Assembly: GCA_040751795.1 (NCBI GenBank)
Contig: JBFMHR010000001.1
Location: 337,357 to 401,356, forward strand
Source of the DNA: Thermoplasmatota archaeon
GTDB lineage: Archaea; Thermoplasmatota; Thermoplasmata; UBA10834
DNA length: 64,000 nucleotides
Direction of reading: 5' to 3'
A model generated the notes under the pieces. It saw nothing but the letters and a program-made list of their open reading frames with translations, had not been told where the DNA came from and did not search any database. Shown in pieces: positions 1 through 64,000 of this stretch (within the stretch, counting starts at the first letter, position 1; each line of letters starts with the position of its first letter). A program made the translations under genes and the position numbers.

Positions 1-804
1 GCGCGAGTAGAGCTCGTCGAGGGGCTCCCCGTTGGTGCTCGTGGAGCGGCCGTAGGGCGGGTCCGTGGCTATCCCGTCGACGTCGCCGACGACGCCGTCT
101 ATCGCCCCCACGTCGCACACGCGCGTGACGGCGCTCGCCCCGATGTGACGCAGGTTGGCCCTCGCCCCCTCGACCATCCTCTCCGAGATGTCCGTCCCCA
201 CCGCCTTGAGTCCGGCCATGTGCGCCTCGGCCAGGATCGCCCCCGTCCCGCAGAAGGGGTCGAGGACGGTGCCCCCGTCCGGCACCCTGGTCAGGTTGAC
301 GAGCGCCCTGGCGAACTTGGGGTGGAGCGAGACGGGGCAGTGGAACGGGAGGTGCTTGTTCATCCGCTTCTCGAACGAGGTCCTGTCGACCGAACCGAGG
401 AGCCTCCCCGCGTGGACCTTCCCTGAGAAGACGAGCCTCACCTCGGAGGCCGGCGAGTGGAGGTCGACGCCCCTGGACCGGCCTATCAGGCCGCCCGCGC
501 GGCGCGTGGCCGCGGCCAGGTCCACGTCCCTGTGCGCCTCGCCGACCCTGGTGGACCGCACCCTGATCGGGCCCGGGACCTCCACCCCCTCGACGAGCGC
601 GTCGAGCCCCCTCAGGTCCGAGGACCCGAGGGACTCGGAGACCTTGTGGCAGAGCCCCAGCCTTCCGAGGAGCGCGAGCGGGTCCGCCCGCGTGGACATC
701 ACCATGACGCCGGCGTCGGAGCCGAGGACCTTCGGCTCGCCCCCGAGGGCGGCCGCGGCGCTCAGCGCCTCCGCCCTGGCGAGGGGCTCGCACTCCATGG
801 ACAG
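1..804 (-). CDS. THUMP-domain SAM-dependent tRNA/rRNA methyltransferase (Trm11 / Trm-G10-like), 5'-partial in window
   Basis: The ORF track misses it because it runs off the left edge. The minus-strand translation from the ATG near 804 reads MECEPLARAEAL... It contains FCGTGAIL (SAM motif I) and DPPYG (motif IV) near position 20-35. Confidence 0.75.
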   Translation of the reverse strand, partial: MSMECEPLARAEALSAAAALGGEPKVLGSDAGVMVMSTRADPLALLGRLGLCHKVSESLGSSDLRGLDALVEGVEVPGPIRVRSTRVGEAHRDVDLAAATRRAGGLIGRSRGVDLHSPASEVRLVFSGKVHAGRLLGSVDRTSFEKRMNKHLPFHCPVSLHPKFARALVNLTRVPDGGTVLDPFCGTGAILAEAHMAGLKAVGTDISERMVEGARANLRHIGASAVTRVCDVGAIDGVVGDVDGIATDPPYGRSTSTNGEPLDELYSR

Positions 805-861
805 CTCTAGAAGGAGCTTCACGCACCCTCCAGCCGCGGGGACGGTCATTAATGCATCGGC

Positions 862-1803
862 TCAGTCGCCTATGCCCGCCTCGGAGACCTGGAAGACCGC
901 CTCGGCCTCGGGGAGGTTGGGCGAGTCTATGAGCCGGGCGATCCTCTTGCCGCCCTTGCTCTTCCTGAGGTAGATCCTGAAGGTCGCCGTGTGGCCGACT
1001 ATGTGGCCACCTATCGGCCGCGTCGGGTCGCCGAAGAAAGCGTCCGGCTTGGCCGCGACCTGGTTGGTCACGGCTATGACGGCGTTGTTGAGGTCGCCGA
1101 ACCTGAGGAGGTCGTGCATGTGCTTGTTGAGCATCTGCTGCCTCTCGGCCAGGGCCCCCCTGCCTATGTACTCCGCCCTGAAGTGGGCCGTGAGTGAGTC
1201 GACCACGAGCAGGCGGACGGGGTACTCCTTCGCCAGCTCCGCCGCCTTGTCGACCAGGAGCGTCTGGTGGTGGCTGTTGAAGGCCCTCGCGACGTGTATC
1301 TTCTTGAGCACCTCGTCCGGGTCCAGCTCCAGCGCTTCCGACATCTGGACTATCCTCTCCGGCCTGAAGGTCTGCTCGGTGTCGATGATCATGGTGTGCC
1401 CCTCGAGCCCGCCCTCGTCGAGCGGCCTCTGGCAGTTGACGGCGAGCTGGTGGCAGAGCTGGGTCTTGCCGGAGCCGAACTCGCCGAAGAACTCGGTTAT
1501 GGCGCGGCTCTCGAACCCCCCGCCCATGAGCTCGTCCAGGGACTTCGAGCCGGAGCCGAGCTTGGCGACGGTCTTCCTCCTCTCCAGGAGGACGTCCCCG
1601 GTCTCGAAGCCGCCGACGTCCGCGGCCTTCTTCGCGGCCGCGATGATCTTGGCCGCGGTCGGCTCGCCTATCTCAGCGAGCTCCGCGAGGTTCTTCGGCG
1701 AGTCGACTGCGATCATCATGATGTCGGTGTACCCGGCCTCCTTCAGCTTCTCCATTATCGCGGGCCCGACGCCTGGGAGCTTGGAAATCTCCTCCTCCGT
1801 CAT
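862..1803 (-). CDS. radA: DNA repair and recombination protein RadA
   Basis: 313 aa with an N-terminal HhH region ([13 protein letters not shown]), Walker [10 protein letters not shown], and the full Rad51/RadA core. Confidence 0.95.
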
Positions 1804-1955
1804 AGTCGCTCAGCACCTAGCGGTGTTCATGAGCCCTGGCCGCTGATATAAGCATGCCGATTGGAGGTAGGCGAAAGTGGTCTGGCCGGCGCGCGCGACG
1901 CCACCAGAGGCCTCCCCAAAAGGTATTAAATAGGCCCAACTCTTCGAGGGCCAGA

Positions 1956-2708
1956 ATGGCCAAGAAGAGGAAGAAGGAGAAAGAGGAGAAGGAGGAGTAC
2001 GAGTTCACGCCTCCTGACTTCGACGAGAGGGAGTTCCTGCTCAAGGAGCTCAGGGACACCAAGACCGTCCTGTTCACCGTGGGGTACGCCGCCCTCTTCG
2101 GCGTCGCCGCGGGCCTCATCTCCAACCTGGACGAGGGGCTCGTGATTGTCGGCCTCGCGCTCGTCCTCGGCGGACTCCTCTCCCTCAGGTACTTCTACCC
2201 GCTGATGAGGATAGACGTCTCCGAGTTCCATAAGAAGAACTGGGCGGGGAACATCGCGTGGTTCTTCTTCACGTTCCTCGCCATCTGGGTCCTGACGTTC
2301 AACTTCCCGTTCGCGGACCACGCGAAGCCGTCCATCGGCAGCGTCACGGTCTGGGTCGACAGCGGCACGAACTTGACCGCCCTCGACTACGAGTACGTGG
2401 ACTCCGTGGGCGGGTACGTCTGGGTCGGGCGCTGGGGCGAGGACCCCGGGGCGACGATCTACGCGTCCGGCTCGTACACGATGAACATCACGGCGACCGT
2501 CGCCGACAACGCCGAGCTCACCACCGTGCGCATATCGGTCAACGGCGGGGAACTCGCGTACATGGCCGCCGAGGGGGACCACAGGTTCGGCCACACCCTC
2601 ACGGGCGACCAGATAGCCGGAGGGAGCCTGACCTTCACGATCTCAGCATGGGACGAGGCCGGCCACGAGGCCGTCTTCACGCCCGCGAGCGCCATACCGG
2701 TGAACTGA
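1956..2708 (+). CDS. hypothetical membrane protein (Lys/Glu-rich N-terminus, 3 TM segments, extracytoplasmic beta-rich C-terminal domain)
   Basis: ORF 1854-2708. The likely start is the internal MAKKRKKEKEE at 1956. It has hydrophobic helices and no recognisable family. Confidence 0.55.
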   Translation: MAKKRKKEKEEKEEYEFTPPDFDEREFLLKELRDTKTVLFTVGYAALFGVAAGLISNLDEGLVIVGLALVLGGLLSLRYFYPLMRIDVSEFHKKNWAGNIAWFFFTFLAIWVLTFNFPFADHAKPSIGSVTVWVDSGTNLTALDYEYVDSVGGYVWVGRWGEDPGATIYASGSYTMNITATVADNAELTTVRISVNGGELAYMAAEGDHRFGHTLTGDQIAGGSLTFTISAWDEAGHEAVFTPASAIPVN

Positions 2709-4034
2709 TCACCGCTCCCAGGGCGTCCTCTCGTCGAAGTGGTTCGTCAGCGCCTCCAGGTGCTCCTCGGACAGCATCTCCGGGCCCGTGAGGACCTCGA
2801 TCTCCCCGACCTTCTTGACGTCCTTGCCGAGGCTCAGTCCGCGCAGGTTCTCGCGGAGCAGGTCCCCGGCCACCGGGAACTCCCTCTCGGCGACGACGTA
2901 CCACCGGCCGCGCTCCACGTAGGGCGGCGACAGCCCCTTGGCCTTCCACTTGGCCAGGAACTCACGCGCGTTCTCGGACTCCTCCGGCGGGCCCCTGTGG
3001 AGCCTCTCACGGGGGAGCCTGGCGGACGCCACCTCGACCAGCAGGTGGGCCAGGCCGTCGACGTGGACGCTCGTGCGCTCGACCTCGAACTCGTTCCTCT
3101 CGAGGAGGGCGACCGCCGCGGCGAGGGACTTCCTCAGCTGCGGGTAGACGACGTCGTCTATGAGGTCGATCCTCGGGAAGGACATCGAGACGAGGTTGTC
3201 CAGCCTCGGGCCCGCGGCCTGCCTGACCTTCGCCGGGGGCCACGCCCTCCTGTCCGGGGGGAAGAAGAAGGCCTCGGAGGGCGAGCGCAGGTACTCCCTG
3301 GATGCGCGGATGAACAGCAGGAGGGTCTCCAGCGACACGGCGGAGGCCACGTTCCTCGAGCCGTCCACCGGGTCTATGAACGTGAGGGGCTCCCGGAACT
3401 CCTTGCCCTCGTGGCCCTCGAGCTCGATGTGCTCGCCCCGCTTCCAGGCGGACGCGGCCTCCAGCACCTCCCTGAAGCCTCCGAAGCGCATGACCAGGAG
3501 CTCGCACAGGTACCCGGAGAAGCCCTGGACCTTCGCCTCAGCGCCGTAGCAGCCCACGCCCTTCATGAACCTCTTGAGGAGCCGGACCTGGTCGGCCCTC
3601 CCCCTGCCCAGGTTCTCCTTGACGTACCGGGTGTGGAAGGGGGTCCTGTCGACGGCGCTCATCTTCCTCCTGGTGTCCCTGACCTTGAAGCACGGCACGA
3701 GGTCCACCTGGAAGCCCTTGAACTCCCCGCGGACGTAGGGGTGCTGGGCGTAGTGCTCCCTGCCCCCCAGGACGGCCTTGCCGATCGCGAGCCCCTTCTC
3801 CTTGAGCACCTCCGGCTCCGTGCTCTCCGGGAAGAGCATGAACAGGTCGATGTCCGGGTCCGTGAGGTGGGTGCCCTTGGCCACCGACCCCACGAGCATC
3901 AGCTCGACGTGGGCGTCGGCGCGCCTCGCCTCCCTTGAGACCTTCGCCTCGAGGGCCTTGACGGCGGACATGACCTTGGCGTCCTCGGCCTTGGTCGGCT
4001 TGACCCTCCTGAGGACATCCTCCTCGACGGGCAT
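2709..4034 (-). CDS. cca: CCA-adding tRNA nucleotidyltransferase, archaeal class I
   Basis: GSVAKGTHLTDPDIDLFMLF nucleotidyltransferase motif and overall class I Cca similarity. The true start is M32 (MPVEEDVL...) of the 472-aa ORF. Confidence 0.9.
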   Translation of the reverse strand: MPVEEDVLRRVKPTKAEDAKVMSAVKALEAKVSREARRADAHVELMLVGSVAKGTHLTDPDIDLFMLFPESTEPEVLKEKGLAIGKAVLGGREHYAQHPYVRGEFKGFQVDLVPCFKVRDTRRKMSAVDRTPFHTRYVKENLGRGRADQVRLLKRFMKGVGCYGAEAKVQGFSGYLCELLVMRFGGFREVLEAASAWKRGEHIELEGHEGKEFREPLTFIDPVDGSRNVASAVSLETLLLFIRASREYLRSPSEAFFFPPDRRAWPPAKVRQAAGPRLDNLVSMSFPRIDLIDDVVYPQLRKSLAAAVALLERNEFEVERTSVHVDGLAHLLVEVASARLPRERLHRGPPEESENAREFLAKWKAKGLSPPYVERGRWYVVAEREFPVAGDLLRENLRGLSLGKDVKKVGEIEVLTGPEMLSEEHLEALTNHFDERTPWER

Positions 4035-4334
4035 CGGGTGGGGGATTCGCACGTGAGGTAATAAATTGGGAGGCACGGGGCAGCTGAACGACGTGCGACG
4101 ATAATCGGAGTCGCGCGCGGAGCGCAACAGCGCGCACGCGCAAGAGGACGGAGGAAGGAGGGCTGAGGTGTCTTTCGGTTGGTGTGGTGGGGATTGTTAG
4201 AATCTATGCTTAGGAGGAAAGTTGAGCCACCAACCTAAGACACCATCAATGCCCAGCCTGGTCTTGCTATATGATGGTTTCCAGGATACCATCCAGCGTG
4301 ACGGCGAGGGGGCCCCCGGCCGTCGGCCGGGTGG

Positions 4335-4691
4335 TCAGAGCCCGTCCCGGATTGAGGATGACTGGATGTTGTAGGAGGCTATGGTGTCCTCGAGGTCCTG
4401 GAGGAAGACCTCGTCGGTCTCGGAGAGGCTTACGAGTTCCGTACGCCCACCTCCGATATACAGCACGACGAGCATTTTCCCGTTCGAATATAGTTCGGCG
4501 AATCCGAAATCCGCGGAGGGGGAGGACATGTTCCTCCCGAAGGAGAGGCCGCACTCCCGCGCAATGTCGTCGAACAGCGGCCTGAGGGCGGCGGGCGCCT
4601 CGCGGGTGCGTATGACCGCCAAGGACATCCTCGACCTCCCGCAGAACGCCTTGACCTTCTCGAGGTCCTCCCTGCTCAGCTCCGGGGCCAT
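4335..4691 (-). CDS. hypothetical protein (118 aa, possibly roadblock/LC7-like alpha/beta)
   Basis: Clean composition; no recognised motif. Confidence 0.45.
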   Translation of the reverse strand: MAPELSREDLEKVKAFCGRSRMSLAVIRTREAPAALRPLFDDIARECGLSFGRNMSSPSADFGFAELYSNGKMLVVLYIGGGRTELVSLSETDEVFLQDLEDTIASYNIQSSSIRDGL

Positions 4692-4962
4692 GCGCCGCGC
4701 CTATCCCCGACGCCTTAGATAACCGTATCGCAGTCCCCGTGGGGTGCGCGGGCGTGCGCCGCCCGCACACGATATTCTTATTACCTGACATGCCGATTGC
4801 TGCGCAGTCAGGGATGGGAAAGGATGTGTTCTGAGAAGGACTGCCAGATATTCCGCGGCATGATCACCGCGTGCGACATGTGCAGGAAGATGCCCAACGC
4901 CTCGTCACCGAGGCTCCTCTCCGCCTGCGACGCGCCCGCGCCGCCCGGCCCCCGCTGAGGCG

Positions 4963-5775
4963 CTACTTCTCCGGCACCGGCTTCAGCCTGTCCAGGACCT
5001 CGATCCCGTCCTTCCCGAACTCGAGGCACATGTAGTCTCGGGCCGCCACGGTCCTCACGCCCGAGCTCTCCTCGATCCACTTCGCCTGCGTCTCCGGGTT
5101 CTCCTGGATGACCCGCATGCCGAAGTGCGTGATGACCGCGAGCTCCGGCTTGACCTTCTCGATCAGGTAGCCGGCGTCCTCCGTGCTCAGGTGGTGCGGG
5201 ATGCGCTGGCCCAGCGGCCTCGTCACGCACGCGACCAGTATCCGCGCCTTCTTGTGAGCCTTGATCACTGGCTCGAGCAGCTGGGTGTCGGAGACGTAGG
5301 ACAGCATCCCGCCCGAGGTCTGGATCCTGAAGCCCACGGAGGTGGAGTCGGAGTGCGCCGAGGGCGTCGCCCAGACCTCCAGGGGCTTCAGCGTTACCTT
5401 CGAGAACGGCTCCATGACCTTGACGTACTTGGGCTTCGACTGGTGGTACTTCGATATCGCCGGGCCGTAGCCGTCTCCGCCCTCGATGACGCTCTTGCTC
5501 CCTATCAGGAGGCCCTGCCTCCTCGTCCCCCCTTCCGTCATCGCCTCTATGAGTATCTCCGCGTCCATGTAGTGGTCCGGGTGGCAGTGCGACACGAGTA
5601 TGGCGTGGGTCTGCAGCGGGTCGATGCCTATCGAGCGCATCCTCACCAGCGCCCCGGGCCCCGGGTCGATGTGGAGGTTCCTCTCGTCCTCGACGTATAT
5701 GCCCCCGGTCGCCCGCGCCTGGTATATGGTGGCGAACCGTCCCCCGCCAGTCCCCAGGAACGTAATCCTGACCAT
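4963..5775 (-). CDS. MBL-fold metallo-hydrolase
   Basis: HCHPDHY (HxHxDH) metal-binding motif. The start is probably MVRITFLGTGGG. Confidence 0.8.
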   Translation of the reverse strand: MVRITFLGTGGGRFATIYQARATGGIYVEDERNLHIDPGPGALVRMRSIGIDPLQTHAILVSHCHPDHYMDAEILIEAMTEGGTRRQGLLIGSKSVIEGGDGYGPAISKYHQSKPKYVKVMEPFSKVTLKPLEVWATPSAHSDSTSVGFRIQTSGGMLSYVSDTQLLEPVIKAHKKARILVACVTRPLGQRIPHHLSTEDAGYLIEKVKPELAVITHFGMRVIQENPETQAKWIEESSGVRTVAARDYMCLEFGKDGIEVLDRLKPVPEK

Positions 5776-5916
5776 GGCCGACAAACCTTAATGACCGGTC
5801 CCCTTAATACCCTTCCGCAGCCAGAGGGGTGAGCCCGACTGTCCTCGACACTCATCAGGAACGGCCTCGTCGTCACTCAGAACGCGCGCAGGGAGGTCCT
5901 GAAGGCGGACGTCCTC

Positions 5917-7134
5917 GTGAACGGGACGAGGGTCGAGCAGGTGGGCGAGGTCAGGGGCGAGGCGGACGAGGTCGTCGACGCGTCCGGCTGCCTGGTCATG
6001 CCCGGGCTGATCAACTGCCACGCGCACGTCGCGATGGCGGCCATGAGGAGCGTGGCCGACGACCTGAGGCTCGACGGGTTCCTCGAGCGCACTTTCGCCA
6101 TCGATGCGAAGAGGACCGACGCCGACATTGCGGCGGGGGCCGCGCTCGGGTGCCTCGAGATGGCCAGGACCGGGACCACGACCTTCCTCGACCTCTACTA
6201 CGCCCAGGACGTCATAGCGAGGAGCTCGGAGGAGGCGGGCCTGAGGGCCTACCTGGGCTGGGCCGTTCTCGACCAGGAGTTCACCACCCAGAAGGGCGAC
6301 CCGGTCAAGAACTGCGAGAGGTTCATCATGGCCCACAGGGGGAGGCCGCTGGTGAAGCCGGTGGTCGCGCCCCAGGGCGTATACGTCTGCTCGGACGAGA
6401 CCCTCAGGAGGGCCAGGGAGCTCGCGAAGAGGGAGGGCACCTTCTGCCACTACCACCTGTCGGAGACGAGGCGGGAGGTCTACGAGTTCCAGTCGAAGGC
6501 CGGGAAGAGGCCGGCCGAGCACCTCGCGGAGACGGGGTTCATGTCGAAAGGGGACGTGGCCGCGCACGGGGTCTGGCTCACCATGAACGAGGTCCGCGCG
6601 CTGGCGAAGGCCGGGGCCTCGGTCGCCCACTGCCCAACGAGCAACATGAAGCTCGCCAGCGGAGGTTGCGCGCCTCTCCCCGAGATGTATGCGAGCGGCG
6701 TCAACGTCTGCCTCGGGACCGACGGCGCGTCGTCGAACAACTCCCTCGACATGTTCCTGGAGATGAAGTTCGCGTCGCTCATGCACAAGAACAACAGATG
6801 GGACGCGACGGTCGTGCCGGCGCAGAGGGCCCTGGACATGGCGACGGTCGACGCGGCCGCCGCCCTCGGCGCGGCTGAGGACCTCGGATCCATAGAGCCG
6901 GGCAAGAGGGCCGACCTGGTCGTCGTCGACTGCGAGGCCCCCGGGATGACCCCCACGACGGCGGAGAACGCCGTGGCGAACCTGGTCTACGCCTCCCCCA
7001 GCCACTCGGTGAGGGACACGATGGTCGACGGCAGGTTCGTGGTCAGGGGCCGGAGGGCCGTCACGGTCGACGAGGCGAAGGTCCTCGCGGACGCAAGGGA
7101 GCAGGCGGCGGCGCTGCTCTCGAGGTCGGGATGA
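5917..7134 (+). CDS. amidohydrolase, MTA/SAH deaminase (MtaD/DadD)-like; 5' end unresolved
   Basis: GLINCHAHVAM HxH motif, downstream HYHLSE and DGASSNN motifs. The in-frame upstream extension STLIRNGLVVTQN (from 5833) looks like the genuine N-terminus but has no ATG/GTG/TTG. Confidence 0.8.
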   Translation: MNGTRVEQVGEVRGEADEVVDASGCLVMPGLINCHAHVAMAAMRSVADDLRLDGFLERTFAIDAKRTDADIAAGAALGCLEMARTGTTTFLDLYYAQDVIARSSEEAGLRAYLGWAVLDQEFTTQKGDPVKNCERFIMAHRGRPLVKPVVAPQGVYVCSDETLRRARELAKREGTFCHYHLSETRREVYEFQSKAGKRPAEHLAETGFMSKGDVAAHGVWLTMNEVRALAKAGASVAHCPTSNMKLASGGCAPLPEMYASGVNVCLGTDGASSNNSLDMFLEMKFASLMHKNNRWDATVVPAQRALDMATVDAAAALGAAEDLGSIEPGKRADLVVVDCEAPGMTPTTAENAVANLVYASPSHSVRDTMVDGRFVVRGRRAVTVDEAKVLADAREQAAALLSRSG

Positions 7135-7171
7135 AAAGCGCGGAAGCGGTTTGAGGGGTTCGGGCCCGGGC

Positions 7172-8275
7172 TCACTTCTCGAGCTTCGAGGCGGTCTTGT
7201 CCTTCTTGGCGATCTCGGCGATCTGCTCCGCCTCGATCTTCTCCCTGGCCATGAGGTCCTCGACGGCCTTCATCTCCCTCCGGAGCTCCTCCGGCCTCGG
7301 TATGGGGCCGAGGACGTCGTCGGCCTTGCCGACGGACCTCTCTATGTCCGCGAGGTTGACGACCTCCCTCTGCGGGGTCTGCCTGCCGACGCCGAGGTAC
7401 TCCGATGCGCCCTCGACCAGCCTGGTCAGCTCGAACGGGAATATGATCTTCGTAGCCTGGCCGTTGCCCACGGACTTGAGGGTGTCGAGCGACAGGACCG
7501 TCAGCGCCTTGGAGTCGAGCGGGGCCGCGCCCACCGCGAGGACGCGCAGCTTCTGCGCCTCGCCCTGGGCCTCGAGTATGATCGCGAGACGCGAGCCCTC
7601 GGCCTCGAGGATCTTGGCCTGCCTCAGGCCCTCGGCCTGCAGGATGCGGGACTGCTTGTCGCCCTCGGCGTTCAGGATGGCGGCCCTCTTCTGCCCGTCG
7701 GCCTTCAGGATCGCGGCCCTCCTCAGCCTCTCGGCCGAGGTCTGGTCCTCCATGGCGTCCTTGACCTTGCCGGCGGGGTCGACCTCCCTGATCTCGACCG
7801 CCTCGACCTTGACGCCCCACTTGTCCGTCGCCTCGTCGAGCACGTCCCTCAGGTGGAGGTTGATCTTCTCCCTGTTGGACAGGATCTCGTCGAGCTCCAT
7901 GTCGCCGATGATGGACCTGAGCGTGGTCTGCGCCAGGTATATCGTCGCGGTGCGGTAGTTGGTGACCTCGAAGAAGGCCTTCTTCGGGTCGATGACCTTG
8001 ATGTATATGATGGCGTCCACGTTCGTGGGCGAGTTGTCCTTGGTGATGACCTCCTGCCTCGGGACGTCCATGACCTGCGTCCTCAGGTCGATCTTTATGA
8101 CCTCGTTTATGAGCGGGCGGACGTAGTTGAAGCCCGGGTTCAGGAGCCTCATGAACCTGCCCAGGCTCATGTATATGCCCTGCTCGTAGGGCCTCACGAT
8201 CTTGATGCCGGTGGTCATGATCGCGAACCCCGCGATCAGCACCAGTATCGCCAGCGCAGTCAATCCTGGATCCAT
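7172..8275 (-). CDS. SPFH/band 7 family protein (stomatin/prohibitin-like)
   Basis: N-terminal TM segment, SPFH core, and an Ala/Glu-rich coiled-coil tail. Confidence 0.9.
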   Translation of the reverse strand: MDPGLTALAILVLIAGFAIMTTGIKIVRPYEQGIYMSLGRFMRLLNPGFNYVRPLINEVIKIDLRTQVMDVPRQEVITKDNSPTNVDAIIYIKVIDPKKAFFEVTNYRTATIYLAQTTLRSIIGDMELDEILSNREKINLHLRDVLDEATDKWGVKVEAVEIREVDPAGKVKDAMEDQTSAERLRRAAILKADGQKRAAILNAEGDKQSRILQAEGLRQAKILEAEGSRLAIILEAQGEAQKLRVLAVGAAPLDSKALTVLSLDTLKSVGNGQATKIIFPFELTRLVEGASEYLGVGRQTPQREVVNLADIERSVGKADDVLGPIPRPEELRREMKAVEDLMAREKIEAEQIAEIAKKDKTASKLEK

Positions 8276-8303
8276 TTCCTCTCCTCCTCCTTCGTTCAGT
8301 CGC

Positions 8304-8768
8304 CTACTTGGAGCCCTGCTCCGGGAGCTCCTCCACCTTCACATGCACGCCCTCGCTCGCCTTGACTATGACCCTCCTGCCCGCGGGTATGGCCACGGTC
8401 GAGGTCGCGCTCCATGTGTCGTTCGCTATCCGGACCTTGCCCCTCATGCTGTCGGGCAGGACCTCCTTCTCGACAAAACCCGTCTGCCCCACGAGGGAGC
8501 TCGCCACCGTGGTCTCGGGCGGCACCGGGGGCGCGAGCTTCTGGTACATCCTGATGGTGATGAAGAACATCGGCACGACCACTATCGCGGCCGTCACGGG
8601 GGCGTACCAGGTCAGGAGCCACTCCGGGAAGACCAGGCCGATCCCGCCCAGGACCAGCAGGACCGTGGCGGGCACGAGTATGAACGACCCCGGGGACGCG
8701 GCCTCGGCCAGCAGCATGAGTATGCCTATGATCACGAATGCGAGCGCCAGTTCCGTGCCCAGAGCCAT
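8304..8768 (-). CDS. NfeD-family membrane protein (stomatin operon partner)
   Basis: Multi-TM N-terminal half plus a C-terminal OB-fold-like region. It sits immediately upstream of the SPFH gene on the same strand. Confidence 0.8.
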   Translation of the reverse strand: MALGTELALAFVIIGILMLLAEAASPGSFILVPATVLLVLGGIGLVFPEWLLTWYAPVTAAIVVVPMFFITIRMYQKLAPPVPPETTVASSLVGQTGFVEKEVLPDSMRGKVRIANDTWSATSTVAIPAGRRVIVKASEGVHVKVEELPEQGSK

Positions 8769-8875
8769 GGTTTACACAAAGGCTAGTCCGTATATTAGCC
8801 TTCTGTCGGAAGGCCCCGGACGTCGCGCACGCTGGTACATCCTCCTGAACGCTGGCCAATTCCCCCGACCGCGGC

Positions 8876-9256
8876 TCACCTGAGCCTCATCCTGGCGATG
8901 TGGTAGCACCAGAGCCCGTTCCTCATGAGTGCATCGTTGGTGTTCTGGACCGTGATCCTCTGCGGCTCGGTCCTGTACCTCAGCACCTCTTCTATCGGGT
9001 ACCCCACGTAGTCGGAGAGCTTCAGAAGCCGCTCGTACGGGAACGGCTGCTCGCCGACGAGTATCTGCCGCACGCTCCACCCAGGGTGGATGCGCGACCG
9101 GTACCCCATCTCCCGCGCGAGCCTGTTTATGCTCCCCGCCTTCTCTATACCCGTCTTTATGAACGGGACCCGGAAGGAAGACGCGATCCATATCCGGGTG
9201 TCCGCGTTATGAGCCCGGTTCGCAAGGTTGCTACCGTATCCGTCCGTTGAGCTCAT
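8876..9256 (-). CDS. hypothetical protein with possible HTH
   Basis: 126 aa. The SINRLAREMGYRS stretch resembles an HTH. Confidence 0.4.
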   Translation of the reverse strand: MSSTDGYGSNLANRAHNADTRIWIASSFRVPFIKTGIEKAGSINRLAREMGYRSRIHPGWSVRQILVGEQPFPYERLLKLSDYVGYPIEEVLRYRTEPQRITVQNTNDALMRNGLWCYHIARMRLR

Positions 9257-9414
9257 ATGAGGGGGTCTATTGTAGGCATATATTATATTTCTTGCCTTGA
9301 AGTGTCACGCCGGGAGGGTACCTACCGGCCCCTGCTGGCATCCCCCGTTGGTACAACCTTCGAAGGGTTGCCATCTTTATCACTTCCGATACCGATACCC
9401 CTAGCGGTGTCCGG

Positions 9415-9837
9415 GTGAGCGTTTTCAACAGGAGCATCGCGCTGGAGACCGCCGCGAGGGACGAGGTCGTCGACGTCACCGAGAGGGTGCAGGGCGTCGT
9501 GTCGGATTCGGGCGTACGCGACGGGCTCGCGTGCGTGTTCGTCGTGGGCTCCACCGCGGCCGTGACCACGGTTGAGCACGAGCCAGGGCTGGTCGCGGAC
9601 CTCAGGGCCGCCATGGACAGGCTGTACCCCAGGGGCGGGGAGTACGAGCACCACCGGCGCTGGGGGGACGGGAACGGCCACTCTCACGTGAGGGCCTCGT
9701 TCATCGGCCCCTCCCTGACCGTCCCGGTGGTCGACGGGAGGCTGCTCCTGGGCACCTGGCAGCAGATCGTGTTCCTGGAGCTGGACGTACGGCCCAGGTC
9801 CAGGCAGCTGGCGGTCCAGGTCGTCGGGGAGCCGTGA
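9415..9837 (+). CDS. YjbQ/UPF0047 family protein (secondary thiamine-phosphate synthase-like)
   Basis: EYEHH, GTWQQIV and VVGE signatures match the YjbQ family. Confidence 0.85.
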   Translation: MSVFNRSIALETAARDEVVDVTERVQGVVSDSGVRDGLACVFVVGSTAAVTTVEHEPGLVADLRAAMDRLYPRGGEYEHHRRWGDGNGHSHVRASFIGPSLTVPVVDGRLLLGTWQQIVFLELDVRPRSRQLAVQVVGEP

Positions 9838-9897
9838 GAGGGCGCTGGTCGCAGGGACAACCATATTATACGCGAGGGCGTTGGCCTGCCGATAGCG

Positions 9898-11127
9898 ATG
9901 GAGTGCGAGTTCCTGGGGGGCGGGCACGAGGTGGGCCGGCTCGGCCTCCTCATGAAGACGGACAAGGCGAGGCTGCTGTTCGACTACGGCATGTCAGCGA
10001 CGGACCCGCCGAAGTACCCTGCGCCAGCGCCGGCGGTCGACCTCATGTTCCTCACCCACTCGCACCTGGACCACTGCGGGATGATCCCGTGGGTCACCTC
10101 CAGGTACGACATCGACGTCACCGCCACCTCGACCACCAAGAAGGTCGCAGGGCTCCTCATGGAGGACAGCATCAAGGTCGCGGCCGCCGAGGGCTACCCC
10201 GAGATGTACGGCAAGACGGAGGTCAAGCAGGCCCTGGGCAGGTTCAACGAGGTGGAGTTCGGCGACACCCTCACCAAGCACTCGGTCCACGTGAGGATGC
10301 ACTCCGCCGGGCACATCCCCGGCGCGACGATGTACGAGGTGACGGGGAAGAGGACCACGCTCGTCACCGGCGACCTGCACACCCTCGACACGAGGCTGGT
10401 CTCGGGGGCCAAGCCGGTCAAGTGCGACAACCTGGTCATGGAGTCGACCTACTCCGGCAGGAACCACCCTGACAGGCTCAAGACCGAGTACGCCTTCCTC
10501 AAGAAGGTCCACGAGGTCGTCGCCAGGGGCGGGAAGGCCATCGTCCCGGCGTTCGCGGTCGGCAGGACCCAGGAGATCCTCCTCCTCCTCAAGGACAGCA
10601 AGCTCGACTACTGGCACGACGGCATGGGCAAGTCCGTCAACAAGCTGTACCTGGAGGAGCCGCAGCACCTCCGCTCCGCGAAGAGGCTGAGGCAGGCCGT
10701 CACCAGGGGCAGGGAGGTCAAGAACTTCCAGGCGCGGCAGAGGGCGCACGACGGCGAGGTCATTGTCACGACGAGCGGGATGCTGGACGGCGGCCCCGTC
10801 GTGAGCTACATAGAGCAGGCGAAGGACGACCCGAGGAGCGCCATCCTCCTCACGGGCTACCAGGTCGAGGGGTGCAACGGGAGGAAGCTGCTCGACACCG
10901 GCACGATGCAGTTCCACGGCGTGGTCGAGAAGGTCGAGTGCGAGGTCATGAAGTTCGACTTCTCCGCTCACGCGGGCCACGACGAGCTGGTGGCCTTCGC
11001 CAAGGGGTGCTCCCCGGAGAAGATCGTGCTCATGCACGGGGACAACCGCGAGCCGCTCGCCCTGAGCCTCAGGAAGGAGGGTTTCGAGGTCCTCCTACCC
11101 ATGAACGGCGAGAAGTTCGCGCTGTGA
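9898..11127 (+). CDS. beta-CASP ribonuclease (aCPSF2 / RNase J-like, MBL fold)
   Basis: HSHLDHCG MBL motif followed by the beta-CASP and C-terminal His motifs (MHGD). Confidence 0.85.
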   Translation: MECEFLGGGHEVGRLGLLMKTDKARLLFDYGMSATDPPKYPAPAPAVDLMFLTHSHLDHCGMIPWVTSRYDIDVTATSTTKKVAGLLMEDSIKVAAAEGYPEMYGKTEVKQALGRFNEVEFGDTLTKHSVHVRMHSAGHIPGATMYEVTGKRTTLVTGDLHTLDTRLVSGAKPVKCDNLVMESTYSGRNHPDRLKTEYAFLKKVHEVVARGGKAIVPAFAVGRTQEILLLLKDSKLDYWHDGMGKSVNKLYLEEPQHLRSAKRLRQAVTRGREVKNFQARQRAHDGEVIVTTSGMLDGGPVVSYIEQAKDDPRSAILLTGYQVEGCNGRKLLDTGTMQFHGVVEKVECEVMKFDFSAHAGHDELVAFAKGCSPEKIVLMHGDNREPLALSLRKEGFEVLLPMNGEKFAL

Positions 11128-11169
11128 CCCAGATACACTTATTAGGTCCGAGTCCGCTTTTGCGCGCGC

Positions 11170-11994
11170 ATGCGCCCGAAGATGCACGAATTCCTGGTAG
11201 AGGACATCGGCTCAGGCGACGTCACGTCCGAGCTCCTGGTCCCCGCGGAGATGAGGGCGAGGGGGAGCATAGCCGCCAAGCAGAGGTGCGTCCTCGCCGG
11301 CGCGGCGGAGGCGTGCGAGGTCTTCGAGGGGCTCGGCGCGAGCCCCGTCGCCAAGCGAAAGGACGGCTCGGCCGTGAAGAAGGGCGACGTCGTGATCACT
11401 GTCACCGGCCCGGCCAGGGCGCTCCTGGCGGGCGAGAGGCTGGCCCTGAACTTCATCATGAGGATGAGCGGCATCGCGACCGCCACGAACGACCTCGTCG
11501 GGAGGTGCAGGAAGGCGAACCCCGAGGTGAGGGTGGCTGCGACGAGGAAGACCGTCCCCGGCTTCAGGGAGTTCGAGAAGAGGGCGGTCGTGCTCGGGGG
11601 CGGGGACCCCCACAGGTTCGGCCTGGACGACGCGATACTGATCAAGGACAACCACATCCGCCTCGCGGGGGGCGTGGCCGAGGCCCTGAGGAGGGCGAGG
11701 GCCTCGAGCTTCACCAAGAAGGTCGAGATCGAGGTCGAGTGCGAGGAGGACGCCTTCGCGGCCCTGGAGGGGGGCGCCGACATAGTCATGCTGGACAACT
11801 TCGCCCCCGCGGCCGCGAGGAGGCTCTACGCTGAGCTGAAGGCGAGGTGCCCCGAGGTGGTCGTGGAGGTATCCGGGGGCATCACCCCGGACAACATCGA
11901 GGGCTACGCCAAGGCGGCGGACGTGATATCCGTCGGGTGGATCACGCACTCGGTGCGGGCGGCCGACTTCTCCATGACCATAGAACGGGCCTGA
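11170..11994 (+). CDS. nadC: nicotinate-nucleotide pyrophosphorylase (quinolinate phosphoribosyltransferase)
   Basis: Full-length similarity, including the LDNF and GGI conserved regions. Confidence 0.9.
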   Translation: MRPKMHEFLVEDIGSGDVTSELLVPAEMRARGSIAAKQRCVLAGAAEACEVFEGLGASPVAKRKDGSAVKKGDVVITVTGPARALLAGERLALNFIMRMSGIATATNDLVGRCRKANPEVRVAATRKTVPGFREFEKRAVVLGGGDPHRFGLDDAILIKDNHIRLAGGVAEALRRARASSFTKKVEIEVECEEDAFAALEGGADIVMLDNFAPAAARRLYAELKARCPEVVVEVSGGITPDNIEGYAKAADVISVGWITHSVRAADFSMTIERA

Positions 11995-12042
11995 GGGCCC
12001 ATCAGATATTTCTATCGGCCAGGCGCTCCGTGATGCGTTGAC

Positions 12043-12720
12043 ATGAGGGCGGAGCAGGCATGGGGCGCGTTCACGCTCGTCTTCGCGCTCGCAACCACCG
12101 CGGTCGCCGCGACCCTCTTCAGCCTGGGCCACGACCCGTACCTCGCGGCGTCGACGGCCGCGGTGGCGGTGATGGTCTACCTCTACGTCGTGTACAAGAG
12201 GTACCACATCGAGCTCGTGACGGAGGGGGACATAGCCCTCTTCACCGACCCGGACGACCTCGGGATACTCTGCGACATATACGGCCTCGGGAGCACCGGG
12301 AAGCCGGTGGTGGACAGGCAGAGGCTGAGGGGGTTCGTGCGGGCCCACCCCGACAGCGCCTTCGTGTGGGTCGCCCCGCGCCCCGTCAGCTCGGTCGGCT
12401 CCGCCCTCGCGATGCCCCAACAGCCGGCGGAGGAGGAGATGACGGTGCCGGCGATGATGAAGAAGCTCCTCTCCGACGAACCGTCCGAGGCCTCCCTGAC
12501 CGGCCCGCTCTTCGGAGGGGTGGAGAGGTCGAAGGCGAGGCTGGCGGCGCTTACCAGGTGCCCCGTGTGCGACTCCCCGACAGGGAGGTCCGGGGGGATA
12601 TGCCTCAGGTGCGGCGCCGACCTGGAGTTCTACTCGGTCCTCGCCGGGTCCAGGGTCGGGAGGAGGCTCATATCGCGGAAGACGGGGGCGAGGGTGCGGA
12701 AGCTTAGATATCCGAGGTAG
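12043..12720 (+). CDS. hypothetical membrane protein with C-terminal zinc ribbon
   Basis: Two N-terminal TM helices and CPVCDSPTGRSGGICLRCG. Confidence 0.5.
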   Translation: MRAEQAWGAFTLVFALATTAVAATLFSLGHDPYLAASTAAVAVMVYLYVVYKRYHIELVTEGDIALFTDPDDLGILCDIYGLGSTGKPVVDRQRLRGFVRAHPDSAFVWVAPRPVSSVGSALAMPQQPAEEEMTVPAMMKKLLSDEPSEASLTGPLFGGVERSKARLAALTRCPVCDSPTGRSGGICLRCGADLEFYSVLAGSRVGRRLISRKTGARVRKLRYPR

Positions 12721-12746
12721 CCGATGCCCCGGCACCGGGTGACGAC

Positions 12747-12917
12747 ATGAAGGAAGGGGAGAGGTGCGAGATCTGCGGCAAGCCCGCGACCAGGTTCCTG
12801 TTCGCGTCGTTCCTGTGCGACGACGAGGAGTGCATCCAGAAGGCGAGGGAGCGGAGGGGCGGCCCCGGCGGCCACCAGAAGCAGAAGATGTTCGGATGGG
12901 CGCCCAGGGAGGAGTAG
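12747..12917 (+). CDS. small zinc-ribbon protein (56 aa)
   Basis: ATG at 12747, TAG at 12915. Protein reads MKEGERCEICGKPATRFLFASFLCDDEECIQKARERRG... with CxxC...CxxxC. Below the ORF-track size cutoff. Confidence 0.4.
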   Translation: MKEGERCEICGKPATRFLFASFLCDDEECIQKARERRGGPGGHQKQKMFGWAPREE

Positions 12918-12957
12918 CCCGGCAAGTATTTTCACCCGTCCGCGTTTCCGGTGCCAC

Positions 12958-14124
12958 ATGACGAGGCGCGCGTTCGCAGGGCTCTTCATCATCGAGGTCC
13001 TGCTCGCGTTCGGCAACACCTTCGCAGGGTCGTTCAACATCGTCTACCTGTACAACGAGATGGACATGCCCCTATGGGCGGGGCCCACATACCTCTGCAT
13101 CGGCTTCGGAATAGCCATCCTCGTCAGCCTCTGGATGTCCTGGAGGCCGCGCATGGACCCGAGGAACGCGATGGTCTTCGGGCTCGCGTGCCTGATAGTC
13201 GAGTACTCCGCGTTCCTGCTGCTGGACGACGGATGGGTGATCGGGGCGGTGGTCGGCGTGGCGTTCGGCCTCTTCTACCCGTTCTTCTGGACGCCGTTCA
13301 ACATACTCATGGCGCAGATGACCCAGAAGAACGACAGGGGGGTCAAGTACGGGGTGTTCTTCTTCGTCTGGCCCCTGGCGGCGTTCTTCGCGCCGTTCCT
13401 GGGCGGGCTCGTCATCGGCTTCATCAACTACATGGCGCTCTTCGCCATCGGGATAGGGATCATAGTCGCGACGGCGGTCACCATAGTCGCGTACAGGGAC
13501 TACATCCCCAAGGACCAGGTCATGCGCATCAGGCTCGGCGCGATAGGGAGGAGGAACGTCGTCGCCCTCCTCGGGGAGGGCGGGTTCGAGGGGGTCTTCT
13601 GGGTGGACGTCACCCTCGTCGCCTACACCTTCTCACAGGACGAGGTCTCCCTCGGGGTGCTCTTCTCGCTCTTCGGCCTCAGCGCCGGGATAATGGGCAT
13701 CATACTCGGGAAGCTCTCTGACAGGATCCAGAACCGGGGCCTCTTCCTGAAGCTGAGCGCGCTGGGCTCCATCCCCTGCATCGTCCTCATCTGGATGTCC
13801 GGGACCCTGGAGGAGTACGCCCTCACCAACGGCCTCCTCGAGTTCGCGTCGTTCGTCCTCCCGGTCTTCCTCTTCGCCATCCTGACTGACAAGCTGGAGG
13901 AGGAGAAGAACGACTCTGTGGTCACGAGGGAGTACCTCCTCGACATGGGGAGGGCCGCGTCGATAGCGGCGCTCATAGCGCTCCTCTACCTCGGGGCGAC
14001 GCCCCAGGAGTGCTTCCTCCTGGCGATACCGTTCCTGGTGATGGTCCTGGTGGCGCACGAGCCCGGGAAGGAGGGGCTCGCGGCCGCGGCGAAGCGGCTG
14101 CTCCGCCTCAGAACGAGGACCTGA
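12958..14124 (+). CDS. MFS-type transporter
   Basis: About 12 hydrophobic helices and MFS-like loop motifs. Confidence 0.7.
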   Translation: MTRRAFAGLFIIEVLLAFGNTFAGSFNIVYLYNEMDMPLWAGPTYLCIGFGIAILVSLWMSWRPRMDPRNAMVFGLACLIVEYSAFLLLDDGWVIGAVVGVAFGLFYPFFWTPFNILMAQMTQKNDRGVKYGVFFFVWPLAAFFAPFLGGLVIGFINYMALFAIGIGIIVATAVTIVAYRDYIPKDQVMRIRLGAIGRRNVVALLGEGGFEGVFWVDVTLVAYTFSQDEVSLGVLFSLFGLSAGIMGIILGKLSDRIQNRGLFLKLSALGSIPCIVLIWMSGTLEEYALTNGLLEFASFVLPVFLFAILTDKLEEEKNDSVVTREYLLDMGRAASIAALIALLYLGATPQECFLLAIPFLVMVLVAHEPGKEGLAAAAKRLLRLRTRT

Positions 14125-15322
14125 GCAGCTCCATCAGGTCCGTCATCCTCAGCTTCGATCCCTTGGCGTCGATGGACGCCCTGAGGCTCTGGTAGCAGAA
14201 CGGGCACGAGGTGGTCAGTATGTCCGCGCCGGCCCTCTCCGCGTCCTCGACCCTCATCATCGAGATCTTGGACGCGAGGTCCGGGAACGCCGTCTTGACG
14301 CCTCCGCCCGCGCCGCAGCACCTCGCCTCCTCCCTGTTCCTCTCCATCTCGACAAGCTTGAGGCCGGGCACCGACTGGAGTATCCTCCTCGGCTCGTCGT
14401 AGAGGAGGTTGTGCCTGCCGAGGTGGCACGGGTCGTGGAATGTCACCGTGCCCTCGACCCTCTTCGTCGGCGCGAGCCTCCCCGACCTGAGCAGTTCGTC
14501 GACGAACGTGGTGATGTGCACGACCTTCGCGGGAAGCTTCCCCACCTTGGGGTAGTCCTGCCTGAGGGTCTTGTAGCAGCCCGCGCAGCTGGTGAGTATC
14601 ACGGACGGCGCCGCCCTCTCGAACCTCTCGATGTTCCTCTCGGCCATGCCCCTGGCCTGCTCGAGCAGGCCGGTCCTCAGGAGCGTCGAGCCGCAGCACC
14701 CCTCGTCGTTCCCGAGGGTCCCGAAGTCCACGCCAGCCTTCGACAGCACCGTGGCTGTGTCGAGGGCCATGCTCTTGATGTTGGGGTCGTACGCGGCGGT
14801 GCAGCCCACGAAGTACAGGACGTCGCAGTGCTCCTTGAGGGCGTCCTTGACCTTGACGTCCTTGTCCAGCTTCCTCGCCCACCTCGAGCGCTGTGTCCTC
14901 GGCTGCATCCAGGGGTTGTCGTAGTTCTCGATGCTCTTGACTATCTGCTGGTGCTCCGGCATCGGGCCGACGCCGTTCGCCACCAGGAACTCGCGCATGT
15001 TCTCCCACATCGCTATGGTGTCGAGGTGCGCCGGGCACACGGTCTTGCACTGGCCGCATATGGTGCACTCGTAGGCGCGGGAGGACAGCTCCTTCATCGC
15101 GCCCTCCGGGAGCTCCCTGGGACCGAGGAGGAGCGACCTCAACCCGTACTGGGACTTGTAGAGTTCCTTCAGCCGGAGTATCTTCCCCCGGGGCGTGACC
15201 ATCTCGACGTCCTGCGCCTCGCCCCCGGTCGGGCATGTTGCGGTGCACTCGCCGCAGCGGGTGCACGCGTCGAACCGCATCAGGGAGGCTACGTCCAGTT
15301 TGGAGATGTCGAGCCTCCTCAC
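14108..15322 (-). CDS. HdrD-like Fe-S oxidoreductase (two 4Fe-4S ferredoxin motifs plus two CCG domains)
   Basis: CxxCxxCxxxCP motif x2 (CTRCGECTATCP, CTICGQCKTVCP) and CCG motifs (FVGCTAA..., RCCGAGG). GTG start. Confidence 0.85.
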   Translation of the reverse strand: MRRLDISKLDVASLMRFDACTRCGECTATCPTGGEAQDVEMVTPRGKILRLKELYKSQYGLRSLLLGPRELPEGAMKELSSRAYECTICGQCKTVCPAHLDTIAMWENMREFLVANGVGPMPEHQQIVKSIENYDNPWMQPRTQRSRWARKLDKDVKVKDALKEHCDVLYFVGCTAAYDPNIKSMALDTATVLSKAGVDFGTLGNDEGCCGSTLLRTGLLEQARGMAERNIERFERAAPSVILTSCAGCYKTLRQDYPKVGKLPAKVVHITTFVDELLRSGRLAPTKRVEGTVTFHDPCHLGRHNLLYDEPRRILQSVPGLKLVEMERNREEARCCGAGGGVKTAFPDLASKISMMRVEDAERAGADILTTSCPFCYQSLRASIDAKGSKLRMTDLMELLRSSF

Positions 15323-16230
15323 GCTCCCCCCTCCTCGGACATGAGGCCCTCAAGCTCCATCGCTATCGGGGTGGCGATCATGTGGAACAGCTTGCTGAAC
15401 GGGATGTAGGCGATGAGGAGGGCGCTCATGACGCCGTGGACGAGCCATGCGGCGTCGTACCAGTCGCCCGAGGAGGCCGGGAGCGCCAGGGATATCGCAT
15501 ACCCGACGAACGAGTACTCGACGTCCTGGGTGTGCCCCGGGATGCCTCCAGCGATGCCCATGCCCTCTAGGACGAAGCCGCCCAGGACGACGGCGAGCAG
15601 GAACACGATCGAGGCCGCGTCGGGCAGCTCGGTCCGGACGATCTTGGGCCTGAGCGCGAACCTGCGGACCGCGGCGATGCTGAGCCCGACCAGCATCATC
15701 GCGCCCGCGACCTCGAATCCGATGTCGCGGAAGAGGAGCTTGGCCCAGCCACCCTCCTCTATCATGGGACCGTACCCGAGTATGTCCATCGAGAGGGTGA
15801 CGAGGAGGTCGAGCGCGAACATCAGGAGGAAGCCGCCGAGGATCATCAGGTGCATGAACCACCTGGAGATGCTCCGGCCCTTCAGCTTGGAGAGGTAGAG
15901 GGCGTCACGGGCGAGGACGCCGAGCGCCCTTGCGAACATCCTGCTCGCGAGGAGCCTGGCCGCCCTCCAGACTAGCCTGACCAGCCGCCCCTCAGGGCTG
16001 CCGACGAGGCCCTTGCCCCGCATCCAGAGGAGCATGTTGTAAAGGGTGCCCAGGAGGAAGACCGCGGTGCAAACGACGATGGTGACAAGGAACAGCGACA
16101 GGTAGGCCCTGTCGCGCACGTAGACCGTGTCGTACGGGAGCACCAGTATGACGGCGGAGATGAGCAGGACGGCCGCGAAGAACGGAACGTAGAGCCGCGC
16201 CCTCTCGCTCAGGTACCCGCCCTCAGGCAT
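15319..16230 (-). CDS. NarI-family cytochrome b membrane subunit (HdrE-like)
   Basis: 303 aa with five TM segments and conserved His residues. The true start, MPEGGYLSE, lies ~25 nt downstream of a ttttata element. The ORF track extends it spuriously to 17073. Its stop overlaps the HdrD-like start by 4 nt. Confidence 0.75.
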   Translation of the reverse strand: MPEGGYLSERARLYVPFFAAVLLISAVILVLPYDTVYVRDRAYLSLFLVTIVVCTAVFLLGTLYNMLLWMRGKGLVGSPEGRLVRLVWRAARLLASRMFARALGVLARDALYLSKLKGRSISRWFMHLMILGGFLLMFALDLLVTLSMDILGYGPMIEEGGWAKLLFRDIGFEVAGAMMLVGLSIAAVRRFALRPKIVRTELPDAASIVFLLAVVLGGFVLEGMGIAGGIPGHTQDVEYSFVGYAISLALPASSGDWYDAAWLVHGVMSALLIAYIPFSKLFHMIATPIAMELEGLMSEEGGA

Positions 16231-16262
16231 GGGTGCTCGAATGATGATGGCCGAGTATAAAA

Positions 16263-17333
16263 TCATCCCCTCAGCGCCCTGAAGTGGCTGTTGGCGCAGA
16301 GCCTGGCGGCCTCGACGAGCAAACCCGGCGCGGAGTCGGTGTCCGCAGCCATTGCAGGCCCCTGGGAGAGCAGCTCCTCCCTCGCCCTGTCGAGGAGTTC
16401 GGCGACATGCCGGGCCTCGTCCCGCCCGAGCGACGACCTCCTCTTCCCCACCGCGCCCGCCAGCTCCAGCATCCTCCCGCCGTCCCAGAGCTTCGCGCCT
16501 ACCAGGAACGACTCGCGCTCCATGCCGAGGACCGCGACCTTCAGGTCGGCCAGCGGCCTGTCGAGCTCCGAGGCGGCTCCGCCGCGCTGCGACGGCGCAG
16601 GCCGGGGCCTGTTGACGCATGGGACCTGGATGATGCGGGTCAGGAAGCCGTTCGCCTCCGGGTAGTCCGGGTGCTCCAGGTGCGGGCCTGCCAGGACCAT
16701 CGTGCCGTCCCCGACGCGGCAGGAGACGACCGCGGGCGCGCCCATGACCATCTCCTCGGCCCTCCTGCGGTCGGTCTGGAGAATCGTCCTCTGAGTGAAC
16801 GACATGTACCTCAACACGACCCGGTCGTCCTCCGGCTCCTTGAACACCGGACCTCCGTAGACGGGGGCCCTGAAGGCCCCGGCCCCGTCCCCGACCTCCA
16901 CCTCGCCCCTGAACGGGTGGATGATGCTGCACGAACCGTACCTGACCCCCTCCCTCGGGGAGTGCGCGGGGACCTCGCCGAGCTCCCCGATGTTCCTGAT
17001 CCTGGTCGATGAGAGGTTGAACCTGTCGAACGGCTCCATCCTGGAGGGGAGGGGGAGGTACGCGCCCGCGCACGCGCCTAGATACATACCACCCTGCCTC
17101 ACGTGCCTCTCGATGGCTTTGAACGCGCGCGGCGCGAGGGCGGCCGCGATCTCGAACCCGTCGCCCCCCGACACGACCACCAGGGACGCCCCGTCCCCGA
17201 TCCCCCTGACCAGGCCCTCGGCGTCAACGAACTCGCAGTCGGACGCGCCTCGGGCCTCGAGCAGGTCCGCCGTCCACGTCCACGAGTGGGACGAGCCCCT
17301 GCCGGCGTAGACCAGGATCCTCCCGGGGAGCAT
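16263..17333 (-). CDS. hypothetical protein with class I glutamine amidotransferase-like (BPL_N-like) domain
   Basis: 356 aa. LVYAGRGSSHSW...VVSGGDGFEIAAAL resembles the BPL N-terminal/GATase1-like fold. Confidence 0.55.
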   Translation of the reverse strand: MLPGRILVYAGRGSSHSWTWTADLLEARGASDCEFVDAEGLVRGIGDGASLVVVSGGDGFEIAAALAPRAFKAIERHVRQGGMYLGACAGAYLPLPSRMEPFDRFNLSSTRIRNIGELGEVPAHSPREGVRYGSCSIIHPFRGEVEVGDGAGAFRAPVYGGPVFKEPEDDRVVLRYMSFTQRTILQTDRRRAEEMVMGAPAVVSCRVGDGTMVLAGPHLEHPDYPEANGFLTRIIQVPCVNRPRPAPSQRGGAASELDRPLADLKVAVLGMERESFLVGAKLWDGGRMLELAGAVGKRRSSLGRDEARHVAELLDRAREELLSQGPAMAADTDSAPGLLVEAARLCANSHFRALRG

Positions 17334-17410
17334 CGACCACGGTCAACGGCGACGGCACGCATAAAACTAGCCCGTCCGGTTGCTGGCTCTGACGGGAAGG
17401 TATAGAAAGG

Positions 17411-17420
17411 GTTATAGAAC
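17411..17420 (+). promoter_or_regulatory. TATA-like element (gttatagaac) about 30 nt upstream of tRNA-Val
   Basis: AT-rich hexamer at the spacing expected for an archaeal TATA box. Confidence 0.35.
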
Positions 17421-17446
17421 CCCTTGCCTTATCTCGCCCCCTACAA

Positions 17447-17522
17447 GGGCCCATGGTCTAGTGGCTATGACATCTGCTTGACATGCAGAAGATCGCCGGT
17501 CCGAATCCGGCTGGGCCCACCA
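17447..17522 (+). tRNA. tRNA-Val(GAC): tRNA-Val (anticodon GAC), CCA encoded
   Basis: Hand-folded cloverleaf. Acceptor GGGCCCA/TGGGCCC, anticodon stem TCTGC/GCAGA with loop TTGACAT, T arm GCCGG-TTCGAAT-like-CCGGC, discriminator A, then CCA. Confidence 0.9.
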
Positions 17523-17614
17523 CCTCTTCTCCCGGATACGCCATCACGTCGGGCCGCCGCGGAGCGGGGCCACTGCGGCCGCGGGAAGCGGAGGATGGTC
17601 GGTCCCTCTGCGCG

Positions 17615-18067
17615 TCAGAACGTCATGATCACGCCGAATATCACCATGAGCGATATGAGGGGGATGATGACGCCCACGACCACGCCTATTATGAGGCATG
17701 TCCTCCCGACGCGCTTGTAGTCGGGCTCCGGCTTCATCATGAATATGATCCCGATGACGATGCCCGCGAGGGGGACCAGCACGGAGAGCACGTACAGCAG
17801 TATGCGCATCGTGTCGCTCATGGTCTCCGGCCGCATCGCCTGCTGGGTGGACCACCTGAAGTCGTGCCCGCAGTACGGGCAAACGTAGGCATCGAACGGG
17901 ATCGTGCGCCCGCACGATGTGCAGAACCTCGGCCCGGAGGCGGGGGGCGGCGCCTGGGCGGGGATGCCCTTCCAGCCCGGCTCGGCCCTCGGGAGCTCCC
18001 TGGAGCAGCTGCTGCAGTAGTACGAGTAGTCGAGGTTCTCCGACCCACAGTTAGGGCACTTGACCAT
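17615..18067 (-). CDS. double zinc-ribbon membrane protein
   Basis: MVKCPNCGSENLDYSYYCSSCSRE plus FCTSCGRTIPFDAYVCPYCGHDF, then two C-terminal TM helices. True start is M41 of the ORF. Confidence 0.6.
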   Translation of the reverse strand: MVKCPNCGSENLDYSYYCSSCSRELPRAEPGWKGIPAQAPPPASGPRFCTSCGRTIPFDAYVCPYCGHDFRWSTQQAMRPETMSDTMRILLYVLSVLVPLAGIVIGIIFMMKPEPDYKRVGRTCLIIGVVVGVIIPLISLMVIFGVIMTF

Positions 18068-18200
18068 CGCCTTTCCCCGGACTGCGACGGGCCGGGACGG
18101 GCTTAAACCTATGCGTGGCCTCCCCGCGCCCCCGTCAACCGAAGCCTCTAAAACCGATGACCGCCCATCCGGTGCCGCGAGAACCACAGGTGGGGACCTG

Positions 18201-18737
18201 ATGACGTGGCTCTCTGACTGCTACAGCAAGCCCCCTCCGACGACGCTGACGGTAGGGGGCACCGAGGTGGGCATCGCCGGGCTCGAGGAGATCATGGAGG
18301 CGGCGCTCCAGAGGATGGACCGCCCCGACGAGGAGGTCAAGGACCTCCTCATGGACGAGCTGAGGGCGCGCAACTACGTCCCGTCCTCCGTCAGGGAGGA
18401 GTACAGGCAGGTCCTGTGGGCCGAGTACAGGAAGCTCAGGGTGCGCAGGAGGGACGAGGTCGAGGAGAGCTACAAGGGGATACCCAGGGAGGAGGTCCCG
18501 TGGTTCCCCAGGGTGGACAAGTCAAGGTGCGAGGGGTGCAGCTCCTGCGTCGAGTTCTGCTCGCAGAAGGTCTTCGAGTTCTTCGACGGGAAGTCGCAGG
18601 TGGTGAGGCCCAACAACTGCCTCGTGGGCAAGTCGAGCTGCAAGGCGTTCTGCCCGGACGGGGCGATCTCGTTCCCCACGAGGAACGAGCTGAGGGAGGC
18701 GCTGGGGAGGCTCAGGGCCGGCCGGGGCATCGAGTGA
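18201..18737 (+). CDS. 4Fe-4S ferredoxin-domain protein
   Basis: CEGCSSCVEFC ... CKAFCP cysteine motifs. Probable start at MTWLSDCYSK. Confidence 0.5.
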   Translation: MTWLSDCYSKPPPTTLTVGGTEVGIAGLEEIMEAALQRMDRPDEEVKDLLMDELRARNYVPSSVREEYRQVLWAEYRKLRVRRRDEVEESYKGIPREEVPWFPRVDKSRCEGCSSCVEFCSQKVFEFFDGKSQVVRPNNCLVGKSSCKAFCPDGAISFPTRNELREALGRLRAGRGIE

Positions 18738-18758
18738 GCCGGATACGGCGCAACGGTT

Positions 18759-19268
18759 ATGCCCTCCGCCGACGACGTGCGCCGCATGACGGAGAAGGCC
18801 GTCTTCGCGGCGGGCTGCTTCTGGGGCGTCGAGGCGTCGTTCATGAGGGTCAGGGGCGTCGTCTCCACCAGGGTGGGCTACACCGGGGGGAGGACGCGGG
18901 ACCCGACCTACGAGGACGTGTGCACCGACACAACCGGCCACGCCGAGGCGGTCGAGGTCGAGTTCGACCCCGCGGTCGTCTCGTACGGGCAGCTCCTGGA
19001 CGTGTTCTGGGGCATCCACGACCCGACCACCCTGAACAGGCAGGGCCCCGACAGGGGGACCCAGTACCGCTCGGCAATATTCCACATGTCGGAGCAGCAG
19101 AGGACCGAGGCGGAGGCTTCCAGGGACCGGCTCCAGGCGTCGGGGAGGCTGGGCAGGGCGAAGGCGGTCACGGAGATCGTCCCTGCCGGCACCTTCTACG
19201 AGGCCGAGGGGTACCACCAGAGGTACTTCGAGAAGCGCGGGGGCGGCGGCTGCAGGCTCTGCCGCTGA
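18759..19268 (+). CDS. msrA: peptide methionine sulfoxide reductase MsrA
   Basis: GCFWG active-site motif and full-length similarity. Confidence 0.9.
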
Positions 19269-19273
19269 CGCGC

Positions 19274-20668
19274 TCAGTGGTGGTGCTCCGGCTGGAAGTT
19301 CACCGGCCTGAGGGCGCCGAAGGCCCTCGCCAGCACCTCCGAGAGCGCCGGGTGTATGATCTGCGCCCTCACGAGCGGGGCGTAGGTCTGGTTCTCCGAG
19401 TACATCATGTTCACGACCTGCTGTATGAGCGTCGCGGCCTGGGGCCCGACGGCGGTGGCGCCCAGTATGCGCCTGCTCGGGTACTCGACCATGACCTTCA
19501 CGAACGCATCAGGGTCGCCGTAGGCGTAGCCCATGGCGGTGTCGGTGTACATCGCCTTCCCGACCATGGTCTTGCGCCCCTTGACCGCCTCGGCCTCCGT
19601 CATCCCGACCTGGCCCACCTGCGGGTCCGTGAAGACCGCGTGCGGCACGGCGTGGAGGTCCATGGCCATCCTCTGGGGGCTGTAGAGGTTGTGCCCCACT
19701 ATCGACGCCTGGTAGTTCGCGGTGTGCCTGTACATGTTCCTCCCGAGCGCGTCGCCGAGGGCGAATATGCCGGGCTTGGAGGTCTCCAGGAACTGGTCCG
19801 TCAGGATCCATCCTTTCTCGTCCGTCTTGACTCCGGAGTTCTCCGGCCTCAGCCAGTCGGTGTTGGGCCTGACGCCTGTCGCCACCAGGAGCTGCTTCCC
19901 GTCGACCTCCCTCTCGCCGCCCTCGGCGGGGTCCCTGATCGTGACGGAGAACGTCGTGGCCCTCTGGCTGACCGACAGCACCTCCGTCCCCGTGTGGACC
20001 TCCGCGTGCCTGGAGAGGCGGGCCTTGACGAGGGCGCTCGTCTCGGGCTCCTCGTGCGGGAGCAGGACGGGGTTCCTGCCGACGAGGACGACCTTGGTGC
20101 CTATGGCGGAGAAGAAGTGGGCGAACTCGCAGCCGATGTACCCGCCGCCGAGGATGACGATGCTCCTCGGCTGCTCCTCGATCTCGAACACGGTCCTGTA
20201 GGTGTGGTACTTGGCCCTCTCAAGGCCGGGTATGCCGGGCACGCTGGCCCTGGCCCCGGAGGCGATGACGACCTTCTTGCCACGCACGGTCTCCCCGCCG
20301 ACCTGGAGGGTGTGGTCGGAGACGAAGCTGCCAATCCCGCGGTACAGGTCGAGCCCGCGGGCGTGCTTCACCCCCTCCTCCATCTCTCTCCTGCCGTTCA
20401 GGACTATGTCCCACATCCGCCTCTTGATGGCGGGGTAGTCGACCTTCACCAGCTCCATGCTGACGCCGGCGGCGGCCGCGGCCTCGGCCTCCCTTATGGC
20501 GTCCGCCACGTGCACCAGGACCTTCGACGGTATGCATCCCCGGTTGAGGCAGGTCCCGCCGAGCGGCCCCTCCTCGACCACGGCGACCCTCTCCCCCCTC
20601 TGCAGCGGGAGGTCCACGAGGTTCATCCCCGCCCCCGACCCTATGACCACCAGGCCGTACTCCTTCAT
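19274..20668 (-). CDS. FAD-dependent pyridine nucleotide-disulfide oxidoreductase (dihydrolipoamide dehydrogenase / mercuric reductase class)
   Basis: VVIGSGAGM FAD motif, GGTCLNRGCIPSK redox-active disulfide, and a dimerisation domain. True start is MKEYGLVV (M91 of the ORF). Confidence 0.85.
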   Translation of the reverse strand: MKEYGLVVIGSGAGMNLVDLPLQRGERVAVVEEGPLGGTCLNRGCIPSKVLVHVADAIREAEAAAAAGVSMELVKVDYPAIKRRMWDIVLNGRREMEEGVKHARGLDLYRGIGSFVSDHTLQVGGETVRGKKVVIASGARASVPGIPGLERAKYHTYRTVFEIEEQPRSIVILGGGYIGCEFAHFFSAIGTKVVLVGRNPVLLPHEEPETSALVKARLSRHAEVHTGTEVLSVSQRATTFSVTIRDPAEGGEREVDGKQLLVATGVRPNTDWLRPENSGVKTDEKGWILTDQFLETSKPGIFALGDALGRNMYRHTANYQASIVGHNLYSPQRMAMDLHAVPHAVFTDPQVGQVGMTEAEAVKGRKTMVGKAMYTDTAMGYAYGDPDAFVKVMVEYPSRRILGATAVGPQAATLIQQVVNMMYSENQTYAPLVRAQIIHPALSEVLARAFGALRPVNFQPEHHH

Positions 20669-21381
20669 CTCGATCCCCGCCCTCGAAGCGCGTACGGGGG
20701 CAATAAACTTCGGGCGGACGCCCGCGCAGGCGCATCGTTTGTATAGAGGCGACGACACTACCTCGCCCGGTGACAGCGTGGGGAAGATAGAGCTGCCTAT
20801 GCCCGAGCTCGGGAGGGGGACCCAGTTCCTCAGCTCGTCCGCGGACAGGATGCAGGAGGACCTGAGGTCCAGGGTGCCGGAGAGGTTCAGGGCGTCCCTC
20901 GTCGTGAGGCCCTTCAAGAGGAGGGGCTCGACGGGCATATCCGTCGAGTACGACGACGCCGCCGAGTCGTACGTGCTGGCCGCGCTCGAGGAGAGCGCCA
21001 GGTGAGGGGGGGACAGGGCTGCCCTCGTCCCTCGAGCAGGGGAAGCGCACGGCCCCCCGGCAGCTGACCGAGAGGGAGCTCGCGATGCTCAGGACGCAGA
21101 GGGACCGGCAGGAGCGCTACATAAGGACGGCCCACTTCGTCCAGTCCAAGTGGTTCATGGTCGGCGGGGCGGTGGGCATAGCCCTGTTCTTGCTGATGAT
21201 AATACTGCTGGCGAGGTAGGCCTCACCTCTTCTTGTGGAGGGGGCAGGGGTAGCCCAGCCTGCAATACCTGCACTTCTCCGCCTTGACCGGAGCGATGGC
21301 CTTCCTCATGCGTCCGTACTTGCGCCTCGGCATGTCCCCGACGGGTGAGCGACCAGCGGTTAGATAAGAGCGACGGTCGGC

Positions 21382-23532
21382 TCAGCCCGACCTGGGGAGG
21401 AGCATGTTGAAGACGCACCCCTTGGACGGGTCCCTGGGCACTATGTCCGAGACCCACATCTTCCCGGAGTAGCGGTCCACTATGCTCTTGGCGGCGGCGA
21501 GGCCTATCCCGAAGCCGCCCGTGAGCTCCGAGCGCGAGCGCTTGGTCATCCTGAGCACCTCCCGCTTGAGGGCGTCCGGGACGGACCTGCCCGGGTCCTC
21601 CACCCTGACGAGCCACATGTCCCTCCGGCCCTCCTTCTGCTCCTCCGCAGAGACGGACATCCTGGTCTCCGGCCTCTTGGACGACCTCGACGCCGTCACG
21701 AAGAGGTTGACGAAGGCGTCCTTGAGCAGGGGGTCCGCGGTGACGAGGACCGGGCCCTGGGGGAGCGTCACGGTCACCTCTATCGGCCGGCCGGGGCTCC
21801 TGGCCCGCGCCTCGGCCACCGCCCCGTCCAGCACCTGGCGGAGGTCCGTCCTGGCGAGCTGGGGCAGGGCGTTCTCCCTCAGCCTGGCGAGGGTGCGGAC
21901 CGTGTCGACCAGGTAGACTATGTTGTCCACCTGGGAGTAGGCCTTCTCGACGGCCTGGGCGACCTCCGGGTCGAGGGTCTTCATCGCCCTGAGGGACTCG
22001 ATGTAGGCCATCACCGGGGTGGTGTAGTTCGCTATGTCGTGGGTGAGGAGGTCCATGTGCAGCTGCACCTGGTCCCTGGTGCTCGACACCTCGCCCAGCA
22101 GCCGGGCGTTCTCGACGGCCACGGCCGCGTGGTTTGCGAACATCGTGGCGACCTCCAGGTCCTCCTTCGTGAACACGTCCGGGGGGTACTTGAGGAGCTC
22201 CACGACCCCCAGCACCTCCTTCTTGCCCAGAATGGGCACCGCGAGCATCCGCGAGTGCGTCGCCGGCGTGCCGGGGATGTAGGAGCCCCGCCCGTCCTCC
22301 TCGGTGTCGAGGATTATCTCGGCCCTCTTCGTCCTGGCGACGTGGCCGACGTACCCCTCCTCCGCGGGGAAGTCCCTGTCCCCCATGACCTCGGAGGCGT
22401 AGGGGCCCGTGGCGTAGACCGGGTTCCCCACCTTCCTCGGCCAGTCGAACATGTAGAAGGCGAGCTCGTTGCACGGGATGAGCTCGGCCATCTTCTCCGA
22501 CACGATCCTGTAGATCTCGGAGCTCTCGATCTCCTTCTGGAGGTCCGCGGCCGTCTCTATGAGGGCGGTCTGCGCCCTCGACCTTATGCTGAGCTTCTCG
22601 AAGAGCTCGACGTTCTCCATGATCCTGACTATGTCCGCCCCGAAGTCCTCCGCGATGCTGACCTCGTCAGGGGTGAAGGGCGTCGGGCCGGAGGTGTCGC
22701 CTATGAACATGACCCCCAGGCGGGCGTCGCCCCTCAGGAGCGGCACGACCATGCAGTGGTCGAAGGACATCTGGCCCAGGATCTTCCTCTTCTGCCCGGC
22801 CGACCACGCGGGCGAGATGCACGTCCTCGGGGAGAGGTGCTCGAGCGCCTCCGCGGCCAGCGGGAACGAGTTCAGGAACATCCTGGAGTCCCTCGATATG
22901 GCCACCCCCTTCGCGGAGCAGCCTATGCACATGAGCTCCCCGGTGTCGGGGAGGTACCTGAAGACGGAGACGAAGTCGGCGTCGAAGTAGTCCATGGCGT
23001 TCCTGCAGAACATGGCGAAGGACTGCTCGAGCTCCGACCTGTCCCCGGGGCTGCACGAGAGGCACTTGAGCAGGATCGCCTGCATCTGGAGGTGCTCCTC
23101 CATGAGGAGGGCGATCTCCTCTATGCCCGCGTCCACGGCGAATGACGCCACCCTCCTGGCGCCGGTGGTGTTGGCGTCCGGGACCCTCTCCTGGACGAAG
23201 TCCACGAGTATCCGCCTCAGGATGAGCTGGTTGGCGATGACCCTGCTGAGGTCCATGGTCCTGAGGTGCTCGGACCTGATGACGCTCCGGAGGACCTCCC
23301 TGTTCTTCCTCGACGATGGGTCCTCCACGGAGTCCATGAGCGCGAGCAGGTAGGTCCTGAGCCTCTCCGCCCTCACCTGCGGGGCGGCGACCGACTCCGA
23401 CACGCGCGCGAACGGGACCCTGCCGACCTCGGCGGCCCACCGCTCGACGATGGCCGGCGCCTCGTCCCTGATGAGCCTGATGACCTTCGAGTCCGCGGGC
23501 CCGTTGACCACGGGCCCACGGGATGGATGCAC
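21382..23532 (-). CDS. sensor histidine kinase with GAF domains
   Basis: H-box LTHDIANYTTP and HATPase_c motifs (GGFGIGLAAAKSIV). Two GAF-like regions lie upstream. Confidence 0.85.
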   Translation of the reverse strand: MHPSRGPVVNGPADSKVIRLIRDEAPAIVERWAAEVGRVPFARVSESVAAPQVRAERLRTYLLALMDSVEDPSSRKNREVLRSVIRSEHLRTMDLSRVIANQLILRRILVDFVQERVPDANTTGARRVASFAVDAGIEEIALLMEEHLQMQAILLKCLSCSPGDRSELEQSFAMFCRNAMDYFDADFVSVFRYLPDTGELMCIGCSAKGVAISRDSRMFLNSFPLAAEALEHLSPRTCISPAWSAGQKRKILGQMSFDHCMVVPLLRGDARLGVMFIGDTSGPTPFTPDEVSIAEDFGADIVRIMENVELFEKLSIRSRAQTALIETAADLQKEIESSEIYRIVSEKMAELIPCNELAFYMFDWPRKVGNPVYATGPYASEVMGDRDFPAEEGYVGHVARTKRAEIILDTEEDGRGSYIPGTPATHSRMLAVPILGKKEVLGVVELLKYPPDVFTKEDLEVATMFANHAAVAVENARLLGEVSSTRDQVQLHMDLLTHDIANYTTPVMAYIESLRAMKTLDPEVAQAVEKAYSQVDNIVYLVDTVRTLARLRENALPQLARTDLRQVLDGAVAEARARSPGRPIEVTVTLPQGPVLVTADPLLKDAFVNLFVTASRSSKRPETRMSVSAEEQKEGRRDMWLVRVEDPGRSVPDALKREVLRMTKRSRSELTGGFGIGLAAAKSIVDRYSGKMWVSDIVPRDPSKGCVFNMLLPRSG

Positions 23533-23734
23533 TGCCGTGGAAGTACCCTCCAGCCTGAGCGGCTACGACCTCCTCAATATGCCCTTGCGGGTTCAAAAAC
23601 GCTTTGCCCTCGGAACGGGCCTCCCCCGGGCCCCCCGCGCGGCGCGGCCAGCACCCCCGGACAATGGGAGGTTTTAGGTCGAATAGCCTTATATTTCGGC
23701 ACCCGATAGCGACGTCCCGGAGTTGTGCCTACCA

Positions 23735-24757
23735 ATGACAACCCAACACGCTTCGGTCAAGACCCTGCTCCTCACGGGGAAGCAGGTCAAGAAGCTCCTT
23801 GATATGAAGGACGTGCTCGGCGCGGTCGAGGACGCCTTCAAGCACAAGGGGCTAGGCAAGGTGCAGATGCCCCCAAAGGTGTACCTCTTCTACGAGAAGT
23901 TCGACGGGGACCTGCGGACGATGCCCTCGTACGTCGAGGACATGGACGTCTCGGCGGTGAAGATCGTCAACGTGCACCCGCAGAACGCGAAGAACTACGG
24001 CATGAGGACCGTCATGGCCCTCCTGGTGCTCATCAACCCGCACACGGGGGCGCCCCTGGCGGTCATGGACGCGACCCACGTCACGGACATGAGGACCGGA
24101 GGGGCGAGCGCGATCGCCTCCAAGTACCTGGCGAGGCCGAACCCGAAGGTCGTCGGCATCATAGGCGCGGGGAACCAGGCGAGGACGCAGATGCTCGCGC
24201 TCCTGACCCAGTTCGGGCACTTCGACGAGGTCAGGGTGTTCGACATGTACCCTGAGAAGACGAAGGCGCTCGTGAGGGAGTTCAGGAGGCACTACAAGGA
24301 CAGGGTCGGCAAGTTCGCGGTCGCGAAGGAGGCCAAGGCCGCCGTCGTGGACTCGGACATAGTGGTCACGTGCACATCCGCGAGGTCGCCCATAGTGATG
24401 GACGAGTGGGTGAAGGACGGGACCCACTTCTGCTGCATAGGCGCCGACGCGCCGGGGAAGCAGGAGATGGACCCCAGGATACTCAAGAGGGGCCGCCTCG
24501 TCATAGACGACTGGGAGCAGGCGTCGCACTCCGGCGAGATCAACGTCCCGCTGGCGAAGGGCGAGCTCGTGCGCGAGGACGTCAACGCCGAGATAGGCGA
24601 GGTCGTCGCGGGGCTCAAGCCGGGCAGGGAGAACGACGAGCAGGTCACCATATTCTGCTCGACCGGGCTCGCGGTCCAGGACTGCCTCACGGCCAAGATC
24701 GTCTACGACCACGCCGTCAACCAGAAGGTCGGCAGGTCGATGCAGATCGTCCTCTGA
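23735..24757 (+). CDS. ornithine cyclodeaminase / mu-crystallin family protein (archaeal alanine dehydrogenase-like)
   Basis: GIIGAGNQA Rossmann motif and the OCD_Mu_crystall family layout. Confidence 0.85.
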   Translation: MTTQHASVKTLLLTGKQVKKLLDMKDVLGAVEDAFKHKGLGKVQMPPKVYLFYEKFDGDLRTMPSYVEDMDVSAVKIVNVHPQNAKNYGMRTVMALLVLINPHTGAPLAVMDATHVTDMRTGGASAIASKYLARPNPKVVGIIGAGNQARTQMLALLTQFGHFDEVRVFDMYPEKTKALVREFRRHYKDRVGKFAVAKEAKAAVVDSDIVVTCTSARSPIVMDEWVKDGTHFCCIGADAPGKQEMDPRILKRGRLVIDDWEQASHSGEINVPLAKGELVREDVNAEIGEVVAGLKPGRENDEQVTIFCSTGLAVQDCLTAKIVYDHAVNQKVGRSMQIVL

Positions 24758-24851
24758 GGCGCCCGAGAGGGCCGAGCCCTCCCCAAACCCCCAACCCCTT
24801 CCCCATCTTCTCCTCCCGCGCCCAGGTCGGCACCGCCCTGCCAACGGTTAA

Positions 24852-26102
24852 GTGCACGCCACGCCATACGAGGCGGGGGGCATGCGAGCGCGCACGGGGA
24901 GTTATCGAGAGGGCACTCATGGCCCCCTGGATGACATCGAAGGGGGAATAGGATTGGCACGGAGATCGATCGGACTAGTCGCAGCCCTGCTGGTGGCGAT
25001 GCCGTCGCTGCTGCTGGCTGCGCCAGCTGGTGCGGAGATCGTGCCGGACATGTGGACCGTCATGGTGTACATGGACGGCGACAACAACCTCGAGGCCGCG
25101 ACTGTGACGGACCTCGGGGAGATGATGGTGGCTGGGTCCACGGCGGACGTCAACATCGTGGTCCTCGTCGACACGCTCGACGGGCCCGCGGAGCTCGTCT
25201 ACGTGAACCAGGGGAGCACGACCACTGTCGCGGCCTGGGGCGAGGTCAACATGGGTGACCCCGCGACGCTGCAGGCGTTCATCGCCCAGTCGGCCGCGCT
25301 GTACCCGGCGGAGAACTACGTGCTCGACTTCTGGGACCACGGCGGGGGCATCATGGGCATATGCTGGGACGACACGTCCGGCTCGGACAAGCTGACCATG
25401 ACCGAGGTCAGGTCCGCGGTCGTCGGCGCGGGGGTCGTGATGGACGTCGTGATGTTCGACGCGTGCGACATGGCCCAGGCGGAGGTGGCCCACCTGTTCC
25501 AGGGCTACGCGGACTACGCCGTCTTCAGCCAGGAGACGATGTGGGGGCAGGGGTTCCCGTACGACGCCATACTCACGAGGCTCGTCGCGGAGCCGACCAT
25601 GACGGACAGGGCCTACGCGCTGATCGTCGGCGAGGAGTTCACAGTGTTCTACGACGCACTGGGCTGGAACCTGTGCACCATCAGCGTCTACGACATGTCG
25701 TACCTGACGGCGGTGTCGGGGTCCGTGGGCACGCTCGCGAGCGGGATGAGGGCGACGATGAGCACGGCCTACAAGACCTACAAGGCCTGCAGGCTGAGCG
25801 CGGAGGAGGCCGCCGGGGCGGTCGACCTGAAGGGCTTCGCGCAGCTCGTCGCGGCGAACTCGAAGGTGAGCACGTCCGTGAGGAGCGCCGCGGCCGCGGT
25901 GGTGACCGCCGTCGCCGGGGCCATCATCTACGAGTGGCACTCGGACGACTGCGACGGGATGAACGGGCTCGGGATATGGTTCCCGGTGAGCTCCGTGTCC
26001 TACTACTGGAGCCCGACCGTGGAGACCATGTACAGGGCGATGCCGTTCGACGCGGCGACGCACTGGGCGGACCTCCTCGACTCCTACTACGCGAAGGCGT
26101 GA
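24852..26102 (+). CDS. secreted clostripain-like cysteine peptidase (family C11), copy 1
   Basis: Signal peptide (...LLVAMPSLLLAAPAGA), MDGDNNLE, catalytic WDHGGG and MFDACDM motifs. The start may be an internal TTG/ATG (24882-24951). Confidence 0.8.
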   Translation: MHATPYEAGGMRARTGSYREGTHGPLDDIEGGIGLARRSIGLVAALLVAMPSLLLAAPAGAEIVPDMWTVMVYMDGDNNLEAATVTDLGEMMVAGSTADVNIVVLVDTLDGPAELVYVNQGSTTTVAAWGEVNMGDPATLQAFIAQSAALYPAENYVLDFWDHGGGIMGICWDDTSGSDKLTMTEVRSAVVGAGVVMDVVMFDACDMAQAEVAHLFQGYADYAVFSQETMWGQGFPYDAILTRLVAEPTMTDRAYALIVGEEFTVFYDALGWNLCTISVYDMSYLTAVSGSVGTLASGMRATMSTAYKTYKACRLSAEEAAGAVDLKGFAQLVAANSKVSTSVRSAAAAVVTAVAGAIIYEWHSDDCDGMNGLGIWFPVSSVSYYWSPTVETMYRAMPFDAATHWADLLDSYYAKA

Positions 26103-26135
26103 GGGGGAGCCGGAGGAGCCCGTGAAACGCCAAAC

Positions 26136-26172
26136 CCGGGGAGGCACGACGCCTCCCCGGAGTTGTTTCTTC
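26136..26172 (+). terminator. 10-bp perfect hairpin (CCGGGGAGGC-acgac-GCCTCCCCGG) followed by a T-rich tract
   Basis: Directly downstream of the C11 peptidase copy 1 stop. Confidence 0.35.
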
Positions 26173-26329
26173 CCCCCGGCCGCGAGCGCGGAAGACGGGG
26201 GGTCAGTGGCGCTGTGCCTCGGCAACGGTTAATACCCTGTTATATGATACTGACCGAGCCCTGCGGGCGCCCCGGAGGGGCCTCTGCCGGGCGAGCGTAT
26301 AGGGGGGCTTCTGACTGAGGAGAACGTAC

Positions 26330-27463
26330 ATGGGCCTTGCGGCCCTGCTGATGATACTGCCCGCGCTGGCGCTGTCCGCGCCGGCGAAGGCGGTCGACGT
26401 GCCGAACGAATGGACCGTGATGGTATACATGGACGGGGACAACAACGTCGAGTCCTACGCCCTGGCCGACCTGGCCGAGCTCGAGTTCGTGGGGTCCAGC
26501 ACCGACGTCGACTTCGTCGTGCTGCTAGACACCTACGGCGAGGGGGCGAACCTCCTCCACGTCGAGTACCCGGCCTCGACCGTCGTCGAGCCCTGGGGCG
26601 AGCCCGACATGGGCGACCCTGCCACGCTCACGCGCTTCATTGACACGGCCGAGGCAGCCTACCCGGCCGAGAGGTACGCGCTCGTGATGTGGGACCACGG
26701 CGGCGGCATACGCGGACTCTGCTGGGACGACGACAACGGCGGCGACTACCTGACCATGGCCGAGTACAGGCAGGGGCTTGTCGGCGGGGGCGTGTCCTTC
26801 GACCTGATCGTGCTCAACGCCTGCGTCATGGCCACGGCCGAGATAGCCCACCAGATGGTGGACTACGCGGACTACGTGGTCTTCAGCCAGGAGAACATGT
26901 ACGCGGTCGGGTTCCCGTACGACGACGTCGCTGGGAGCCTCGTCCAGACGCCCACGATGGACGCGAGGGACTTCGCCCAGATGATGGCCGACCACTACGT
27001 CGTGCAGTTCCAGGCCCTCGGGTGGGACGGCGTCACCATAAGCATCTACGACATGGCCCGGGTGGACGCGGTGGCCTCCGCGGTCAACGCCTTCGGCAGC
27101 GCCCAGAGGGCCACGATGGCGCAGTACTACATGGAGTACAAGACGCTGAGGAAGCTGACGCCCGCGCCCAACAACGCGGCGGACCTCATCGGCTACGCGA
27201 CCAAGGTCAGGGACAGCGCCGTCATCACCGACCCGGCGGTCAAGGCCTCCGCGCAGGCCGTGATCGACGCCGCCTCCGCGGCCATCGTGTTCGAGTGGGG
27301 CTCGGAGGACGTCGCGGACGAGACCGGCCTCGGGATCTGGTTCCCGACGAAGTCGGTCAAGTACTACTGGGGCGACTCGTACGAGGCCCTGTACAGGGGC
27401 CTCGTCTTCGACGGGGCCGCCCACTGGGCGGACTTCCTGGACACCTACTACAACAAGGGGTGA
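26330..27463 (+). CDS. secreted clostripain-like cysteine peptidase (family C11), copy 2
   Basis: Same motifs (MDGDNNVE, WDHGGG, LNACVM). Paralog of copy 1. Confidence 0.8.
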   Translation: MGLAALLMILPALALSAPAKAVDVPNEWTVMVYMDGDNNVESYALADLAELEFVGSSTDVDFVVLLDTYGEGANLLHVEYPASTVVEPWGEPDMGDPATLTRFIDTAEAAYPAERYALVMWDHGGGIRGLCWDDDNGGDYLTMAEYRQGLVGGGVSFDLIVLNACVMATAEIAHQMVDYADYVVFSQENMYAVGFPYDDVAGSLVQTPTMDARDFAQMMADHYVVQFQALGWDGVTISIYDMARVDAVASAVNAFGSAQRATMAQYYMEYKTLRKLTPAPNNAADLIGYATKVRDSAVITDPAVKASAQAVIDAASAAIVFEWGSEDVADETGLGIWFPTKSVKYYWGDSYEALYRGLVFDGAAHWADFLDTYYNKG

Positions 27464-27523
27464 ACGGGCCCTCCGGCCGCAAACACCTTCCACCAAACCC
27501 CAAGTCCCTTTTCAACGCATGGC

Positions 27524-29019
<1,496 letters not shown>

Positions 29020-29136
29020 CCGGGCCTGTGCGGGGAGGGGGCGCACCCGCGCCTGTTCGGGCGAGGCATGATTACCCCGGTCATGCGATTTCCCCCCCAG
29101 GCATAGGAGGGGTTCGTTCTGGCTGACACAAAAGAT

Positions 29137-29889
29137 GTGAGGTTCAAGAAGCTGAAGGATTTCAACATGGTGATGGGCTTTCTGCACCTGTTCCAGGGCG
29201 CGCTGATGCTGGTGCTGTGGCCGCCCTACGACGCCTCGGTGTACACCCGCTTCTTCGGGGTGGAGGACGGGGCCCCCGTGGTCGTCGAGGACCTGCTTGT
29301 GAAGATCCCGTTCGCGCCGATGGTGGCGTCGTTCCTGTTCGTCTCCGCCATAGCTCACTTCTCGCTGTCGACCTTCGCCAACAGGTGGTACGTCGAGAAC
29401 CTGAGCAAGGGGATGAACCCGGCCAGGTGGCTCGAGTACTCGATAAGCTCGTCGATCATGATCGTGCTGATCGCGTTCCTCGTCGGCATAGACGAGCTGG
29501 CGAGCCTGCTGCTGATCTTCACCCTGAACGCCACCATGAACCTGTTCGGCTGGATGATGGAGCTGCACAACCAGACCACGAAGAGGACCGACTGGACCGC
29601 CTACATATTCGGGTGCATCGCGGGCTTCGTCCCGTGGCTCGTCCTGGGCATCTACTTCTTCGGGGCGATACTGCAGAGCACCGACTCGGTGCCGACCTTC
29701 GTGTACGCGATATTCTTCATCCTGGCGGCGTTCTTCAACGTGTTCGCCATCAACATGGTGCTGCAGTACCGCGCCAAGGGGAGGTGGGCCGACTACCTCT
29801 ACGGCGAGAGGGTGTACATCATCCTCAGCCTGACGGCGAAGTCCGCCCTCGCGTGGCTGGTCTTCGGCGGGACATACAGGTTCACGTGA
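29137..29889 (+). CDS. heliorhodopsin
   Basis: 250 aa, 7 TM. Near-identical blocks to characterised heliorhodopsins: FNMVMGFLHLFQ, RWLEYSISSSIMIVLIA, NATMNLFGW, FGCIAGFVPW, YGERVYIILSLTAKSALAW (Schiff-base Lys). Confidence 0.85.
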   Translation: MRFKKLKDFNMVMGFLHLFQGALMLVLWPPYDASVYTRFFGVEDGAPVVVEDLLVKIPFAPMVASFLFVSAIAHFSLSTFANRWYVENLSKGMNPARWLEYSISSSIMIVLIAFLVGIDELASLLLIFTLNATMNLFGWMMELHNQTTKRTDWTAYIFGCIAGFVPWLVLGIYFFGAILQSTDSVPTFVYAIFFILAAFFNVFAINMVLQYRAKGRWADYLYGERVYIILSLTAKSALAWLVFGGTYRFT

Positions 29890-29944
29890 CCGGCCCGGGC
29901 GCCCAAACCCATTCACCAAACCCCTCATTCTCATCACAAGTGTT

Positions 29945-30730
29945 TTGGACGCCCACGCCGCTGCAGGTGCGATGGCCTGGACGCAGAAGGAGATGGACCG
30001 GCAGCTGTCGAGGCAGTCCATGTGGCTCAGGGAGTCCTGGATGTGGCTCCTGGAGCAGAGGGTACTCAAGGGTTGGAGGGGCCACCACAGGCCGACGGCC
30101 CTGGACGTGGGCTGCGGGCCCGGACACGTGATGGAGGCGCTGTGGGAGCTCCTGGACGTCCACGGCCTGGACATCGACCCCGCCGCCGTCGAGGAGGCCA
30201 AGGGGAGGGGCCTGGACGCGAGGGAGGGGGACGCGCACTCGTTGCCGTATGCGGACGGCTCATTCGACATCGTGTACTGCTCGTTCCTGCTACTCTGGGT
30301 GAAGGGACCGGCCAAGGCCCTGTCCGAGATGGCCCGCGTCTCCAGGGACTGGGTCGTGTGCCTTGCCGAGCCGGACCTCGGGGCCAGGATCGACTACCCC
30401 GAGGAGCTCGCGCCCGTCGCCAGGATGGTCGCGGACGGTGTCAGGGCGGAGGGCGGGGACCCCCTCATGGGGCGGAAGCTGAGGTCGGTGTTCCGGTCGG
30501 CTGGCCTGGACGCCGACATAGGGGTGCACCCCGGAGTCTGGGGGGTCGAGAAGCTGAGGGAGGAGTCCGAGGCGGAGTGGAGGTACCTTGAGCTCACGGC
30601 CGGCGACGCGGGGAGTTCCGAGGCGCTCGCCCGGCTGAGGCCCGTGTGGGACCGCGCGGTCCGCGACGGGACCCTATTCCAGCACAGCCCTGTGTTCTAC
30701 GCGTTCGCAAGGAAGCCGTCACATGGATGA
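29945..30730 (+). CDS. class I SAM-dependent methyltransferase
   Basis: LDVGCGPG motif I. The start may be M10 (29972). Confidence 0.75.
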   Translation: MDAHAAAGAMAWTQKEMDRQLSRQSMWLRESWMWLLEQRVLKGWRGHHRPTALDVGCGPGHVMEALWELLDVHGLDIDPAAVEEAKGRGLDAREGDAHSLPYADGSFDIVYCSFLLLWVKGPAKALSEMARVSRDWVVCLAEPDLGARIDYPEELAPVARMVADGVRAEGGDPLMGRKLRSVFRSAGLDADIGVHPGVWGVEKLREESEAEWRYLELTAGDAGSSEALARLRPVWDRAVRDGTLFQHSPVFYAFARKPSHG

Positions 30731-32071
30731 GTGCCTGTCGAGGCACACGTAGTCCCCGTGCTGGGCCGACAGCGGGCACCCGCCCCCGCAGAGCTGCAGC
30801 ATCTCGCACTTCCCGCACCTCTCGTCGACGTACTCCCTCCTCCTGATCCGCTCGCAGAGGGGGTGGGACCAGATCTTTTTCCAGTCGTCCCTCAGGACGT
30901 TGCCCAGGGGCTCGTAGTAGCTCTGGCACGGGATGACCGTCCCGTCAGGCTCGACGGCCATGTTGATGGAGCACGCGGTGCACTGCTTGATGCCCAGGCC
31001 CATGTTGACGGGGTTGAGCTCGCAGTAGGGCGTCGGCGAGTACCAGATGAGCCTCGTCCCTGTCTCGGATGCGACGTCCTTCAGGTCCTCGAGGAGGTCG
31101 GCCAGCTCCTGGAAGGTGACGCCCTCCGCCTCCGTCCCCTTGCCCGAGCGGATGACGCCGTTGAACGCGATGTTCTTCACGCCCAGCCCTGCGACGAACC
31201 TCATCGTATCGACGATCTGCGCGTGGTTGGACCTCATGATCGTCGTGTTGGTGCTGACGTACATGTCCTCGGCTACCGCGGCCTTCAGACCTTCCATGGT
31301 CTCCTTCCACGCCCCCTGCGCCCCGGCGAGCCGGTCGTGCGTGGCGGGGTCGTGCGAGAGCACGGTGACCTGGACGTGGTCCAGGCCCTTGGAAACGAGG
31401 GAACGGAGGTAGCCCGGCCTGCCCAGGGTCCTGCCGTTGGTGACGAGGCCCGTGACCTGCCCGTGGTGCTCCGAGCGCTCCACGAGCTCCTCGAGGCCTT
31501 CGTACAGGGTCGGCTCCCCGCCCGTGAACACGATGTGCGGCACCCCGACATCCCAGAGCCTGTCTATGATCGACTTCCACTCGGCGACGGAGAGCTCGGC
31601 CTTCTCCTTCGTCGCGTTGTAGCAGTGGCCGCACTCGTTCTGGCACCTGTATGTCAGTGCGAGGTCCATCCTGTAGGGGGAGGGCACGTTGTCCGCGCCC
31701 ACCGTCCGGGAGTCGGGGCCCATGACGTCCATGACCGTCTCCTCGCCGTGGACGAACCTCACGAGCCTCTCCCTCGTGGCTGCGAAGTCCTCCCTGGCCT
31801 CCGCCTTCTTCAGGTGCTTGTACCTGCGCCTCATGTACCTGTAGGCCGCGCCGGCGTCCTTGCCCTCCAGGATGCAGCGCACGTAGTCGAGGGCGGTGCC
31901 GTTCATGAACACGAGCTTCGACGCGTCGACCATCAGGACGCCCCTGCTCTCGGAGTCGACCCTGATGTGGAACCTGTGGTGCGCAAGGTCCCCGGACCCG
32001 TCGAACCTGTACGTCCCGGCCTGCAGCCCCAGATCCTCAGGGGACTGCGCCAGGAGCCTGATCCGCCTCAT
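30719..32071 (-). CDS. radical SAM enzyme with C-terminal SPASM domain and ~110-aa N-terminal extension
   Basis: CQNECGHCYN (CxxxCxxC) and a C-terminal Cys cluster (CTACS...CQSY...CGKCEMLQLCGGGCP). Start is ATG at 32071, overlapping the TGA of the upstream gene (ATGA). The ORF track extends it to 32113. Confidence 0.85.
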   Translation of the reverse strand: MRRIRLLAQSPEDLGLQAGTYRFDGSGDLAHHRFHIRVDSESRGVLMVDASKLVFMNGTALDYVRCILEGKDAGAAYRYMRRRYKHLKKAEAREDFAATRERLVRFVHGEETVMDVMGPDSRTVGADNVPSPYRMDLALTYRCQNECGHCYNATKEKAELSVAEWKSIIDRLWDVGVPHIVFTGGEPTLYEGLEELVERSEHHGQVTGLVTNGRTLGRPGYLRSLVSKGLDHVQVTVLSHDPATHDRLAGAQGAWKETMEGLKAAVAEDMYVSTNTTIMRSNHAQIVDTMRFVAGLGVKNIAFNGVIRSGKGTEAEGVTFQELADLLEDLKDVASETGTRLIWYSPTPYCELNPVNMGLGIKQCTACSINMAVEPDGTVIPCQSYYEPLGNVLRDDWKKIWSHPLCERIRRREYVDERCGKCEMLQLCGGGCPLSAQHGDYVCLDRHSSM

Positions 32072-33738
32072 CTGCCTCCCCCCGCGCAGGCGCACGCGCA
32101 GGCGCATGCGCACGCACAGCCGCCCCCTCCTCCGCCGAAGCCCCCCCTGCCCTTGAGGTAGGAGCCGCCGAGGGCTGAGGACCCGACTGGTATCGGGTTG
32201 GTGCTGCCGGTGACCTCGTTGGCGAGGCCTTTGAAGTTGGTGACGACGTTGTTGCTGGCGTTACGGACGCTCGACGCGTAGCTCGAAGCGAGGCTCTGTG
32301 GCGAAGCGGTGCCCGAGGACGCGGCCCTCCCGAGCGCGTAGTACCTCACCGGCACGTGGACGTATGGGAGCCCCGCGAAGTGGTCCTGCATGCGCCTGTC
32401 GTAGCGCCTGTCCAGCATCATCCACTCGTGCCTGTCCGACAGGGACGAGGCGAACTCCTCCGGGGTGCCCGCCTCCTTCACCTGGCGCCACGCGGCCCTG
32501 CAGATCTCCTCGTAGTAGGTCTTGGTGTGGTCGAAGTCGAAGCCCTCGAGCTTCTTCTCGGTGGCCTTGACGAGCGCGACGAGCGCGTCCCTCAGCTCGT
32601 CGCGGTCCACCCTGCCGTCGAGGTGCACGGCCTGGAGGTACGCGTTCTCGTAGGCGTGCTCCCCCTTCGCAGTGAGCTTGGTGATCGTCATTGGCTTCGC
32701 CTCCGAGTCGATCCTGACCATCCCCTTCTTGGCGAGCCCGAAGAGGATCATGGTGGCGACCATCTCGAGCGGCCTCTCGAGCACCACGGCGGCCTCCACC
32801 GCGGTGAGGTCCCGCCTCGGTCCGGCGCCGACGGTGCCCAGGGAGGGCTTGAAGTAGTCCTTCCTCCTCGCCGCCTTCGACGCCCTGTCTATGACGATCC
32901 CGAGGGTGAATATCCCGCCCATGACCACCACGGGGGCGCAGAGGCAGAGGAGGTCCGCGAACGACATGAGGAGGTCCGAGACCCTGTCCCAGACGGTGAA
33001 CTCCACGTATGAATCGACGTACTCGGAGGGGAACGCCGCCCCGAAGTCGTAGGTCCCCGAGGCCACGTCGGTCGGGTCCACGCCCAGCGCGCTCCACGTC
33101 GCGACCAGGTACCCGAGGTCCACGCCTATGCTGTCCCAGGGCTGCCCCTCGAGGTACAGCGCCTCGGAGGCGTCCGTGAACCCCTCCGGGAAGAACACGC
33201 GGACGGTGAGGTTCCCCACGAAGCCCGTCTGGAAGGAGGGCTCGAACCAGGTCGGCCTCATCGCGATGCCCACGGTGCCATCGGCCAGCTCGTTCTCGTA
33301 GACCATGTGCGGGTTGTTGATGTGGAAGTCGAGGGTGAACGTCGCCCCGCCCGTCTCGCTCACGAGGTCCATGACCTGGGACGTGAACTCCACCGCGACG
33401 CCGACGTCGATGTACGGCGACGCGCGGATCTGCGATGGGGCGTACTCAGTCCCCCCTATCGTGATGACCGCCTCCGCGGTGTCGAGGTCGTACCTGTCGT
33501 TGGGGAGGCCTATGTCCACGCCGTCGAGGTAGCCGTAGTTGGTGAAGAGGAACGAGTAGTCTATGTCTATGCTGCCGTCCTTCAGTATGTGTACGTCCAG
33601 GAACTCGTGCTGCACGAGGAAGCTGTACTCCTGGGCCGATGCGGACGCGGCCTGGATGCCGCTGGACCACGCGGAGGCCGCCATCAGGAGGAGGGCCGCG
33701 GAGGCCACGGAAGCGATCAGCGAGCGACGCCTGTTCAA
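32068..33738 (-). CDS. membrane protein with C-terminal Gly-rich (Cys-Ala)x6 tail; candidate rSAM substrate
   Basis: 556 aa: signal peptide, a ~250-aa exported domain, TM helix LLCLCAPVVVMGGIFTLGIVI, and a ~280-aa cytoplasmic domain ending GRGGFGGGGGGCACACACACACAGGGR. Protein-like composition throughout. Confidence 0.65.
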   Translation of the reverse strand: MNRRRSLIASVASAALLLMAASAWSSGIQAASASAQEYSFLVQHEFLDVHILKDGSIDIDYSFLFTNYGYLDGVDIGLPNDRYDLDTAEAVITIGGTEYAPSQIRASPYIDVGVAVEFTSQVMDLVSETGGATFTLDFHINNPHMVYENELADGTVGIAMRPTWFEPSFQTGFVGNLTVRVFFPEGFTDASEALYLEGQPWDSIGVDLGYLVATWSALGVDPTDVASGTYDFGAAFPSEYVDSYVEFTVWDRVSDLLMSFADLLCLCAPVVVMGGIFTLGIVIDRASKAARRKDYFKPSLGTVGAGPRRDLTAVEAAVVLERPLEMVATMILFGLAKKGMVRIDSEAKPMTITKLTAKGEHAYENAYLQAVHLDGRVDRDELRDALVALVKATEKKLEGFDFDHTKTYYEEICRAAWRQVKEAGTPEEFASSLSDRHEWMMLDRRYDRRMQDHFAGLPYVHVPVRYYALGRAASSGTASPQSLASSYASSVRNASNNVVTNFKGLANEVTGSTNPIPVGSSALGGSYLKGRGGFGGGGGGCACACACACACAGGGR

Positions 33739-33745
33739 GGATGGA

Positions 33746-34141
33746 TCACCACTTCGGGGCTTCCTGGAGGGCGAAGACGACGCCGCAGTACGGGCACTTG
33801 GCCATCAGGCCGCCCTGGACCGCGGTGACGTCCTTGTCGGCTATGGGGGCGCCGCACGACCTGCACACCATGTCCTTGGGGACCATGGTGCCCGAGCCCG
33901 ACATGGAGACGTTGAAGGTCTGCGAGATGAGCTTCGGTTTGGCCGCCTCGATCTTCTCGACCCTGTAGACGTAGTACATCAGCCCGGCGCCGATGAGGAC
34001 CATCGCGAGGCCCGCGACGGCGTTCTCGACGCTCCACGCGATTATGAATATCGCGCCCAGCAGGATGAGGCATATCCCCGCGAATGTGACTAAGGCCCCC
34101 ACTACCTTGTTCATGGCCGTCCCGACGGGGATGATTCCCAT
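33746..34141 (-). CDS. membrane protein with C-terminal zinc ribbon
   Basis: Two TM helices, then CRSCGAPI...CPYCG. Confidence 0.55.
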   Translation of the reverse strand: MGIIPVGTAMNKVVGALVTFAGICLILLGAIFIIAWSVENAVAGLAMVLIGAGLMYYVYRVEKIEAAKPKLISQTFNVSMSGSGTMVPKDMVCRSCGAPIADKDVTAVQGGLMAKCPYCGVVFALQEAPKW

Positions 34142-34197
34142 CGGGCATCATATAACCTTGTCGGGAGAAGCCCCGCCCGGGGCCTCCCCCGAGGCCC

Positions 34198-34716
34198 TCA
34201 CCTCGGGGCTTCCTGGGCTGACCTGAACTGGTCCGACGACTTGGCGATCAGTATGAGCCCGGGTATCCCGAAGAAGAACGCCAGCCCGAATATCGAGCAA
34301 GCGGCACCGAGGACCGCGAGCGGGAACGCCCTCTTCGCAAGCGCCATGAGGCCGCCCATTATGCCGAGGGCGGCGCAGGAGTAGAGCACGACCACCAGGG
34401 CCAGGGCCTCACCCTCGAGGTCCCCGCCGGCCGAGACCATGATGGACGTCAGGACTATGGAGAACACGCTCGCGACGATTGTGAGCACCCCGCCGACGAC
34501 CAGCTGGTCCTTCGACTGCTCCTTCGGCCTCGCCCTGAAGTCGTGGCCGCAGTACTGGCACACGTTCACGTCCCAAGAGATGACCCTGCCGCAGGAGACG
34601 CAGTGCCTCATCCTCGACTCGCCCGGCGTGACCGCCGGCGCCTCGGCCGGCCTGCCGCACATGTTGCAGAACCTCATCCCGGCGGGGTTGTCCGCCCCGC
34701 ACTGAGCGCACTTCAT
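34198..34716 (-). CDS. double zinc-ribbon membrane protein
   Basis: MKCAQCGADNPAGMRFCNMCG plus CVSCGRVISWDVNVCQYCGHDF, then 3-4 TM helices. True start is at 34716; the ORF track extends it to 35721. Confidence 0.6.
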   Translation of the reverse strand: MKCAQCGADNPAGMRFCNMCGRPAEAPAVTPGESRMRHCVSCGRVISWDVNVCQYCGHDFRARPKEQSKDQLVVGGVLTIVASVFSIVLTSIMVSAGGDLEGEALALVVVLYSCAALGIMGGLMALAKRAFPLAVLGAACSIFGLAFFFGIPGLILIAKSSDQFRSAQEAPR

Positions 34717-34769
34717 GTCCCTTCCTCCTGACCCGAATCGGGCCCGGGGGCCTTCAAGCCTTCGGCCGT

Positions 34770-36113
34770 TCAGCCGAGCTGCTTGCCCACGGCCTCGTCC
34801 AGGGCCGCCAGGAACTCCGCCTGCTTCTCCGCTGGGATGGTTGCGCCCGAGGCCACGGAATGGCCGCCGCCTATCCCCCCGACCCTCTCCGCGGACCTCT
34901 TGAGCGCGGAGGAGAGGTCCAGCCCCTTGGACACGAGGTACTTCGTCCCCCTGCTCGAGACCTTCACCTTCGCCCCCGCCTTCGAGAGGGCGATCGTGGG
35001 CTTGTTCTGGTCCAGTATGTACTGCATCGCGAGGCCGCACTGCGCCCCTGCCAGGGACGGGTCCGGCGCCTCGAAGTACTGGATGTGCTCCATCTGCTCG
35101 GCCCCGTCCTCCTCTATCGCCATGAGCCTCGCGAGTATCTTGGAGCCGTACTCCCTCCTCAGGCCGTTGGCCTCCTTCAGGGCCTCCCTGTCGCCGAGGC
35201 TCAGGGCGACCCCGAGGCCCTCGTGGTCCATCCTGCCGCAGGCGTTGAGGAGGTCCGCTAGGTCCGAGGCGCTGAGCTCCATCGAGGGTATCCACAGGAC
35301 GTCCGAGACCAGCTCCTCGACCGTCTCGGGCCTGCACCCCTGGCCCATCAGGCGCAGGGAGAGCATCGACGTGAGCTTCCTCCTGTAGACCTCGTCCAGC
35401 GAGCCCATGGGCGACTTCGGGTTGATCTTGACAGAGTCGAGGAACGCGACGACGTTCTCCTCCCTCCCCGACAGCCCGACGAAGTACGGGTCGACCGAGT
35501 TGGACAGGGTGTCGAGGACCGTGGTCCCCGTGAGGTTGAGGCCCCTCTGGACGGTGATGTGCTTCCTCTCGACGGCCTGCTCCAGGATCTGCTGGTTCAG
35601 GCCCTTCATCCCGCCCATGTGCTGCCTGTCGCCCACCACGCCCGCGAGGGCTATGGGCGAGAGGTCCCAGTTGGCCTGGTCCATGACCACCGACAGCAGG
35701 AGGCTCAGCGACGCCCCGCACGCCTCCGTCATGCCGTCCACGCCGTGGAAGTGCGGGTTGACCTGCAGTACCTTCCTCGACTTCCTTATGGGCTTGTGGT
35801 GGTCCAGCGCGACGACCTTCGCGTCCAGGGACTCCAGCCCGTCTATCTGGCCCGAGCCCATGTCCAGGAAGAGCACGTTCCCGTTCCCCTCCTTGGCTAT
35901 GCGCTCGACCGCCTCCGGCTCCAGCCCCCTGACCATGGATATGTGGAACTGCTTGCCCATGCGCCTCAGCGCGCCGGCCATGACCGAGGCCGCGGCGAGC
36001 CCGTCGGCGTCGTAGTGCGATATGACCCTGACGTTGTCCGCCTTGTCGATGGCCTTGGCCGCGTGCTTGACCGCGTCCGAGAAATCAGCCGGGAGTGCTA
36101 TGCTCCCGTTCAT
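34770..36113 (-). CDS. DHH-family phosphoesterase (archaeal RecJ-like)
   Basis: DHH motifs (HYDADG, LDHHKP) and a DHHA1-like C-terminal region (GGGHSVASG). Confidence 0.8.
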   Translation of the reverse strand: MNGSIALPADFSDAVKHAAKAIDKADNVRVISHYDADGLAAASVMAGALRRMGKQFHISMVRGLEPEAVERIAKEGNGNVLFLDMGSGQIDGLESLDAKVVALDHHKPIRKSRKVLQVNPHFHGVDGMTEACGASLSLLLSVVMDQANWDLSPIALAGVVGDRQHMGGMKGLNQQILEQAVERKHITVQRGLNLTGTTVLDTLSNSVDPYFVGLSGREENVVAFLDSVKINPKSPMGSLDEVYRRKLTSMLSLRLMGQGCRPETVEELVSDVLWIPSMELSASDLADLLNACGRMDHEGLGVALSLGDREALKEANGLRREYGSKILARLMAIEEDGAEQMEHIQYFEAPDPSLAGAQCGLAMQYILDQNKPTIALSKAGAKVKVSSRGTKYLVSKGLDLSSALKRSAERVGGIGGGHSVASGATIPAEKQAEFLAALDEAVGKQLG

Positions 36114-36120
36114 CTCGGCC

Positions 36121-36576
36121 TCACTCGACCTCGAGCGCCGCGCTCGCCATGGAGTAGTTCCAGGTCTGGGGGATCAGGCCCTCCCTCTTGTAGTACTTGG
36201 TGAGCCTGCGGATCTTCGACTCCACCAGGTGCAGCCCGCGCGCGTTGTGGAGGTCCTTCGGGTTGGCGGTGACGTGCTTGTTGATCTCGACCGCCCTCTT
36301 CATGAGGTTGGACAGGTCGTCGGGGAGCTCGGGCTTGATGCCCTTCTCCTCGAGGATCTCCTTCATGCTCATGCCCGTCGCGAGCCTGACGTTCGGCACC
36401 GCGTGCTGGTCCCTGAGGATGAGGCCTATCATGGCCATGTTCTTGCCCTCGCCCGCCAGCTTGGCCGCGAGCTCCTTGACCTCCTCCGCGGACTGGGTGA
36501 CCCACTCGGGGTTCTTGTCCACCAGGGGGCGCTTTGAGCCCGACGAGCCCTTCCTGCTCGAATGCATCCTTGACAT
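36121..36576 (-). CDS. rps15: 30S ribosomal protein S15 (S13e)
   Basis: Archaeal S15 N-terminal extension plus the conserved S15 helical core. Confidence 0.9.
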   Translation of the reverse strand: MSRMHSSRKGSSGSKRPLVDKNPEWVTQSAEEVKELAAKLAGEGKNMAMIGLILRDQHAVPNVRLATGMSMKEILEEKGIKPELPDDLSNLMKRAVEINKHVTANPKDLHNARGLHLVESKIRRLTKYYKREGLIPQTWNYSMASAALEVE

Positions 36577-36591
36577 CGTACTCTGTCTCCG

Positions 36592-37005
36592 TTAGGGGTT
36601 TGACCTGTGGCGAGGCAGGCCGACTATATTCTTCCCTCTTTTAAAGCTTTCGACCGCATGCTTCGCCTGGACGAGCATCTCCCTGTACTCCACAAGGGGG
36701 AAGGAGAGCTCCTGCGGGAGCTCCGTGAACAGCCGGACCTCCGAGATCTCGGCCGAGGGGGAGGGGCTGCAGCAGCGGGAGTGCACCAGACCCACTATGA
36801 CCTTGCCGCCCTCCACCTCCAGCGAACCTACGGGCTCCAGGGCCATGCCCGTCTCCTCCGAGAACTCCCTCACGGCGGCCTGCTCGTGGGTCTCCCCCGG
36901 CTCGAGCCTACCGCCGGGCATCTCCCACGCGCGGGCGCGGTGACGGACCATGACGAACGAGTCGCCCTCGAAGGCGATGGCGTACGCGAACTGCTCCGCG
37001 CTCAT
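36592..37005 (-). CDS. NUDIX hydrolase
   Basis: Nudix box GGRLEPGETHEQAAVREFSEETG. Confidence 0.85.
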   Translation of the reverse strand: MSAEQFAYAIAFEGDSFVMVRHRARAWEMPGGRLEPGETHEQAAVREFSEETGMALEPVGSLEVEGGKVIVGLVHSRCCSPSPSAEISEVRLFTELPQELSFPLVEYREMLVQAKHAVESFKRGKNIVGLPRHRSNP

Positions 37006-37673
37006 GGGCCCACCACGAAGGCGGCGTGGTCCTTCGCGTACTGCGATATGTCGACGGCCTCCCTGACCCTGAGCCCCTTGGAGGCCAGCTCCCGCCTCGT
37101 CTCGGCGTAGACGTCCCCGGGCTCCCTGTTGACGTCGACGCTCCGCGACTTGAGCATGAGGATGCCCCTCTCCACATCGAAGTGGCGCATGTTCCGGACG
37201 AACATCTCCGCCTGGTCCCTCTGGGCGATGTCCTGGTAGACGAGGTCCACGCCCTCGACCATGTGGGAGTAGTCCTCGGGCCGCGACGCGTCGGCCATGA
37301 TCGGGATCATGTTCCTCCTCGACTCGCAGACGCCCACGAGGTCCCTGAAGGACCTCTGGGACACCTCTACGCAGTACACCATGCCCGACGAGGCTATGTC
37401 GGAGACGTGGGACGCGGTGGTGCCTGAGGCCGCCCCGAGGTACAGGACCCTGCTCGACCTGTCGAGGCCGAGGTCCCTGCCCCCCAGGAGGATGAGGGCC
37501 GCGAGCTTCGACCGCATCGGATCCCAGGAGCGGTACTGCGTCCCCGCGAACTCGACCAGGCGCTCACCGTAGACGTTCACGCCGAGGGCGGCGTTCACGG
37601 TCATGAGGGTGCGCCCGGTCGTGTAGACGTTGGGCGAACCATCGACCTCCCTGAACGGGTTCACGGGCGCCAT
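37002..37673 (-). CDS. flpA: fibrillarin-like rRNA/tRNA 2'-O-methyltransferase
   Basis: Full-length fibrillarin similarity (VLYLGAASGTTASHVSD SAM motif). No Nop5 gene is adjacent. Confidence 0.9.
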   Translation of the reverse strand: MAPVNPFREVDGSPNVYTTGRTLMTVNAALGVNVYGERLVEFAGTQYRSWDPMRSKLAALILLGGRDLGLDRSSRVLYLGAASGTTASHVSDIASSGMVYCVEVSQRSFRDLVGVCESRRNMIPIMADASRPEDYSHMVEGVDLVYQDIAQRDQAEMFVRNMRHFDVERGILMLKSRSVDVNREPGDVYAETRRELASKGLRVREAVDISQYAKDHAAFVVGP

Positions 37674-37735
37674 GCGGCATGGCCTATGGGATACCTGATA
37701 AAAGAGTTATATGCCGCAACCCATACGAACGGCCG

Positions 37736-38227
37736 ATGCCGGAGGAGGACGTCAAGGAGCAGATAAAATCCCTGGCGGAGAAGATGGACGGCCTAGAGGA
37801 GTCCATGAGGATGGTCTCCGGGCCCTACTCGCAGCTCCTCGAGTACCTGGAGCGGTTCCAGAAGATATCGACGAGCTACTTCCGTCTCATAGACCTGTAC
37901 CAGAAGTACGGCGAGATCTCCCCCGACCTCCTGATGCCCGGCGTCAAGGACCACATCTCCAGGGAGATAGTCAAGATCCTCTTCGAGAGGGACGGGCAGA
38001 ACATAACGCAGATCACGGAGAAGCTCAAGGACAGGAGGGGCTCCGCGTCGAGGAGGATCGTGAGGGAGCGCCTCAAGGCGCTCAGGGAGAAGGGGGTCGT
38101 GACGGAGAAGGGGTCGGAGCGCTCGAGGGAGTACTGGCTAGCCGAGGGGTACGTGAGGAAGTGGTACGAGCTCCTGGGCATCGGCACCGGCGGCAAGGGA
38201 GGAGAGGGGCCCGAGGGGAAGTCCTGA
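37736..38227 (+). CDS. hypothetical winged-helix protein
   Basis: HTH-like ITQITEKLKDRRGSASRRIVRERLKALREKG. Start MPEEDVKEQ is ~25 nt downstream of gttatat. Confidence 0.5.
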   Translation: MPEEDVKEQIKSLAEKMDGLEESMRMVSGPYSQLLEYLERFQKISTSYFRLIDLYQKYGEISPDLLMPGVKDHISREIVKILFERDGQNITQITEKLKDRRGSASRRIVRERLKALREKGVVTEKGSERSREYWLAEGYVRKWYELLGIGTGGKGGEGPEGKS

Positions 38228-38280
38228 GCGCCCTCGTGATATATCCCTTTAGAGTGCACACAACCTCATTCGAATACTAG

Positions 38281-38290
38281 TTTATATATA
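38281..38290 (+). promoter_or_regulatory. TATA box (tttatatata) about 20 nt upstream of the Fic ATG, in an AT-rich patch
   Basis: Spacing is consistent with a leaderless archaeal transcript. Confidence 0.4.
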
Positions 38291-38307
38291 GAATATGCGT
38301 TTATGCA

Positions 38308-39210
38308 ATGATTGTGTCTGAACGCATACTCATGGCCCTCCGCGACGCGCTCATCACCAGGACCCCGCTTGAGGACCTGCCGGACGGGGTGTGGAGGAGG
38401 GCCGGCGCCCTCAACACCTGGGGCACGAACGCGATCGAGGGGAACACCCTCACATGGCGAGACGTCCAGGCGCTCCTCATCGAGGAGAGGAGCGTCGGCG
38501 GGAGGCCGCTGGGGGACGTCCTCGAGACGGTCCAGCACGAGAGGGCCTTCCGCGGGCTCCTGCGCAGGAAGGCCTCGCCCATCAGGCTGGAGACGGCCCT
38601 CGAGCTGCACGAGGAGGTCTTCAGGGGCGTCAAGGCCGACGCCGGCCAGTGGAGGCGCGTCAACGTCCGCATCACCGGCGTGAGGCACGTCCCGACCAGG
38701 ATGGAGAAGGTCGTCGGCGAGATGGAGGCCATGCTCAAGGAGTACGGGCGCAGGGACGTGGCGGGGGAGGACCCCCTCGCCCTCGGCGCCTGGTTCCATC
38801 ACGCGTTCGAATCGATACACCCCTTCAGCGACGGCAACGGCCGCGTGGGCAGGCTGCTCCTCAACCTCCACCTCCTGAGGCACAGCTGGCCCCCGGTGCA
38901 CTTCCTGCCCCAGGACAGGGAGAGGTACCTCGACGCGATGGGGGCGGGGCACGAGGGCGACCTCTCCGGCCTCGTGCTGCAGGTGGAGGAGCTCATGGGC
39001 CGCTCCCTGCTCGACCTGCTGGACCAGGTCGGGACACCCGAGGACGAGCTGAGGCCCCTGAAGAGGCTGGCTTCGAAGTCCGGCCACTCGGCGGAGTACC
39101 TCCGCCTCAGGGCGGGCCAGGGGAGGCTGCCGGCGCTGAAGAGGAACGGGGACTGGCACACGAGCGCCCGCGCCTTGGCGCTGTACCGGGAAGAGGTCGG
39201 GCGGGGCTGA
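38308..39210 (+). CDS. Fic/DOC family protein
   Basis: Canonical Fic motif HPFSDGNGRVGR. Confidence 0.85.
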   Translation: MIVSERILMALRDALITRTPLEDLPDGVWRRAGALNTWGTNAIEGNTLTWRDVQALLIEERSVGGRPLGDVLETVQHERAFRGLLRRKASPIRLETALELHEEVFRGVKADAGQWRRVNVRITGVRHVPTRMEKVVGEMEAMLKEYGRRDVAGEDPLALGAWFHHAFESIHPFSDGNGRVGRLLLNLHLLRHSWPPVHFLPQDRERYLDAMGAGHEGDLSGLVLQVEELMGRSLLDLLDQVGTPEDELRPLKRLASKSGHSAEYLRLRAGQGRLPALKRNGDWHTSARALALYREEVGRG

Positions 39211-39320
39211 GCCACGCCCCCGTGCGCGCCCGTCGGCCACTTTTTTCCACTTCCCTTAATAACGCGGACGGGGCTAGTGTGTGTCAGAAGGCCCGGGAAG
39301 GGCCGGGAACAGTGAGATGA

Positions 39321-39704
39321 ATGGGACACGACTACGATGACCCGGAGGAGCTGAAGCAGATACTGTCTGTCGTCTCGACCGAGATACCGAAGCTGATCGA
39401 GTCGATCACCAAGACGATGTACAACAAGGAGAACGCCGAGAACATGGCGAAGGCCGTCGCCGAGTTCTACAAGTCGATGAAGGACGTCGGCATGAACGAC
39501 TCCCAGGCGTTCGCCCTCACGAAGGAGTTCATGGCCAGCTTCAGCCTCGGCGGGATGCTGGGCAAGGCGTTCCAGGGCGCGGGCTCGCTGAGGGGCGACA
39601 GGGACGAGATAGACGACATGGTCGAGGAGAGCATCAGGGAGAAGATCCGCGAGAAGGCGAGGGAGAGGAAGGAGAAGTCGCATGAGCACGACGACGATGA
39701 CTGA
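39321..39704 (+). CDS. hypothetical acidic protein
   Basis: 127 aa with a charged C-terminus. Confidence 0.4.
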   Translation: MGHDYDDPEELKQILSVVSTEIPKLIESITKTMYNKENAENMAKAVAEFYKSMKDVGMNDSQAFALTKEFMASFSLGGMLGKAFQGAGSLRGDRDEIDDMVEESIREKIREKARERKEKSHEHDDDD

Positions 39705-39975
39705 TGCCAGGGACAGCAAGGAGAGGTCCGACATCCCCAGGATCGTCGCGATGGGCATCGCCTACGGCACCAGCGTCGGCCTCAGGGTCGGCTTCGACTA
39801 CCTCAGGCTCAAGCGGAAGGCCAGGAAGGCCTCCGCGACGTTCGTCAGGGAGCTGGAGCGCGGGGGCGTCCCCCCGGAGCTCGCCAGGGAGCTGGGGGAG
39901 GAGTACGGCTCCGAGGTCCGCGTCCGCAGCATAATGGACATGGTCGGGGGCGGGTTCTCCAAGTGGCTCCCGTAG
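39682..39975 (+). CDS. hypothetical protein
   Basis: 97 aa. Overlaps the previous gene. Confidence 0.4.
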   Translation: MSTTTMTDARDSKERSDIPRIVAMGIAYGTSVGLRVGFDYLRLKRKARKASATFVRELERGGVPPELARELGEEYGSEVRVRSIMDMVGGGFSKWLP

Positions 39976-40020
39976 CGATAGCCTCGCCGGGCAATTAATA
40001 TAGCCATCACGCCCGATACG

Positions 40021-40800
40021 ATGGCCGTGAAGGCCGAGCTGAACGCGATAGCGGACGAGGTGATGCGGAGGTACCGGGAGCTCCCCAAGGACTTCGCGGG
40101 GCACATACCCGTGGGGAGGGGGGCGAGCGGCTCCAACACCTCCAAGATCGACAAGTTCGCCGAGGACGCGGTCCTGGCGCTCTTGGACGAGAGGGGCACC
40201 GACCTGAACGTCCTGAGCGAGGAGGCCGGGTTCGTCGACAGGGGCGGGAAGAGGACCCTGGTCCTGGACCCCATCGACGGCACCCTGAACTGCGTCAGGG
40301 GCATCCCCTTCTTCTCGATATCCATGGCCGTGTGCTCTAAGAGCATGGCCGACGCGGAGGCCGCCCTGGTGAAGAACCTCTACTCGGGCGACACCTACTA
40401 CGCCCGCAGGGGCGGCGGGGCGGAGCTGAACGGCCACAGGATAGGCGTCTCGAAGTACAGCAGGGACGACTCCGTCTTCCTCATGTTCGACGGGAGGGAC
40501 GTCGCCCCGGAGACGGAGAAGGTCAAAGCCCTGGCCACCAGGGTCAGGACCATGGGGTGCGCCTCGCTCGAGATGTGCCTGGTGGCCCAGGGCTCGGCCC
40601 AGGCGCACTACATGAACTGCACCAACCGCTCGAGGATGATCAGGATCGTGGACATAGCCGCCTCGTGCCTCATACTGCGCGAGGCGGGAGGGGAGGTCGT
40701 GGACCTCCAGGGCGGGAAGCTGGACATGGGGCTCTCCCTGGACGACAGGAAGAACTTCCTCGCGTACGGCGACCCGAAGGTCAAGGAGCTGGTCCTATGA
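40021..40800 (+). CDS. inositol monophosphatase / fructose-1,6-bisphosphatase family protein
   Basis: LDPIDGT and WDxAA-like motifs. Confidence 0.85.
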   Translation: MAVKAELNAIADEVMRRYRELPKDFAGHIPVGRGASGSNTSKIDKFAEDAVLALLDERGTDLNVLSEEAGFVDRGGKRTLVLDPIDGTLNCVRGIPFFSISMAVCSKSMADAEAALVKNLYSGDTYYARRGGGAELNGHRIGVSKYSRDDSVFLMFDGRDVAPETEKVKALATRVRTMGCASLEMCLVAQGSAQAHYMNCTNRSRMIRIVDIAASCLILREAGGEVVDLQGGKLDMGLSLDDRKNFLAYGDPKVKELVL

Positions 40801-41624
40801 GGATAGGCGTGGCGGGAACCCCGGAGCTGAAGAACTTCAGGAAGGTCGCGCAGAAGGTCCTGCAGGAGCTGGAGGACGAGGACCTCGTGTTCGAGGAACG
40901 CACGGGCGAGGCGCTCGGCCTGGACGGGGTGCCGTTGAACAAGCTGAAGGCCGACGTTCTGGTGAGCATCGGCGGCGACGGCACCATACTCAGGAACATC
41001 CAGGCCACGTCGATACCGATACTCGGCGTCAACGCCGGAGTCCTCGGCTTCCTCACCGAGGTGCAGCCCGACGAGATCAAGGAGTCCATCGCGCAGCTCC
41101 TCAGGGGCGACTACAAGGTCGAGAGGAGGCTCAGGCTCAAGGTCGTCGTGGACGGCAAGAGGCTCAAGGACGCCACCAACGAGGCGGTGGTGCACACGGC
41201 CCACGTGGCCAAGATGAGGCACTTCGTCGTATCGATAGACCACAAGCCCGCGACGGACATGCGGGCGGACGGCATCATAGTCGCCACCCCCACGGGCACC
41301 ACGTGCTACGCCATGAGCGTGGGATCGTCCATCATAGACCCGCGGGTGGAGGCGCTGGTGATAGCCCCCATAGCGCCCTTCAGGCTCTCCTCGAGGCCGC
41401 TGGTCGTCCCGGCCAAGAGCTCCATATCCGTCACGCTCCACGAGCCGAAGGAGTGCGTCATGGTGGTGGACGGCCAGGAGGAGGTCTTCCTGGACGGGGA
41501 CGAGGAGATCGTCTTCTCCGCATCGGAGAAGAAGGCGCGGTTCGTCATACTCAAGAGCGAGTTCTACAAGAACCTCGAGGAGAAGCTGATGGCCTCCTCG
41601 CCCATGATAGGGCACAGGCACTGA
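40797..41624 (+). CDS. nadK: NAD(+) kinase
   Basis: GGDGT motif. ATGA overlap with the IMPase stop. Confidence 0.85.
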   Translation: MRIGVAGTPELKNFRKVAQKVLQELEDEDLVFEERTGEALGLDGVPLNKLKADVLVSIGGDGTILRNIQATSIPILGVNAGVLGFLTEVQPDEIKESIAQLLRGDYKVERRLRLKVVVDGKRLKDATNEAVVHTAHVAKMRHFVVSIDHKPATDMRADGIIVATPTGTTCYAMSVGSSIIDPRVEALVIAPIAPFRLSSRPLVVPAKSSISVTLHEPKECVMVVDGQEEVFLDGDEEIVFSASEKKARFVILKSEFYKNLEEKLMASSPMIGHRH

Positions 41625-41641
41625 GGTCGGAAGGGTCAGGG

Positions 41642-42172
41642 ATGCCGGCGGTTGCAGTAGGCGCGATGAGGATCGACTACCCGAAGCGGTGGTTCGCGAT
41701 AGGCTCGGCCGTCGACGCCGCGGCCATGGCGGCCATGCTCTGGATGGCCTACGGGTCGATAGAGGACTTCTCGAGGTACTTCTGGACCGCGTGCGCCCTC
41801 CTTGTCTGCGTCCCCATACTCCTGGTGCTGGTCCCTCCCCTGTTCACGGCCCACCACATCGGCGAGAAGGGCCTCAGGCTAAGGATGGGCCTGCTCATGA
41901 ACACGACCATCCCCTACAGGTACATCGCCGGCATCAGCGGCTCCAACGTGAACTACGGCCCCTTCACCGTCGGCATAGGCGTCAAGTACGTCCCCAAGAA
42001 GGGCACGGTGTTCGTGACATCGTCCTTCACGGGCCTCGTGGCCCTGCAGTTCCACGGGCCCCAGCAGCTCGGGGGCGTCCTGAGGCCCATGGTCACCCAG
42101 GTCGTCCTGAGCGTCAGGGACAGGGACGGGTTCGTCGCCCTCGTGAGGGACAGGGCCGGGCTGGAGGGGTGA
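41642..42172 (+). CDS. hypothetical membrane protein (possible bacterial-PH-like domain)
   Basis: Two TM helices, then a beta-rich domain. True start MPAVAV is at 41642. Confidence 0.5.
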   Translation: MPAVAVGAMRIDYPKRWFAIGSAVDAAAMAAMLWMAYGSIEDFSRYFWTACALLVCVPILLVLVPPLFTAHHIGEKGLRLRMGLLMNTTIPYRYIAGISGSNVNYGPFTVGIGVKYVPKKGTVFVTSSFTGLVALQFHGPQQLGGVLRPMVTQVVLSVRDRDGFVALVRDRAGLEG

Positions 42173-42174
42173 GG

Positions 42175-42573
42175 GTGCCCCTCTTCGACTTCACCAGGGG
42201 CATGGAGCCCGTCAGGGCCATCAGGAGGCGCACCCTGAAGATGATCCTGGAGGCGTCCAAGTCGCAGTACCCCAACGAGTTCGCGGCGATGCTCAAGGCG
42301 GACAAGGGCGTCATCAAGGAGCTCTGGCTCCTGCCTGGGACCGAGTCGGGCGAGACATCCGCGCTCTTCAGGCTGCACATGATGCCGTCTGAGCCGAAGG
42401 TCGTGGGGACCGTGCACTCGCACCCCTCTCCCAGCTGCAGGCCCTCCGACGCCGACCTAGACCTCTTCAACAGGTTCGGGTACTGCCACATCATCGTGTG
42501 CGAGCCCTTCGGCATGAGGAGCTGGGCCTGCTACGACGGGCACGGGGAGCGCAGGAAGCTCGAAGTGGTCTGA
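42175..42573 (+). CDS. JAMM/MPN+ metalloprotease-like protein
   Basis: JAMM motif HSHPSPSCRPSDAD (HxHx7SxxD). GTG start at 42175, or ATG at 42202. Confidence 0.8.
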   Translation: MPLFDFTRGMEPVRAIRRRTLKMILEASKSQYPNEFAAMLKADKGVIKELWLLPGTESGETSALFRLHMMPSEPKVVGTVHSHPSPSCRPSDADLDLFNRFGYCHIIVCEPFGMRSWACYDGHGERRKLEVV

Positions 42574-42589
42574 GGGAGCGCACAGAAAA

Positions 42590-42932
42590 AGCTGCAGCCC
42601 CCGGACGGATTATTGCCGGGCGCACCATTCCGGTGCCCACTATACCGTCCGGGACTTACCTGCATGTGTCCAAGACACGGCGGAGGATAAAAAGATATCC
42701 CGCAGATGTAGCCCCGACCGAGGCACAATCGACTCCCTGCCGCTGGCAGATTGGATCTCCCCTGACTCCCGACGGAGCGCGGCATGAGGGGACTGAGATC
42801 AGGGACGAAATGCAGACCCCGGACGGAGTTTTAGATGGGTACACCATTCCGGTGCCCGCTATACCGCCGGGACTTACCTGCACTTGCCCGAGGTGACGCG
42901 GCGGATAAATATGTATCTCACGGACGTAGCTG
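42590..42932. repeat. two imperfect direct copies (~125 bp each, start-to-start 219 bp) of a structured element in a convergent intergenic region
   Basis: Copy 1 spans 42590-42722 and copy 2 spans 42809-42932. Shared blocks are tgcag-ccccggacgg, caccattccggtgccc, ataccg(t)ccgggacttacctgca, and ggcgga-gataaa..tatc. Confidence 0.55.
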
Positions 42933-42943
42933 AGGCTCCCCCT

Positions 42944-44182
42944 CTACGGTCCGGGCCCTGACTTACCTCGGGACCGGGTCAGAACCACCGCCAGGACCAC
43001 GGCTATGACGATGACTATGGCCACCGCCGCAATGGCCGGCACGCTCAGGCCGAACACAATCTCCTCGCTGCGCTCCACCGACAATGACACGCCCCCGACG
43101 GTCACGGCCCCGTCGCTGTCCTTGAGCTCGTAGGTGATGTCCAGATGGTCCGGGTCCTCGAATGCCCTGGTCACGGTCTTGTCCGGCGACCAGTCCGTGT
43201 CCCATGTCCCGTCGGACTCCCAGTCCCATCTGACCATCACGTCCTCGGGGCGGTCCTCGACGTCGCAGCAGTTGAGCAGCTCGATCGTCACGACGTTGGA
43301 CGGGGAGCTCTCCCTGGTGATGAAGTTGCCGTGGTCGATCGGCGGCGTGTTGACGTAGGCGTCGTTCCCCTCGACGGTGAAGGACGCGATGCCCGCGAAC
43401 GGGGATATGGGCGTGTAGACGACGTAGTCCCCGTCTGGGTACCCCGAGGCGTTCAGGGCCTTGGGCTCGAAGACGACCACCTCGCCAGGGGAGACGGGCT
43501 TGATCGAGGATATGAGGACCGTGTCCATCGGCTTGAATGTGCAGCCGTTCTCCCTGACTACGACCATGTGCCAGAAGTCCTCGACCGAGCCCACGATGCT
43601 GACCTCAGTGTCCCTGTTGTTCGTCAGGACGCACGAGACCTCGTACATGAGCGGCGAGGTCTCCTCCACGGTGACATCGAGGCTCACGCCTTCCCACTCG
43701 GCCATTTCCACGAGGCGGAAGGTCTCGGGCATCAGGCCAACCATGGAGTTGAGCTTGAACACGACGGACCGGTTGACCGCGGATCCGACCGCACTGAGCT
43801 CGAGCACGGGCGGGGTCGAGTTGGTGCTGCGAGCGTCAGGGTACTCGTCGACCATGGTCCAGAACCCCTCAGCCTCCATGGAGGCCAGGACGTCTTCGAA
43901 GAGTCCTGTCTCGGTCTGGATCCACTCCGAGTAGTTCAGAGGGAAGTAGGTCGGGTCCTTGCTGCCGACGTGGACGAAGGCCGACCCGTTCGGGTACAGG
44001 GTCGTGCCCCAGCAGACGGCGGCGGAGCCGTTGAGGTAGTGCTCCGCGCCGCTCAACGACAATATATCCACCTCCGGCGACGACATTGGTACAGCTGCGC
44101 GGTCTGCAGACGGCTGAGAAACCATGGAGGCGACCAGCATCAGCACGGACAGTGCGAGCAAGGACAGTACCACTCGGGACAC
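42944..44182 (-). CDS. secreted surface protein with C-terminal membrane anchor
   Basis: Signal peptide, N-glycosylation sequons, a C-terminal TM helix, and a basic tail. Confidence 0.6.
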   Translation of the reverse strand: MSRVVLSLLALSVLMLVASMVSQPSADRAAVPMSSPEVDILSLSGAEHYLNGSAAVCWGTTLYPNGSAFVHVGSKDPTYFPLNYSEWIQTETGLFEDVLASMEAEGFWTMVDEYPDARSTNSTPPVLELSAVGSAVNRSVVFKLNSMVGLMPETFRLVEMAEWEGVSLDVTVEETSPLMYEVSCVLTNNRDTEVSIVGSVEDFWHMVVVRENGCTFKPMDTVLISSIKPVSPGEVVVFEPKALNASGYPDGDYVVYTPISPFAGIASFTVEGNDAYVNTPPIDHGNFITRESSPSNVVTIELLNCCDVEDRPEDVMVRWDWESDGTWDTDWSPDKTVTRAFEDPDHLDITYELKDSDGAVTVGGVSLSVERSEEIVFGLSVPAIAAVAIVIVIAVVLAVVLTRSRGKSGPGP

Positions 44183-44267
44183 GGCATTTCCCCCGGATGT
44201 GAATCCCGCCGGGACGATATGAACCCTTGCGCCCCCTCCGCGAGACGGACGGTGATGCGCTGGCCGT

Positions 44268-45494
44268 CTAGAATACCTTGCTCCCCGGGGCGATGGTGCC
44301 CTTCGCCAGCGCGCCCATGCCTATGAAGGAGTTCTCGCCGATGATCGTCCCGACGTCGATCGTCGCGTTTATCCCGGTCTTGACGTCGTCGCCTATGATG
44401 GCGCCGAGCTTCCTCCTGCCGGAGCCGGTCTTCCTGCCGTCGACGACGACCATGACCTCCTTCTCGTCCAGGCGGAGGTTGGCGATCTTGGTCCCCGCGC
44501 CGAGGTTGCACCTCTCGCCTATGACGCTGTCGCCCACGTAGCTCAGGTGCGGCACCTTGGTCCCGTCCATGATTATTGAGTTCTTGACCTCGACGGAGTT
44601 GCCGACCCTGCACCCGTCGCCTATGGAGGTCGAGGGGCGGATGTAGGCGTTGGGGCCGATCTTGCAGTCCCTCCCGATGATGGCAGGGCCGACGATGTAG
44701 CTCCCCGGGAGGACCTCCGAGCCCTCCCCGACCTGGATGTCCCCCACTACGGTAGCCTTGTCCGATACGGTGCCCTCCACCTTCGCCTCGAGCCCCTCCA
44801 TGAGTATCCTGTTCGCCTCGAGGAGGTCCCACGGCCTCGCGACGTCCATCCACTCGCCTGTGAGGAGGTGGGTGTAGAGGTGCGACTTGGCCATCATGAT
44901 CCTGAATGAGTCGGTGATCTCGTACTCGCCCCTGACGGACTTCTTGGTCTCGGCTATGGCGTCGAATATCGCGGGCTCGAGGACGTACGCTCCAGCGTTC
45001 ACCAGGTTGCCCTCGGGCACCTCCGGCTTCTCGGCTATGTCCGCGACCACGCCGTCCTGGACCCTGATGCACCCGTACCTCCTCGGGTCCTCCACGGATG
45101 TAAGGGCCATCACGGAGCCCTTGACCTTCCTGTGGTGCGCGACGAGGCCCTTGACGCTCTCGTGGGTGAGGACCACGTCCCCGTACAGGCAGAAGAACGC
45201 GGAGTCCACCCTGTCCCTGATCATGCTGATGGCGTGGGCGGTGCCGAGCCTCTCCTTCTGCTCGACGTACTCTATCCTGACGCCGAACGCGGAGCCGTCC
45301 CCGAAGTGCTCCCTGATCCGGTTGGCCTTCCAGCCTATGAGGAGTATGACGTCCTTGATGCCCGCGGCCTTGAGCGCGTCGATGTTGTGCTCCAGGAACG
45401 GCTTTCCCGCGACTGGGAGCAGGGGCTTCGGGATGTTGGACGTGAGGGGCCTCATCCTGAGGCCCTCGCCAGCGGCGAGTATGTAGCCCTTCAC
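44268..45494 (-). CDS. bifunctional sugar-1-phosphate nucleotidylyltransferase / acetyltransferase (GlmU-like)
   Basis: LAAGEGLRMRP nucleotidyltransferase motif plus left-handed beta-helix hexapeptide repeats. GTG start overlaps the upstream TGA (GTGA). Confidence 0.85.
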   Translation of the reverse strand: MKGYILAAGEGLRMRPLTSNIPKPLLPVAGKPFLEHNIDALKAAGIKDVILLIGWKANRIREHFGDGSAFGVRIEYVEQKERLGTAHAISMIRDRVDSAFFCLYGDVVLTHESVKGLVAHHRKVKGSVMALTSVEDPRRYGCIRVQDGVVADIAEKPEVPEGNLVNAGAYVLEPAIFDAIAETKKSVRGEYEITDSFRIMMAKSHLYTHLLTGEWMDVARPWDLLEANRILMEGLEAKVEGTVSDKATVVGDIQVGEGSEVLPGSYIVGPAIIGRDCKIGPNAYIRPSTSIGDGCRVGNSVEVKNSIIMDGTKVPHLSYVGDSVIGERCNLGAGTKIANLRLDEKEVMVVVDGRKTGSGRRKLGAIIGDDVKTGINATIDVGTIIGENSFIGMGALAKGTIAPGSKVF

Positions 45495-46795
45495 TTCACG
45501 CACCTCCTGACCGCATCGGACATGCACTTCATTATCCCTTTGGCCCGGGCGGCGTCCCTGGCCTCGGCGACGATCCTGACCTTGGGCTCGGTCCCGGAGG
45601 GCCTCACGAGCGCCCACCCGTCCTCGAACCGGTGCCTGAAGCCGTCCATGGTCAGGAGCTCCTCGGAGTCGATGGACCCCATCTCCGCCTTGAGCCTCTT
45701 GAGGACCCTCGCCTTGTCCTCCGCCTTGAACGTGATGCCCGCCCTGAGCGTCGGGTAGACTGGGATCGCCTTCCTCAGCTCCGACAGCCTCTTCCTCGAG
45801 GCGATCTCCGCCAGCCTCGCGGCCGCCAGAACGCCGTCCGGGCAGAATATCTGGTCCGGGAAGATCCAGGTGCCGGAGGGCTCGCCCCCGAAGTCGGCCT
45901 TGGACCTCTTGACCTCCTCGCTCACGAACACATCGCCCACGCGCGTGCGCACGACCTTGGCGTCGATGCAGTCCTCCACGGCCATGGAGGCGTCGACCGT
46001 GACGACGACCTTCCTCTTGCCGTAGCGCTTCGCGAACAGAGCCAGGAGCTGGTCCCCGCCGAGGAACTGGCCCCTGTCGTCGATGGCGACCATCCTATCC
46101 GCGTCGCCGTCATGGGCTATGCCCATGTCGGCCTTCATCGAGACGACAGCGTTCCTCAGGTCCCCGAGGTTCTCCTCCGTCGGCTCGGGCATCCTCCCGG
46201 GGAAGTGCCCGTCCGGGTTGGAGTTGATCGTGACGACCTTGCAGCCCATGCGCTGGAGCACGATGGGCGTGACATTGAAAGCGGGGCCGTTGGCACAGTC
46301 GACCACGACCTTCAGCTTGGCCTTCCCCACGCCCCTGAGTATTCGCTGGGCGTGCATCTCGGGCATGTCCGAGAGGACATGCCTCTGTCCGACCCCGTCC
46401 CAGGGCTTGAGCTTGAACTTCCTGGATGACACCAGTTTCTCGATCCTCTCCGACTGCTCGACGCCGAACCCCGACCCGTCCGGGTTCCAGAGCTTGATGC
46501 CCGCATACTCCGGAGGGTTGTGGCTCGCCGTGAGCATGACCCCGGCGTCCATGCACCTGGTGGCCTCGGCCAGGGTGGGGGTGGTGACGAGCCCGCAGGA
46601 GTAGACCTGGCACCCGCAGGCCATGAGTCCCGAGGAGACCGCGGCCTCCATCATCGGGCCGGAGGTCCTCGAGTCGGTGCCTATGACGACGTTCCTGGCG
46701 CCCGAGCCGACGGCCATGCCTATGCGGCATGCGAGCTCGGGGGTCACACCGCTGTTCACGACCCCGCGGACCCCTGAAGAGCCGAAGAGCGACAT
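45491..46795 (-). CDS. glmM: phosphoglucosamine mutase / phosphohexomutase
   Basis: TASHNPPEY active-site loop. Start is MSLFGSSGVRG. Confidence 0.85.
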   Translation of the reverse strand: MSLFGSSGVRGVVNSGVTPELACRIGMAVGSGARNVVIGTDSRTSGPMMEAAVSSGLMACGCQVYSCGLVTTPTLAEATRCMDAGVMLTASHNPPEYAGIKLWNPDGSGFGVEQSERIEKLVSSRKFKLKPWDGVGQRHVLSDMPEMHAQRILRGVGKAKLKVVVDCANGPAFNVTPIVLQRMGCKVVTINSNPDGHFPGRMPEPTEENLGDLRNAVVSMKADMGIAHDGDADRMVAIDDRGQFLGGDQLLALFAKRYGKRKVVVTVDASMAVEDCIDAKVVRTRVGDVFVSEEVKRSKADFGGEPSGTWIFPDQIFCPDGVLAAARLAEIASRKRLSELRKAIPVYPTLRAGITFKAEDKARVLKRLKAEMGSIDSEELLTMDGFRHRFEDGWALVRPSGTEPKVRIVAEARDAARAKGIMKCMSDAVRRCVK

Positions 46796-46818
46796 CCGAC
46801 GAGACCTCTCCTGTCTGA

Positions 46819-48084
46819 ATGACGCACCCTGATATATTACAGGTACGGGGACGGCTTCCCCCGGCAATGTTCATAACGGGCCTTGGCCATGCACGCACCC
46901 GCAGGCGGCGGGGCGGGGACTTGGGCGATCCGGGCAGTTGTCCTGAGGGGTTCGTCGGCGCGTTCTACCAGGCGCTGAACAGGAGGCCCCTGCGGCACAG
47001 GGCGTCGACATACAGGAAGCTGATACTGATCGGGTACGCGTTCGCGTGCCTCGAGCTCGCGCTCCTGGCGGTGATGTACCGGGAGCCCTGGGACGTCGCC
47101 TGGACCCTCTACGGCATGGCGGCCGGGGGCTCGGTGGGGGCGCTGACCGTGCTCGTCGACGCCGCGCTCCTCCGCGACAGGCCGAAGCGGGAGTGGGCCG
47201 TGCGGCTGGGGTTCGGCGGCACCCTGTACCTCTGGCTGAAGCTCTACGTCGAGCCCATGATGGACACCAGGGAAGGGGAGTTCATCCTGGTGGGGGTCCT
47301 GCTCGGCGTCACCCTCGGCCTGGCGCTGCCGGGGAACATCTACTACAGGTACAAGCTCGCGGTCGAGAGGGCGGACGAGGGCAGGCCTGCGCCTGAGCGC
47401 GACGAGTGGGCCGAGAGGATGGAGGCTCTGGCGGAGGCCGTGTGCCAGGAGGAGAGGAGGGTGCTCATCCGGGGGAACCTTCTCAAGGCCTCCGCCGTCG
47501 CCATCGGGGCGTCGGCGGGCATAATGATCTGGGCAGCGACAGACATGGCGGTGGACCCTGAGTTCGACACCCTTACCGGCATCGCCGTCTGGTACCCCCT
47601 GATGGGGGCGGCGCTCGTCGCGCTGCTCCTCGGGCTGGTGAGGGGCGAGTGCAGGCTCATGCTCATCGCCGGCACCCTCGCAGGGTTCAGCTTCCTCGGG
47701 CCTCTGGCGGTGGCCGGACAGCTCCTGCTCTGGGCGGACCACAGGAGGTTCGGGCTCCCCTGGAAGGCCGGCGACGGGGACGATGCGGCCCGGAGGCTCG
47801 AGGAGCGGTGGACCGCCGAGATGAGGGCCTTCAGGGAGGCAACGGCCGGCAGGTTCAGGGACCTCGGGGTCATGCTGGAGGTCTGGGGCCCGCGGCCCAA
47901 TATCATCCAGAAGGAGGCGTCGCTGATGAGGAGAGACTTGGAGCGGGTGGAGGTGCTCCTGCTGGCCCTGCCGAAGGAGGACCCCCGGGGGGAGGCCGGA
48001 CGCCTCGAGCGGGTCGCGGGGCTCATCGAGGTCGCGAAGAGGATCGAGTCGTCCGACTTGTTCCGGAACGACTCTCTCCTCTAG
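46819..48084 (+). CDS. hypothetical polytopic membrane protein
   Basis: Multiple TM helices. The start is uncertain. Confidence 0.45.
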   Translation: MTHPDILQVRGRLPPAMFITGLGHARTRRRRGGDLGDPGSCPEGFVGAFYQALNRRPLRHRASTYRKLILIGYAFACLELALLAVMYREPWDVAWTLYGMAAGGSVGALTVLVDAALLRDRPKREWAVRLGFGGTLYLWLKLYVEPMMDTREGEFILVGVLLGVTLGLALPGNIYYRYKLAVERADEGRPAPERDEWAERMEALAEAVCQEERRVLIRGNLLKASAVAIGASAGIMIWAATDMAVDPEFDTLTGIAVWYPLMGAALVALLLGLVRGECRLMLIAGTLAGFSFLGPLAVAGQLLLWADHRRFGLPWKAGDGDDAARRLEERWTAEMRAFREATAGRFRDLGVMLEVWGPRPNIIQKEASLMRRDLERVEVLLLALPKEDPRGEAGRLERVAGLIEVAKRIESSDLFRNDSLL

Positions 48085-48170
48085 GGCCATCCGACCTCGT
48101 TCGACTCGTCCTATTCTGCATGGTCCGCCGAACGGCTGAGACGGCGAGGAGGGCCTACGGAGGGCGGAGG

Positions 48171-50276
48171 TCAGCCCGCCTTGTCATCGCCCTTGCCCCT
48201 GAGCCGCATGTACATGAGGGCCATCACGGCCGCCACGGCCAGCGTCCCCACGAGGCCCGCGATGAGCAGGACATTCATCGTGTCGGAGGCGTCGAGGTCG
48301 TCCTCTGCCGCCGCGAGCTGCTCCTCGACCTCGGCGAGCTCCTGCTCGGCCCCGGCCAGGTCAGCCTCGGCCGAGGTCATGTTAGCCACGGCCGCGGCGA
48401 GGTCGAACTGCAGCGAGAGGATGTCCGCCTCCGAGTCGTCGAGCTGCGCCTCGACTTCGGCCAGGTCCGCGAGGGCGTCGGCGAGCTCGTCCTCCGCCGC
48501 CAGCAGGGCCGCCTCGGCAGCCGCCAGCTGGGCCTCGAGGGACGCGACGTCGTCCTCCGCCGCGTCCAGCTGCGCCTGCAGGTCGGCCAGGTCGGCCAGC
48601 GCCGCGTCCAGGTCCGCCTGGAGCGCATCGATCTGCGCCAGGGCGTCGGCGAGCTCCGCCTCGACCGCCGCCAGGGGGTCGACGTAGGTTACGGTGACGG
48701 AGGCGTTCGCGGAGTTGCTCCAGAGGTCGACCGCCGTCGCGGTGACGGTGTTCTCCCCCTCCTCCAGGAGGACAACGCACGAGAAGGAGCCGTCGGCCTC
48801 GACCACCGCAGACATCCCGTTGACCGTGAGGGACGCGCCCGGCTCGGCCGTGCCCGAGACCGTGATCGCCGGGACATCGACAGTCGTCCCGTCGGCCGGG
48901 CTCGATATGGACACATGGGGCGGGGTCGTGTCAGGGACGGTGTACATGTTCGCCCAGACGTTGTACCTGAGGCCGTCGAACTGCAGCCACGCAGCGAAGA
49001 CGTTCCCGGACCCGTCGAGCGCCGCGTCCACGCCGACCGACGACTGGTTGCCGGTGGTGGAGGCCAGTTCCATGGGCATCCAGCCCTCGCCCGCCAGGTA
49101 CCGGCCCGAGCAGATGTTCCTGCGCTCGCCGTCCCACTGCTCCCACAGGGCGGTGCCGTTGCCCGTCCCGTCGAAGACGACCCTGGGGAGCGTCGCGAAG
49201 TCGTCGCTGTCCTCGACCGTCCCCGCGGTCCCCCAGCCCTCTCCGTGGACGTACAGGTTCGACCATATGCTTGCGATGCCGGCGTCGGCCTGCTGCCATA
49301 CGGCCAGGGCGTTCCCCGCGCCGTCGCAGGCCACGCGGACGCCGCTGGCGTCATAGGAGTCGTCGTCCTCGAGGATCTCGGCCTCCCCCCAGCCCTCGCC
49401 GACGGTGTACCGGTTGGACCAGATGCTGTAGAGGCCGTCTCCGAGGTCGTACTGGTACCAGACGGCGGTCGCGTCGCCCGAGGGACCGACGGCCACCTTG
49501 GGCTCCGACACGTCGCCGGTGGCGTTGCCGCCGATAGTCACGGCGGTGCCCCAGCCCTCCCCCGGGACGTACCTGTTGGCGGAGACGTTGACGGCGGAGA
49601 CGCCGACCTGGCACCACACCGCGACGACGCAGCCCGCGCCGTCCACGGCGACGTCCAGGGAGTACGCGCTCTCGACGTACTGCTCGGCCTCCTCCTCGAC
49701 CCCCCACCCGTCGCCGGCCACGTACCTGTTGGACCAGATGTGGCCGTAGCCGTCCTTGAACTGGGACCATACGGCGGTGGCGTTGCCCGACCCGTCGACC
49801 ACCACCTGCGCGAGGCCCGCCTCGTCCGCCTGGCCCTCTATGAGCTCGGCGGCCCCCCAGCCCTCGCCGGGGACGTAGCGGCTCGCCCACACGCTGCTGA
49901 CCGATGAGGTGTACCTCTGCCAGACGGCGATGGCGTTGCCGGACGCGTCGAATGCCACCCTGGGGTTGTAGCAGTTGTCGGTCCCGACGGAGTCGATCGA
50001 CGCGGCCCCGGTCCAGCCCGCGCCGGCGACGTACCTGTTGGCGAACACGTTGTTCCTGTACCCGTCGTGCTGGTCCCAGACGGCGAACGCGTTCCCCGAG
50101 GCGTCAGCCGCTATGAACGGGTAATCGGCCTCCGCCGAGTCCAGGGACTCGATCATGACGGAGTCGCCCCAGCCCGGGACCGGGGCGGCGGCCTGGGCCT
50201 CCTGGGGGACGCTGCCCACGGACAACAGACATGCGAACACTGACACACAGTACAGGGCTGTAAGGGACCTCCTCAT
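48171..50276 (-). CDS. large surface protein: signal peptide, eight ~45-aa tandem repeats, Ig-like region, long Ala/Asp/Leu coiled coil, C-terminal TM anchor
   Basis: Repeats of (D[AG]SGNAxAVWxQ...IWSNRYVxGEGWG). Start MRRSLTALY is at 50276. Confidence 0.65.
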   Translation of the reverse strand: MRRSLTALYCVSVFACLLSVGSVPQEAQAAAPVPGWGDSVMIESLDSAEADYPFIAADASGNAFAVWDQHDGYRNNVFANRYVAGAGWTGAASIDSVGTDNCYNPRVAFDASGNAIAVWQRYTSSVSSVWASRYVPGEGWGAAELIEGQADEAGLAQVVVDGSGNATAVWSQFKDGYGHIWSNRYVAGDGWGVEEEAEQYVESAYSLDVAVDGAGCVVAVWCQVGVSAVNVSANRYVPGEGWGTAVTIGGNATGDVSEPKVAVGPSGDATAVWYQYDLGDGLYSIWSNRYTVGEGWGEAEILEDDDSYDASGVRVACDGAGNALAVWQQADAGIASIWSNLYVHGEGWGTAGTVEDSDDFATLPRVVFDGTGNGTALWEQWDGERRNICSGRYLAGEGWMPMELASTTGNQSSVGVDAALDGSGNVFAAWLQFDGLRYNVWANMYTVPDTTPPHVSISSPADGTTVDVPAITVSGTAEPGASLTVNGMSAVVEADGSFSCVVLLEEGENTVTATAVDLWSNSANASVTVTYVDPLAAVEAELADALAQIDALQADLDAALADLADLQAQLDAAEDDVASLEAQLAAAEAALLAAEDELADALADLAEVEAQLDDSEADILSLQFDLAAAVANMTSAEADLAGAEQELAEVEEQLAAAEDDLDASDTMNVLLIAGLVGTLAVAAVMALMYMRLRGKGDDKAG

Positions 50277-50590
50277 CAGAACCACTCCGGGCACGGTCGG
50301 CGGGCCAACGGGACCCGATGACAATCTGGCCTGATGAACCTTTTCGCCTCGGTCCGCGTCGCGCGGGAGGGAGGGGGAGCATGGGGGACCCCGCATCCAG
50401 GCCCTCTGGGCGCACCCTGGCCAGGAGCCAGCTATGCTGGCTCCCGCGCATGCGGCCCCGACGCGCGCTGAGCCAGATACCGCTCCCCGGAGAGCCAGCA
50501 TTAGCAAACGCTTATATATCGTAAATCATGATACATATCTGGGTCATGCCTGGACGGTGTGGCCAGAAGGACACACGGAGGGATGAACGA

Positions 50591-50824
50591 ATGGTAATGG
50601 AGCCCATAAGCGTAGAGAAGGCCATGGAGATTGCCAAGAAGAAGGGAATCAAGCCCGGCCGCGTAAAGGGCACGAAGGGTGTGCAGTTCACCAAGGGAAG
50701 GAACCCGAGACTCGAGACCATCGACTGGGAGGAGTTCAAGGGGACCCTCGCCAAGAGGAAGCTGTCGGTCTTCGAGAGCGGCGGCTGGATGAAGATAATG
50801 AAGGCCAAGAAGGGCAAGAAGTAG
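50591..50824 (+). CDS. small basic protein (~77 aa), paralog of 56464-56712
   Basis: AKKKGIKPGRVKGTKGVQF...IDWEEF...GGWMKIMKAKKG. AT-rich upstream region. Confidence 0.5.
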   Translation: MVMEPISVEKAMEIAKKKGIKPGRVKGTKGVQFTKGRNPRLETIDWEEFKGTLAKRKLSVFESGGWMKIMKAKKGKK

Positions 50825-50939
50825 GACAACCTGCTCCAGGCCGATCTTCCCAAACCCCTTCGCAAACTCCACTTTTGATTCTAAACGGATGGGCGGGCCA
50901 CGTCCGAAGGCGGACGGGCCGCGCGGATGATCAGGTCCC

Positions 50940-52268
50940 TCAAGGTTTGAGGCGGAAGCCGCAGCCCCTGCAGAACAGGTAGTCGCCAGAGACGGCGCTG
51001 CCGCACTTGGGGCAGTTCGCGGACTGCCAGCCCTCCGGGGGAGGGGGGAGGTCCTCGGCCTGCGCCGGGGCAGCGGGGGCCTGCCACGCGGGCGCCTGCG
51101 GCACGGAGGGGGCCTGGGCGGTCATGAGGTTCTGCGGGAACCCGGGCGCGCCCCTGAGCTCCATCGGCTTCCTAAGCGGCGTCCCGTTCACCGCCAGGAC
51201 GCGCTTGGCCTCGGGGACCAGCGTCACGGTCGCGGGGACGCCCTCTGCCACGAGGCCCTTCGCCTCGCCGGCCCTGTTGAAGTGGAACGCGCCGAAGTCC
51301 CAGGCGCCGGACCTGAGGGACGGGACGTGGCGCCACTCGACCGCGGCGCCCCTGTCGAGGGCGCGCGCGAGCGAGGACGATAAGCTCCTCGCCTGGAAGG
51401 CTACCCCGAGGCTCATGGCCCCGAAGAAGAGGGGCATGATCAGCGCCACGGGCTCCTCCACGAAGTTGATCATGACCGCCATGGCCATGGACATGACGGC
51501 GAGGCCGACGGCGTTAACCTTCGGTGACCGGGTGATGCCCTTGAGGGCCTCGCGCTCGGCGGCGCTCAGGGGCCTCTCGTTGGGGTAGTGCAGCCCGACC
51601 CCGCCGACAGGGGTGCCCACGCCCGGGCCCGGGGGCTGCGGGTACGGGCCCGTGGTCCACTGCTGGGACGGCACGGGCTGCTGGGCGTAGGGGGCGCTCG
51701 TGGTGCCCGTCTGGAACCCCTTCGGCACCTTCGGGGGCGAGACGGCAACGACTATCGCGACGATGGCGAGGGTGATGCCTATGGCAGATACGATCGGGTT
51801 GATGCCCCCGACGGCGAAGAGGCCGCCCCTCTGGAGGTCGAAGTAGCCGTTGATCGTGACGCCGACGTTGAGGTACGAGCCGCTGCCGTACATGAGGTCG
51901 CCGTCGACGGTGAGGGCGTAGGTGGCCTGGCAGTAGCTGACGCCGTCCCAGCCCCACTGGAGCGTCATCATGAAGGTGGAGCCGTCGAAGGCCCCCCAGA
52001 CGGCGTAGCTCTGGGAGCCGACCGTCAGGGTGCCGGAGACGTCGGTGCCCGAGGAGGAGACGTCGAGGTCCGCGTCGAATGAGTCGGTGATCGTGCCCCC
52101 GTACGGGCCGAGGTAGGTCTGGGTGTAGCCCTCGCCGGAGATCCTGGAGGTCCAGCTGCCGTCGACCGATGCGGCGGAGGCGTTCTCGCTAGCTGCCGAT
52201 ATCGTGAATGCCGTGGTCCCTGTCACCAGGAGTGAGAGGACCAGGGCCCGTGCCCATGTTGCCTTCAT
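50940..52268 (-). CDS. membrane protein with exported N-terminal domain, Pro/Gln-rich linker and C-terminal zinc ribbon
   Basis: Signal peptide, TM helices, and CPKCGSAVSGDYLFCRGCG at the C-terminus. Confidence 0.55.
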   Translation of the reverse strand: MKATWARALVLSLLVTGTTAFTISAASENASAASVDGSWTSRISGEGYTQTYLGPYGGTITDSFDADLDVSSSGTDVSGTLTVGSQSYAVWGAFDGSTFMMTLQWGWDGVSYCQATYALTVDGDLMYGSGSYLNVGVTINGYFDLQRGGLFAVGGINPIVSAIGITLAIVAIVVAVSPPKVPKGFQTGTTSAPYAQQPVPSQQWTTGPYPQPPGPGVGTPVGGVGLHYPNERPLSAAEREALKGITRSPKVNAVGLAVMSMAMAVMINFVEEPVALIMPLFFGAMSLGVAFQARSLSSSLARALDRGAAVEWRHVPSLRSGAWDFGAFHFNRAGEAKGLVAEGVPATVTLVPEAKRVLAVNGTPLRKPMELRGAPGFPQNLMTAQAPSVPQAPAWQAPAAPAQAEDLPPPPEGWQSANCPKCGSAVSGDYLFCRGCGFRLKP

Positions 52269-52412
52269 CTCTTCACCTTGCCCTTGCCAACGCCCCGGGG
52301 GAGGGGCGCCGCCAGTGCGTTCAGGCGCTGTGTGAGTAGTGAGACATGGGCAGGCCCTATTTAGTCCTCGTAACGTACAATGACACGCGGCGCTCCCGGA
52401 CGCAGCGTGGCC

Positions 52413-53072
52413 CTAGACCCGCTCGCCCCTATGGTACCCGCACCGCGGGCACATGAGGGAGCCGCGGGGCCATATCATGCCGCACCTGGGACAGGCCACG
52501 CCGAAGCCGCAGCCCTCGCAGAAGCACGTCCCCCGGGCCATCGTCCTGCCGCAGTTGGGGCACTTCTCCGCCGCGGGCGCCCTCGGCTGCGGATCACCCT
52601 CGACGTAGCCCCTCCCTCCGCAGCCGGGGCACACCATGGAGCCCGAGGGGCCGGGGAGGACGCCGAGGCCGCGGCAGGCGGGGCACTTCTCGGTGCCCAG
52701 GCACCTGGGGCACTTGCCGGTGCCCCCGCAGAAGGGGCAGGCGCTCAAGGAGCCCCCTTTGCCCTTCCCCTTGCAGGCGTAGCAGTAGCCGTTGACGCAG
52801 TAGGAGACGGAGCCGTAGGCGAGGATGGATGTGAAGTCGTTGTGGCCGTGTGCGTTTGAGGAGACGCTCCATGTGCACTTTCCCGAGCCGCCGCAGGCTT
52901 TGCAGACGTCGATCCTCCCGAAGCCGTCGCAGACCTTGCACTCGGTCCTGCCGCGGCCTATTATGACCTGGGTGCCGCAGTACATGCAGTGGGCCTTGTC
53001 GAGGTCGGCGGGGAACCTGAGGCTGGAGCCGCACTTGGGGCAGACGGCTGCTATGAGCTCGACCTCGGCCAT
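52413..53072 (-). CDS. cysteine-rich protein with zinc ribbons and DnaJ-type CxxCxGxG repeats
   Basis: Start MAEVELIAAVCPKCG. About 13 CxxC pairs, several as CxxCxGxGK (CKVCDGFG, CKACGGSG, CPFCGGTG, CPGCGGRG). Confidence 0.55.
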   Translation of the reverse strand: MAEVELIAAVCPKCGSSLRFPADLDKAHCMYCGTQVIIGRGRTECKVCDGFGRIDVCKACGGSGKCTWSVSSNAHGHNDFTSILAYGSVSYCVNGYCYACKGKGKGGSLSACPFCGGTGKCPRCLGTEKCPACRGLGVLPGPSGSMVCPGCGGRGYVEGDPQPRAPAAEKCPNCGRTMARGTCFCEGCGFGVACPRCGMIWPRGSLMCPRCGYHRGERV

Positions 53073-53225
53073 CCCCTTCACCCTCAGTTGGGGCGGGATT
53101 GGCGGGACGGTATTATATGGTTTCACGGGGGAGTCCACCCTGCCCTGACGGGAGGGGTGAGGAGAAGGAGGCCGGACGGAAGGGTTATTTATACGGCGAC
53201 AATCATGGGCCCTCGCAACCATCGG

Positions 53226-53310
53226 GCAGGGATAGCCAAGCCTGGCCAACGGCGATAGATTCAGGGTCTATTCGCGAAGGCGTCCGCCGGTTCAAATCCG
53301 GCTCCCTGCA
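53226..53310 (+). tRNA. tRNA-Leu(CAG): tRNA-Leu (anticodon CAG), class II with long variable arm, CCA not encoded
   Basis: Hand-folded: acceptor GCAGGGA/TCCCTGC, D arm GCC-AAGCCTGGCCAAC-GGC, anticodon stem ATAGA/TCTAT with loop TTCAGGG, variable stem CGC-GAAG-GCG, T arm GCCGG-TTCAAAT-CCGGC. Confidence 0.9.
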
Positions 53311-53370
53311 CATCGCGACATCTGGCTATTTTCAAATCAGAGGGTTTTTGTCTGCTGGCACCCCCCCTGG

Positions 53371-54570
53371 CTACGGCTTTTCCGCGAACGCTTCCTCGAG
53401 CTCCCGGAAGGCGTCTTCGGACCGTATCCGCGCGTAGTAGAGTTCGGTCGTTCTCGTCGTTCTGTGCCTCAGCGCCTTGGACACAGACTCGATCGACGCG
53501 CCCCGGTCCTTGCACATCTGCCCGAAGGTCGCTCGCAGATATTGCACCCGGAAGGGTATCCCCGCGTGCTTCTGCGCATCATCCTTCATGCTGCCCCACA
53601 TGCCGTCGGTCCAATAATCTACTCGGCCGTCCCTGTAGATCCGGGGCACAAGGGGCTCACATTCGCCCACGCCGTTCTCAGTCAGGTACTTCGTCCTCGC
53701 CTTGAGGAAGTCGAGCACCGTCTGTCGGGCGGGCTGCAGGATCGGCGCTGTGCCTGCGGAGGCATAGCGCGTCTCTCCCTTCGGGTGGCTCACGAGGACT
53801 CTCCACTTGGAGATGTCTATGTCCTGCAGTCGGGCCTTGCGCAGCTCAGACCGTCTGAGCCCTGTGTACGCGTACATCGCGACGGCGAAGCGGGCCACCT
53901 CGCCGTCCCAGCCGGGCATGTTCGCCAACTTGGCCCGTAGTTCCTCCACAGTGGTCTGCTCCAGGGTCCTGATCTCCGGGGAGACCTTCTGAGGGAACCG
54001 GACGTAGTGTAGCGCTCGCATCCGGTTCATGACCGGGTTCTCGCATATCAACAGCATCTCGGCCAGGAATGCAAGGTAGTTCGCCTGCGTTGCTGGCCTC
54101 AAGCCGATTCCGGTCTTGGTCTTGCGGTCCTTCATCCACTGGAGGAATGCTTCGATGTCGGCCTGAGTCATCTTCCTCGGGTTGATGGTCGACACCTTGC
54201 CCTTCTTCCTGAGCGCCTTGAACGCGTCTCCGATGACCTTCAGGCCCCTCGTGATGGTCCTGTGGGTCGATGCCGCGTAATAGGGCCGTACGGCCTCTAG
54301 GAAGGCGTTGGCGCAGGGGTTGAACGGGTTGCGCCCACCCACAGACCTCGCCCTCCTCGGACGGCCTCTTCTCGTTCTGCGCGGGGGGTTTTGCTCCGAG
54401 CGGTTATTGGTTCGGCTGCTCTTGCTGTTGGCATCCGGCACCGCTCCGGAGGCGAGTTGTCTACCACCATGTGGTAGTATCCTCTCCTCAAGAACGGTAT
54501 TCCTCTCCGGAGCCGTTAATGCTTCGCCCCGGGCGACTCCCATGTGGGAGTCGGACACCTTCTCCTCCAT
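53371..54570 (-). CDS. tyrosine-type site-specific integrase
   Basis: C-terminal catalytic region with R...LRHRTTRTTELYYAR (HxxxR...Y) and an N-terminal SAM-like/core-binding domain. Confidence 0.85.
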   Translation of the reverse strand: MEEKVSDSHMGVARGEALTAPERNTVLEERILPHGGRQLASGAVPDANSKSSRTNNRSEQNPPRRTRRGRPRRARSVGGRNPFNPCANAFLEAVRPYYAASTHRTITRGLKVIGDAFKALRKKGKVSTINPRKMTQADIEAFLQWMKDRKTKTGIGLRPATQANYLAFLAEMLLICENPVMNRMRALHYVRFPQKVSPEIRTLEQTTVEELRAKLANMPGWDGEVARFAVAMYAYTGLRRSELRKARLQDIDISKWRVLVSHPKGETRYASAGTAPILQPARQTVLDFLKARTKYLTENGVGECEPLVPRIYRDGRVDYWTDGMWGSMKDDAQKHAGIPFRVQYLRATFGQMCKDRGASIESVSKALRHRTTRTTELYYARIRSEDAFRELEEAFAEKP

Positions 54571-54636
54571 CTCTCAACCCCCCCGCCGCAAAGTGGGGCC
54601 GACCTCGGTCGGCCCGGTTTTCTATGGTTTTGCGGC

Positions 54637-54816
54637 TTACTCTTCGTCCTCTTCCTCCCGATCGTCGCTCTCAGACTCGTCCGAGGAGTAGTACTCCTCG
54701 AGGTAGTCCAGCAGGATGTGCATCGCCAATTCCTGCGTCGTGAGCCCTTGCTCTTTGGCGATGGCGTTCAGCTGTCGAGCCGTCTCCCCTCTTGCCTCAA
54801 TCACCTGGGCATCCAC
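54637..54816 (-). CDS. small acidic-tailed protein (59 aa, possible RHH/excisionase-like regulator)
   Basis: GTG start. Reads MDAQVIEARGETARQLNAIAKEQGLTTQELAMHILLDYLEEYYSSDESESDDREEEDEE. Just upstream of the integrase on the same strand. Confidence 0.3.
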   Translation of the reverse strand: MDAQVIEARGETARQLNAIAKEQGLTTQELAMHILLDYLEEYYSSDESESDDREEEDEE

Positions 54817-54970
54817 TTCTTCACCTCCGCATCAGGTCGGCCGGGAGACCCCCCCCCCAGCCGCCTAATGTCTACCATTGTATACATTATACTGACTCAT
54901 AAATCTTTTCATGCCATGCATATAGGCCACAACATTGATATCCGGCTGTAGACATTCAACCACGATACCC

Positions 54971-55672
54971 ATGGCGAAGAAGAATCCCCCCGCGTCCACT
55001 GGCAGCCTTGAGAAGTCCAAGGAGTTGCTCGTCCTGGCATACTTCCTATTCACCGGCAACAAACCCGCATCTGCCGACAGGGTGGTCGAGTACTGGTCCC
55101 CTGAGGGAACCGGGGTGAAGGAGGAGGTGCTTCCCGAAGGCGTCGGACCAGACGAACGGAGTCTCTCGAGAGCAGGTGCGGCCAAGATCTGCAAGCGCCT
55201 AGTCAGTGAAGGACTTCTATTCAAGAGGGAGCGACTGGGATACAGGAACAAGATGGTCAACGAGTACTACCTCCCATCTGGTTCGGAATTCCTGATGGTC
55301 GGCGAGAGGATCATGAAGACCTACCCGATGCTGGCACTCAGAAGCGACTACGGGAAGGAATGGCTCCGAACCAGTGCCATTCCCAGACTGTGCAGAACCC
55401 TCAGAATCGACCTGAAACCCTGGCTAGGTGACATTGAATGGGTGGCGGGGAGATCACCGACTGTGTTCACCATGATGACTGACGATACGATTAAACATGG
55501 CTCCGCTGCACGCCTCGAATCCGAGAAAGAGAGGATCTCCGCATTTCTTGAATTCCTCATATGCGCGGTGAAGGTGGACATGATGTCGGGAGCAAAGGGG
55601 CTGCTGCTTGACGGAGAGACCTCGCGAGAAGTCACAGACCGGCTCAGAGATACAATCAAAGGATTCACCTGA
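54971..55672 (+). CDS. hypothetical protein (island cargo)
   Basis: 234 aa, no motif recognised. Lower GC. Confidence 0.45.
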   Translation: MAKKNPPASTGSLEKSKELLVLAYFLFTGNKPASADRVVEYWSPEGTGVKEEVLPEGVGPDERSLSRAGAAKICKRLVSEGLLFKRERLGYRNKMVNEYYLPSGSEFLMVGERIMKTYPMLALRSDYGKEWLRTSAIPRLCRTLRIDLKPWLGDIEWVAGRSPTVFTMMTDDTIKHGSAARLESEKERISAFLEFLICAVKVDMMSGAKGLLLDGETSREVTDRLRDTIKGFT

Positions 55673-55833
55673 TGTTGTTGACTGGGCGTGCCATCTGCTT
55701 CATCGAGACTGATACCGAGCAGGGCATGTTGATGAGACTCTCCTTGACGGAGACCCGCTTCCGAGGTGTATTCTTGGTGAGATGAGAATCATATTCTGAC
55801 GTAGCCGTTTGAGTCCGATTCGCTGATATCTTC

Positions 55834-56361
55834 ATGGTGACGCACGCGAATGCGCGAATTATGATTAACTGGAAATTCTACCCGTTGGCCGAGAGGATTC
55901 CTCCCCATCTCGTGAAGGTCATCGAGGTTCTCGAGGGCAAGTCGGATCACATCTCTTCATCCGATCATGAGCTGAACAGCAACGATGTACTCGCGACGTT
56001 GAGAGAAGATCTCGAACACCTGGGATACATAGTCGAGAGAGGATCCAAAGACAGGATCAGAATGCCCGTCCTATACGGAGAGAACGGAAAGGTGGAGAAA
56101 TCCTTCGACGTCGATGCCTACGATGAGTCGACCGGAACAGTCATCGAGGTAGAGGCCGGAAGGGGAGTGACGAATCATCAGTTCCTGAAGGATTTCTTCG
56201 AAGCATGTACGATGCATGATGTGGAGTACTGCACGATTGCCGTTCGGAACACCTACCTACGGCGCTCGGATTTCAAAGCTGTCGCCTCGTTCATGGATGC
56301 CCTGTACGCGAGCGGCAGAATCTCACTGCCGCTGAAGGGTCTACTCGTGATCGGATATTGA
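55834..56361 (+). CDS. hypothetical protein, possible PD-(D/E)xK-type nuclease
   Basis: FDVDAYDESTGTVIEVEAGRG...K resembles a D...ExE/K nuclease core. Weak. Confidence 0.4.
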   Translation: MVTHANARIMINWKFYPLAERIPPHLVKVIEVLEGKSDHISSSDHELNSNDVLATLREDLEHLGYIVERGSKDRIRMPVLYGENGKVEKSFDVDAYDESTGTVIEVEAGRGVTNHQFLKDFFEACTMHDVEYCTIAVRNTYLRRSDFKAVASFMDALYASGRISLPLKGLLVIGY

Positions 56362-56463
56362 ACATGTTCTAAGACAGGTCCACCGTCGTCGAGAATATCT
56401 GCTATTTTCACGCTGCCCGGGCAACCCTCATATAAGTGAATAGCCGATTCTCGAGATGGTGAA

Positions 56464-56712
56464 ATGATGACCGTGGGACGAGATCTTCGGATGTACTCAT
56501 CGGACGAAGTCAGGAAGTGGGCAAAGAAGAAGAAACTGAGCCCCGGAAAGGTAAGAGGCACAAAGGATGGAATCCAATTCGTTGCGATCGGTGGCAGCGA
56601 CAAGATCGAGGAAATTGAGTGGGAACTCTTCGATGCGGTGCTCAAGAAGAAGCGACTCGCTGTCTATGGCACGAGAGAGGGTTGGATGCGCATAATGAGG
56701 AGAAAGACCTAG
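56464..56712 (+). CDS. small basic protein (82 aa), island-borne paralog of 50591-50824
   Basis: AKKKKLSPGKVRGTKDGIQF...IEWELF...EGWMRIMRRKT. Confidence 0.5.
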   Translation: MMTVGRDLRMYSSDEVRKWAKKKKLSPGKVRGTKDGIQFVAIGGSDKIEEIEWELFDAVLKKKRLAVYGTREGWMRIMRRKT

Positions 56713-56755
56713 AATCGTGGACTGAAGAAGTCTAATATGCCCTCATTGCATTGGG

Positions 56756-58912
56756 ATGTGCAGAATGCCTGTGCCAGCAAGTTCGACAGAGGCGGTCGTT
56801 CAGCAGTCGTTTCCGACAGAGCATGGATCTGTGGAAGGACTTCGTTGTGAGTCTAGGTGCAAGACGCACAAGCACGACCCCTGGGGCAAGTGGCCATCCA
56901 CCACGAAGATCGTGATCCCCATTCTTGCAGAGCACCCCTGTTATGACCGCACCTGGGGCCTGGAACCCAGAGACGGACGCTGGAAGACCAGGCTTGCCGA
57001 CTCCATCGAGCGTCGTAGGAGACGCATCCCGTCTGGAACAAGGGATCGTCAGGAGATCCTCGATGCTATCGACAGAGTGACCCTCAGGACGTATCATGCA
57101 GCTAGAGTACTGCAGACCCATTTCAACAACCCGTCGCATGAGAACTACCGGGATCCATTTCTCGAGACAATGTACATAATGCTCACTTGGAGGACCAGGA
57201 TCCCCGACGCCAGAGCCCGTTTGAGGGACATAATGGACTCCTTCAAGGGCCCGCGTGCGCTCCTCAGCGAAGATGGACTCCTGCTCCTCAGGAACATCAT
57301 CAAGAGGTCAGGTTTCTCTGGAAAGAGACCTGAGATGATTACGGAACTGACGAGACGATTCATCGAAGAGTTCCCTGACGGCGACACGCAGGTGATGAGA
57401 GCCTGGAAGGACGACGAGATCATCCGGTTCCTGACAAGCATGCCAGGGATCGGTTTGAAGTCTGCCCTTTGCGTGATGATGTACTCCCTAGATAGAGATC
57501 GATTTCCGATAGACACCCACGTTGGACGTGTGCTCAAGAGAACTCAGATGCTCAGAGAGCTTGTCACGGTGGGACAGGACACGGATCACAAGACCGTCCA
57601 GGCAACGGCAGAATTCGCGGCGCCTCCGAGCGCGAGGATGGCGATTCATGCAGGATTGGTGTCACTCGGTCAGACGATATGCAGAGTCGGTACACCGTCT
57701 TGCGGCAAGTGCCCGATCAGACATGTCTGTGAGTATTACAGAATGATGACCATTGAGAACACTGAGGGTGCGCTCTACAGTCACGTCGACCTATTCTGCG
57801 GGGCCGGAGGCTTCTCTGAGGGGTTCTCGAAGGAGAGGTTCAGGACGGTTCTCGCTGTTGACTTCGACCAAGACGCGTGCGAGACGTTCAGAATGAACCA
57901 TCCGGGGATTCCCGAAGAGAACGTTGTGTGCGAGGATCTGGCCCGACGCCAAGTGAAGACATTCATCAAGAATCACATCAGAGGACGCGAACAACTCAGA
58001 CCGGGAGCTGTCGACGTTCTCACAGCAGGAATTCCTTGTCAGGGATTCAGCAAGGCTGGCTACAGGTCACGACCCGGTCTGAGATATGAACCACTCAAAG
58101 ATCCAAGGAATCTACTCTACAGGCGCGTGCTTCTCTGGATTCGGGATCTCAAACCGAGATACATCGTTCTGGAGAACGTCCCCGAGATCAGATCAGCAGG
58201 TGGCAAAGAGGCTAGCATTCTCGACACGATCTGCCGTTCCCTGGGCAAGCTTGGGTACCGGGTAGACAGCGGCGTCGTCAATGCTCGAGACCATCGGGTC
58301 CCGCAGACGAGGTACCGCATGATTGTCATTGCATCCCATCAGTCGGTTCCCGAGGTGAAGATAGAGGATCTAGGAGGACACGGAAAGAAGGGATCGACCC
58401 TCGGAAGAGCGATAGGAGATCTCCCTCCGCTGACCGACAGTGGGAACCCATACTATCTCAACTGGTCTGGCTCAGTCCTGACAGGTCATGTTTCCAGATC
58501 CAACAATGATGATGACCTAGAGATATTCGAGGCCCTTGAACCGGGGGAGAAGTACCAAGACTTCGCGAAGAGAAGAAAGGATATACTGCAGGCCAGGCGA
58601 AGACGCGGGAAGCATGCAGTCTACGGTACCAGGAGCTTCGAAGACAAGTACTACAAGCTCGATCCAGATAGTCCATCAAGAACCATCGTCGCCCATCTGC
58701 ACAAGGATGGAAACGGCTACATCCACCCATTCCAAACACGGTCGATCTCAATCCGTGAGGCAATGCGCCTCCAAGGATTCCCCGATGACTACATATTCTG
58801 TGGAAGCGCCACCAGACAGTATATCCAGATCGGAAATGCTGTCCCCCCGCCTCTGGCAAGAGATATCGCGCGCCTCCTAGCCCAGAATCTCAACTCCGCA
58901 TGGAGAGTGTGA
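56756..58912 (+). CDS. fusion protein: HhH-GPD DNA glycosylase with [4Fe-4S] cluster loop (N-terminal) plus DNA (cytosine-5)-methyltransferase (C-terminal)
   Basis: N-terminal HhH (MPGIGLKSA), catalytic Asp (IDTHVGRV), and Cx6Cx2Cx5C (CRVGTPSCGKCPIRHVC). C-terminal m5C MTase motifs: I FCGAGGFSEGF, IV GIPCQGFS, VI ENVPE, VIII QTRYR. Confidence 0.85.
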   Translation: MCRMPVPASSTEAVVQQSFPTEHGSVEGLRCESRCKTHKHDPWGKWPSTTKIVIPILAEHPCYDRTWGLEPRDGRWKTRLADSIERRRRRIPSGTRDRQEILDAIDRVTLRTYHAARVLQTHFNNPSHENYRDPFLETMYIMLTWRTRIPDARARLRDIMDSFKGPRALLSEDGLLLLRNIIKRSGFSGKRPEMITELTRRFIEEFPDGDTQVMRAWKDDEIIRFLTSMPGIGLKSALCVMMYSLDRDRFPIDTHVGRVLKRTQMLRELVTVGQDTDHKTVQATAEFAAPPSARMAIHAGLVSLGQTICRVGTPSCGKCPIRHVCEYYRMMTIENTEGALYSHVDLFCGAGGFSEGFSKERFRTVLAVDFDQDACETFRMNHPGIPEENVVCEDLARRQVKTFIKNHIRGREQLRPGAVDVLTAGIPCQGFSKAGYRSRPGLRYEPLKDPRNLLYRRVLLWIRDLKPRYIVLENVPEIRSAGGKEASILDTICRSLGKLGYRVDSGVVNARDHRVPQTRYRMIVIASHQSVPEVKIEDLGGHGKKGSTLGRAIGDLPPLTDSGNPYYLNWSGSVLTGHVSRSNNDDDLEIFEALEPGEKYQDFAKRRKDILQARRRRGKHAVYGTRSFEDKYYKLDPDSPSRTIVAHLHKDGNGYIHPFQTRSISIREAMRLQGFPDDYIFCGSATRQYIQIGNAVPPPLARDIARLLAQNLNSAWRV

Positions 58913-59091
58913 CCGTCAAGCGATGATGGATTGACTGCATGATTCGTTCTCCGTCATAACACTGTTGTTTTACTCACTGAAATCAATATATCAGACTAGG
59001 CGATACGGGAGATGGTCGAACATGAAGACCGGCGGAGTGGTCTGGTCACCATACCTGCTACGCGGTCCGTGGGAGCCAATGAAGGGGGAAT

Positions 59092-60603
59092 ATGGCAGAG
59101 TACGAGGAGATACCTCCGAGAGCAGATGCGATGGTCGCGTCAATGCGAGCTATCGGATACGACCTCTCAATGGCCATCGCAGATATCATAGACAATAGCA
59201 TCTTCGCCGGAGCCAAGAACATACAAGTCGATTTTGACTGGGCAGATGGGAGCCCCTGGATACGAATCACAGATGACGGAAGGGGCATGAGTGACGAAGA
59301 GCTGCGCGAGGCCATGCGCCTTGGAGGCAAGGGCCCGAATGACATCAGAGATCCTGAGGATCTTGGAAGGTTCGGTCTCGGACTCAAGACTGCCTCATTC
59401 TCACAGTGCCGGATCCTCACCGTCAGCACCAAGGTAGCAGGCGGGAGAACATCGACAAGGTGCTGGGACCTTGACGTTATAGAACACACAAAGAAGTGGC
59501 AGCTCAGGCTCCTGCCACCAGAAGACGCGGAGCCACTGCTAGACGACCTGCTCGAAGTGGATAGCGGTACCGTTGTCCTCTGGCAGAGGCTCGACAGGGT
59601 CATCGATGGGCCCGACGATATCACCGATGGTGAGACAATCTTCCGGAAGAAGTTCATCGATGTTGGCAGACATCTCGAGATGGTCTTCCATAGATACCTG
59701 AGCGGGCCTGGTAAAATGGATATCTCGATAGGGAGGACCCCTCTGAGGCCATGGGATCCGTACCTTCTCACCAACCAATTCACACAGGAACTCTCGACCG
59801 AGAAGTACGAAGATGGCTCCATAAGGATCATTCCATACGTCCTTCCGCATGTGTCTAAACGGACTGCAACCGAGACGGCAGCCGGGGCCGGAGTGAAGGG
59901 TTGGAACGCACAGCAGGGATTCTACGTATACAGGAATCGTCGGATGATAATCTCAGGAGGCTACCTCGACTTCGACATAAAGCCCGAGGAACACTACAAA
60001 CTTGCCAGAATCATGGTAGACCTGAAGAATAACATGGATAGCGAATGGAGGATCGACGTGCGCAAGGCAGTGGCCATCCCTCCAGACCGGCTCAGATCAC
60101 AGCTCGAGAAGGTAGCCAGAGCAGCAAGAGAAGAGGCGGTCAAGGTCTACAGGGCAAGAACTGGCCGAGGTAGGAAAGCTGCGCGAACGAACACGCAGGA
60201 AGTATGGATCAAAAGGCGAAGAGGTGACAAAATCATCTACGAGATCAACCGTGAGAACGAGGCAACCAAGAGGATCCTTGCGGAGATCTCTCCGCCGGAG
60301 CGTTGGGTGAAGAAACTCTTCGGGACAATCGAACGAACAGTACCACACAGGGAAATCATCATAGACTCGTGTGACAACGAGGACTGTCATGTGGATCTGC
60401 CTCCCGAGACAAGCCCACCAGATCGAGGTCTCATCGACATGTGCATCGAGATCTACGAAGAGATGAAAGCGAACGGGAGATCTCATGAGGAAGCGTCGGA
60501 ATATGTTCTTTCTATAGAGCCATTCAATACACATCCATCATTCAGAGCGACTCTGGACAGTCTCGCAGAGGAGGCAAGCTTACGAACACAAAGAACGAGA
60601 TGA
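59092..60603 (+). CDS. GHKL-superfamily ATPase (MORC / MutL-like, HATPase_c_3 type)
   Basis: Bergerat-fold motifs: N box DIIDNS, G1 DDGRGM, G2 GRFGLGLK. Confidence 0.8.
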   Translation: MAEYEEIPPRADAMVASMRAIGYDLSMAIADIIDNSIFAGAKNIQVDFDWADGSPWIRITDDGRGMSDEELREAMRLGGKGPNDIRDPEDLGRFGLGLKTASFSQCRILTVSTKVAGGRTSTRCWDLDVIEHTKKWQLRLLPPEDAEPLLDDLLEVDSGTVVLWQRLDRVIDGPDDITDGETIFRKKFIDVGRHLEMVFHRYLSGPGKMDISIGRTPLRPWDPYLLTNQFTQELSTEKYEDGSIRIIPYVLPHVSKRTATETAAGAGVKGWNAQQGFYVYRNRRMIISGGYLDFDIKPEEHYKLARIMVDLKNNMDSEWRIDVRKAVAIPPDRLRSQLEKVARAAREEAVKVYRARTGRGRKAARTNTQEVWIKRRRGDKIIYEINRENEATKRILAEISPPERWVKKLFGTIERTVPHREIIIDSCDNEDCHVDLPPETSPPDRGLIDMCIEIYEEMKANGRSHEEASEYVLSIEPFNTHPSFRATLDSLAEEASLRTQRTR

Positions 60604-63404
60604 TCATTGGCATGTCCCATGCCTGGTTCAGGGACAAGAATGTCGGACAGCAGGAGATCAGGGACTTCATCGTTAAGATGAGGGGTCTCTTCCCAGATCA
60701 TGACTTGGACGAGGAATCACTTTTCAGGCAACTCGAGTCGATCCACTCCGTCAGGATTGGACGAGAGACCACACTTGACGACAAGAGGGACCACGTTGAA
60801 TGGTTGAACCCGTCGACGGGAGAGGGACTGAAACGAGAGATTGACTGGCACTTCTGGGGCCATTACAGTGACTACCTCTCGGTTGCCAAGGGATGGCCAA
60901 GAAACATGGTTCACAGTATCGATAGTCTATCTAGCCAGGTCTTGTCTAGACTTGAGGATCCTCAGAGACCCGGCCCATGGGACCGCCGAGGGATGGTCAT
61001 GGGGAGTGTCCAATCCGGGAAGACCGCCAATTACACTGCACTCATCACGAAGGCCGCCGACGCAGGCTACAAGTTCATCGTAGTCCTCGCAGGCGTGCAC
61101 GACAGTCTGAGAAGTCAGACCCAGACGAGACTGAACGAGGAATTCCTCGGCTACGACATTGACAGAGTGAGGAAGCTCACGGGAGGCGAACGACGGATCG
61201 GCGTCCGCGAGATGTTCCCGAATCACAATCCAGTCTACACGCTTACGAGCAGTGACCAGAAGGGCGACTTCAGCAAGGTGGTTGCGTCACAGAGCGGCAT
61301 CTTTCCGAGCGTTGATGGCCACCCGATAATTCTCGTCATAAAGAAGAACGTCAGCATCCTTCGCAATCTCTACACATGGATACCTTCGGTCATCAGCCAG
61401 ACAGACACCACAGGGCGGAAACTCATAAGGGACATCCCACTGCTACTCATCGACGACGAATGTGATTTCGCGTCAATCAACACGAAGCAGCCGGAGAAGG
61501 ACGAGAACGGGAAGATAATCGAAGAATGGGATCCCACTGCCATCAACCGGCTCATACGGCAGCTGCTGCGCCTCTTCGACAAGTGTTCATACGTAGGCTA
61601 CACCGCAACACCCTATGCCAATGTCTTCATCCACATTGATGATACTCACCCCCGCTATGGAGAAGACCTCTTCCCGAGAAGCTTCATCGTCAGCCTGCCG
61701 CAGCCAAGCAACTACATGGGCCCGGAGAAGGTATTCGGCTTCGATGAGGCCGACCGGGCCGTGACTGCATCCGAACCACTGCCCCTTGTGCGCCTTGTCG
61801 ACGATCAATCTGCGTGCATACCCGAGGGACACGACAAGGAGCTCATCGTGGAGGATCTGCCTCACAGCCTCAAGCTCGCCATGAGATACTTCCTGCTCAG
61901 TTGTGCGGAGCGACGACTCCGCGCTGAGGGAGTGCCACACAATTCGATGCTGATCCATGTCACGAGATTCACAGCGGTTCAACAGCAGATCAAGGATCTT
62001 GTCGACAGAGAACTGAAAGAGCTGGCATCAAGAATAATGAGCAGAGACCCGCTCGCGGACTTCCGCGAGATATGGGATAATGACTTCATCCCGACCTCAC
62101 GTGAGATGACAGATCGTGGATACAGAGACTCATCGACCCACGACTGGGATGACATCGAGAAGAGCCTCGGAGTCATCGCGAGAGTCATGAATGTCAGATT
62201 GATAAACGGAACCGTGAGAGATGCGCTTGACTACAAGGACGCCGAGATCGCAGCCACCAGCCGTAGAAGAAGTGGCGAGGAGGTCCCATGGGAGGAGAGA
62301 GGCCTGAGCACCATCGTAATTGGAGGCGACAAACTCTCAAGAGGACTGACACTCGAGGGACTCACGGTGAGCTACTACCTCAGAGCTTCAACCCTGTACG
62401 ACACACTGATGCAGATGGGAAGGTGGTTTGGATACAGGAGAGGATACTCCGATCTCTGCAGGATATTCACGACGGAGGAACTGGTGTCATCATACCAACA
62501 CATCGCGCTAGCTACAAGGGAACTCAGGGAGGATATCGAGTACATGTCGGAGCTCAGACTCACCCCGAGTGAGTTCGGCCTCAAGGTCAGGAGCCATCCT
62601 GGTCGACTAGCCGTGACATCATTGGGGAAGTCGAGGAACAAACAGAAAGTCTCCCTCTCCTACGAGGGACATATATCCGAGACGGTTGCTTTCAACCCGA
62701 GGAATTCACGAACCAACGTCCAGTCTCTCACCAGACTGATATCCGACATTGACAGGAAACCTGACTTCGAACATGACACGAAGAGGAGATACCACTGGAC
62801 GGATGTTCCTCCCGAGAGAGTGCTTTCATTCCTCGGCAGGTACAAGAGTCACTCGGTGGGGACGAGACTCGTCGATCCCAGGGCTATTGCAGGGTACATC
62901 GAGAAGCAGAACCTCCAAGGTGAGCTCGTCACATGGAATGTCGTGGTCGTCTCGAAGGAAGTTGCCAGCGGACCCGATGACGAGGACGCGACGCACTTTC
63001 TCTCAGTCGGAGGCTATGACGTGACCTGCGTGACGAGGAAAGCACTGAAGGTGAGTGCTGACAAGATATCGATCCGCAGGCTCGTCAGTCCAGCCGACGA
63101 GGCGCTCGATCTGTCCCGAGATGAAATCGAGAAGGCGAGGATCATCGACGGGGCGAAGTCAGGGAAGCAGCCCTCCGAGATTGGCCTCCCATCTGGGCCG
63201 TCGATCAGACAGGCGAGACCAAAGGAACGAGGTCTGCTGCTAGTCTATGTCATCTCTGGAAGAGATGATGCGGGTACAATCTACGGCGACGAGGGGCACG
63301 AGGTTGTGGGTTTCGCCGTCAGTTTCCCCAAGAGCATGACCGCGGAGCCAATTGAGTACTGGGTCAACCCTGTATATCAGGAAGAGGACCAGCACTACAC
63401 CTGA
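60600..63404 (+). CDS. Z1-domain P-loop NTPase protein
   Basis: 934 aa with Walker A GSVQSGKTANYTA and Walker B-like LLLIDDECD. Architecture matches the Z1 family found in predicted restriction systems. ATGA overlap with the GHKL gene. Confidence 0.75.
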   Translation: MIIGMSHAWFRDKNVGQQEIRDFIVKMRGLFPDHDLDEESLFRQLESIHSVRIGRETTLDDKRDHVEWLNPSTGEGLKREIDWHFWGHYSDYLSVAKGWPRNMVHSIDSLSSQVLSRLEDPQRPGPWDRRGMVMGSVQSGKTANYTALITKAADAGYKFIVVLAGVHDSLRSQTQTRLNEEFLGYDIDRVRKLTGGERRIGVREMFPNHNPVYTLTSSDQKGDFSKVVASQSGIFPSVDGHPIILVIKKNVSILRNLYTWIPSVISQTDTTGRKLIRDIPLLLIDDECDFASINTKQPEKDENGKIIEEWDPTAINRLIRQLLRLFDKCSYVGYTATPYANVFIHIDDTHPRYGEDLFPRSFIVSLPQPSNYMGPEKVFGFDEADRAVTASEPLPLVRLVDDQSACIPEGHDKELIVEDLPHSLKLAMRYFLLSCAERRLRAEGVPHNSMLIHVTRFTAVQQQIKDLVDRELKELASRIMSRDPLADFREIWDNDFIPTSREMTDRGYRDSSTHDWDDIEKSLGVIARVMNVRLINGTVRDALDYKDAEIAATSRRRSGEEVPWEERGLSTIVIGGDKLSRGLTLEGLTVSYYLRASTLYDTLMQMGRWFGYRRGYSDLCRIFTTEELVSSYQHIALATRELREDIEYMSELRLTPSEFGLKVRSHPGRLAVTSLGKSRNKQKVSLSYEGHISETVAFNPRNSRTNVQSLTRLISDIDRKPDFEHDTKRRYHWTDVPPERVLSFLGRYKSHSVGTRLVDPRAIAGYIEKQNLQGELVTWNVVVVSKEVASGPDDEDATHFLSVGGYDVTCVTRKALKVSADKISIRRLVSPADEALDLSRDEIEKARIIDGAKSGKQPSEIGLPSGPSIRQARPKERGLLLVYVISGRDDAGTIYGDEGHEVVGFAVSFPKSMTAEPIEYWVNPVYQEEDQHYT

Positions 63405-63408
63405 TGGG

Positions 63409-64000
63409 GTGGCGGAAACGTTGCGTGATCTCGAATCAATCTGGAAGGAACTTGAGGGTCGATATGCCGGGGAAGATGGGGTCTATCGAAGACTCGATCT
63501 CGCACACGAAACAGGAATAAGAATGGCGGTACTCCATCCTGGTCGGACGTGGGCCATCTTGGTCGAAGTATCTCCAGAGGATGTCACCTCACTGATTCCA
63601 CCTCGATGGCGTGGCATGGGGGTGAGCGTGCTGCCACACACGGGCCCGGTGCCGTCCATGAAACACATCTGCCTCTATGTGGAGGCGTTGGAGCATAGGC
63701 CAGTATTCACCGCCTTGTGTACCGACATAATCAGGACCCTTGAATCGTCTTCCGTCGCGCAACGCATGGAAAATCTCCAACAGTGTTTTCTCCGCTGGTC
63801 AAGATTCTTCGAGAGGTGGAACCAGGAGGGAATGACGCTTGAAAGACAACGTGGACTGCTGGGTGAGCTCGAATTTCTCGACATGCTTCTGAGGCGTCAG
63901 ATACCGATCTTCACATCAGTGTCCTCGTGGAAAGGGTGCGATGGAGGCGTACACGATTTTGCGCTCGGAAGGAATGCTATCGAAGTCAAGACCACGGTGA
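63409..64000 (+). CDS. PD-(D/E)xK nuclease-like protein (possibly AIPR-type), 3'-partial
   Basis: ORF runs off the window. GTG at 63409 (or ATG at 63523). The C-terminal part visible reads ...GCDGGVHDFALGRNAIEVKTTV (D...EVK motif). Confidence 0.5.
   Translation, partial: MAETLRDLESIWKELEGRYAGEDGVYRRLDLAHETGIRMAVLHPGRTWAILVEVSPEDVTSLIPPRWRGMGVSVLPHTGPVPSMKHICLYVEALEHRPVFTALCTDIIRTLESSSVAQRMENLQQCFLRWSRFFERWNQEGMTLERQRGLLGELEFLDMLLRRQIPIFTSVSSWKGCDGGVHDFALGRNAIEVKTTV

Follow-up and report, generated by a model that had tools for sequence, protein, structure and literature searches.

A probable tRNA-Leu-targeting integrative element with an MZA-like defence operon and a glycosylase-methylase fusion in a Thermoplasmatota archaeon

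The closest described relatives of the locus analysed here are defence operons built around a GHKL ATPase and a Z1 protein. One of them, mzaABCDE, is called 'validated' in PMC9523054, which cites Gao et al. 2020 and describes MzaA as sigma-factor-like and found in few related systems. An association of Dcm and Vsr with GHKL-Z1 operons is documented in PMC2292703 (Iyer, Abhiman & Aravind 2008) and PMC9523054, and the operon of the Agrobacterium plasmid pDG3-1d reads Vsr / Dcm-ATPase-Z1-PD(D/E)XK-AIPR. No mechanistic paper was found in the literature on Mza, and a dependence of MZA-type systems on methylation is presumptive. The tested mzaABCDE system is not known to contain a methylase. For archaeal tyrosine integrases, a review (PMC8371274) distinguishes a pNOB8-type signature (YxxR) and an SSV-type signature (KxxR).

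We analysed a 64,000-nt stretch of a Candidatus Thermoplasmatota chromosome (hereafter the window) together with related contigs, designated by L numbers. The sequence from 53312 to beyond 64000 very probably belongs to an integrative element, of which it forms the part next to the tRNA, and which carries an MZA-like defence operon; the region as a whole has the appearance of an unexceptional mobile island bearing a known anti-virus gene set. The presumed integration target, on the attL side, is a tRNA-Leu(CAG) identified by ARAGORN (53226-53311, plus strand) and matched by Rfam RF00005 over 53226-53310 (47.4 bits versus a gathering score of 29). Its sequence is of archaeal type, CCA is not encoded, and a TATA-like sequence, TTATTTATAC, lies about 35 nt upstream. 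The host flank includes genes encoding phosphoglucosamine mutase and an NTP transferase (44268-46867).

As the preliminary description had it, a tyrosine integrase (53371-54570, minus strand) is encoded beside this tRNA, with its stop codon 60 nt from the tRNA end. The intact 399-aa ORF scores above the PF00589 cutoff (34.5 versus 27.1 bits), matches PHROG_1 integrases (E 6e-23) and is identical in sequence to NCBI MEW5747543.1; its conserved part begins near residue 80, most relatives being 320-340 aa long. R239, K264, R346, H369 and Y379 are invariant across 13 homologues, and Q343 replaces the first His of the HxxR motif, the Gln being conserved within Q343-Y-L-R346. Judged by the PF00589 match and the invariant residues, the catalytic core of a tyrosine recombinase is intact. 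A phmmer search of the PDB yielded no sequence relative of the integrase. An SSV-type (suicidal) integrase was ruled out, as the ORF is intact, lies 60 nt outside the tRNA and is not split by the att site; nor was the pNOB8-type signature (R...YxxR...Y, PMC8371274) found, Gln being conserved at that position. Searches with the integrase gave no sign of a provirus, with no match in a viral-contig scan and only a 28% match in a phage collection. A 59-aa ORF (54637-54816, minus strand), present as previously listed, precedes the integrase in the same orientation; its N-terminus is weakly RHH-like, its tail is acidic, and its match to PF20605 (Antitox_RHH) is sub-threshold (E 0.061). A homologue is retained beside the integrase in L018 (68% over 34 aa), and the gene is a candidate excisionase, directionality factor or regulator.

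The gap that separates the tRNA from the stop codon of the integrase holds a conserved, integrase-proximal 'arm' motif, CTGATT-GAAAA-N-AGCCAG-N5-6-TCGCG (53313-53348, minus strand), which probably serves within the att site for integrase binding. An nhmmer profile built from seven arms recovered it once in the window (E 6e-8), and every arm motif that it found adjoins a tRNA-Leu 3' end or a fragment of one (L003, L004-L007, L009 with two copies, L017 and L020). The candidate att core comprises the last 21 nt of the tRNA gene and runs from T-loop to acceptor end (TTCAAATCCGGCTCCCTGCAC; 53291-53311, plus strand). The same 21-mer, identical and isolated, occurs at 11157-11177 of L003, where an 80%-identical integrase precedes an arm motif, this tRNA-Leu 3' end and then unrelated metabolic genes, for an alpha/beta hydrolase and PHA synthase, that we regard as host DNA; the last 13 nt of the 21-mer also flank the homologous MZA island of L009, at 4503 and 22230. 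A classical (non-self-splitting) integrase would recombine an element-borne site with the tRNA-Leu(CAG) 3' end, probably within its last ~21 nt, and the element sequence would regenerate the tRNA. The tRNA 3' end has no second copy elsewhere within the 64-kb window, and the far end of the element would carry one, probably preceded by an inverted arm motif of ~35 nt. For the window element, the length of the att core, the attR site and current mobility are putative. The core has opposite orientations in the window and in L003; a 'flipped core' in attP was dropped as an explanation, and we favour a model in which the two ends of the element bear inverted arms and the interior may lie in either orientation. 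An 11-mer tRNA-like match at 4555 of L004 was dismissed as chance.

Comparison with related genomes, which had been proposed as a check, revealed the same pairing of integrase and tRNA-Leu with other cargo. In L004-L007, from a syntenic Thermoplasmatota genome, a 58%-identical integrase ends 33 nt from a tRNA-Leu(CAG) that matches that of the window at 81 of 86 positions, and the phosphoglucosamine mutase and NTP transferase genes lie ~7 kb away, as in the window. The cargo of L004-L007 consists of a HEPN-AbiV gene and an MmeI-like gene, with a GC content of 0.41-0.48 against 0.54-0.59 in the host. L020 has tRNA-Leu and an arm, no adjacent integrase, and then low-GC DNA with small ORFs. In L018, the integrase N-terminus, the RHH ORF, the small protein p82, the fusion gene and mzaBCDE are linked and 86% identical to the window at the DNA level across 7.6 kb, indicating that the integrase-RHH-MZA element travels as a unit. 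L009 contains a homologous 17.7-kb MZA island between a decayed tRNA-Leu with arm and core and a second arm and core, the direct repeats each finishing with the 3' terminus of tRNA-Leu. The relatives yielded no genuinely empty site: in the sister genome (L019) the contig stops within the tRNA, and in L020 the site is occupied. The content at tRNA-Leu thus differs between L004-L007, L020, and the window and L018; gene order at this tRNA varies among relatives, and an order shared by all of them was part of the outcome that the preliminary description had named as counting against insertion. Its reading of the region as a tRNA-targeting integrative element is therefore well supported by the integrase/tRNA-Leu pairing (L003-L007), the linkage in L018 and the repeats of L009.

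The composition of the cargo is foreign to the host. GC content averages 0.661 +/- 0.028 in the host part (1-53000; 212 windows of 500 nt, one of them below 0.58) and 0.540 +/- 0.018 in the cargo (54571-63500; maximum 0.58), a drop so far beyond host variation that it must be real. GC3 is 0.90-0.96 in host genes (n=7) and 0.59-0.68 in cargo genes, with intermediate values in the integrase (0.80) and the RHH ORF (0.77), so that integrase and cargo may differ in history and the element may be a mosaic. The fall in GC reported after the tRNA-Leu 3' end is thus confirmed, although not as a single abrupt step: it proceeds in two, from 0.66 to 0.61 across the integrase and then to 0.54. All the ORFs listed for the lower-GC remainder of the window exist. 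The nearest relatives of the cargo, in genome and metagenome scans, show 66-77% MzaC identity on contigs of about 0.44-0.55 GC, some of which are placed in MAGs of Methanosaeta and Mesotoga.

The island may instead be a fixed, immobile remnant of one or more past insertions at a tRNA-Leu hotspot, with no usable attR, but we consider this unlikely. Such decay is seen in relatives: the L009 island lacks an integrase and follows a pseudo-tRNA, its left border being a degenerate array of tandem arm/core remnants, and L013 has two tandem integrases and only a 22-nt tRNA fragment. The GC3 gap between the integrase and the cargo (~0.63), which suggests a mosaic origin, and the accessory genes for the hypothetical proteins p245 and p175, present in the window and deleted in L018, point the same way. 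In the window itself, however, the integrase ORF is complete and retains every conserved catalytic residue, an intact tRNA adjoins an intact arm motif in precisely the manner of L004 and L020, and the strong compositional contrast argues for a recent arrival of the cargo.

The defence genes of the element form an MZA-like operon of p82, the glycosylase-methylase fusion, mzaB, mzaC and mzaD. Of the mza genes, the first encodes an MzaB-like GHKL (paraMORC/MutL-like) ATPase (59092-60603, plus strand) with the N-box DNSIFAGA and the motif DDGRGM, matched over its full length by the PADLOC MzaB model (E 5e-86) and by PF13589 (E 2e-31). Its stop codon is overlapped by the start of a gene for an MzaC-like Z1-domain P-loop ATPase (60600-63404, plus strand; PADLOC MzaC E 6e-183, PF10593 E 2e-72), with Walker A GSVQSGKT and Walker B LLLIDDECD. 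The third gene (63409-64000, plus strand), cut by the window end, encodes the N-terminal 197 aa of an MzaD-like PD-(D/E)XK (DUF4420) nuclease with a D...EVK motif, matching positions 2-186 of the 306 in PF14390 (E 4e-31) as well as the PADLOC (E 2e-11) and NCBIfam (E 6e-20) MzaD models. In L018, a full MzaD of 332 aa is followed by MzaE, a 670-aa AIPR protein; MzaE also directly follows MzaD in L001, L008 and L009, with further homologues in L002 and L010-L012, and is expected just beyond 64000 in the window. MzaA was not found, none of the five upstream ORFs matching any PADLOC model. Together with scores far under the NCBIfam equivalog cutoffs (MzaB 368 versus 850 bits, MzaC 698 versus 1500, the partial MzaD 72 versus 420), this marks the operon as a divergent relative of the tested system and not that system itself. 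The preliminary description had called the island 'restriction-type'. Its defence genes are borne out, but the generic restriction label is not: no classical restriction endonuclease was identified, MzaB alone among the island proteins matching a PADLOC REase model (REase_II, E 8.6e-5) and doing so far below its MzaB match, and the island is better described as MZA-like, or paraMORC-Z1-DUF4420-AIPR, with Dcm. All seven relatives whose flanks were examined (L001, L008, L009, L011, L012, L018 and L021; the short contig L002 was left out) have a dcm gene within the operon or next to it.

In the window, this methylase is part of a glycosylase-methyltransferase fusion (56756-58912, plus strand; NCBI MEW5747548.1, with a start three codons later), composed of an N-terminal extension, an EndoIII-like HhH-GPD glycosylase (about residues 120-335) and a C5 methyltransferase (residues 342-714). 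Searches of the PDB and Pfam with the N-terminal 120 aa gave no match. The methyltransferase (PF00145 E 2e-58; NCBIfam dcm, TIGR00675, 168 bits versus a cutoff of 100.65) has all catalytic motifs visible in the translation (FCGAGG, PCQ, ENV, QTRYR and GNAV). The glycosylase matches the NCBIfam DR2438-type family (E 6e-20) and, in the PDB, EndoIII-1 (4UNF, E 4e-20, 209 residues aligned), ROS1 (5e-11) and Mig (1KEA, 3e-7), and it has the HhH motif GIGLKSA, the catalytic PIDTHV and a 4Fe-4S loop of the form C-x6-C-x2-C-x5-C. The two domains are also fused in L008, L009, L011 and L018. In L001 and L012, HhH-GPD has its own gene, which overlaps the end of dcm in the former and closely follows dcm in the latter, an arrangement resembling dcm-vsr; the fusion, widespread in public data, occupies the place of Vsr in the bacterial operons. 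Directly upstream of the fusion, in every contig with the fused system type, is a gene for a small basic protein, p82 (56464-56712, plus strand), with homologues of 70-80% identity at the same position in L008, L009, L011 and L018 and a paralogue in the host part of the window (50579-50791). It has no family match, with empty PDB and Pfam searches and a predicted structure (pLDDT 54.8) too poor for a fold search, and may be a DNA-binding or regulatory component. The C5 methylase domain would mark the host's own DNA, and MzaB, MzaC, MzaD and the predicted MzaE would form an ATP-driven machine against invading DNA, most likely unmarked DNA; we infer such methylation-dependent self/non-self discrimination, and likewise the specificity of the glycosylase. 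Since the glycosylase retains the EndoIII lysine (in GIGLKSA) and most resembles EndoIII-1 of D. radiodurans, with a likeness to ROS1 too, it is its context that points to T:G specificity: it most likely excises T from T:G mismatches left by deamination of 5-methylcytosine, matching the role of Vsr beside Dcm in bacterial versions of the operon.

The fused glycosylase may, instead, take part in immunity, excising bases at unmethylated or abnormally modified sites of the invader and leaving abasic sites or nicks that the MutL-like MzaB, the Z1 motor MzaC and the nucleases MzaD and MzaE may enlarge to lethal damage, in a mismatch-repair-like restriction pathway with p82 as a DNA-binding regulator. 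With this goes a second proposal, that the element family may occupy tRNA-Leu in either orientation, owing to an att site whose core is asymmetric and flanked by inverted arms. Taken jointly, the two are a speculative extension that we hold to be unlikely.

Two further cargo genes precede p82. The hypothetical protein p245 (54935-55672, plus strand), divergent from the RHH-integrase pair, has no Pfam, PADLOC, NCBIfam, PHROG or PDB match and is missing from L018. The hypothetical protein p175 (55834-56361, plus strand), without a match in PDB and Pfam searches, shows by eye a possible nuclease-like D...EVE motif, and its predicted structure (pLDDT 41.6) is too poor for a fold search. It is on p175 that an improbable alternative depends, in which the methylase and p175, as the endonuclease, form an ordinary Type II R-M pair beside an independent, methylation-blind MZA abortive-infection system. 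The D...EVE pattern and the alpha/beta order of the low-confidence model are compatible with PD-(D/E)XK, and the tested mzaABCDE has its sigma-factor-like MzaA (PMC9523054). No methylase is known from that system. However, p175 is accessory: a 70% homologue occurs in L009, while L008 and L011 lack the gene and L018 has it only in truncated form, yet the fusion-MzaBCDE block is intact in all three. The recurrence of Dcm in or beside the operon in the relatives and the published association of Dcm/Vsr with GHKL-Z1 (PMC2292703, PMC9523054) also argue against such a pair.

That the MAG contig is a chimera mis-joined inside tRNA-Leu, its low-GC right part coming from another organism or population, is highly improbable: the sequence is metagenome-assembled, related populations share an almost identical tRNA, the sister assembly breaks exactly inside it and the composition shifts right there, but the same tRNA-integrase junction and a similar GC drop occur in four separate L004-type assemblies (JGI, NCBI, ENA and Logan), the integrase has an intermediate, host-leaning GC3, the arm motif begins right at the tRNA end, as it does in relatives, and even a mis-join would leave a junction that is a real attL in some genome.

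Read as an integrative element with an MZA-like operon, the region provides a clear archaeal case of a defence system on a tRNA-targeting element, in an uncultivated high-GC Thermoplasmatota lineage, and shows that the MZA-like, or paraMORC-Z1, operon moves between archaea and bacteria. The operon has repeatedly recruited a repair enzyme beside its cytosine methylase, Vsr in bacteria and an EndoIII-like glycosylase in archaeal and environmental versions, which argues that methylation and its mutational cost are integral to the MZA-like system and offers a handle for experiments on it. The arm motif and the 21-nt core provide a concrete search pattern for related elements in Thermoplasmatota genomes. 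Element and operon belong to known kinds and current views are not overturned; the fusion is the most notable detail.

Compared with described systems, the element agrees with classical (non-suicidal) archaeal tyrosine integrases (PMC8371274) in its intact gene outside the att site, its regenerated tRNA 3' target and its variable cargo, but departs from their published signatures with R...QxxR...H...Y, and in its family the integrase and arm are found at either element end relative to the tRNA. The operon shares the MzaB, MzaC, MzaD order and overlapping genes with mzaABCDE (Gao et al. 2020, as cited in PMC9523054), and close relatives have MzaE; unlike mzaABCDE, it has no MzaA that could be found, is preceded by p82 and the glycosylase-Dcm fusion, and resides in an archaeal host. 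It has the same gene set and order as the paraMORC/GHKL-Z1-nuclease-AIPR operons (PMC2292703; 'type II' of Miller et al. 2022, PMC9523054) and, like them, is highly mobile and present in unrelated lineages, whereas an EndoIII-like HhH-GPD glycosylase, either fused or separate downstream of Dcm, takes the place of Vsr. Vsr and the T:G glycosylase Mig.MthI are likewise repair enzymes encoded beside C5 methylases, and Mig.MthI shares the HhH-GPD fold and Fe-S loop with the window glycosylase; unlike both, the latter is covalently fused to its methylase, and in contrast to Mig.MthI it is nearer to D. radiodurans EndoIII-1 and keeps the EndoIII/ROS1-type lysine.

The tRNA-Leu(CAG) gene at 53226-53311 (+) was identified by ARAGORN and by Rfam, the latter with 47.4 bits (gathering score 29) in a focused 251-nt scan; the lack of any match in an 11.5-kb scan (52500-64000) under default gathering filters is a filter artefact. 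Next to it, at 53371-54570 (-), lies the gene for a 399-aa tyrosine recombinase, which matches PF00589 above cutoff and the PHROG_1 integrase family (E 6e-23) and whose stop codon is 60 nt from the end of the tRNA gene. The pairing of a tRNA-Leu with an adjacent tyrosine integrase in the preliminary description is thus confirmed, and every ORF listed there is present in the window. The integrase gene is intact, and an alignment with 12 homologues shows R239, K264, R346, H369 and Y379 to be invariant, with a conserved Gln replacing the first His of the HxxR motif usual in most family members. The protein is 100% identical to NCBI MEW5747543.1, from a 'Candidatus Thermoplasmatota archaeon' MAG, and the phosphoglucosamine mutase encoded at 45491-46867 is 100% identical to MEW5747537.1, which lies on the same contig as MEW5747543.1 and MEW5747548.1.

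GC content is 0.661 +/- 0.028 in the host part (212 windows of 500 nt, one of them below 0.58) and 0.540 +/- 0.018 in the cargo (position 54571 onward), where no value exceeds 0.58. The abrupt fall described at the tRNA-Leu is therefore real, but it is not a single drop: a step at the integrase module is followed by a second at the cargo. GC3 values are 0.90-0.96 for seven host genes, 0.80 for the integrase, 0.77 for the neighboring RHH ORF and 0.59-0.68 for the cargo genes. A second tRNA gene, tRNA-Val(GAC) at 17447-17522 (+), has no compositional anomaly at 1-kb resolution and no integrase nearby. In addition, the host part encodes a predicted 778-aa surface protein at 48171-50507 (-), with numerous internal repeats, a coiled-coil segment rich in Ala, Glu and Leu, and a membrane anchor at its C-terminus. 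This protein has diverged from its relatives (about 73%) far more than its neighbors have (about 89%).

The comparative sequence evidence for integration at this tRNA gene is strong, although no second copy of the core (the 3'-terminal tRNA-Leu segment) lies within the window; neither the tRNA-Leu 3' end nor the sequence beside it has a further copy anywhere in the 64 kb. An identical gene order at this tRNA in all relatives, which had been named as evidence against an insertion, was not found, as the order varies among relatives. Four assemblies (L004-L007) represent one Thermoplasmatota locus in which a 58%-identical integrase ends 33 nt short of tRNA-Leu(CAG); this tRNA gene matches the one in the window at 81 of 86 positions. 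Its host side is syntenic with the window, the phosphoglucosamine mutase and an NTP transferase lying about 7 kb off, and its cargo differs, comprising one HEPN-AbiV and one MmeI-like gene with a GC content of 0.41-0.48 versus 0.54-0.59 in the host. L003 encodes an 80%-identical integrase with a nearly identical 3' flank, followed by 21 isolated nt that reproduce the tRNA-Leu 3' end exactly (TTCAAATCCGGCTCCCTGCAC); beyond them lie unrelated metabolic genes (alpha/beta hydrolase, PHA synthase genes) taken to be host DNA, and no tRNA occurs within 10 kb. An element of this kind would look like this at its distal junction, and the copy suggests a core of about 21 nt. L018 shares 86% identity with the window across 7.6 kb (MzaB 94% and MzaC 93% amino acid identity). 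Its left end bears the N-terminal part of the integrase and the RHH gene known from the window, while the hypothetical protein p245 (54935-55672, +) and most of p175 (55834-56361, +) are deleted. Two independent assemblies thus link the integrase with MZA cargo.

In L009, an MZA island related at 76% and lacking an integrase occupies 17.7 kb between two sites that each combine the core with an arm, a motif found between integrase stop and tRNA end in the window. The first consists of a decayed tRNA-Leu followed by the arm and CGGCTCCCTGCAC (4384-4515), and the second of the arm and CGGCTCCCTGCAC (22194-22242). The region 4384-4545 of this locus, where the decayed tRNA-Leu precedes two or three tandem degenerate arm/core remnants, is an att-site graveyard at an integration hotspot. 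Decay such as that in L009 and L013, together with the mosaicism hinted at by the GC3 gap between integrase and cargo, would fit an island that is a fixed remnant of past insertions, and the window island could be one, but its integrase, tRNA and arm are all intact. In L020, no integrase adjoins the tRNA-Leu and arm, and the DNA beyond them is low in GC. The contig of the sister genome L019 (mutase 94% identical; 89% DNA identity in the mutase region) stops inside the tRNA-Leu, its position 1 corresponding to window position 53280, about 10 nt before the T-stem, and population heterogeneity or repeats at the tRNA-Leu could account for this break point. The window contig could itself be a chimera joined within the conserved tRNA, but independent assemblies of one relative show this junction too, and the codon composition of the integrase leans toward that of the host.

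The arm measures about 35 nt (CTGATT-GAAAA-N-AGCCAG-N5-6-TCGCG) and comes after the integrase stop codon across the family; significant matches to its profile occur solely beside tRNA-Leu 3' ends or fragments. Beyond the arm, the window, L004 and L020 continue with the tRNA in reverse complement, and L003, L009 and L017 with a sense-strand 3' fragment. The simplest reconciliation of these opposite core orientations would be an integrated element of the form core> <arm (interior) arm> core>, in which both ends carry the arm, as inverted repeats, and the interior, bounded by the integrase on one side and by 210 nt of non-coding sequence ('X') on the opposite side, may lie in either orientation. 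Such a model predicts that attR, the far border of the window element, consists of arm> and then a core of 13-21 nt. L020 (ERZ25039527 contig_15924; tRNA-Leu, arm, X) ends 5.6 kb past its tRNA-Leu, and L003 (ERZ25039527 contig_15925; integrase, arm, core) may represent the other end of the same element, of 28 kb or more, since the two contigs come from one sample and are consecutively numbered.

The cargo, described as a restriction-type island, does carry a defense-type gene set, which is more exactly an MZA-like system. PADLOC assigns the three genes after the glycosylase-methylase fusion to MzaB (GHKL ATPase; E 5e-86), MzaC (Z1 ATPase; E 6e-183) and MzaD (PD-(D/E)XK nuclease; E 2e-11, 197 in-window residues), and the corresponding NCBIfam models were also matched, with scores well under their equivalog cutoffs. 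The GHKL N-box and DxGxG of MzaB, Walker A/B of MzaC and D...EVK of MzaD are intact. Because an AIPR protein of 670-808 aa (MzaE) follows MzaD in every related contig, MzaE is expected past the window, at roughly 64.4-66.4 kb of the source. GHKL(paraMORC)-Z1-nuclease-AIPR genes form R-M-like operons, commonly with Dcm and Vsr (Iyer, Abhiman and Aravind 2008, PMC2292703); Dcm-containing types were described by Miller et al. 2022 (PMC9523054), and an mzaABCDE member was validated by Gao et al. 2020, according to its citation in PMC9523054 and PMC13223576. An annotated bacterial example, Agrobacterium plasmid pDG3-1d, has the order Vsr / Dcm - ATP-binding protein - Z1 protein - PD-(D/E)XK protein - AIPR protein. 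The MZA loci of L001 (Methanosaeta MAG DAIO01000072.1) and L002 (Mesotoga MAG WOZY01000280.1) are 99.5% identical over 8 kb, an observation that also concerns L010, and a mis-binned short contig is a likelier explanation than very recent inter-domain transfer. Fragments resembling by eye the C-terminus of a DUF2075-type ATPase lie on opposite sides of the operon in L018 (11368-11829, -) and L011 (3425-3874, -), and may be another defence-island neighbor.

In the fusion itself (718 aa, 56756-58912; 100% identical to MEW5747548.1), an N-terminal extension precedes an EndoIII-like HhH-GPD glycosylase domain at about aa 120-335, and aa 342-714 form a C5 cytosine methyltransferase. The methylase domain matches PF00145 (E 2e-58) and, above cutoff, TIGR00675, and displays the motifs FCGAGG, PCQ, ENV, QTRYR and GNAV. 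The glycosylase domain aligns with Deinococcus EndoIII-1 (4UNF) across 209 residues (E 4e-20), also matches ROS1 (5e-11) and the Mig T:G glycosylase 1KEA (3e-7), and retains the lysine-bearing HhH GIGLKSA, the catalytic Asp in PIDTHV and the iron-sulfur loop C-x6-C-x2-C-x5-C. The same fusion occupies the same place in L018 (84% amino acid identity) and in L008, L009 and L011 (62-64%), preceded in all four by a homologue (70-80% identity) of the small basic protein p82 (56464-56712, +). A database search recovered about 40 more full-length clusters, down to 35% identity and including bacterial MAGs, annotated merely as 'DNA (cytosine-5-)-methyltransferase'. Judging from these matches, the fusion is widespread in databases and not peculiar to the window, and it is apparently undescribed in the literature searched.

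In L001, L010 and L012, a convergent Dcm gene at the operon end takes the place of the fusion, and a separate HhH-GPD glycosylase gene lies downstream of Dcm in both of those checked (L001 and L012). The two genes overlap by 4 bp in L001, and E. coli dcm and vsr overlap likewise. Since the separate glycosylase shares only 23% identity with the fused domain and the domain order is reversed, an HhH-GPD glycosylase seems to have been coupled to this operon's Dcm more than once. The best reading is that the glycosylase would repair T:G mismatches arising by deamination of the 5-methylcytosine made by its partner, because Vsr occupies this position in bacterial versions and Mig.MthI offers a T:G repair precedent for such a glycosylase-methylase pairing. 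The methylase could alternatively be half of a plain Type II pair with p175, but p175 is dispensable in relatives, and all relatives with examined flanks (L001, L008, L009, L011, L012, L018 and L021) have a Dcm gene within or next to the operon.

The small-protein family of p82, conserved in Thermoplasmatota and without a Pfam model, has been co-opted beside the glycosylase-Dcm fusion. Its 42%-identical host paralogue, a basic protein of about 77 aa encoded at 50579-50791 (+), sits in the sole host GC dip (50250-51000, GC 0.56-0.61), and L004, L019 and L020 have its orthologues in the syntenic host location.

Collectively, the element is a classical archaeal tRNA-targeting integrative element, and both this kind of element and the MZA / paraMORC-Z1 system that it carries are already known. 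Archaeal integrative elements and integrase types have been reviewed (PMC8371274). The window element is not of the SSV type, because its integrase gene is unsplit, and it differs from the pNOB8 type in that the integrase is without the published pNOB8 signature. Within the MZA / paraMORC-Z1 family, the window system is a divergent member, with a fused glycosylase in place of Vsr and an extra conserved small protein.

Follow-up and report, generated by a model that had tools for sequence, protein, structure and literature searches.

The stretch of DNA analysed here (the window, 64,000 nucleotides) comes from the MAG of a Thermoplasmatota archaeon (GCA_040751795.1, JBFMHR010000001.1:337357-401356). 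It carries a gene that joins an endonuclease III (EndoIII)-type DNA glycosylase to a C5-cytosine (m5C) methyltransferase, followed by a restriction module. The features of the locus, with positions counted from the first nucleotide of the window, are:

53226..53311, + strand: tRNA-Leu(CAG), likely island integration site (ARAGORN)
53371..54570, - strand: tyrosine recombinase (integrase; Pfam Phage_integrase, E=2.2e-8, and a weak SAM-like N-terminal domain)
55834..56361, + strand: orf175, upstream of the fusion gene, 70% identical to the syntenic ORF of the closest relative (locus L017)
56464..56712, + strand: orf82, small basic protein, 61-73% identical to ORFs at the same position in loci L017, L018, L019 and L084
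56756..58912, + strand: glycosylase-methyltransferase fusion gene, intact ORF (alternative start 56765)
56873..57115, + strand: N-terminal extension, residues ~40-120, conserved, with helices at 71-86 and 98-122
57116..57763, + strand: EndoIII-family HhH-GPD [4Fe-4S] glycosylase domain, residues ~121-336 (phmmer, NCBIfam, Foldseek)
57431..57514, + strand: HhH motif with Lys235, to Asp253 (alignment with Nth and Mig)
57458-57460, + strand: Lys235 codon (Nth K120 position)
57512-57514, + strand: catalytic Asp253 codon (Nth D138 position)
57680..57730, + strand: iron-sulfur cluster loop, C309-x6-C316-x2-C319-x5-C325 (read directly from the sequence)
57776..58906, + strand: C5-cytosine DNA methyltransferase domain, residues 341-717 (Pfam, TIGR00675, PADLOC, PDB)
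59092..60603, + strand: MzaB-like GHKL (MORC/MutL-type) ATPase (Pfam HATPase_c_3, E=2.3e-31; PADLOC MzaB, E=5e-86)
60600..63404, + strand: MzaC-like Z1-domain helicase-like protein (Pfam Z1, E=1.9e-72; PADLOC MzaC, E=5.7e-183)
63409..64000, + strand: DUF4420 putative PD-(D/E)XK nuclease, running past the window end (Pfam DUF4420, E=3.9e-31)

The tRNA-Leu gene is taken as the likely integration site because the integrase gene lies immediately downstream of it and the GC content, ~0.66 up to ~54 kb, drops to ~0.54 between there and the end of the window. The system is likely carried on a tRNA-Leu-integrated island of this MAG. Within the restriction module, the genes for the GHKL ATPase and the Z1 protein overlap by 4 bp, and the DUF4420 gene has two candidate starts, a GTG at 63409 and a TTG at 63421. 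These downstream genes resemble the mzaABCDE anti-phage system in matching the MzaB and MzaC profiles and in the presence of DUF4420, with a gene order as found in many related loci. However, the ATPase and the Z1 protein score below the NCBIfam equivalog cutoffs for MzaB (368 bits against 850) and MzaC (698 bits against 1500), and no MzaA-like gene was seen in the module within the window. Judged by these profile scores and the gene content, the module is Mza-like and related to mzaABCDE, not Mza proper. An AIPR gene is expected past the window end, after DUF4420, as predicted from synteny with loci in which AIPR follows DUF4420 (L012, L015, L025, L034, L069 and L098-L116).

The fusion gene is a single stop-free frame of 718 amino acids. 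The NCBI model of the same gene (MEW5747548.1) starts at the ATG at 56765, giving a protein of 715 amino acids that is identical from residue 4. Residues 1 to ~40 are predicted to be disordered and are without conservation. The extension that follows them is conserved at the protein level in L017-L019, its helices are confidently predicted, and several fused homologues align in HMMER from query residues 61-76. Later start codons (GTG at residue 108, ATG at residue 139) were ruled out because residues ~40-120 are conserved at the protein level in close relatives. Identity to the fusion across all 718 residues is 59-62% in three relatives, and the AlphaFold (AF2) model of the full-length protein has a pLDDT of 84.2 and a pTM of 0.84. 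An earlier note on this DNA had described one polypeptide combining a [4Fe-4S] glycosylase of the EndoIII/MutY/Mig superfamily with a complete m5C methyltransferase, followed by a restriction system, and this description holds. All the motifs that it quoted are present, namely GIGLKSA (231-237), IDTHVGRV (252-259), the cluster loop, FCGAGG, PCQ, ENV and QTRYR, and its division into an N-terminal part of ~330 and a C-terminal part of ~390 amino acids stands as a two-domain split, with the boundaries now refined to residues ~121-336 and 341-717.

The methyltransferase domain is readily recognised. It matches Pfam DNA_methylase (PF00145) over residues 342-706 with 198.9 bits (threshold 22, E=1.9e-58), the dcm model TIGR00675 with 167.9 bits (cutoff 100.65) and PADLOC MTase_II with 269 bits, and its PDB matches include DNMT1, M.HaeIII and M.HhaI. 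Motifs I (FCGAGG, residue 347), IV (PCQ, 427), VI (ENV, 473), VIII (QTRYR, 517) and X (GNAVP, 693) are intact, as expected of a complete C5-cytosine methyltransferase.

Of the two Pfam domains that the earlier note expected in a domain search, only DNA_methylase is reported. The N-terminal region is a near miss for HhH-GPD (PF00730, 17.4 bits against a gathering threshold of 26.2). Its membership of the HhH-GPD superfamily is nevertheless settled by phmmer searches of the PDB, by partial matches in NCBIfam and by AlphaFold modelling with Foldseek. A fused homologue (P0011) likewise stays below the PF00730 gathering threshold with 21.7 bits, and two fusions with the reverse domain order (P0103 and P0149) exceed it; the short Pfam HhH-GPD model under-detects this glycosylase clade. 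The best PDB match is Deinococcus radiodurans EndoIII-1 (E=6e-20, residues 121-330), followed by ROS1 (1e-10), E. coli Nth (2e-9) and Mig.MthI (1kea, 5e-7), and weak matches to 3-methyladenine glycosylases occur in both the PDB and the NCBIfam searches. The NCBIfam matches to DR2438-type, nth and mutY models are partial: the domain reaches 71.7 bits for the DR2438-type model (cutoff 400) and falls short of the housekeeping Nth equivalogs (42.2 bits against 211.7 for TIGR01083; 31.8 against 405 for NF007978). By these scores, the domain belongs to a clade distinct from housekeeping Nth.

As the fold search with the whole protein was dominated by methyltransferase matches, the glycosylase domain was modelled separately. 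The resulting AF2 model (pLDDT 90.9) is all-helical and is predicted to have the two-lobed all-alpha fold of a six-helix barrel and a cluster domain. Foldseek aligns it to 4unf and 8a5f with TM scores of 0.75-0.77 (EndoIII-1, 0.77) and, normalised by target, to E. coli EndoIII (2abk) with 0.85 and to Mig (1kea) with 0.81. In sequence alignments, LTSMPGIGLKSA...FPIDTHVGRV matches the corresponding motifs of EndoIII-1, Nth and Mig, so that an HhH-GPD motif with its catalytic Asp is present. Lys235 falls in the column of Nth K120, where Mig has Tyr126, and Asp253 in that of Nth D138. Both residues and the four cysteines (C309, C316, C319 and C325) are invariant in 81 of 81 clade sequences. The ligands of the iron-sulfur loop are complete and binding of a [4Fe-4S] cluster is predicted. 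Because the Schiff-base lysine is retained at the Nth K120 position, the domain is probably a glycosylase/AP-lyase. The description EndoIII/Mig-like used in the earlier note is therefore apt in its first half, given the match to EndoIII-1, and not in its second, as the lysine and the weak similarity to 1kea speak against a Mig-type enzyme.

A wider database survey, proposed in the earlier note, shows that the architecture is not a one-off but recurs in a large family with both domain orders. Word-indexed homologue searches returned nearly only stand-alone proteins, and the fused family was revealed by exhaustive HMMER and metagenome scans. In the HMMER scan, 60 of the best 150 cluster representatives contain both domains. 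The metagenome scan, based on one clade-specific peptide pattern, found at least 514 related loci, of which the best 80, ranked by similarity to the fused query, were analysed. Both domains occupy one stop-free frame in 57 of these 80. Among the unfused loci, an m5C methyltransferase gene lies within 300 bp in 15 and within 3 kb in 2 more. Linkage to a fused or adjacent methyltransferase is thus near-obligate (74/80, 92%), a figure that describes this glycosylase clade and not EndoIII proteins generally. The earlier note had also considered that the ORF might be two genes separated by a stop or frameshift; this is not borne out by the uninterrupted 718-aa frame, and an artefact of this kind is ruled out by the 57 in-frame fusions together with the relatives of ~60% full-length identity. 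The fusion of glycosylase and methyltransferase in one gene is confirmed.

The association also extends beyond the fused proteins. Among eight stand-alone clade members sampled, five have an m5C methyltransferase neighbour (L003, L004, L014, L015 and L016), and this set includes an NgoMIV-type Type II system as well as an unfused version of the Z1 system of the window. The link between clade and methyltransferase holds whichever type of restriction module accompanies it. The plasmid collection gave no match to the clade and the phage collection two weak matches only, so that, in these collections, neither plasmids nor phages carry the clade.

Cytosine methylation is mutagenic, as 5-methylcytosine (5mC) deaminates to T, a cost for which Vsr is the textbook remedy in prokaryotes. 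For comparison, 17 Z1 loci with a methyltransferase were collected from viral contigs; a scan of genome contigs with the Z1 protein yielded two close loci only (including L012), too few for statistics. In the comparison set, Vsr lies beside the methyltransferase in 10 of the 17 loci and the glycosylase in none, and the remaining 7 have no dedicated repair gene, which indicates that a repair partner is not obligatory. Conversely, when queried with the E. coli Vsr protein and with a profile built from 11 Vsr sequences, none of the 80 best glycosylase loci yielded a Vsr (PF03852), and neither did the window between 53 and 64 kb. Among loci sharing the Z1 module, the glycosylase clade and Vsr are mutually exclusive. 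The clade appears to take the position of Vsr, as a functional analogue only. The closest sister module, L012 (74% identity for the MzaB-like protein, 68% for Z1 and 60% for DUF4420), has instead a separate, genuine Mig.MthI homologue (E=5.8e-43 to 1kea) translationally coupled to its methyltransferase, so the clade is complementary to Mig as well as to Vsr.

Taken together, we consider it probable that the fusion protein is the modification subunit of the Mza-like system and that its EndoIII-type domain repairs T:G and U:G mismatches at methylated sites. The restriction system would be m5C-dependent and composed of the GHKL ATPase, Z1, DUF4420 and probably AIPR proteins. The C-terminal domain would methylate cytosine at C5 and thereby mark self DNA, and the N-terminal domain would act as a catalytically competent EndoIII-family glycosylase, probably also with AP-lyase activity. 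It would excise T, and probably also U, wherever deamination of 5mC or cytosine at the methylated sites has left a T:G or U:G mismatch, after which base-excision repair would return C:G, so that the system would spare the recognition sites of its own host from mutation. Through the covalent linkage, the sequence-reading domain of the methylase may bring the glycosylase to those mismatches that lie within the methylase's target context. From genomic context only, namely the exclusivity of Vsr and glycosylase and the Mig.MthI homologue of the sister module, we infer that the substrate is T:G or U:G; repair of these mismatches in the niche of Vsr is the most likely function, with the lyase activity and the covalent targeting as further expected properties. 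The proposal of the earlier note that repair would be physically coupled to the methylase is strongly supported by comparative genomics, to which methyltransferase linkage, Vsr exclusivity and the Mig gene of L012 all contribute.

Several observations, however, argue against a T:G role. EndoIII enzymes, whose substrates are oxidised pyrimidines, are nearer relatives of the domain than Mig is (6e-20 against 5e-7), and Mig, a characterised HhH-GPD T:G glycosylase, is without the catalytic lysine. MBD4, an HhH-GPD T:G glycosylase as well, likewise lacks it. A lysine-bearing T:G enzyme is chemically plausible, because the Mig variant Y126K gains lyase activity (PMC9945173). Furthermore, D. radiodurans EndoIII-1 (DrEndoIII1), the best structural relative, is weak and mostly monofunctional on thymine glycol though it carries the lysine (PMC9268735).

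The same similarities would fit an enzyme that repairs another by-product of the methylase, such as 3-methylcytosine (3mC) or other alkylation, or general damage, such as oxidised pyrimidines or AP sites, with AP-lyase as its main activity. The top matches in sequence and structure are EndoIII enzymes for oxidised pyrimidines, the lysine nucleophile that bifunctional EndoIII enzymes typically carry is invariant here, and the HhH-GPD superfamily includes alkylbase glycosylases, in line with the weak matches to 3-methyladenine glycosylases; in addition, C5-methyltransferases produce 3mC as a side product. General oxidative repair, however, leaves unexplained both the near-obligate linkage to m5C methyltransferases and the complementarity with Vsr and Mig, both T:G-specific, within one system, and a role specific to 3mC accounts for the former but not for the substitution of Vsr or Mig. 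We consider repair of such other lesions unlikely.

Glycosylases can also act as restriction enzymes, for example R.PabI (PMC4081073), and the domain could accordingly be offensive, a glycosylase/lyase serving restriction or anti-phage defence on unmethylated or phage-modified DNA in a combined restriction-modification polypeptide. The closest stand-alone relative (P0001) lies in a defence island where no methyltransferase was detected, and some fusions are flanked by small unannotated genes only. However, in the window and in most loci whose flanks are long enough, a nuclease or effector is already encoded by a gene of its own (DUF4420, AIPR, Mrr_cat, NgoMIV, PDDEXK_1 or HsdR), the domain changes places with Vsr or Mig and not with a nuclease in otherwise identical modules, and its core of ~215 amino acids shows no sign of a sequence-recognition element. 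An offensive role is quite improbable on this evidence.

The significant match to ROS1 raises the question of whether the substrate might be 5mC itself, removed as by ROS1/DEMETER in a writer-eraser enzyme that limits or proofreads methylation; the relationship to a lysine-containing EndoIII of the bifunctional type, as are ROS1 and DME, would agree with this. Yet bacterial EndoIII enzymes match better than ROS1, an eraser joined to a writer would run a futile and dangerous cycle, and the exchange with Vsr or Mig would remain unexplained, so that 5mC excision deserves very little credence. A broader version, in which a sequence-targeted eraser or proofreader of ROS1/DEMETER kin excises 5mC or misplaced methylation in addition to the deamination product, is itself highly improbable; if true, such proteins would combine writer and eraser in one prokaryotic polypeptide, and the eukaryotic 5mC glycosylases might have evolved from them. 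Finally, the domain could be non-catalytic and bind DNA or flip bases for the restriction complex encoded downstream, the alternative raised in the earlier note, or for the methylase. Such a role would suit the DNA-binding HhH motif, the cluster loop and the fixed two-domain arrangement suggested by the pTM of the model, but is barely credible given the invariant Lys235, Asp253 and cysteines, the stand-alone clade genes beside methyltransferases, and an association that follows the methylase independently of the type of restriction module.

As a repair partner for T:G mismatches, the fusion protein would have counterparts in several known systems. It resembles the Dcm-Vsr pair of E. coli K-12, where vsr and the 3' end of dcm overlap, in that a T:G-mismatch repair enzyme is genetically tied to an m5C methylase. 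Vsr, however, is a nickase of the restriction-endonuclease fold that cuts 5' of the T, whereas the domain described here is an HhH-GPD [4Fe-4S] base-excision enzyme that probably has lyase activity too and forms one polypeptide with the methylase. With Mig.MthI it shares the fold and, apparently, the role: in both cases an m5C methylase is served by an HhH-GPD [4Fe-4S] glycosylase. On the Methanothermobacter plasmid pFV1, the genes for the methylase M.MthTI and for Mig.MthI are arranged together but unfused, and Mig has Tyr126 at the position of Lys235. As the sequence relation to Mig is weak compared with that to EndoIII-1, the glycosylase of the fusion belongs to another subfamily, one that would have been co-opted for this task on a separate occasion. 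EndoIII-1 (DR2438; 4unf) shares the HhH lysine, the catalytic Asp, the cluster loop and an N-terminal extension, but is only ~23% identical, and the fusion domain remains far below the NCBIfam equivalog cutoffs. Housekeeping Nth genes differ in that they are not linked to methylases.

The restriction module has been encountered before in related forms. Cytosine methylases and Vsr are frequent in the MORC/paraMORC GHKL-helicase restriction-modification neighbourhoods (Iyer et al. 2008; PMC2292703), and a system of Z1, PD-(D/E)XK and C5-methyltransferase proteins is associated with repair endonucleases (Miller et al. 2022; PMC9523054). Glycosylases, and fusions of them to methylases, go unmentioned in both papers, and no published description of the fusion or of the methyltransferase-linked EndoIII clade was found in the literature searched, although an earlier mention is possible. 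In eukaryotes, coupling of 5mC machinery to T:G repair is described for MBD4, which combines a methyl-CpG-binding domain with an HhH-GPD glycosylase, and for DNMT3A-TDG (PMC4964934; PMC1802599). Both resemble the fusion in physically joining a 5mC reader or writer to a deamination-correcting glycosylase, but the partner in MBD4 is a reader and not a writer, and the association of DNMT3A with TDG is non-covalent. The eukaryotic couplings and the archaeal fusion are evolutionarily independent solutions.

The EndoIII-type clade may thus represent a second, widespread answer to 5mC deamination, rarely found except in partnership with an m5C methylase, and usually as a covalent fusion. If the biochemistry agrees, Vsr, Mig and this clade would form a clean case of non-orthologous displacement within one defence system, and the fusion would be a natural methylase with built-in repair, in which targeting to methylated sites becomes tractable on a single polypeptide, as well as a prokaryotic parallel to the MBD4 and DNMT-TDG couplings. 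Public annotation overlooks this partnership: all examples checked are annotated only as "DNA (cytosine-5-)-methyltransferase" or "endonuclease III". Since the Pfam HhH-GPD model misses the domain, pipelines that annotate restriction-modification and defence systems should be made to recognise it.

As to the small genes of the locus, no family or structure match was obtained for orf82, orf175 or orf245 among Pfam, NCBIfam, PADLOC, PHROGs and the PDB. The protein encoded by orf82, directly upstream of the fusion gene, could possibly be a regulator, and a paralogue of it lies outside the island at 50528-50824 (42% identity, E=1e-13).

The open reading frame at 56756-58912 (+) is one unbroken frame of 718 codons, in agreement with the earlier note, which had proposed a single polypeptide joining an EndoIII/Mig-like glycosylase to a C5-cytosine methyltransferase. 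The same protein is deposited as MEW5747548.1 (NCBI) on a 488,721-bp contig, starting at an ATG three codons downstream, and all motifs quoted in that note were located in it. The C-terminal half is, judged by its sequence, unambiguously a C5-cytosine methyltransferase, with FCGAGG (347), PCQ (427), ENV (473), QTRYR (517) and GNAVP (693), a match to Pfam PF00145 over residues 342-706 (198.9 bits, E=1.9e-58) and a TIGR00675 score above the cutoff. The N-terminal half contains GIGLKSA (231-237), IDTHVGRV (252-259) and the cluster cysteines C309-x6-C316-x2-C319-x5-C325. However, it reaches only 17.4 bits with Pfam HhH-GPD (gathering threshold 26.2), taken literally the outcome that the earlier note had named as counting against its assignment. 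This shortfall is overturned by a phmmer search of all PDB sequences, by NCBIfam and by structure comparison. The phmmer search retrieved Deinococcus radiodurans EndoIII-1 (E=6e-20, spanning residues 121-330), ROS1 (1e-10), Escherichia coli Nth (2e-9), Mig.MthI (5e-7) and MutY (4e-5), while NCBIfam gave partial matches to the DR2438-type glycosylase, nth and mutY models. Along its entire length, the domain as predicted by AlphaFold (pLDDT 90.9) superposes on EndoIII-1 (TM 0.77), on E. coli EndoIII (0.85 by target) and on Mig (1kea, 0.81). The prediction for the complete protein (pLDDT 84.2, pTM 0.84) begins with about 65 disordered residues, followed by confident helices at 71-86 and 98-122, an all-alpha domain up to residue 336 and an alpha/beta methyltransferase at 341-717. 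Residues ~40-120 are conserved at the protein level in three related metagenomic loci (L017-L019), so the annotated start region is credible and doubt is confined to the first ~40 residues.

The glycosylase domain was aligned with E. coli Nth and Mig.MthI; the two reference sequences used have the published residue numbers (K120/D138 and Y126/D144) and agree in length with the PDB chains. Lys235 falls in the column of Nth K120 and Asp253 in that of D138. Both residues, as well as Cys309, Cys316, Cys319 and Cys325, are invariant in 81 of 81 sequences (the window protein and 80 metagenomic loci), and the methylase motifs are kept in most of these loci, so both halves are selected as enzymes. Mig carries a Tyr at the position of Lys235. 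Since the Mig Y126K variant gains lyase activity (PMC9945173), a Lys-bearing T:G enzyme is chemically plausible. On sequence grounds the domain is probably a glycosylase/AP-lyase; DrEndoIII1 has the Lys, yet is mostly monofunctional (PMC9268735).

The fusion recurs widely. When 1.84 billion cluster representatives were scanned exhaustively with HMMER, 60 proteins among the best 150 contained both domains, mostly in the order glycosylase-methylase and about 12 in reverse. Since two domain orders exist, at least two independent fusion events must have occurred; in a neighbour-joining tree, built without support values, fused and stand-alone domains are interleaved. One fused homologue is carried by the cultured Deinococcus metallilatus. 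A metagenome scan with the glycosylase-domain alignment as query yielded at least 514 relatives, of which the best 80 loci were inspected; these had been picked out by a single peptide pattern specific to the clade, and their ranking reflects similarity to a fused query. Both domains lie inside one stop-free frame, our definition of fused, in 57 of these 80; a methylase lies within 300 bp in 15 and within 3 kb in two more, giving linkage in 74. Of the six loci without a methylase, four lie on contigs that end within ~700 bp 3' of the glycosylase match, the side on which the methylase is expected. Across all 718 residues L017-L019 show 59-62% identity with the window protein, and their gene order is that of the window; together with the 57 in-frame loci they argue against two genes artefactually joined.

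In the window the system in its entirety is part of an integrated island (53226-64000, far boundary beyond the window end), in which GC drops from ~0.66 to ~0.54 from ~54 kb through the window end:

53226-53311, tRNA-Leu(CAG)
53371-54570 (-), tyrosine integrase
54935-55672, orf245
55834-56361, orf175
56464-56712, basic 82-aa ORF, immediately upstream of the fusion gene
59092-60603, MzaB-like GHKL ATPase, downstream of the fusion gene
60600-63404, MzaC-like Z1 protein, 4-bp overlap with the ATPase gene
last gene, continuing past the window end, DUF4420 PD-(D/E)XK nuclease

The restriction system noted earlier behind the fusion gene is thus present as these last three genes. Because the MzaB and MzaC scores are under the NCBIfam equivalog cutoffs, the module is termed Mza-like and not Mza proper. 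Its counterparts in the literature are the GHKL/helicase/cytosine-methylase/Vsr neighbourhoods described by Iyer et al. 2008 (PMC2292703) and the system of Z1, PD-(D/E)XK and C5-methylase reported by Miller et al. 2022 (PMC9523054). An AIPR gene is expected just past 64000, since it follows DUF4420 in related loci. Neither orf175 nor orf245 matched any library searched; orf175 may be part of the system, as a syntenic ORF of L017 is 70% identical. The 82-aa ORF, possibly a small regulator, had no match among families, PHROGs and PDB, and keeps its position in L017-L019 and L084 (61-73% identity); a paralogue (50528-50824, 42% identical, E=1e-13) lies outside the island in host-GC DNA. Just beyond the island, host genes encode a 278-aa protein dense in CxxC zinc-ribbon repeats (52413-53249, -) and a 778-aa, apparently surface, protein (48171-50507, -) that contains many repeats of the 'GNA.AVW' type and a coiled-coil region rich in Ala, Asp, Glu and Leu, and that carries a membrane anchor at its C-terminus.

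The restriction partners of the clade vary. Mza-like genes occur in 14 of the 39 loci (among the 80, many on short contigs) with at least 1 kb of flank on both sides of the glycosylase/methylase pair. Other neighbours include a GHKL ATPase with a histidine-kinase-like C-terminus and a receiver protein, a GHKL ATPase with an Mrr-type nuclease, a DISARM DrmE-like protein, a HerA-like ATPase, a PD-(D/E)XK nuclease, Type I HsdR and small unknown ORFs. Five of eight sampled stand-alone members adjoin a methylase: P0002 runs into the first part of the methylase gene downstream of it, P0003 has a methylase as divergent neighbour, P0171 lies two genes off, and P0187 overlaps the methylase 3' end within a Type II system of NgoMIV type. 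P0178, in translational coupling with its methylase, lies opposite a complete HATPase-Z1-DUF4420-AIPR module and is the window's system in unfused form. The association of methylase and glycosylase is therefore independent of restriction chemistry. As an exception to methylase linkage, P0001, the closest stand-alone relative (L001, 7440-8141), sits in a defence island with an LlaJI-type REase, an SNF2 helicase, GmrSD and an AAA_15 ATPase, in which no recognisable methylase was found; the 399-aa ORF overlapping it upstream had no Pfam match.

Within this defence system the clade and known T:G repair enzymes have complementary distributions. More distant relatives of the MzaB-Z1-DUF4420-AIPR module were collected from 21 loci on viral contigs. 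The fetched flank includes a methylase in 17 of them, and Vsr directly adjoins it in 10 of these 17 (two Pfam-confirmed); an HhH-GPD glycosylase occurs in none of the 21. Conversely, no Vsr match was obtained in the 80 glycosylase loci, L001-L016 or the window island, also with an 11-sequence Vsr profile. In the nearest relative of the window module (L012, Methanosaeta sp. UBA533 MAG; MzaB 74%, Z1 68%, DUF4420 60% identity), the gene for a 422-aa methylase overlaps, with its stop, the start of the next gene, and the product of the latter, a 226-aa HhH-GPD protein, has Mig.MthI as best PDB match (E=5.8e-43). Vsr, Mig or the EndoIII clade, separate or fused, thus occupy the same slot. A bacterial locus (L013, Mesotoga sp. 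MAG) gives tblastn identities to the window module identical to those of archaeal L012 (MzaB 73.956%, Z1 68.342%, DUF4420 60.526%); the two appear to hold the same module sequence, through recent inter-domain transfer or a binning artefact.

Methylase tracking, independence of restriction chemistry and complementarity with Vsr and Mig make it likely, by analogy, that the domain repairs 5mC deamination in coupling with the methylase, and these three comparative lines favour the earlier note's reading of methylation-damage repair. The methylase domain would mark host DNA, the glycosylase domain would excise T (or U) opposite G after deamination of the methylated (or target) cytosine and probably nick the AP site, and host base-excision repair would restore C:G. 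Covalent linkage may let the methylase sequence-recognition domain concentrate the glycosylase at at-risk sites. C5-methylases bind mismatches at their target base tightly and can promote deamination, so a built-in repair domain would be especially useful. Against this stands the greater likeness of the domain to oxidised-pyrimidine glycosylases than to Mig; that it instead repairs oxidative damage in general, or some other by-product of the methylase, is nevertheless unlikely. A restriction or anti-phage role is somewhat less probable still, because a separate candidate nuclease usually lies alongside. That the domain is a ROS1-like 5mC eraser seems very improbable, and the non-catalytic DNA-binding module offered as an alternative in the earlier note is the least credible. 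In L027, L030 and L031 another m5C methylase gene, separate from the fusion, comes after it, along with a convergent AIPR gene, so one glycosylase may serve two methylases.

Linking a T:G repair enzyme to an m5C methylase is a classical principle, known from Dcm-Vsr and from Mig.MthI with M.MthTI; in E. coli K-12 vsr overlaps dcm. Eukaryotic parallels are MBD4 and DNMT3A-TDG (PMC4964934, PMC1802599). A distinct and abundant clade of EndoIII type that is dedicated to methylases, usually as a covalent fusion and with the lyase lysine kept, appears to be new; no description of it was found in the literature searched, and an earlier passing mention is possible. Public names are only "DNA (cytosine-5-)-methyltransferase" for the fusions and "endonuclease III" for stand-alone forms. 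Of the glycosylase-first fusions, both that were tested (the window protein; P0011, 21.7 bits) are missed by Pfam HhH-GPD, which probably explains their methylase-only names; the reverse-order fusions P0103 and P0149 pass the threshold. The finding matters because the family is large, because annotation does not show it, and because Vsr, Mig and EndoIII types displace one another cleanly inside one defence system.

Behind many of the fusions comes a protein of ~680-740 aa with an N-terminal MORC-like HATPase_c_3 and a C-terminal HATPase_c domain (L008 2899-6123, with a weak HisKA match; L010 12346-15733; L059 5048-7078); in L008 and L010 there is also a ~380-aa receiver-domain protein behind the fusion. 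In P0028 (1401 aa, Planctomycetota MAG) glycosylase, methylase and this GHKL protein form one polypeptide. The combination looks like a distinct, undescribed m5C-linked module.
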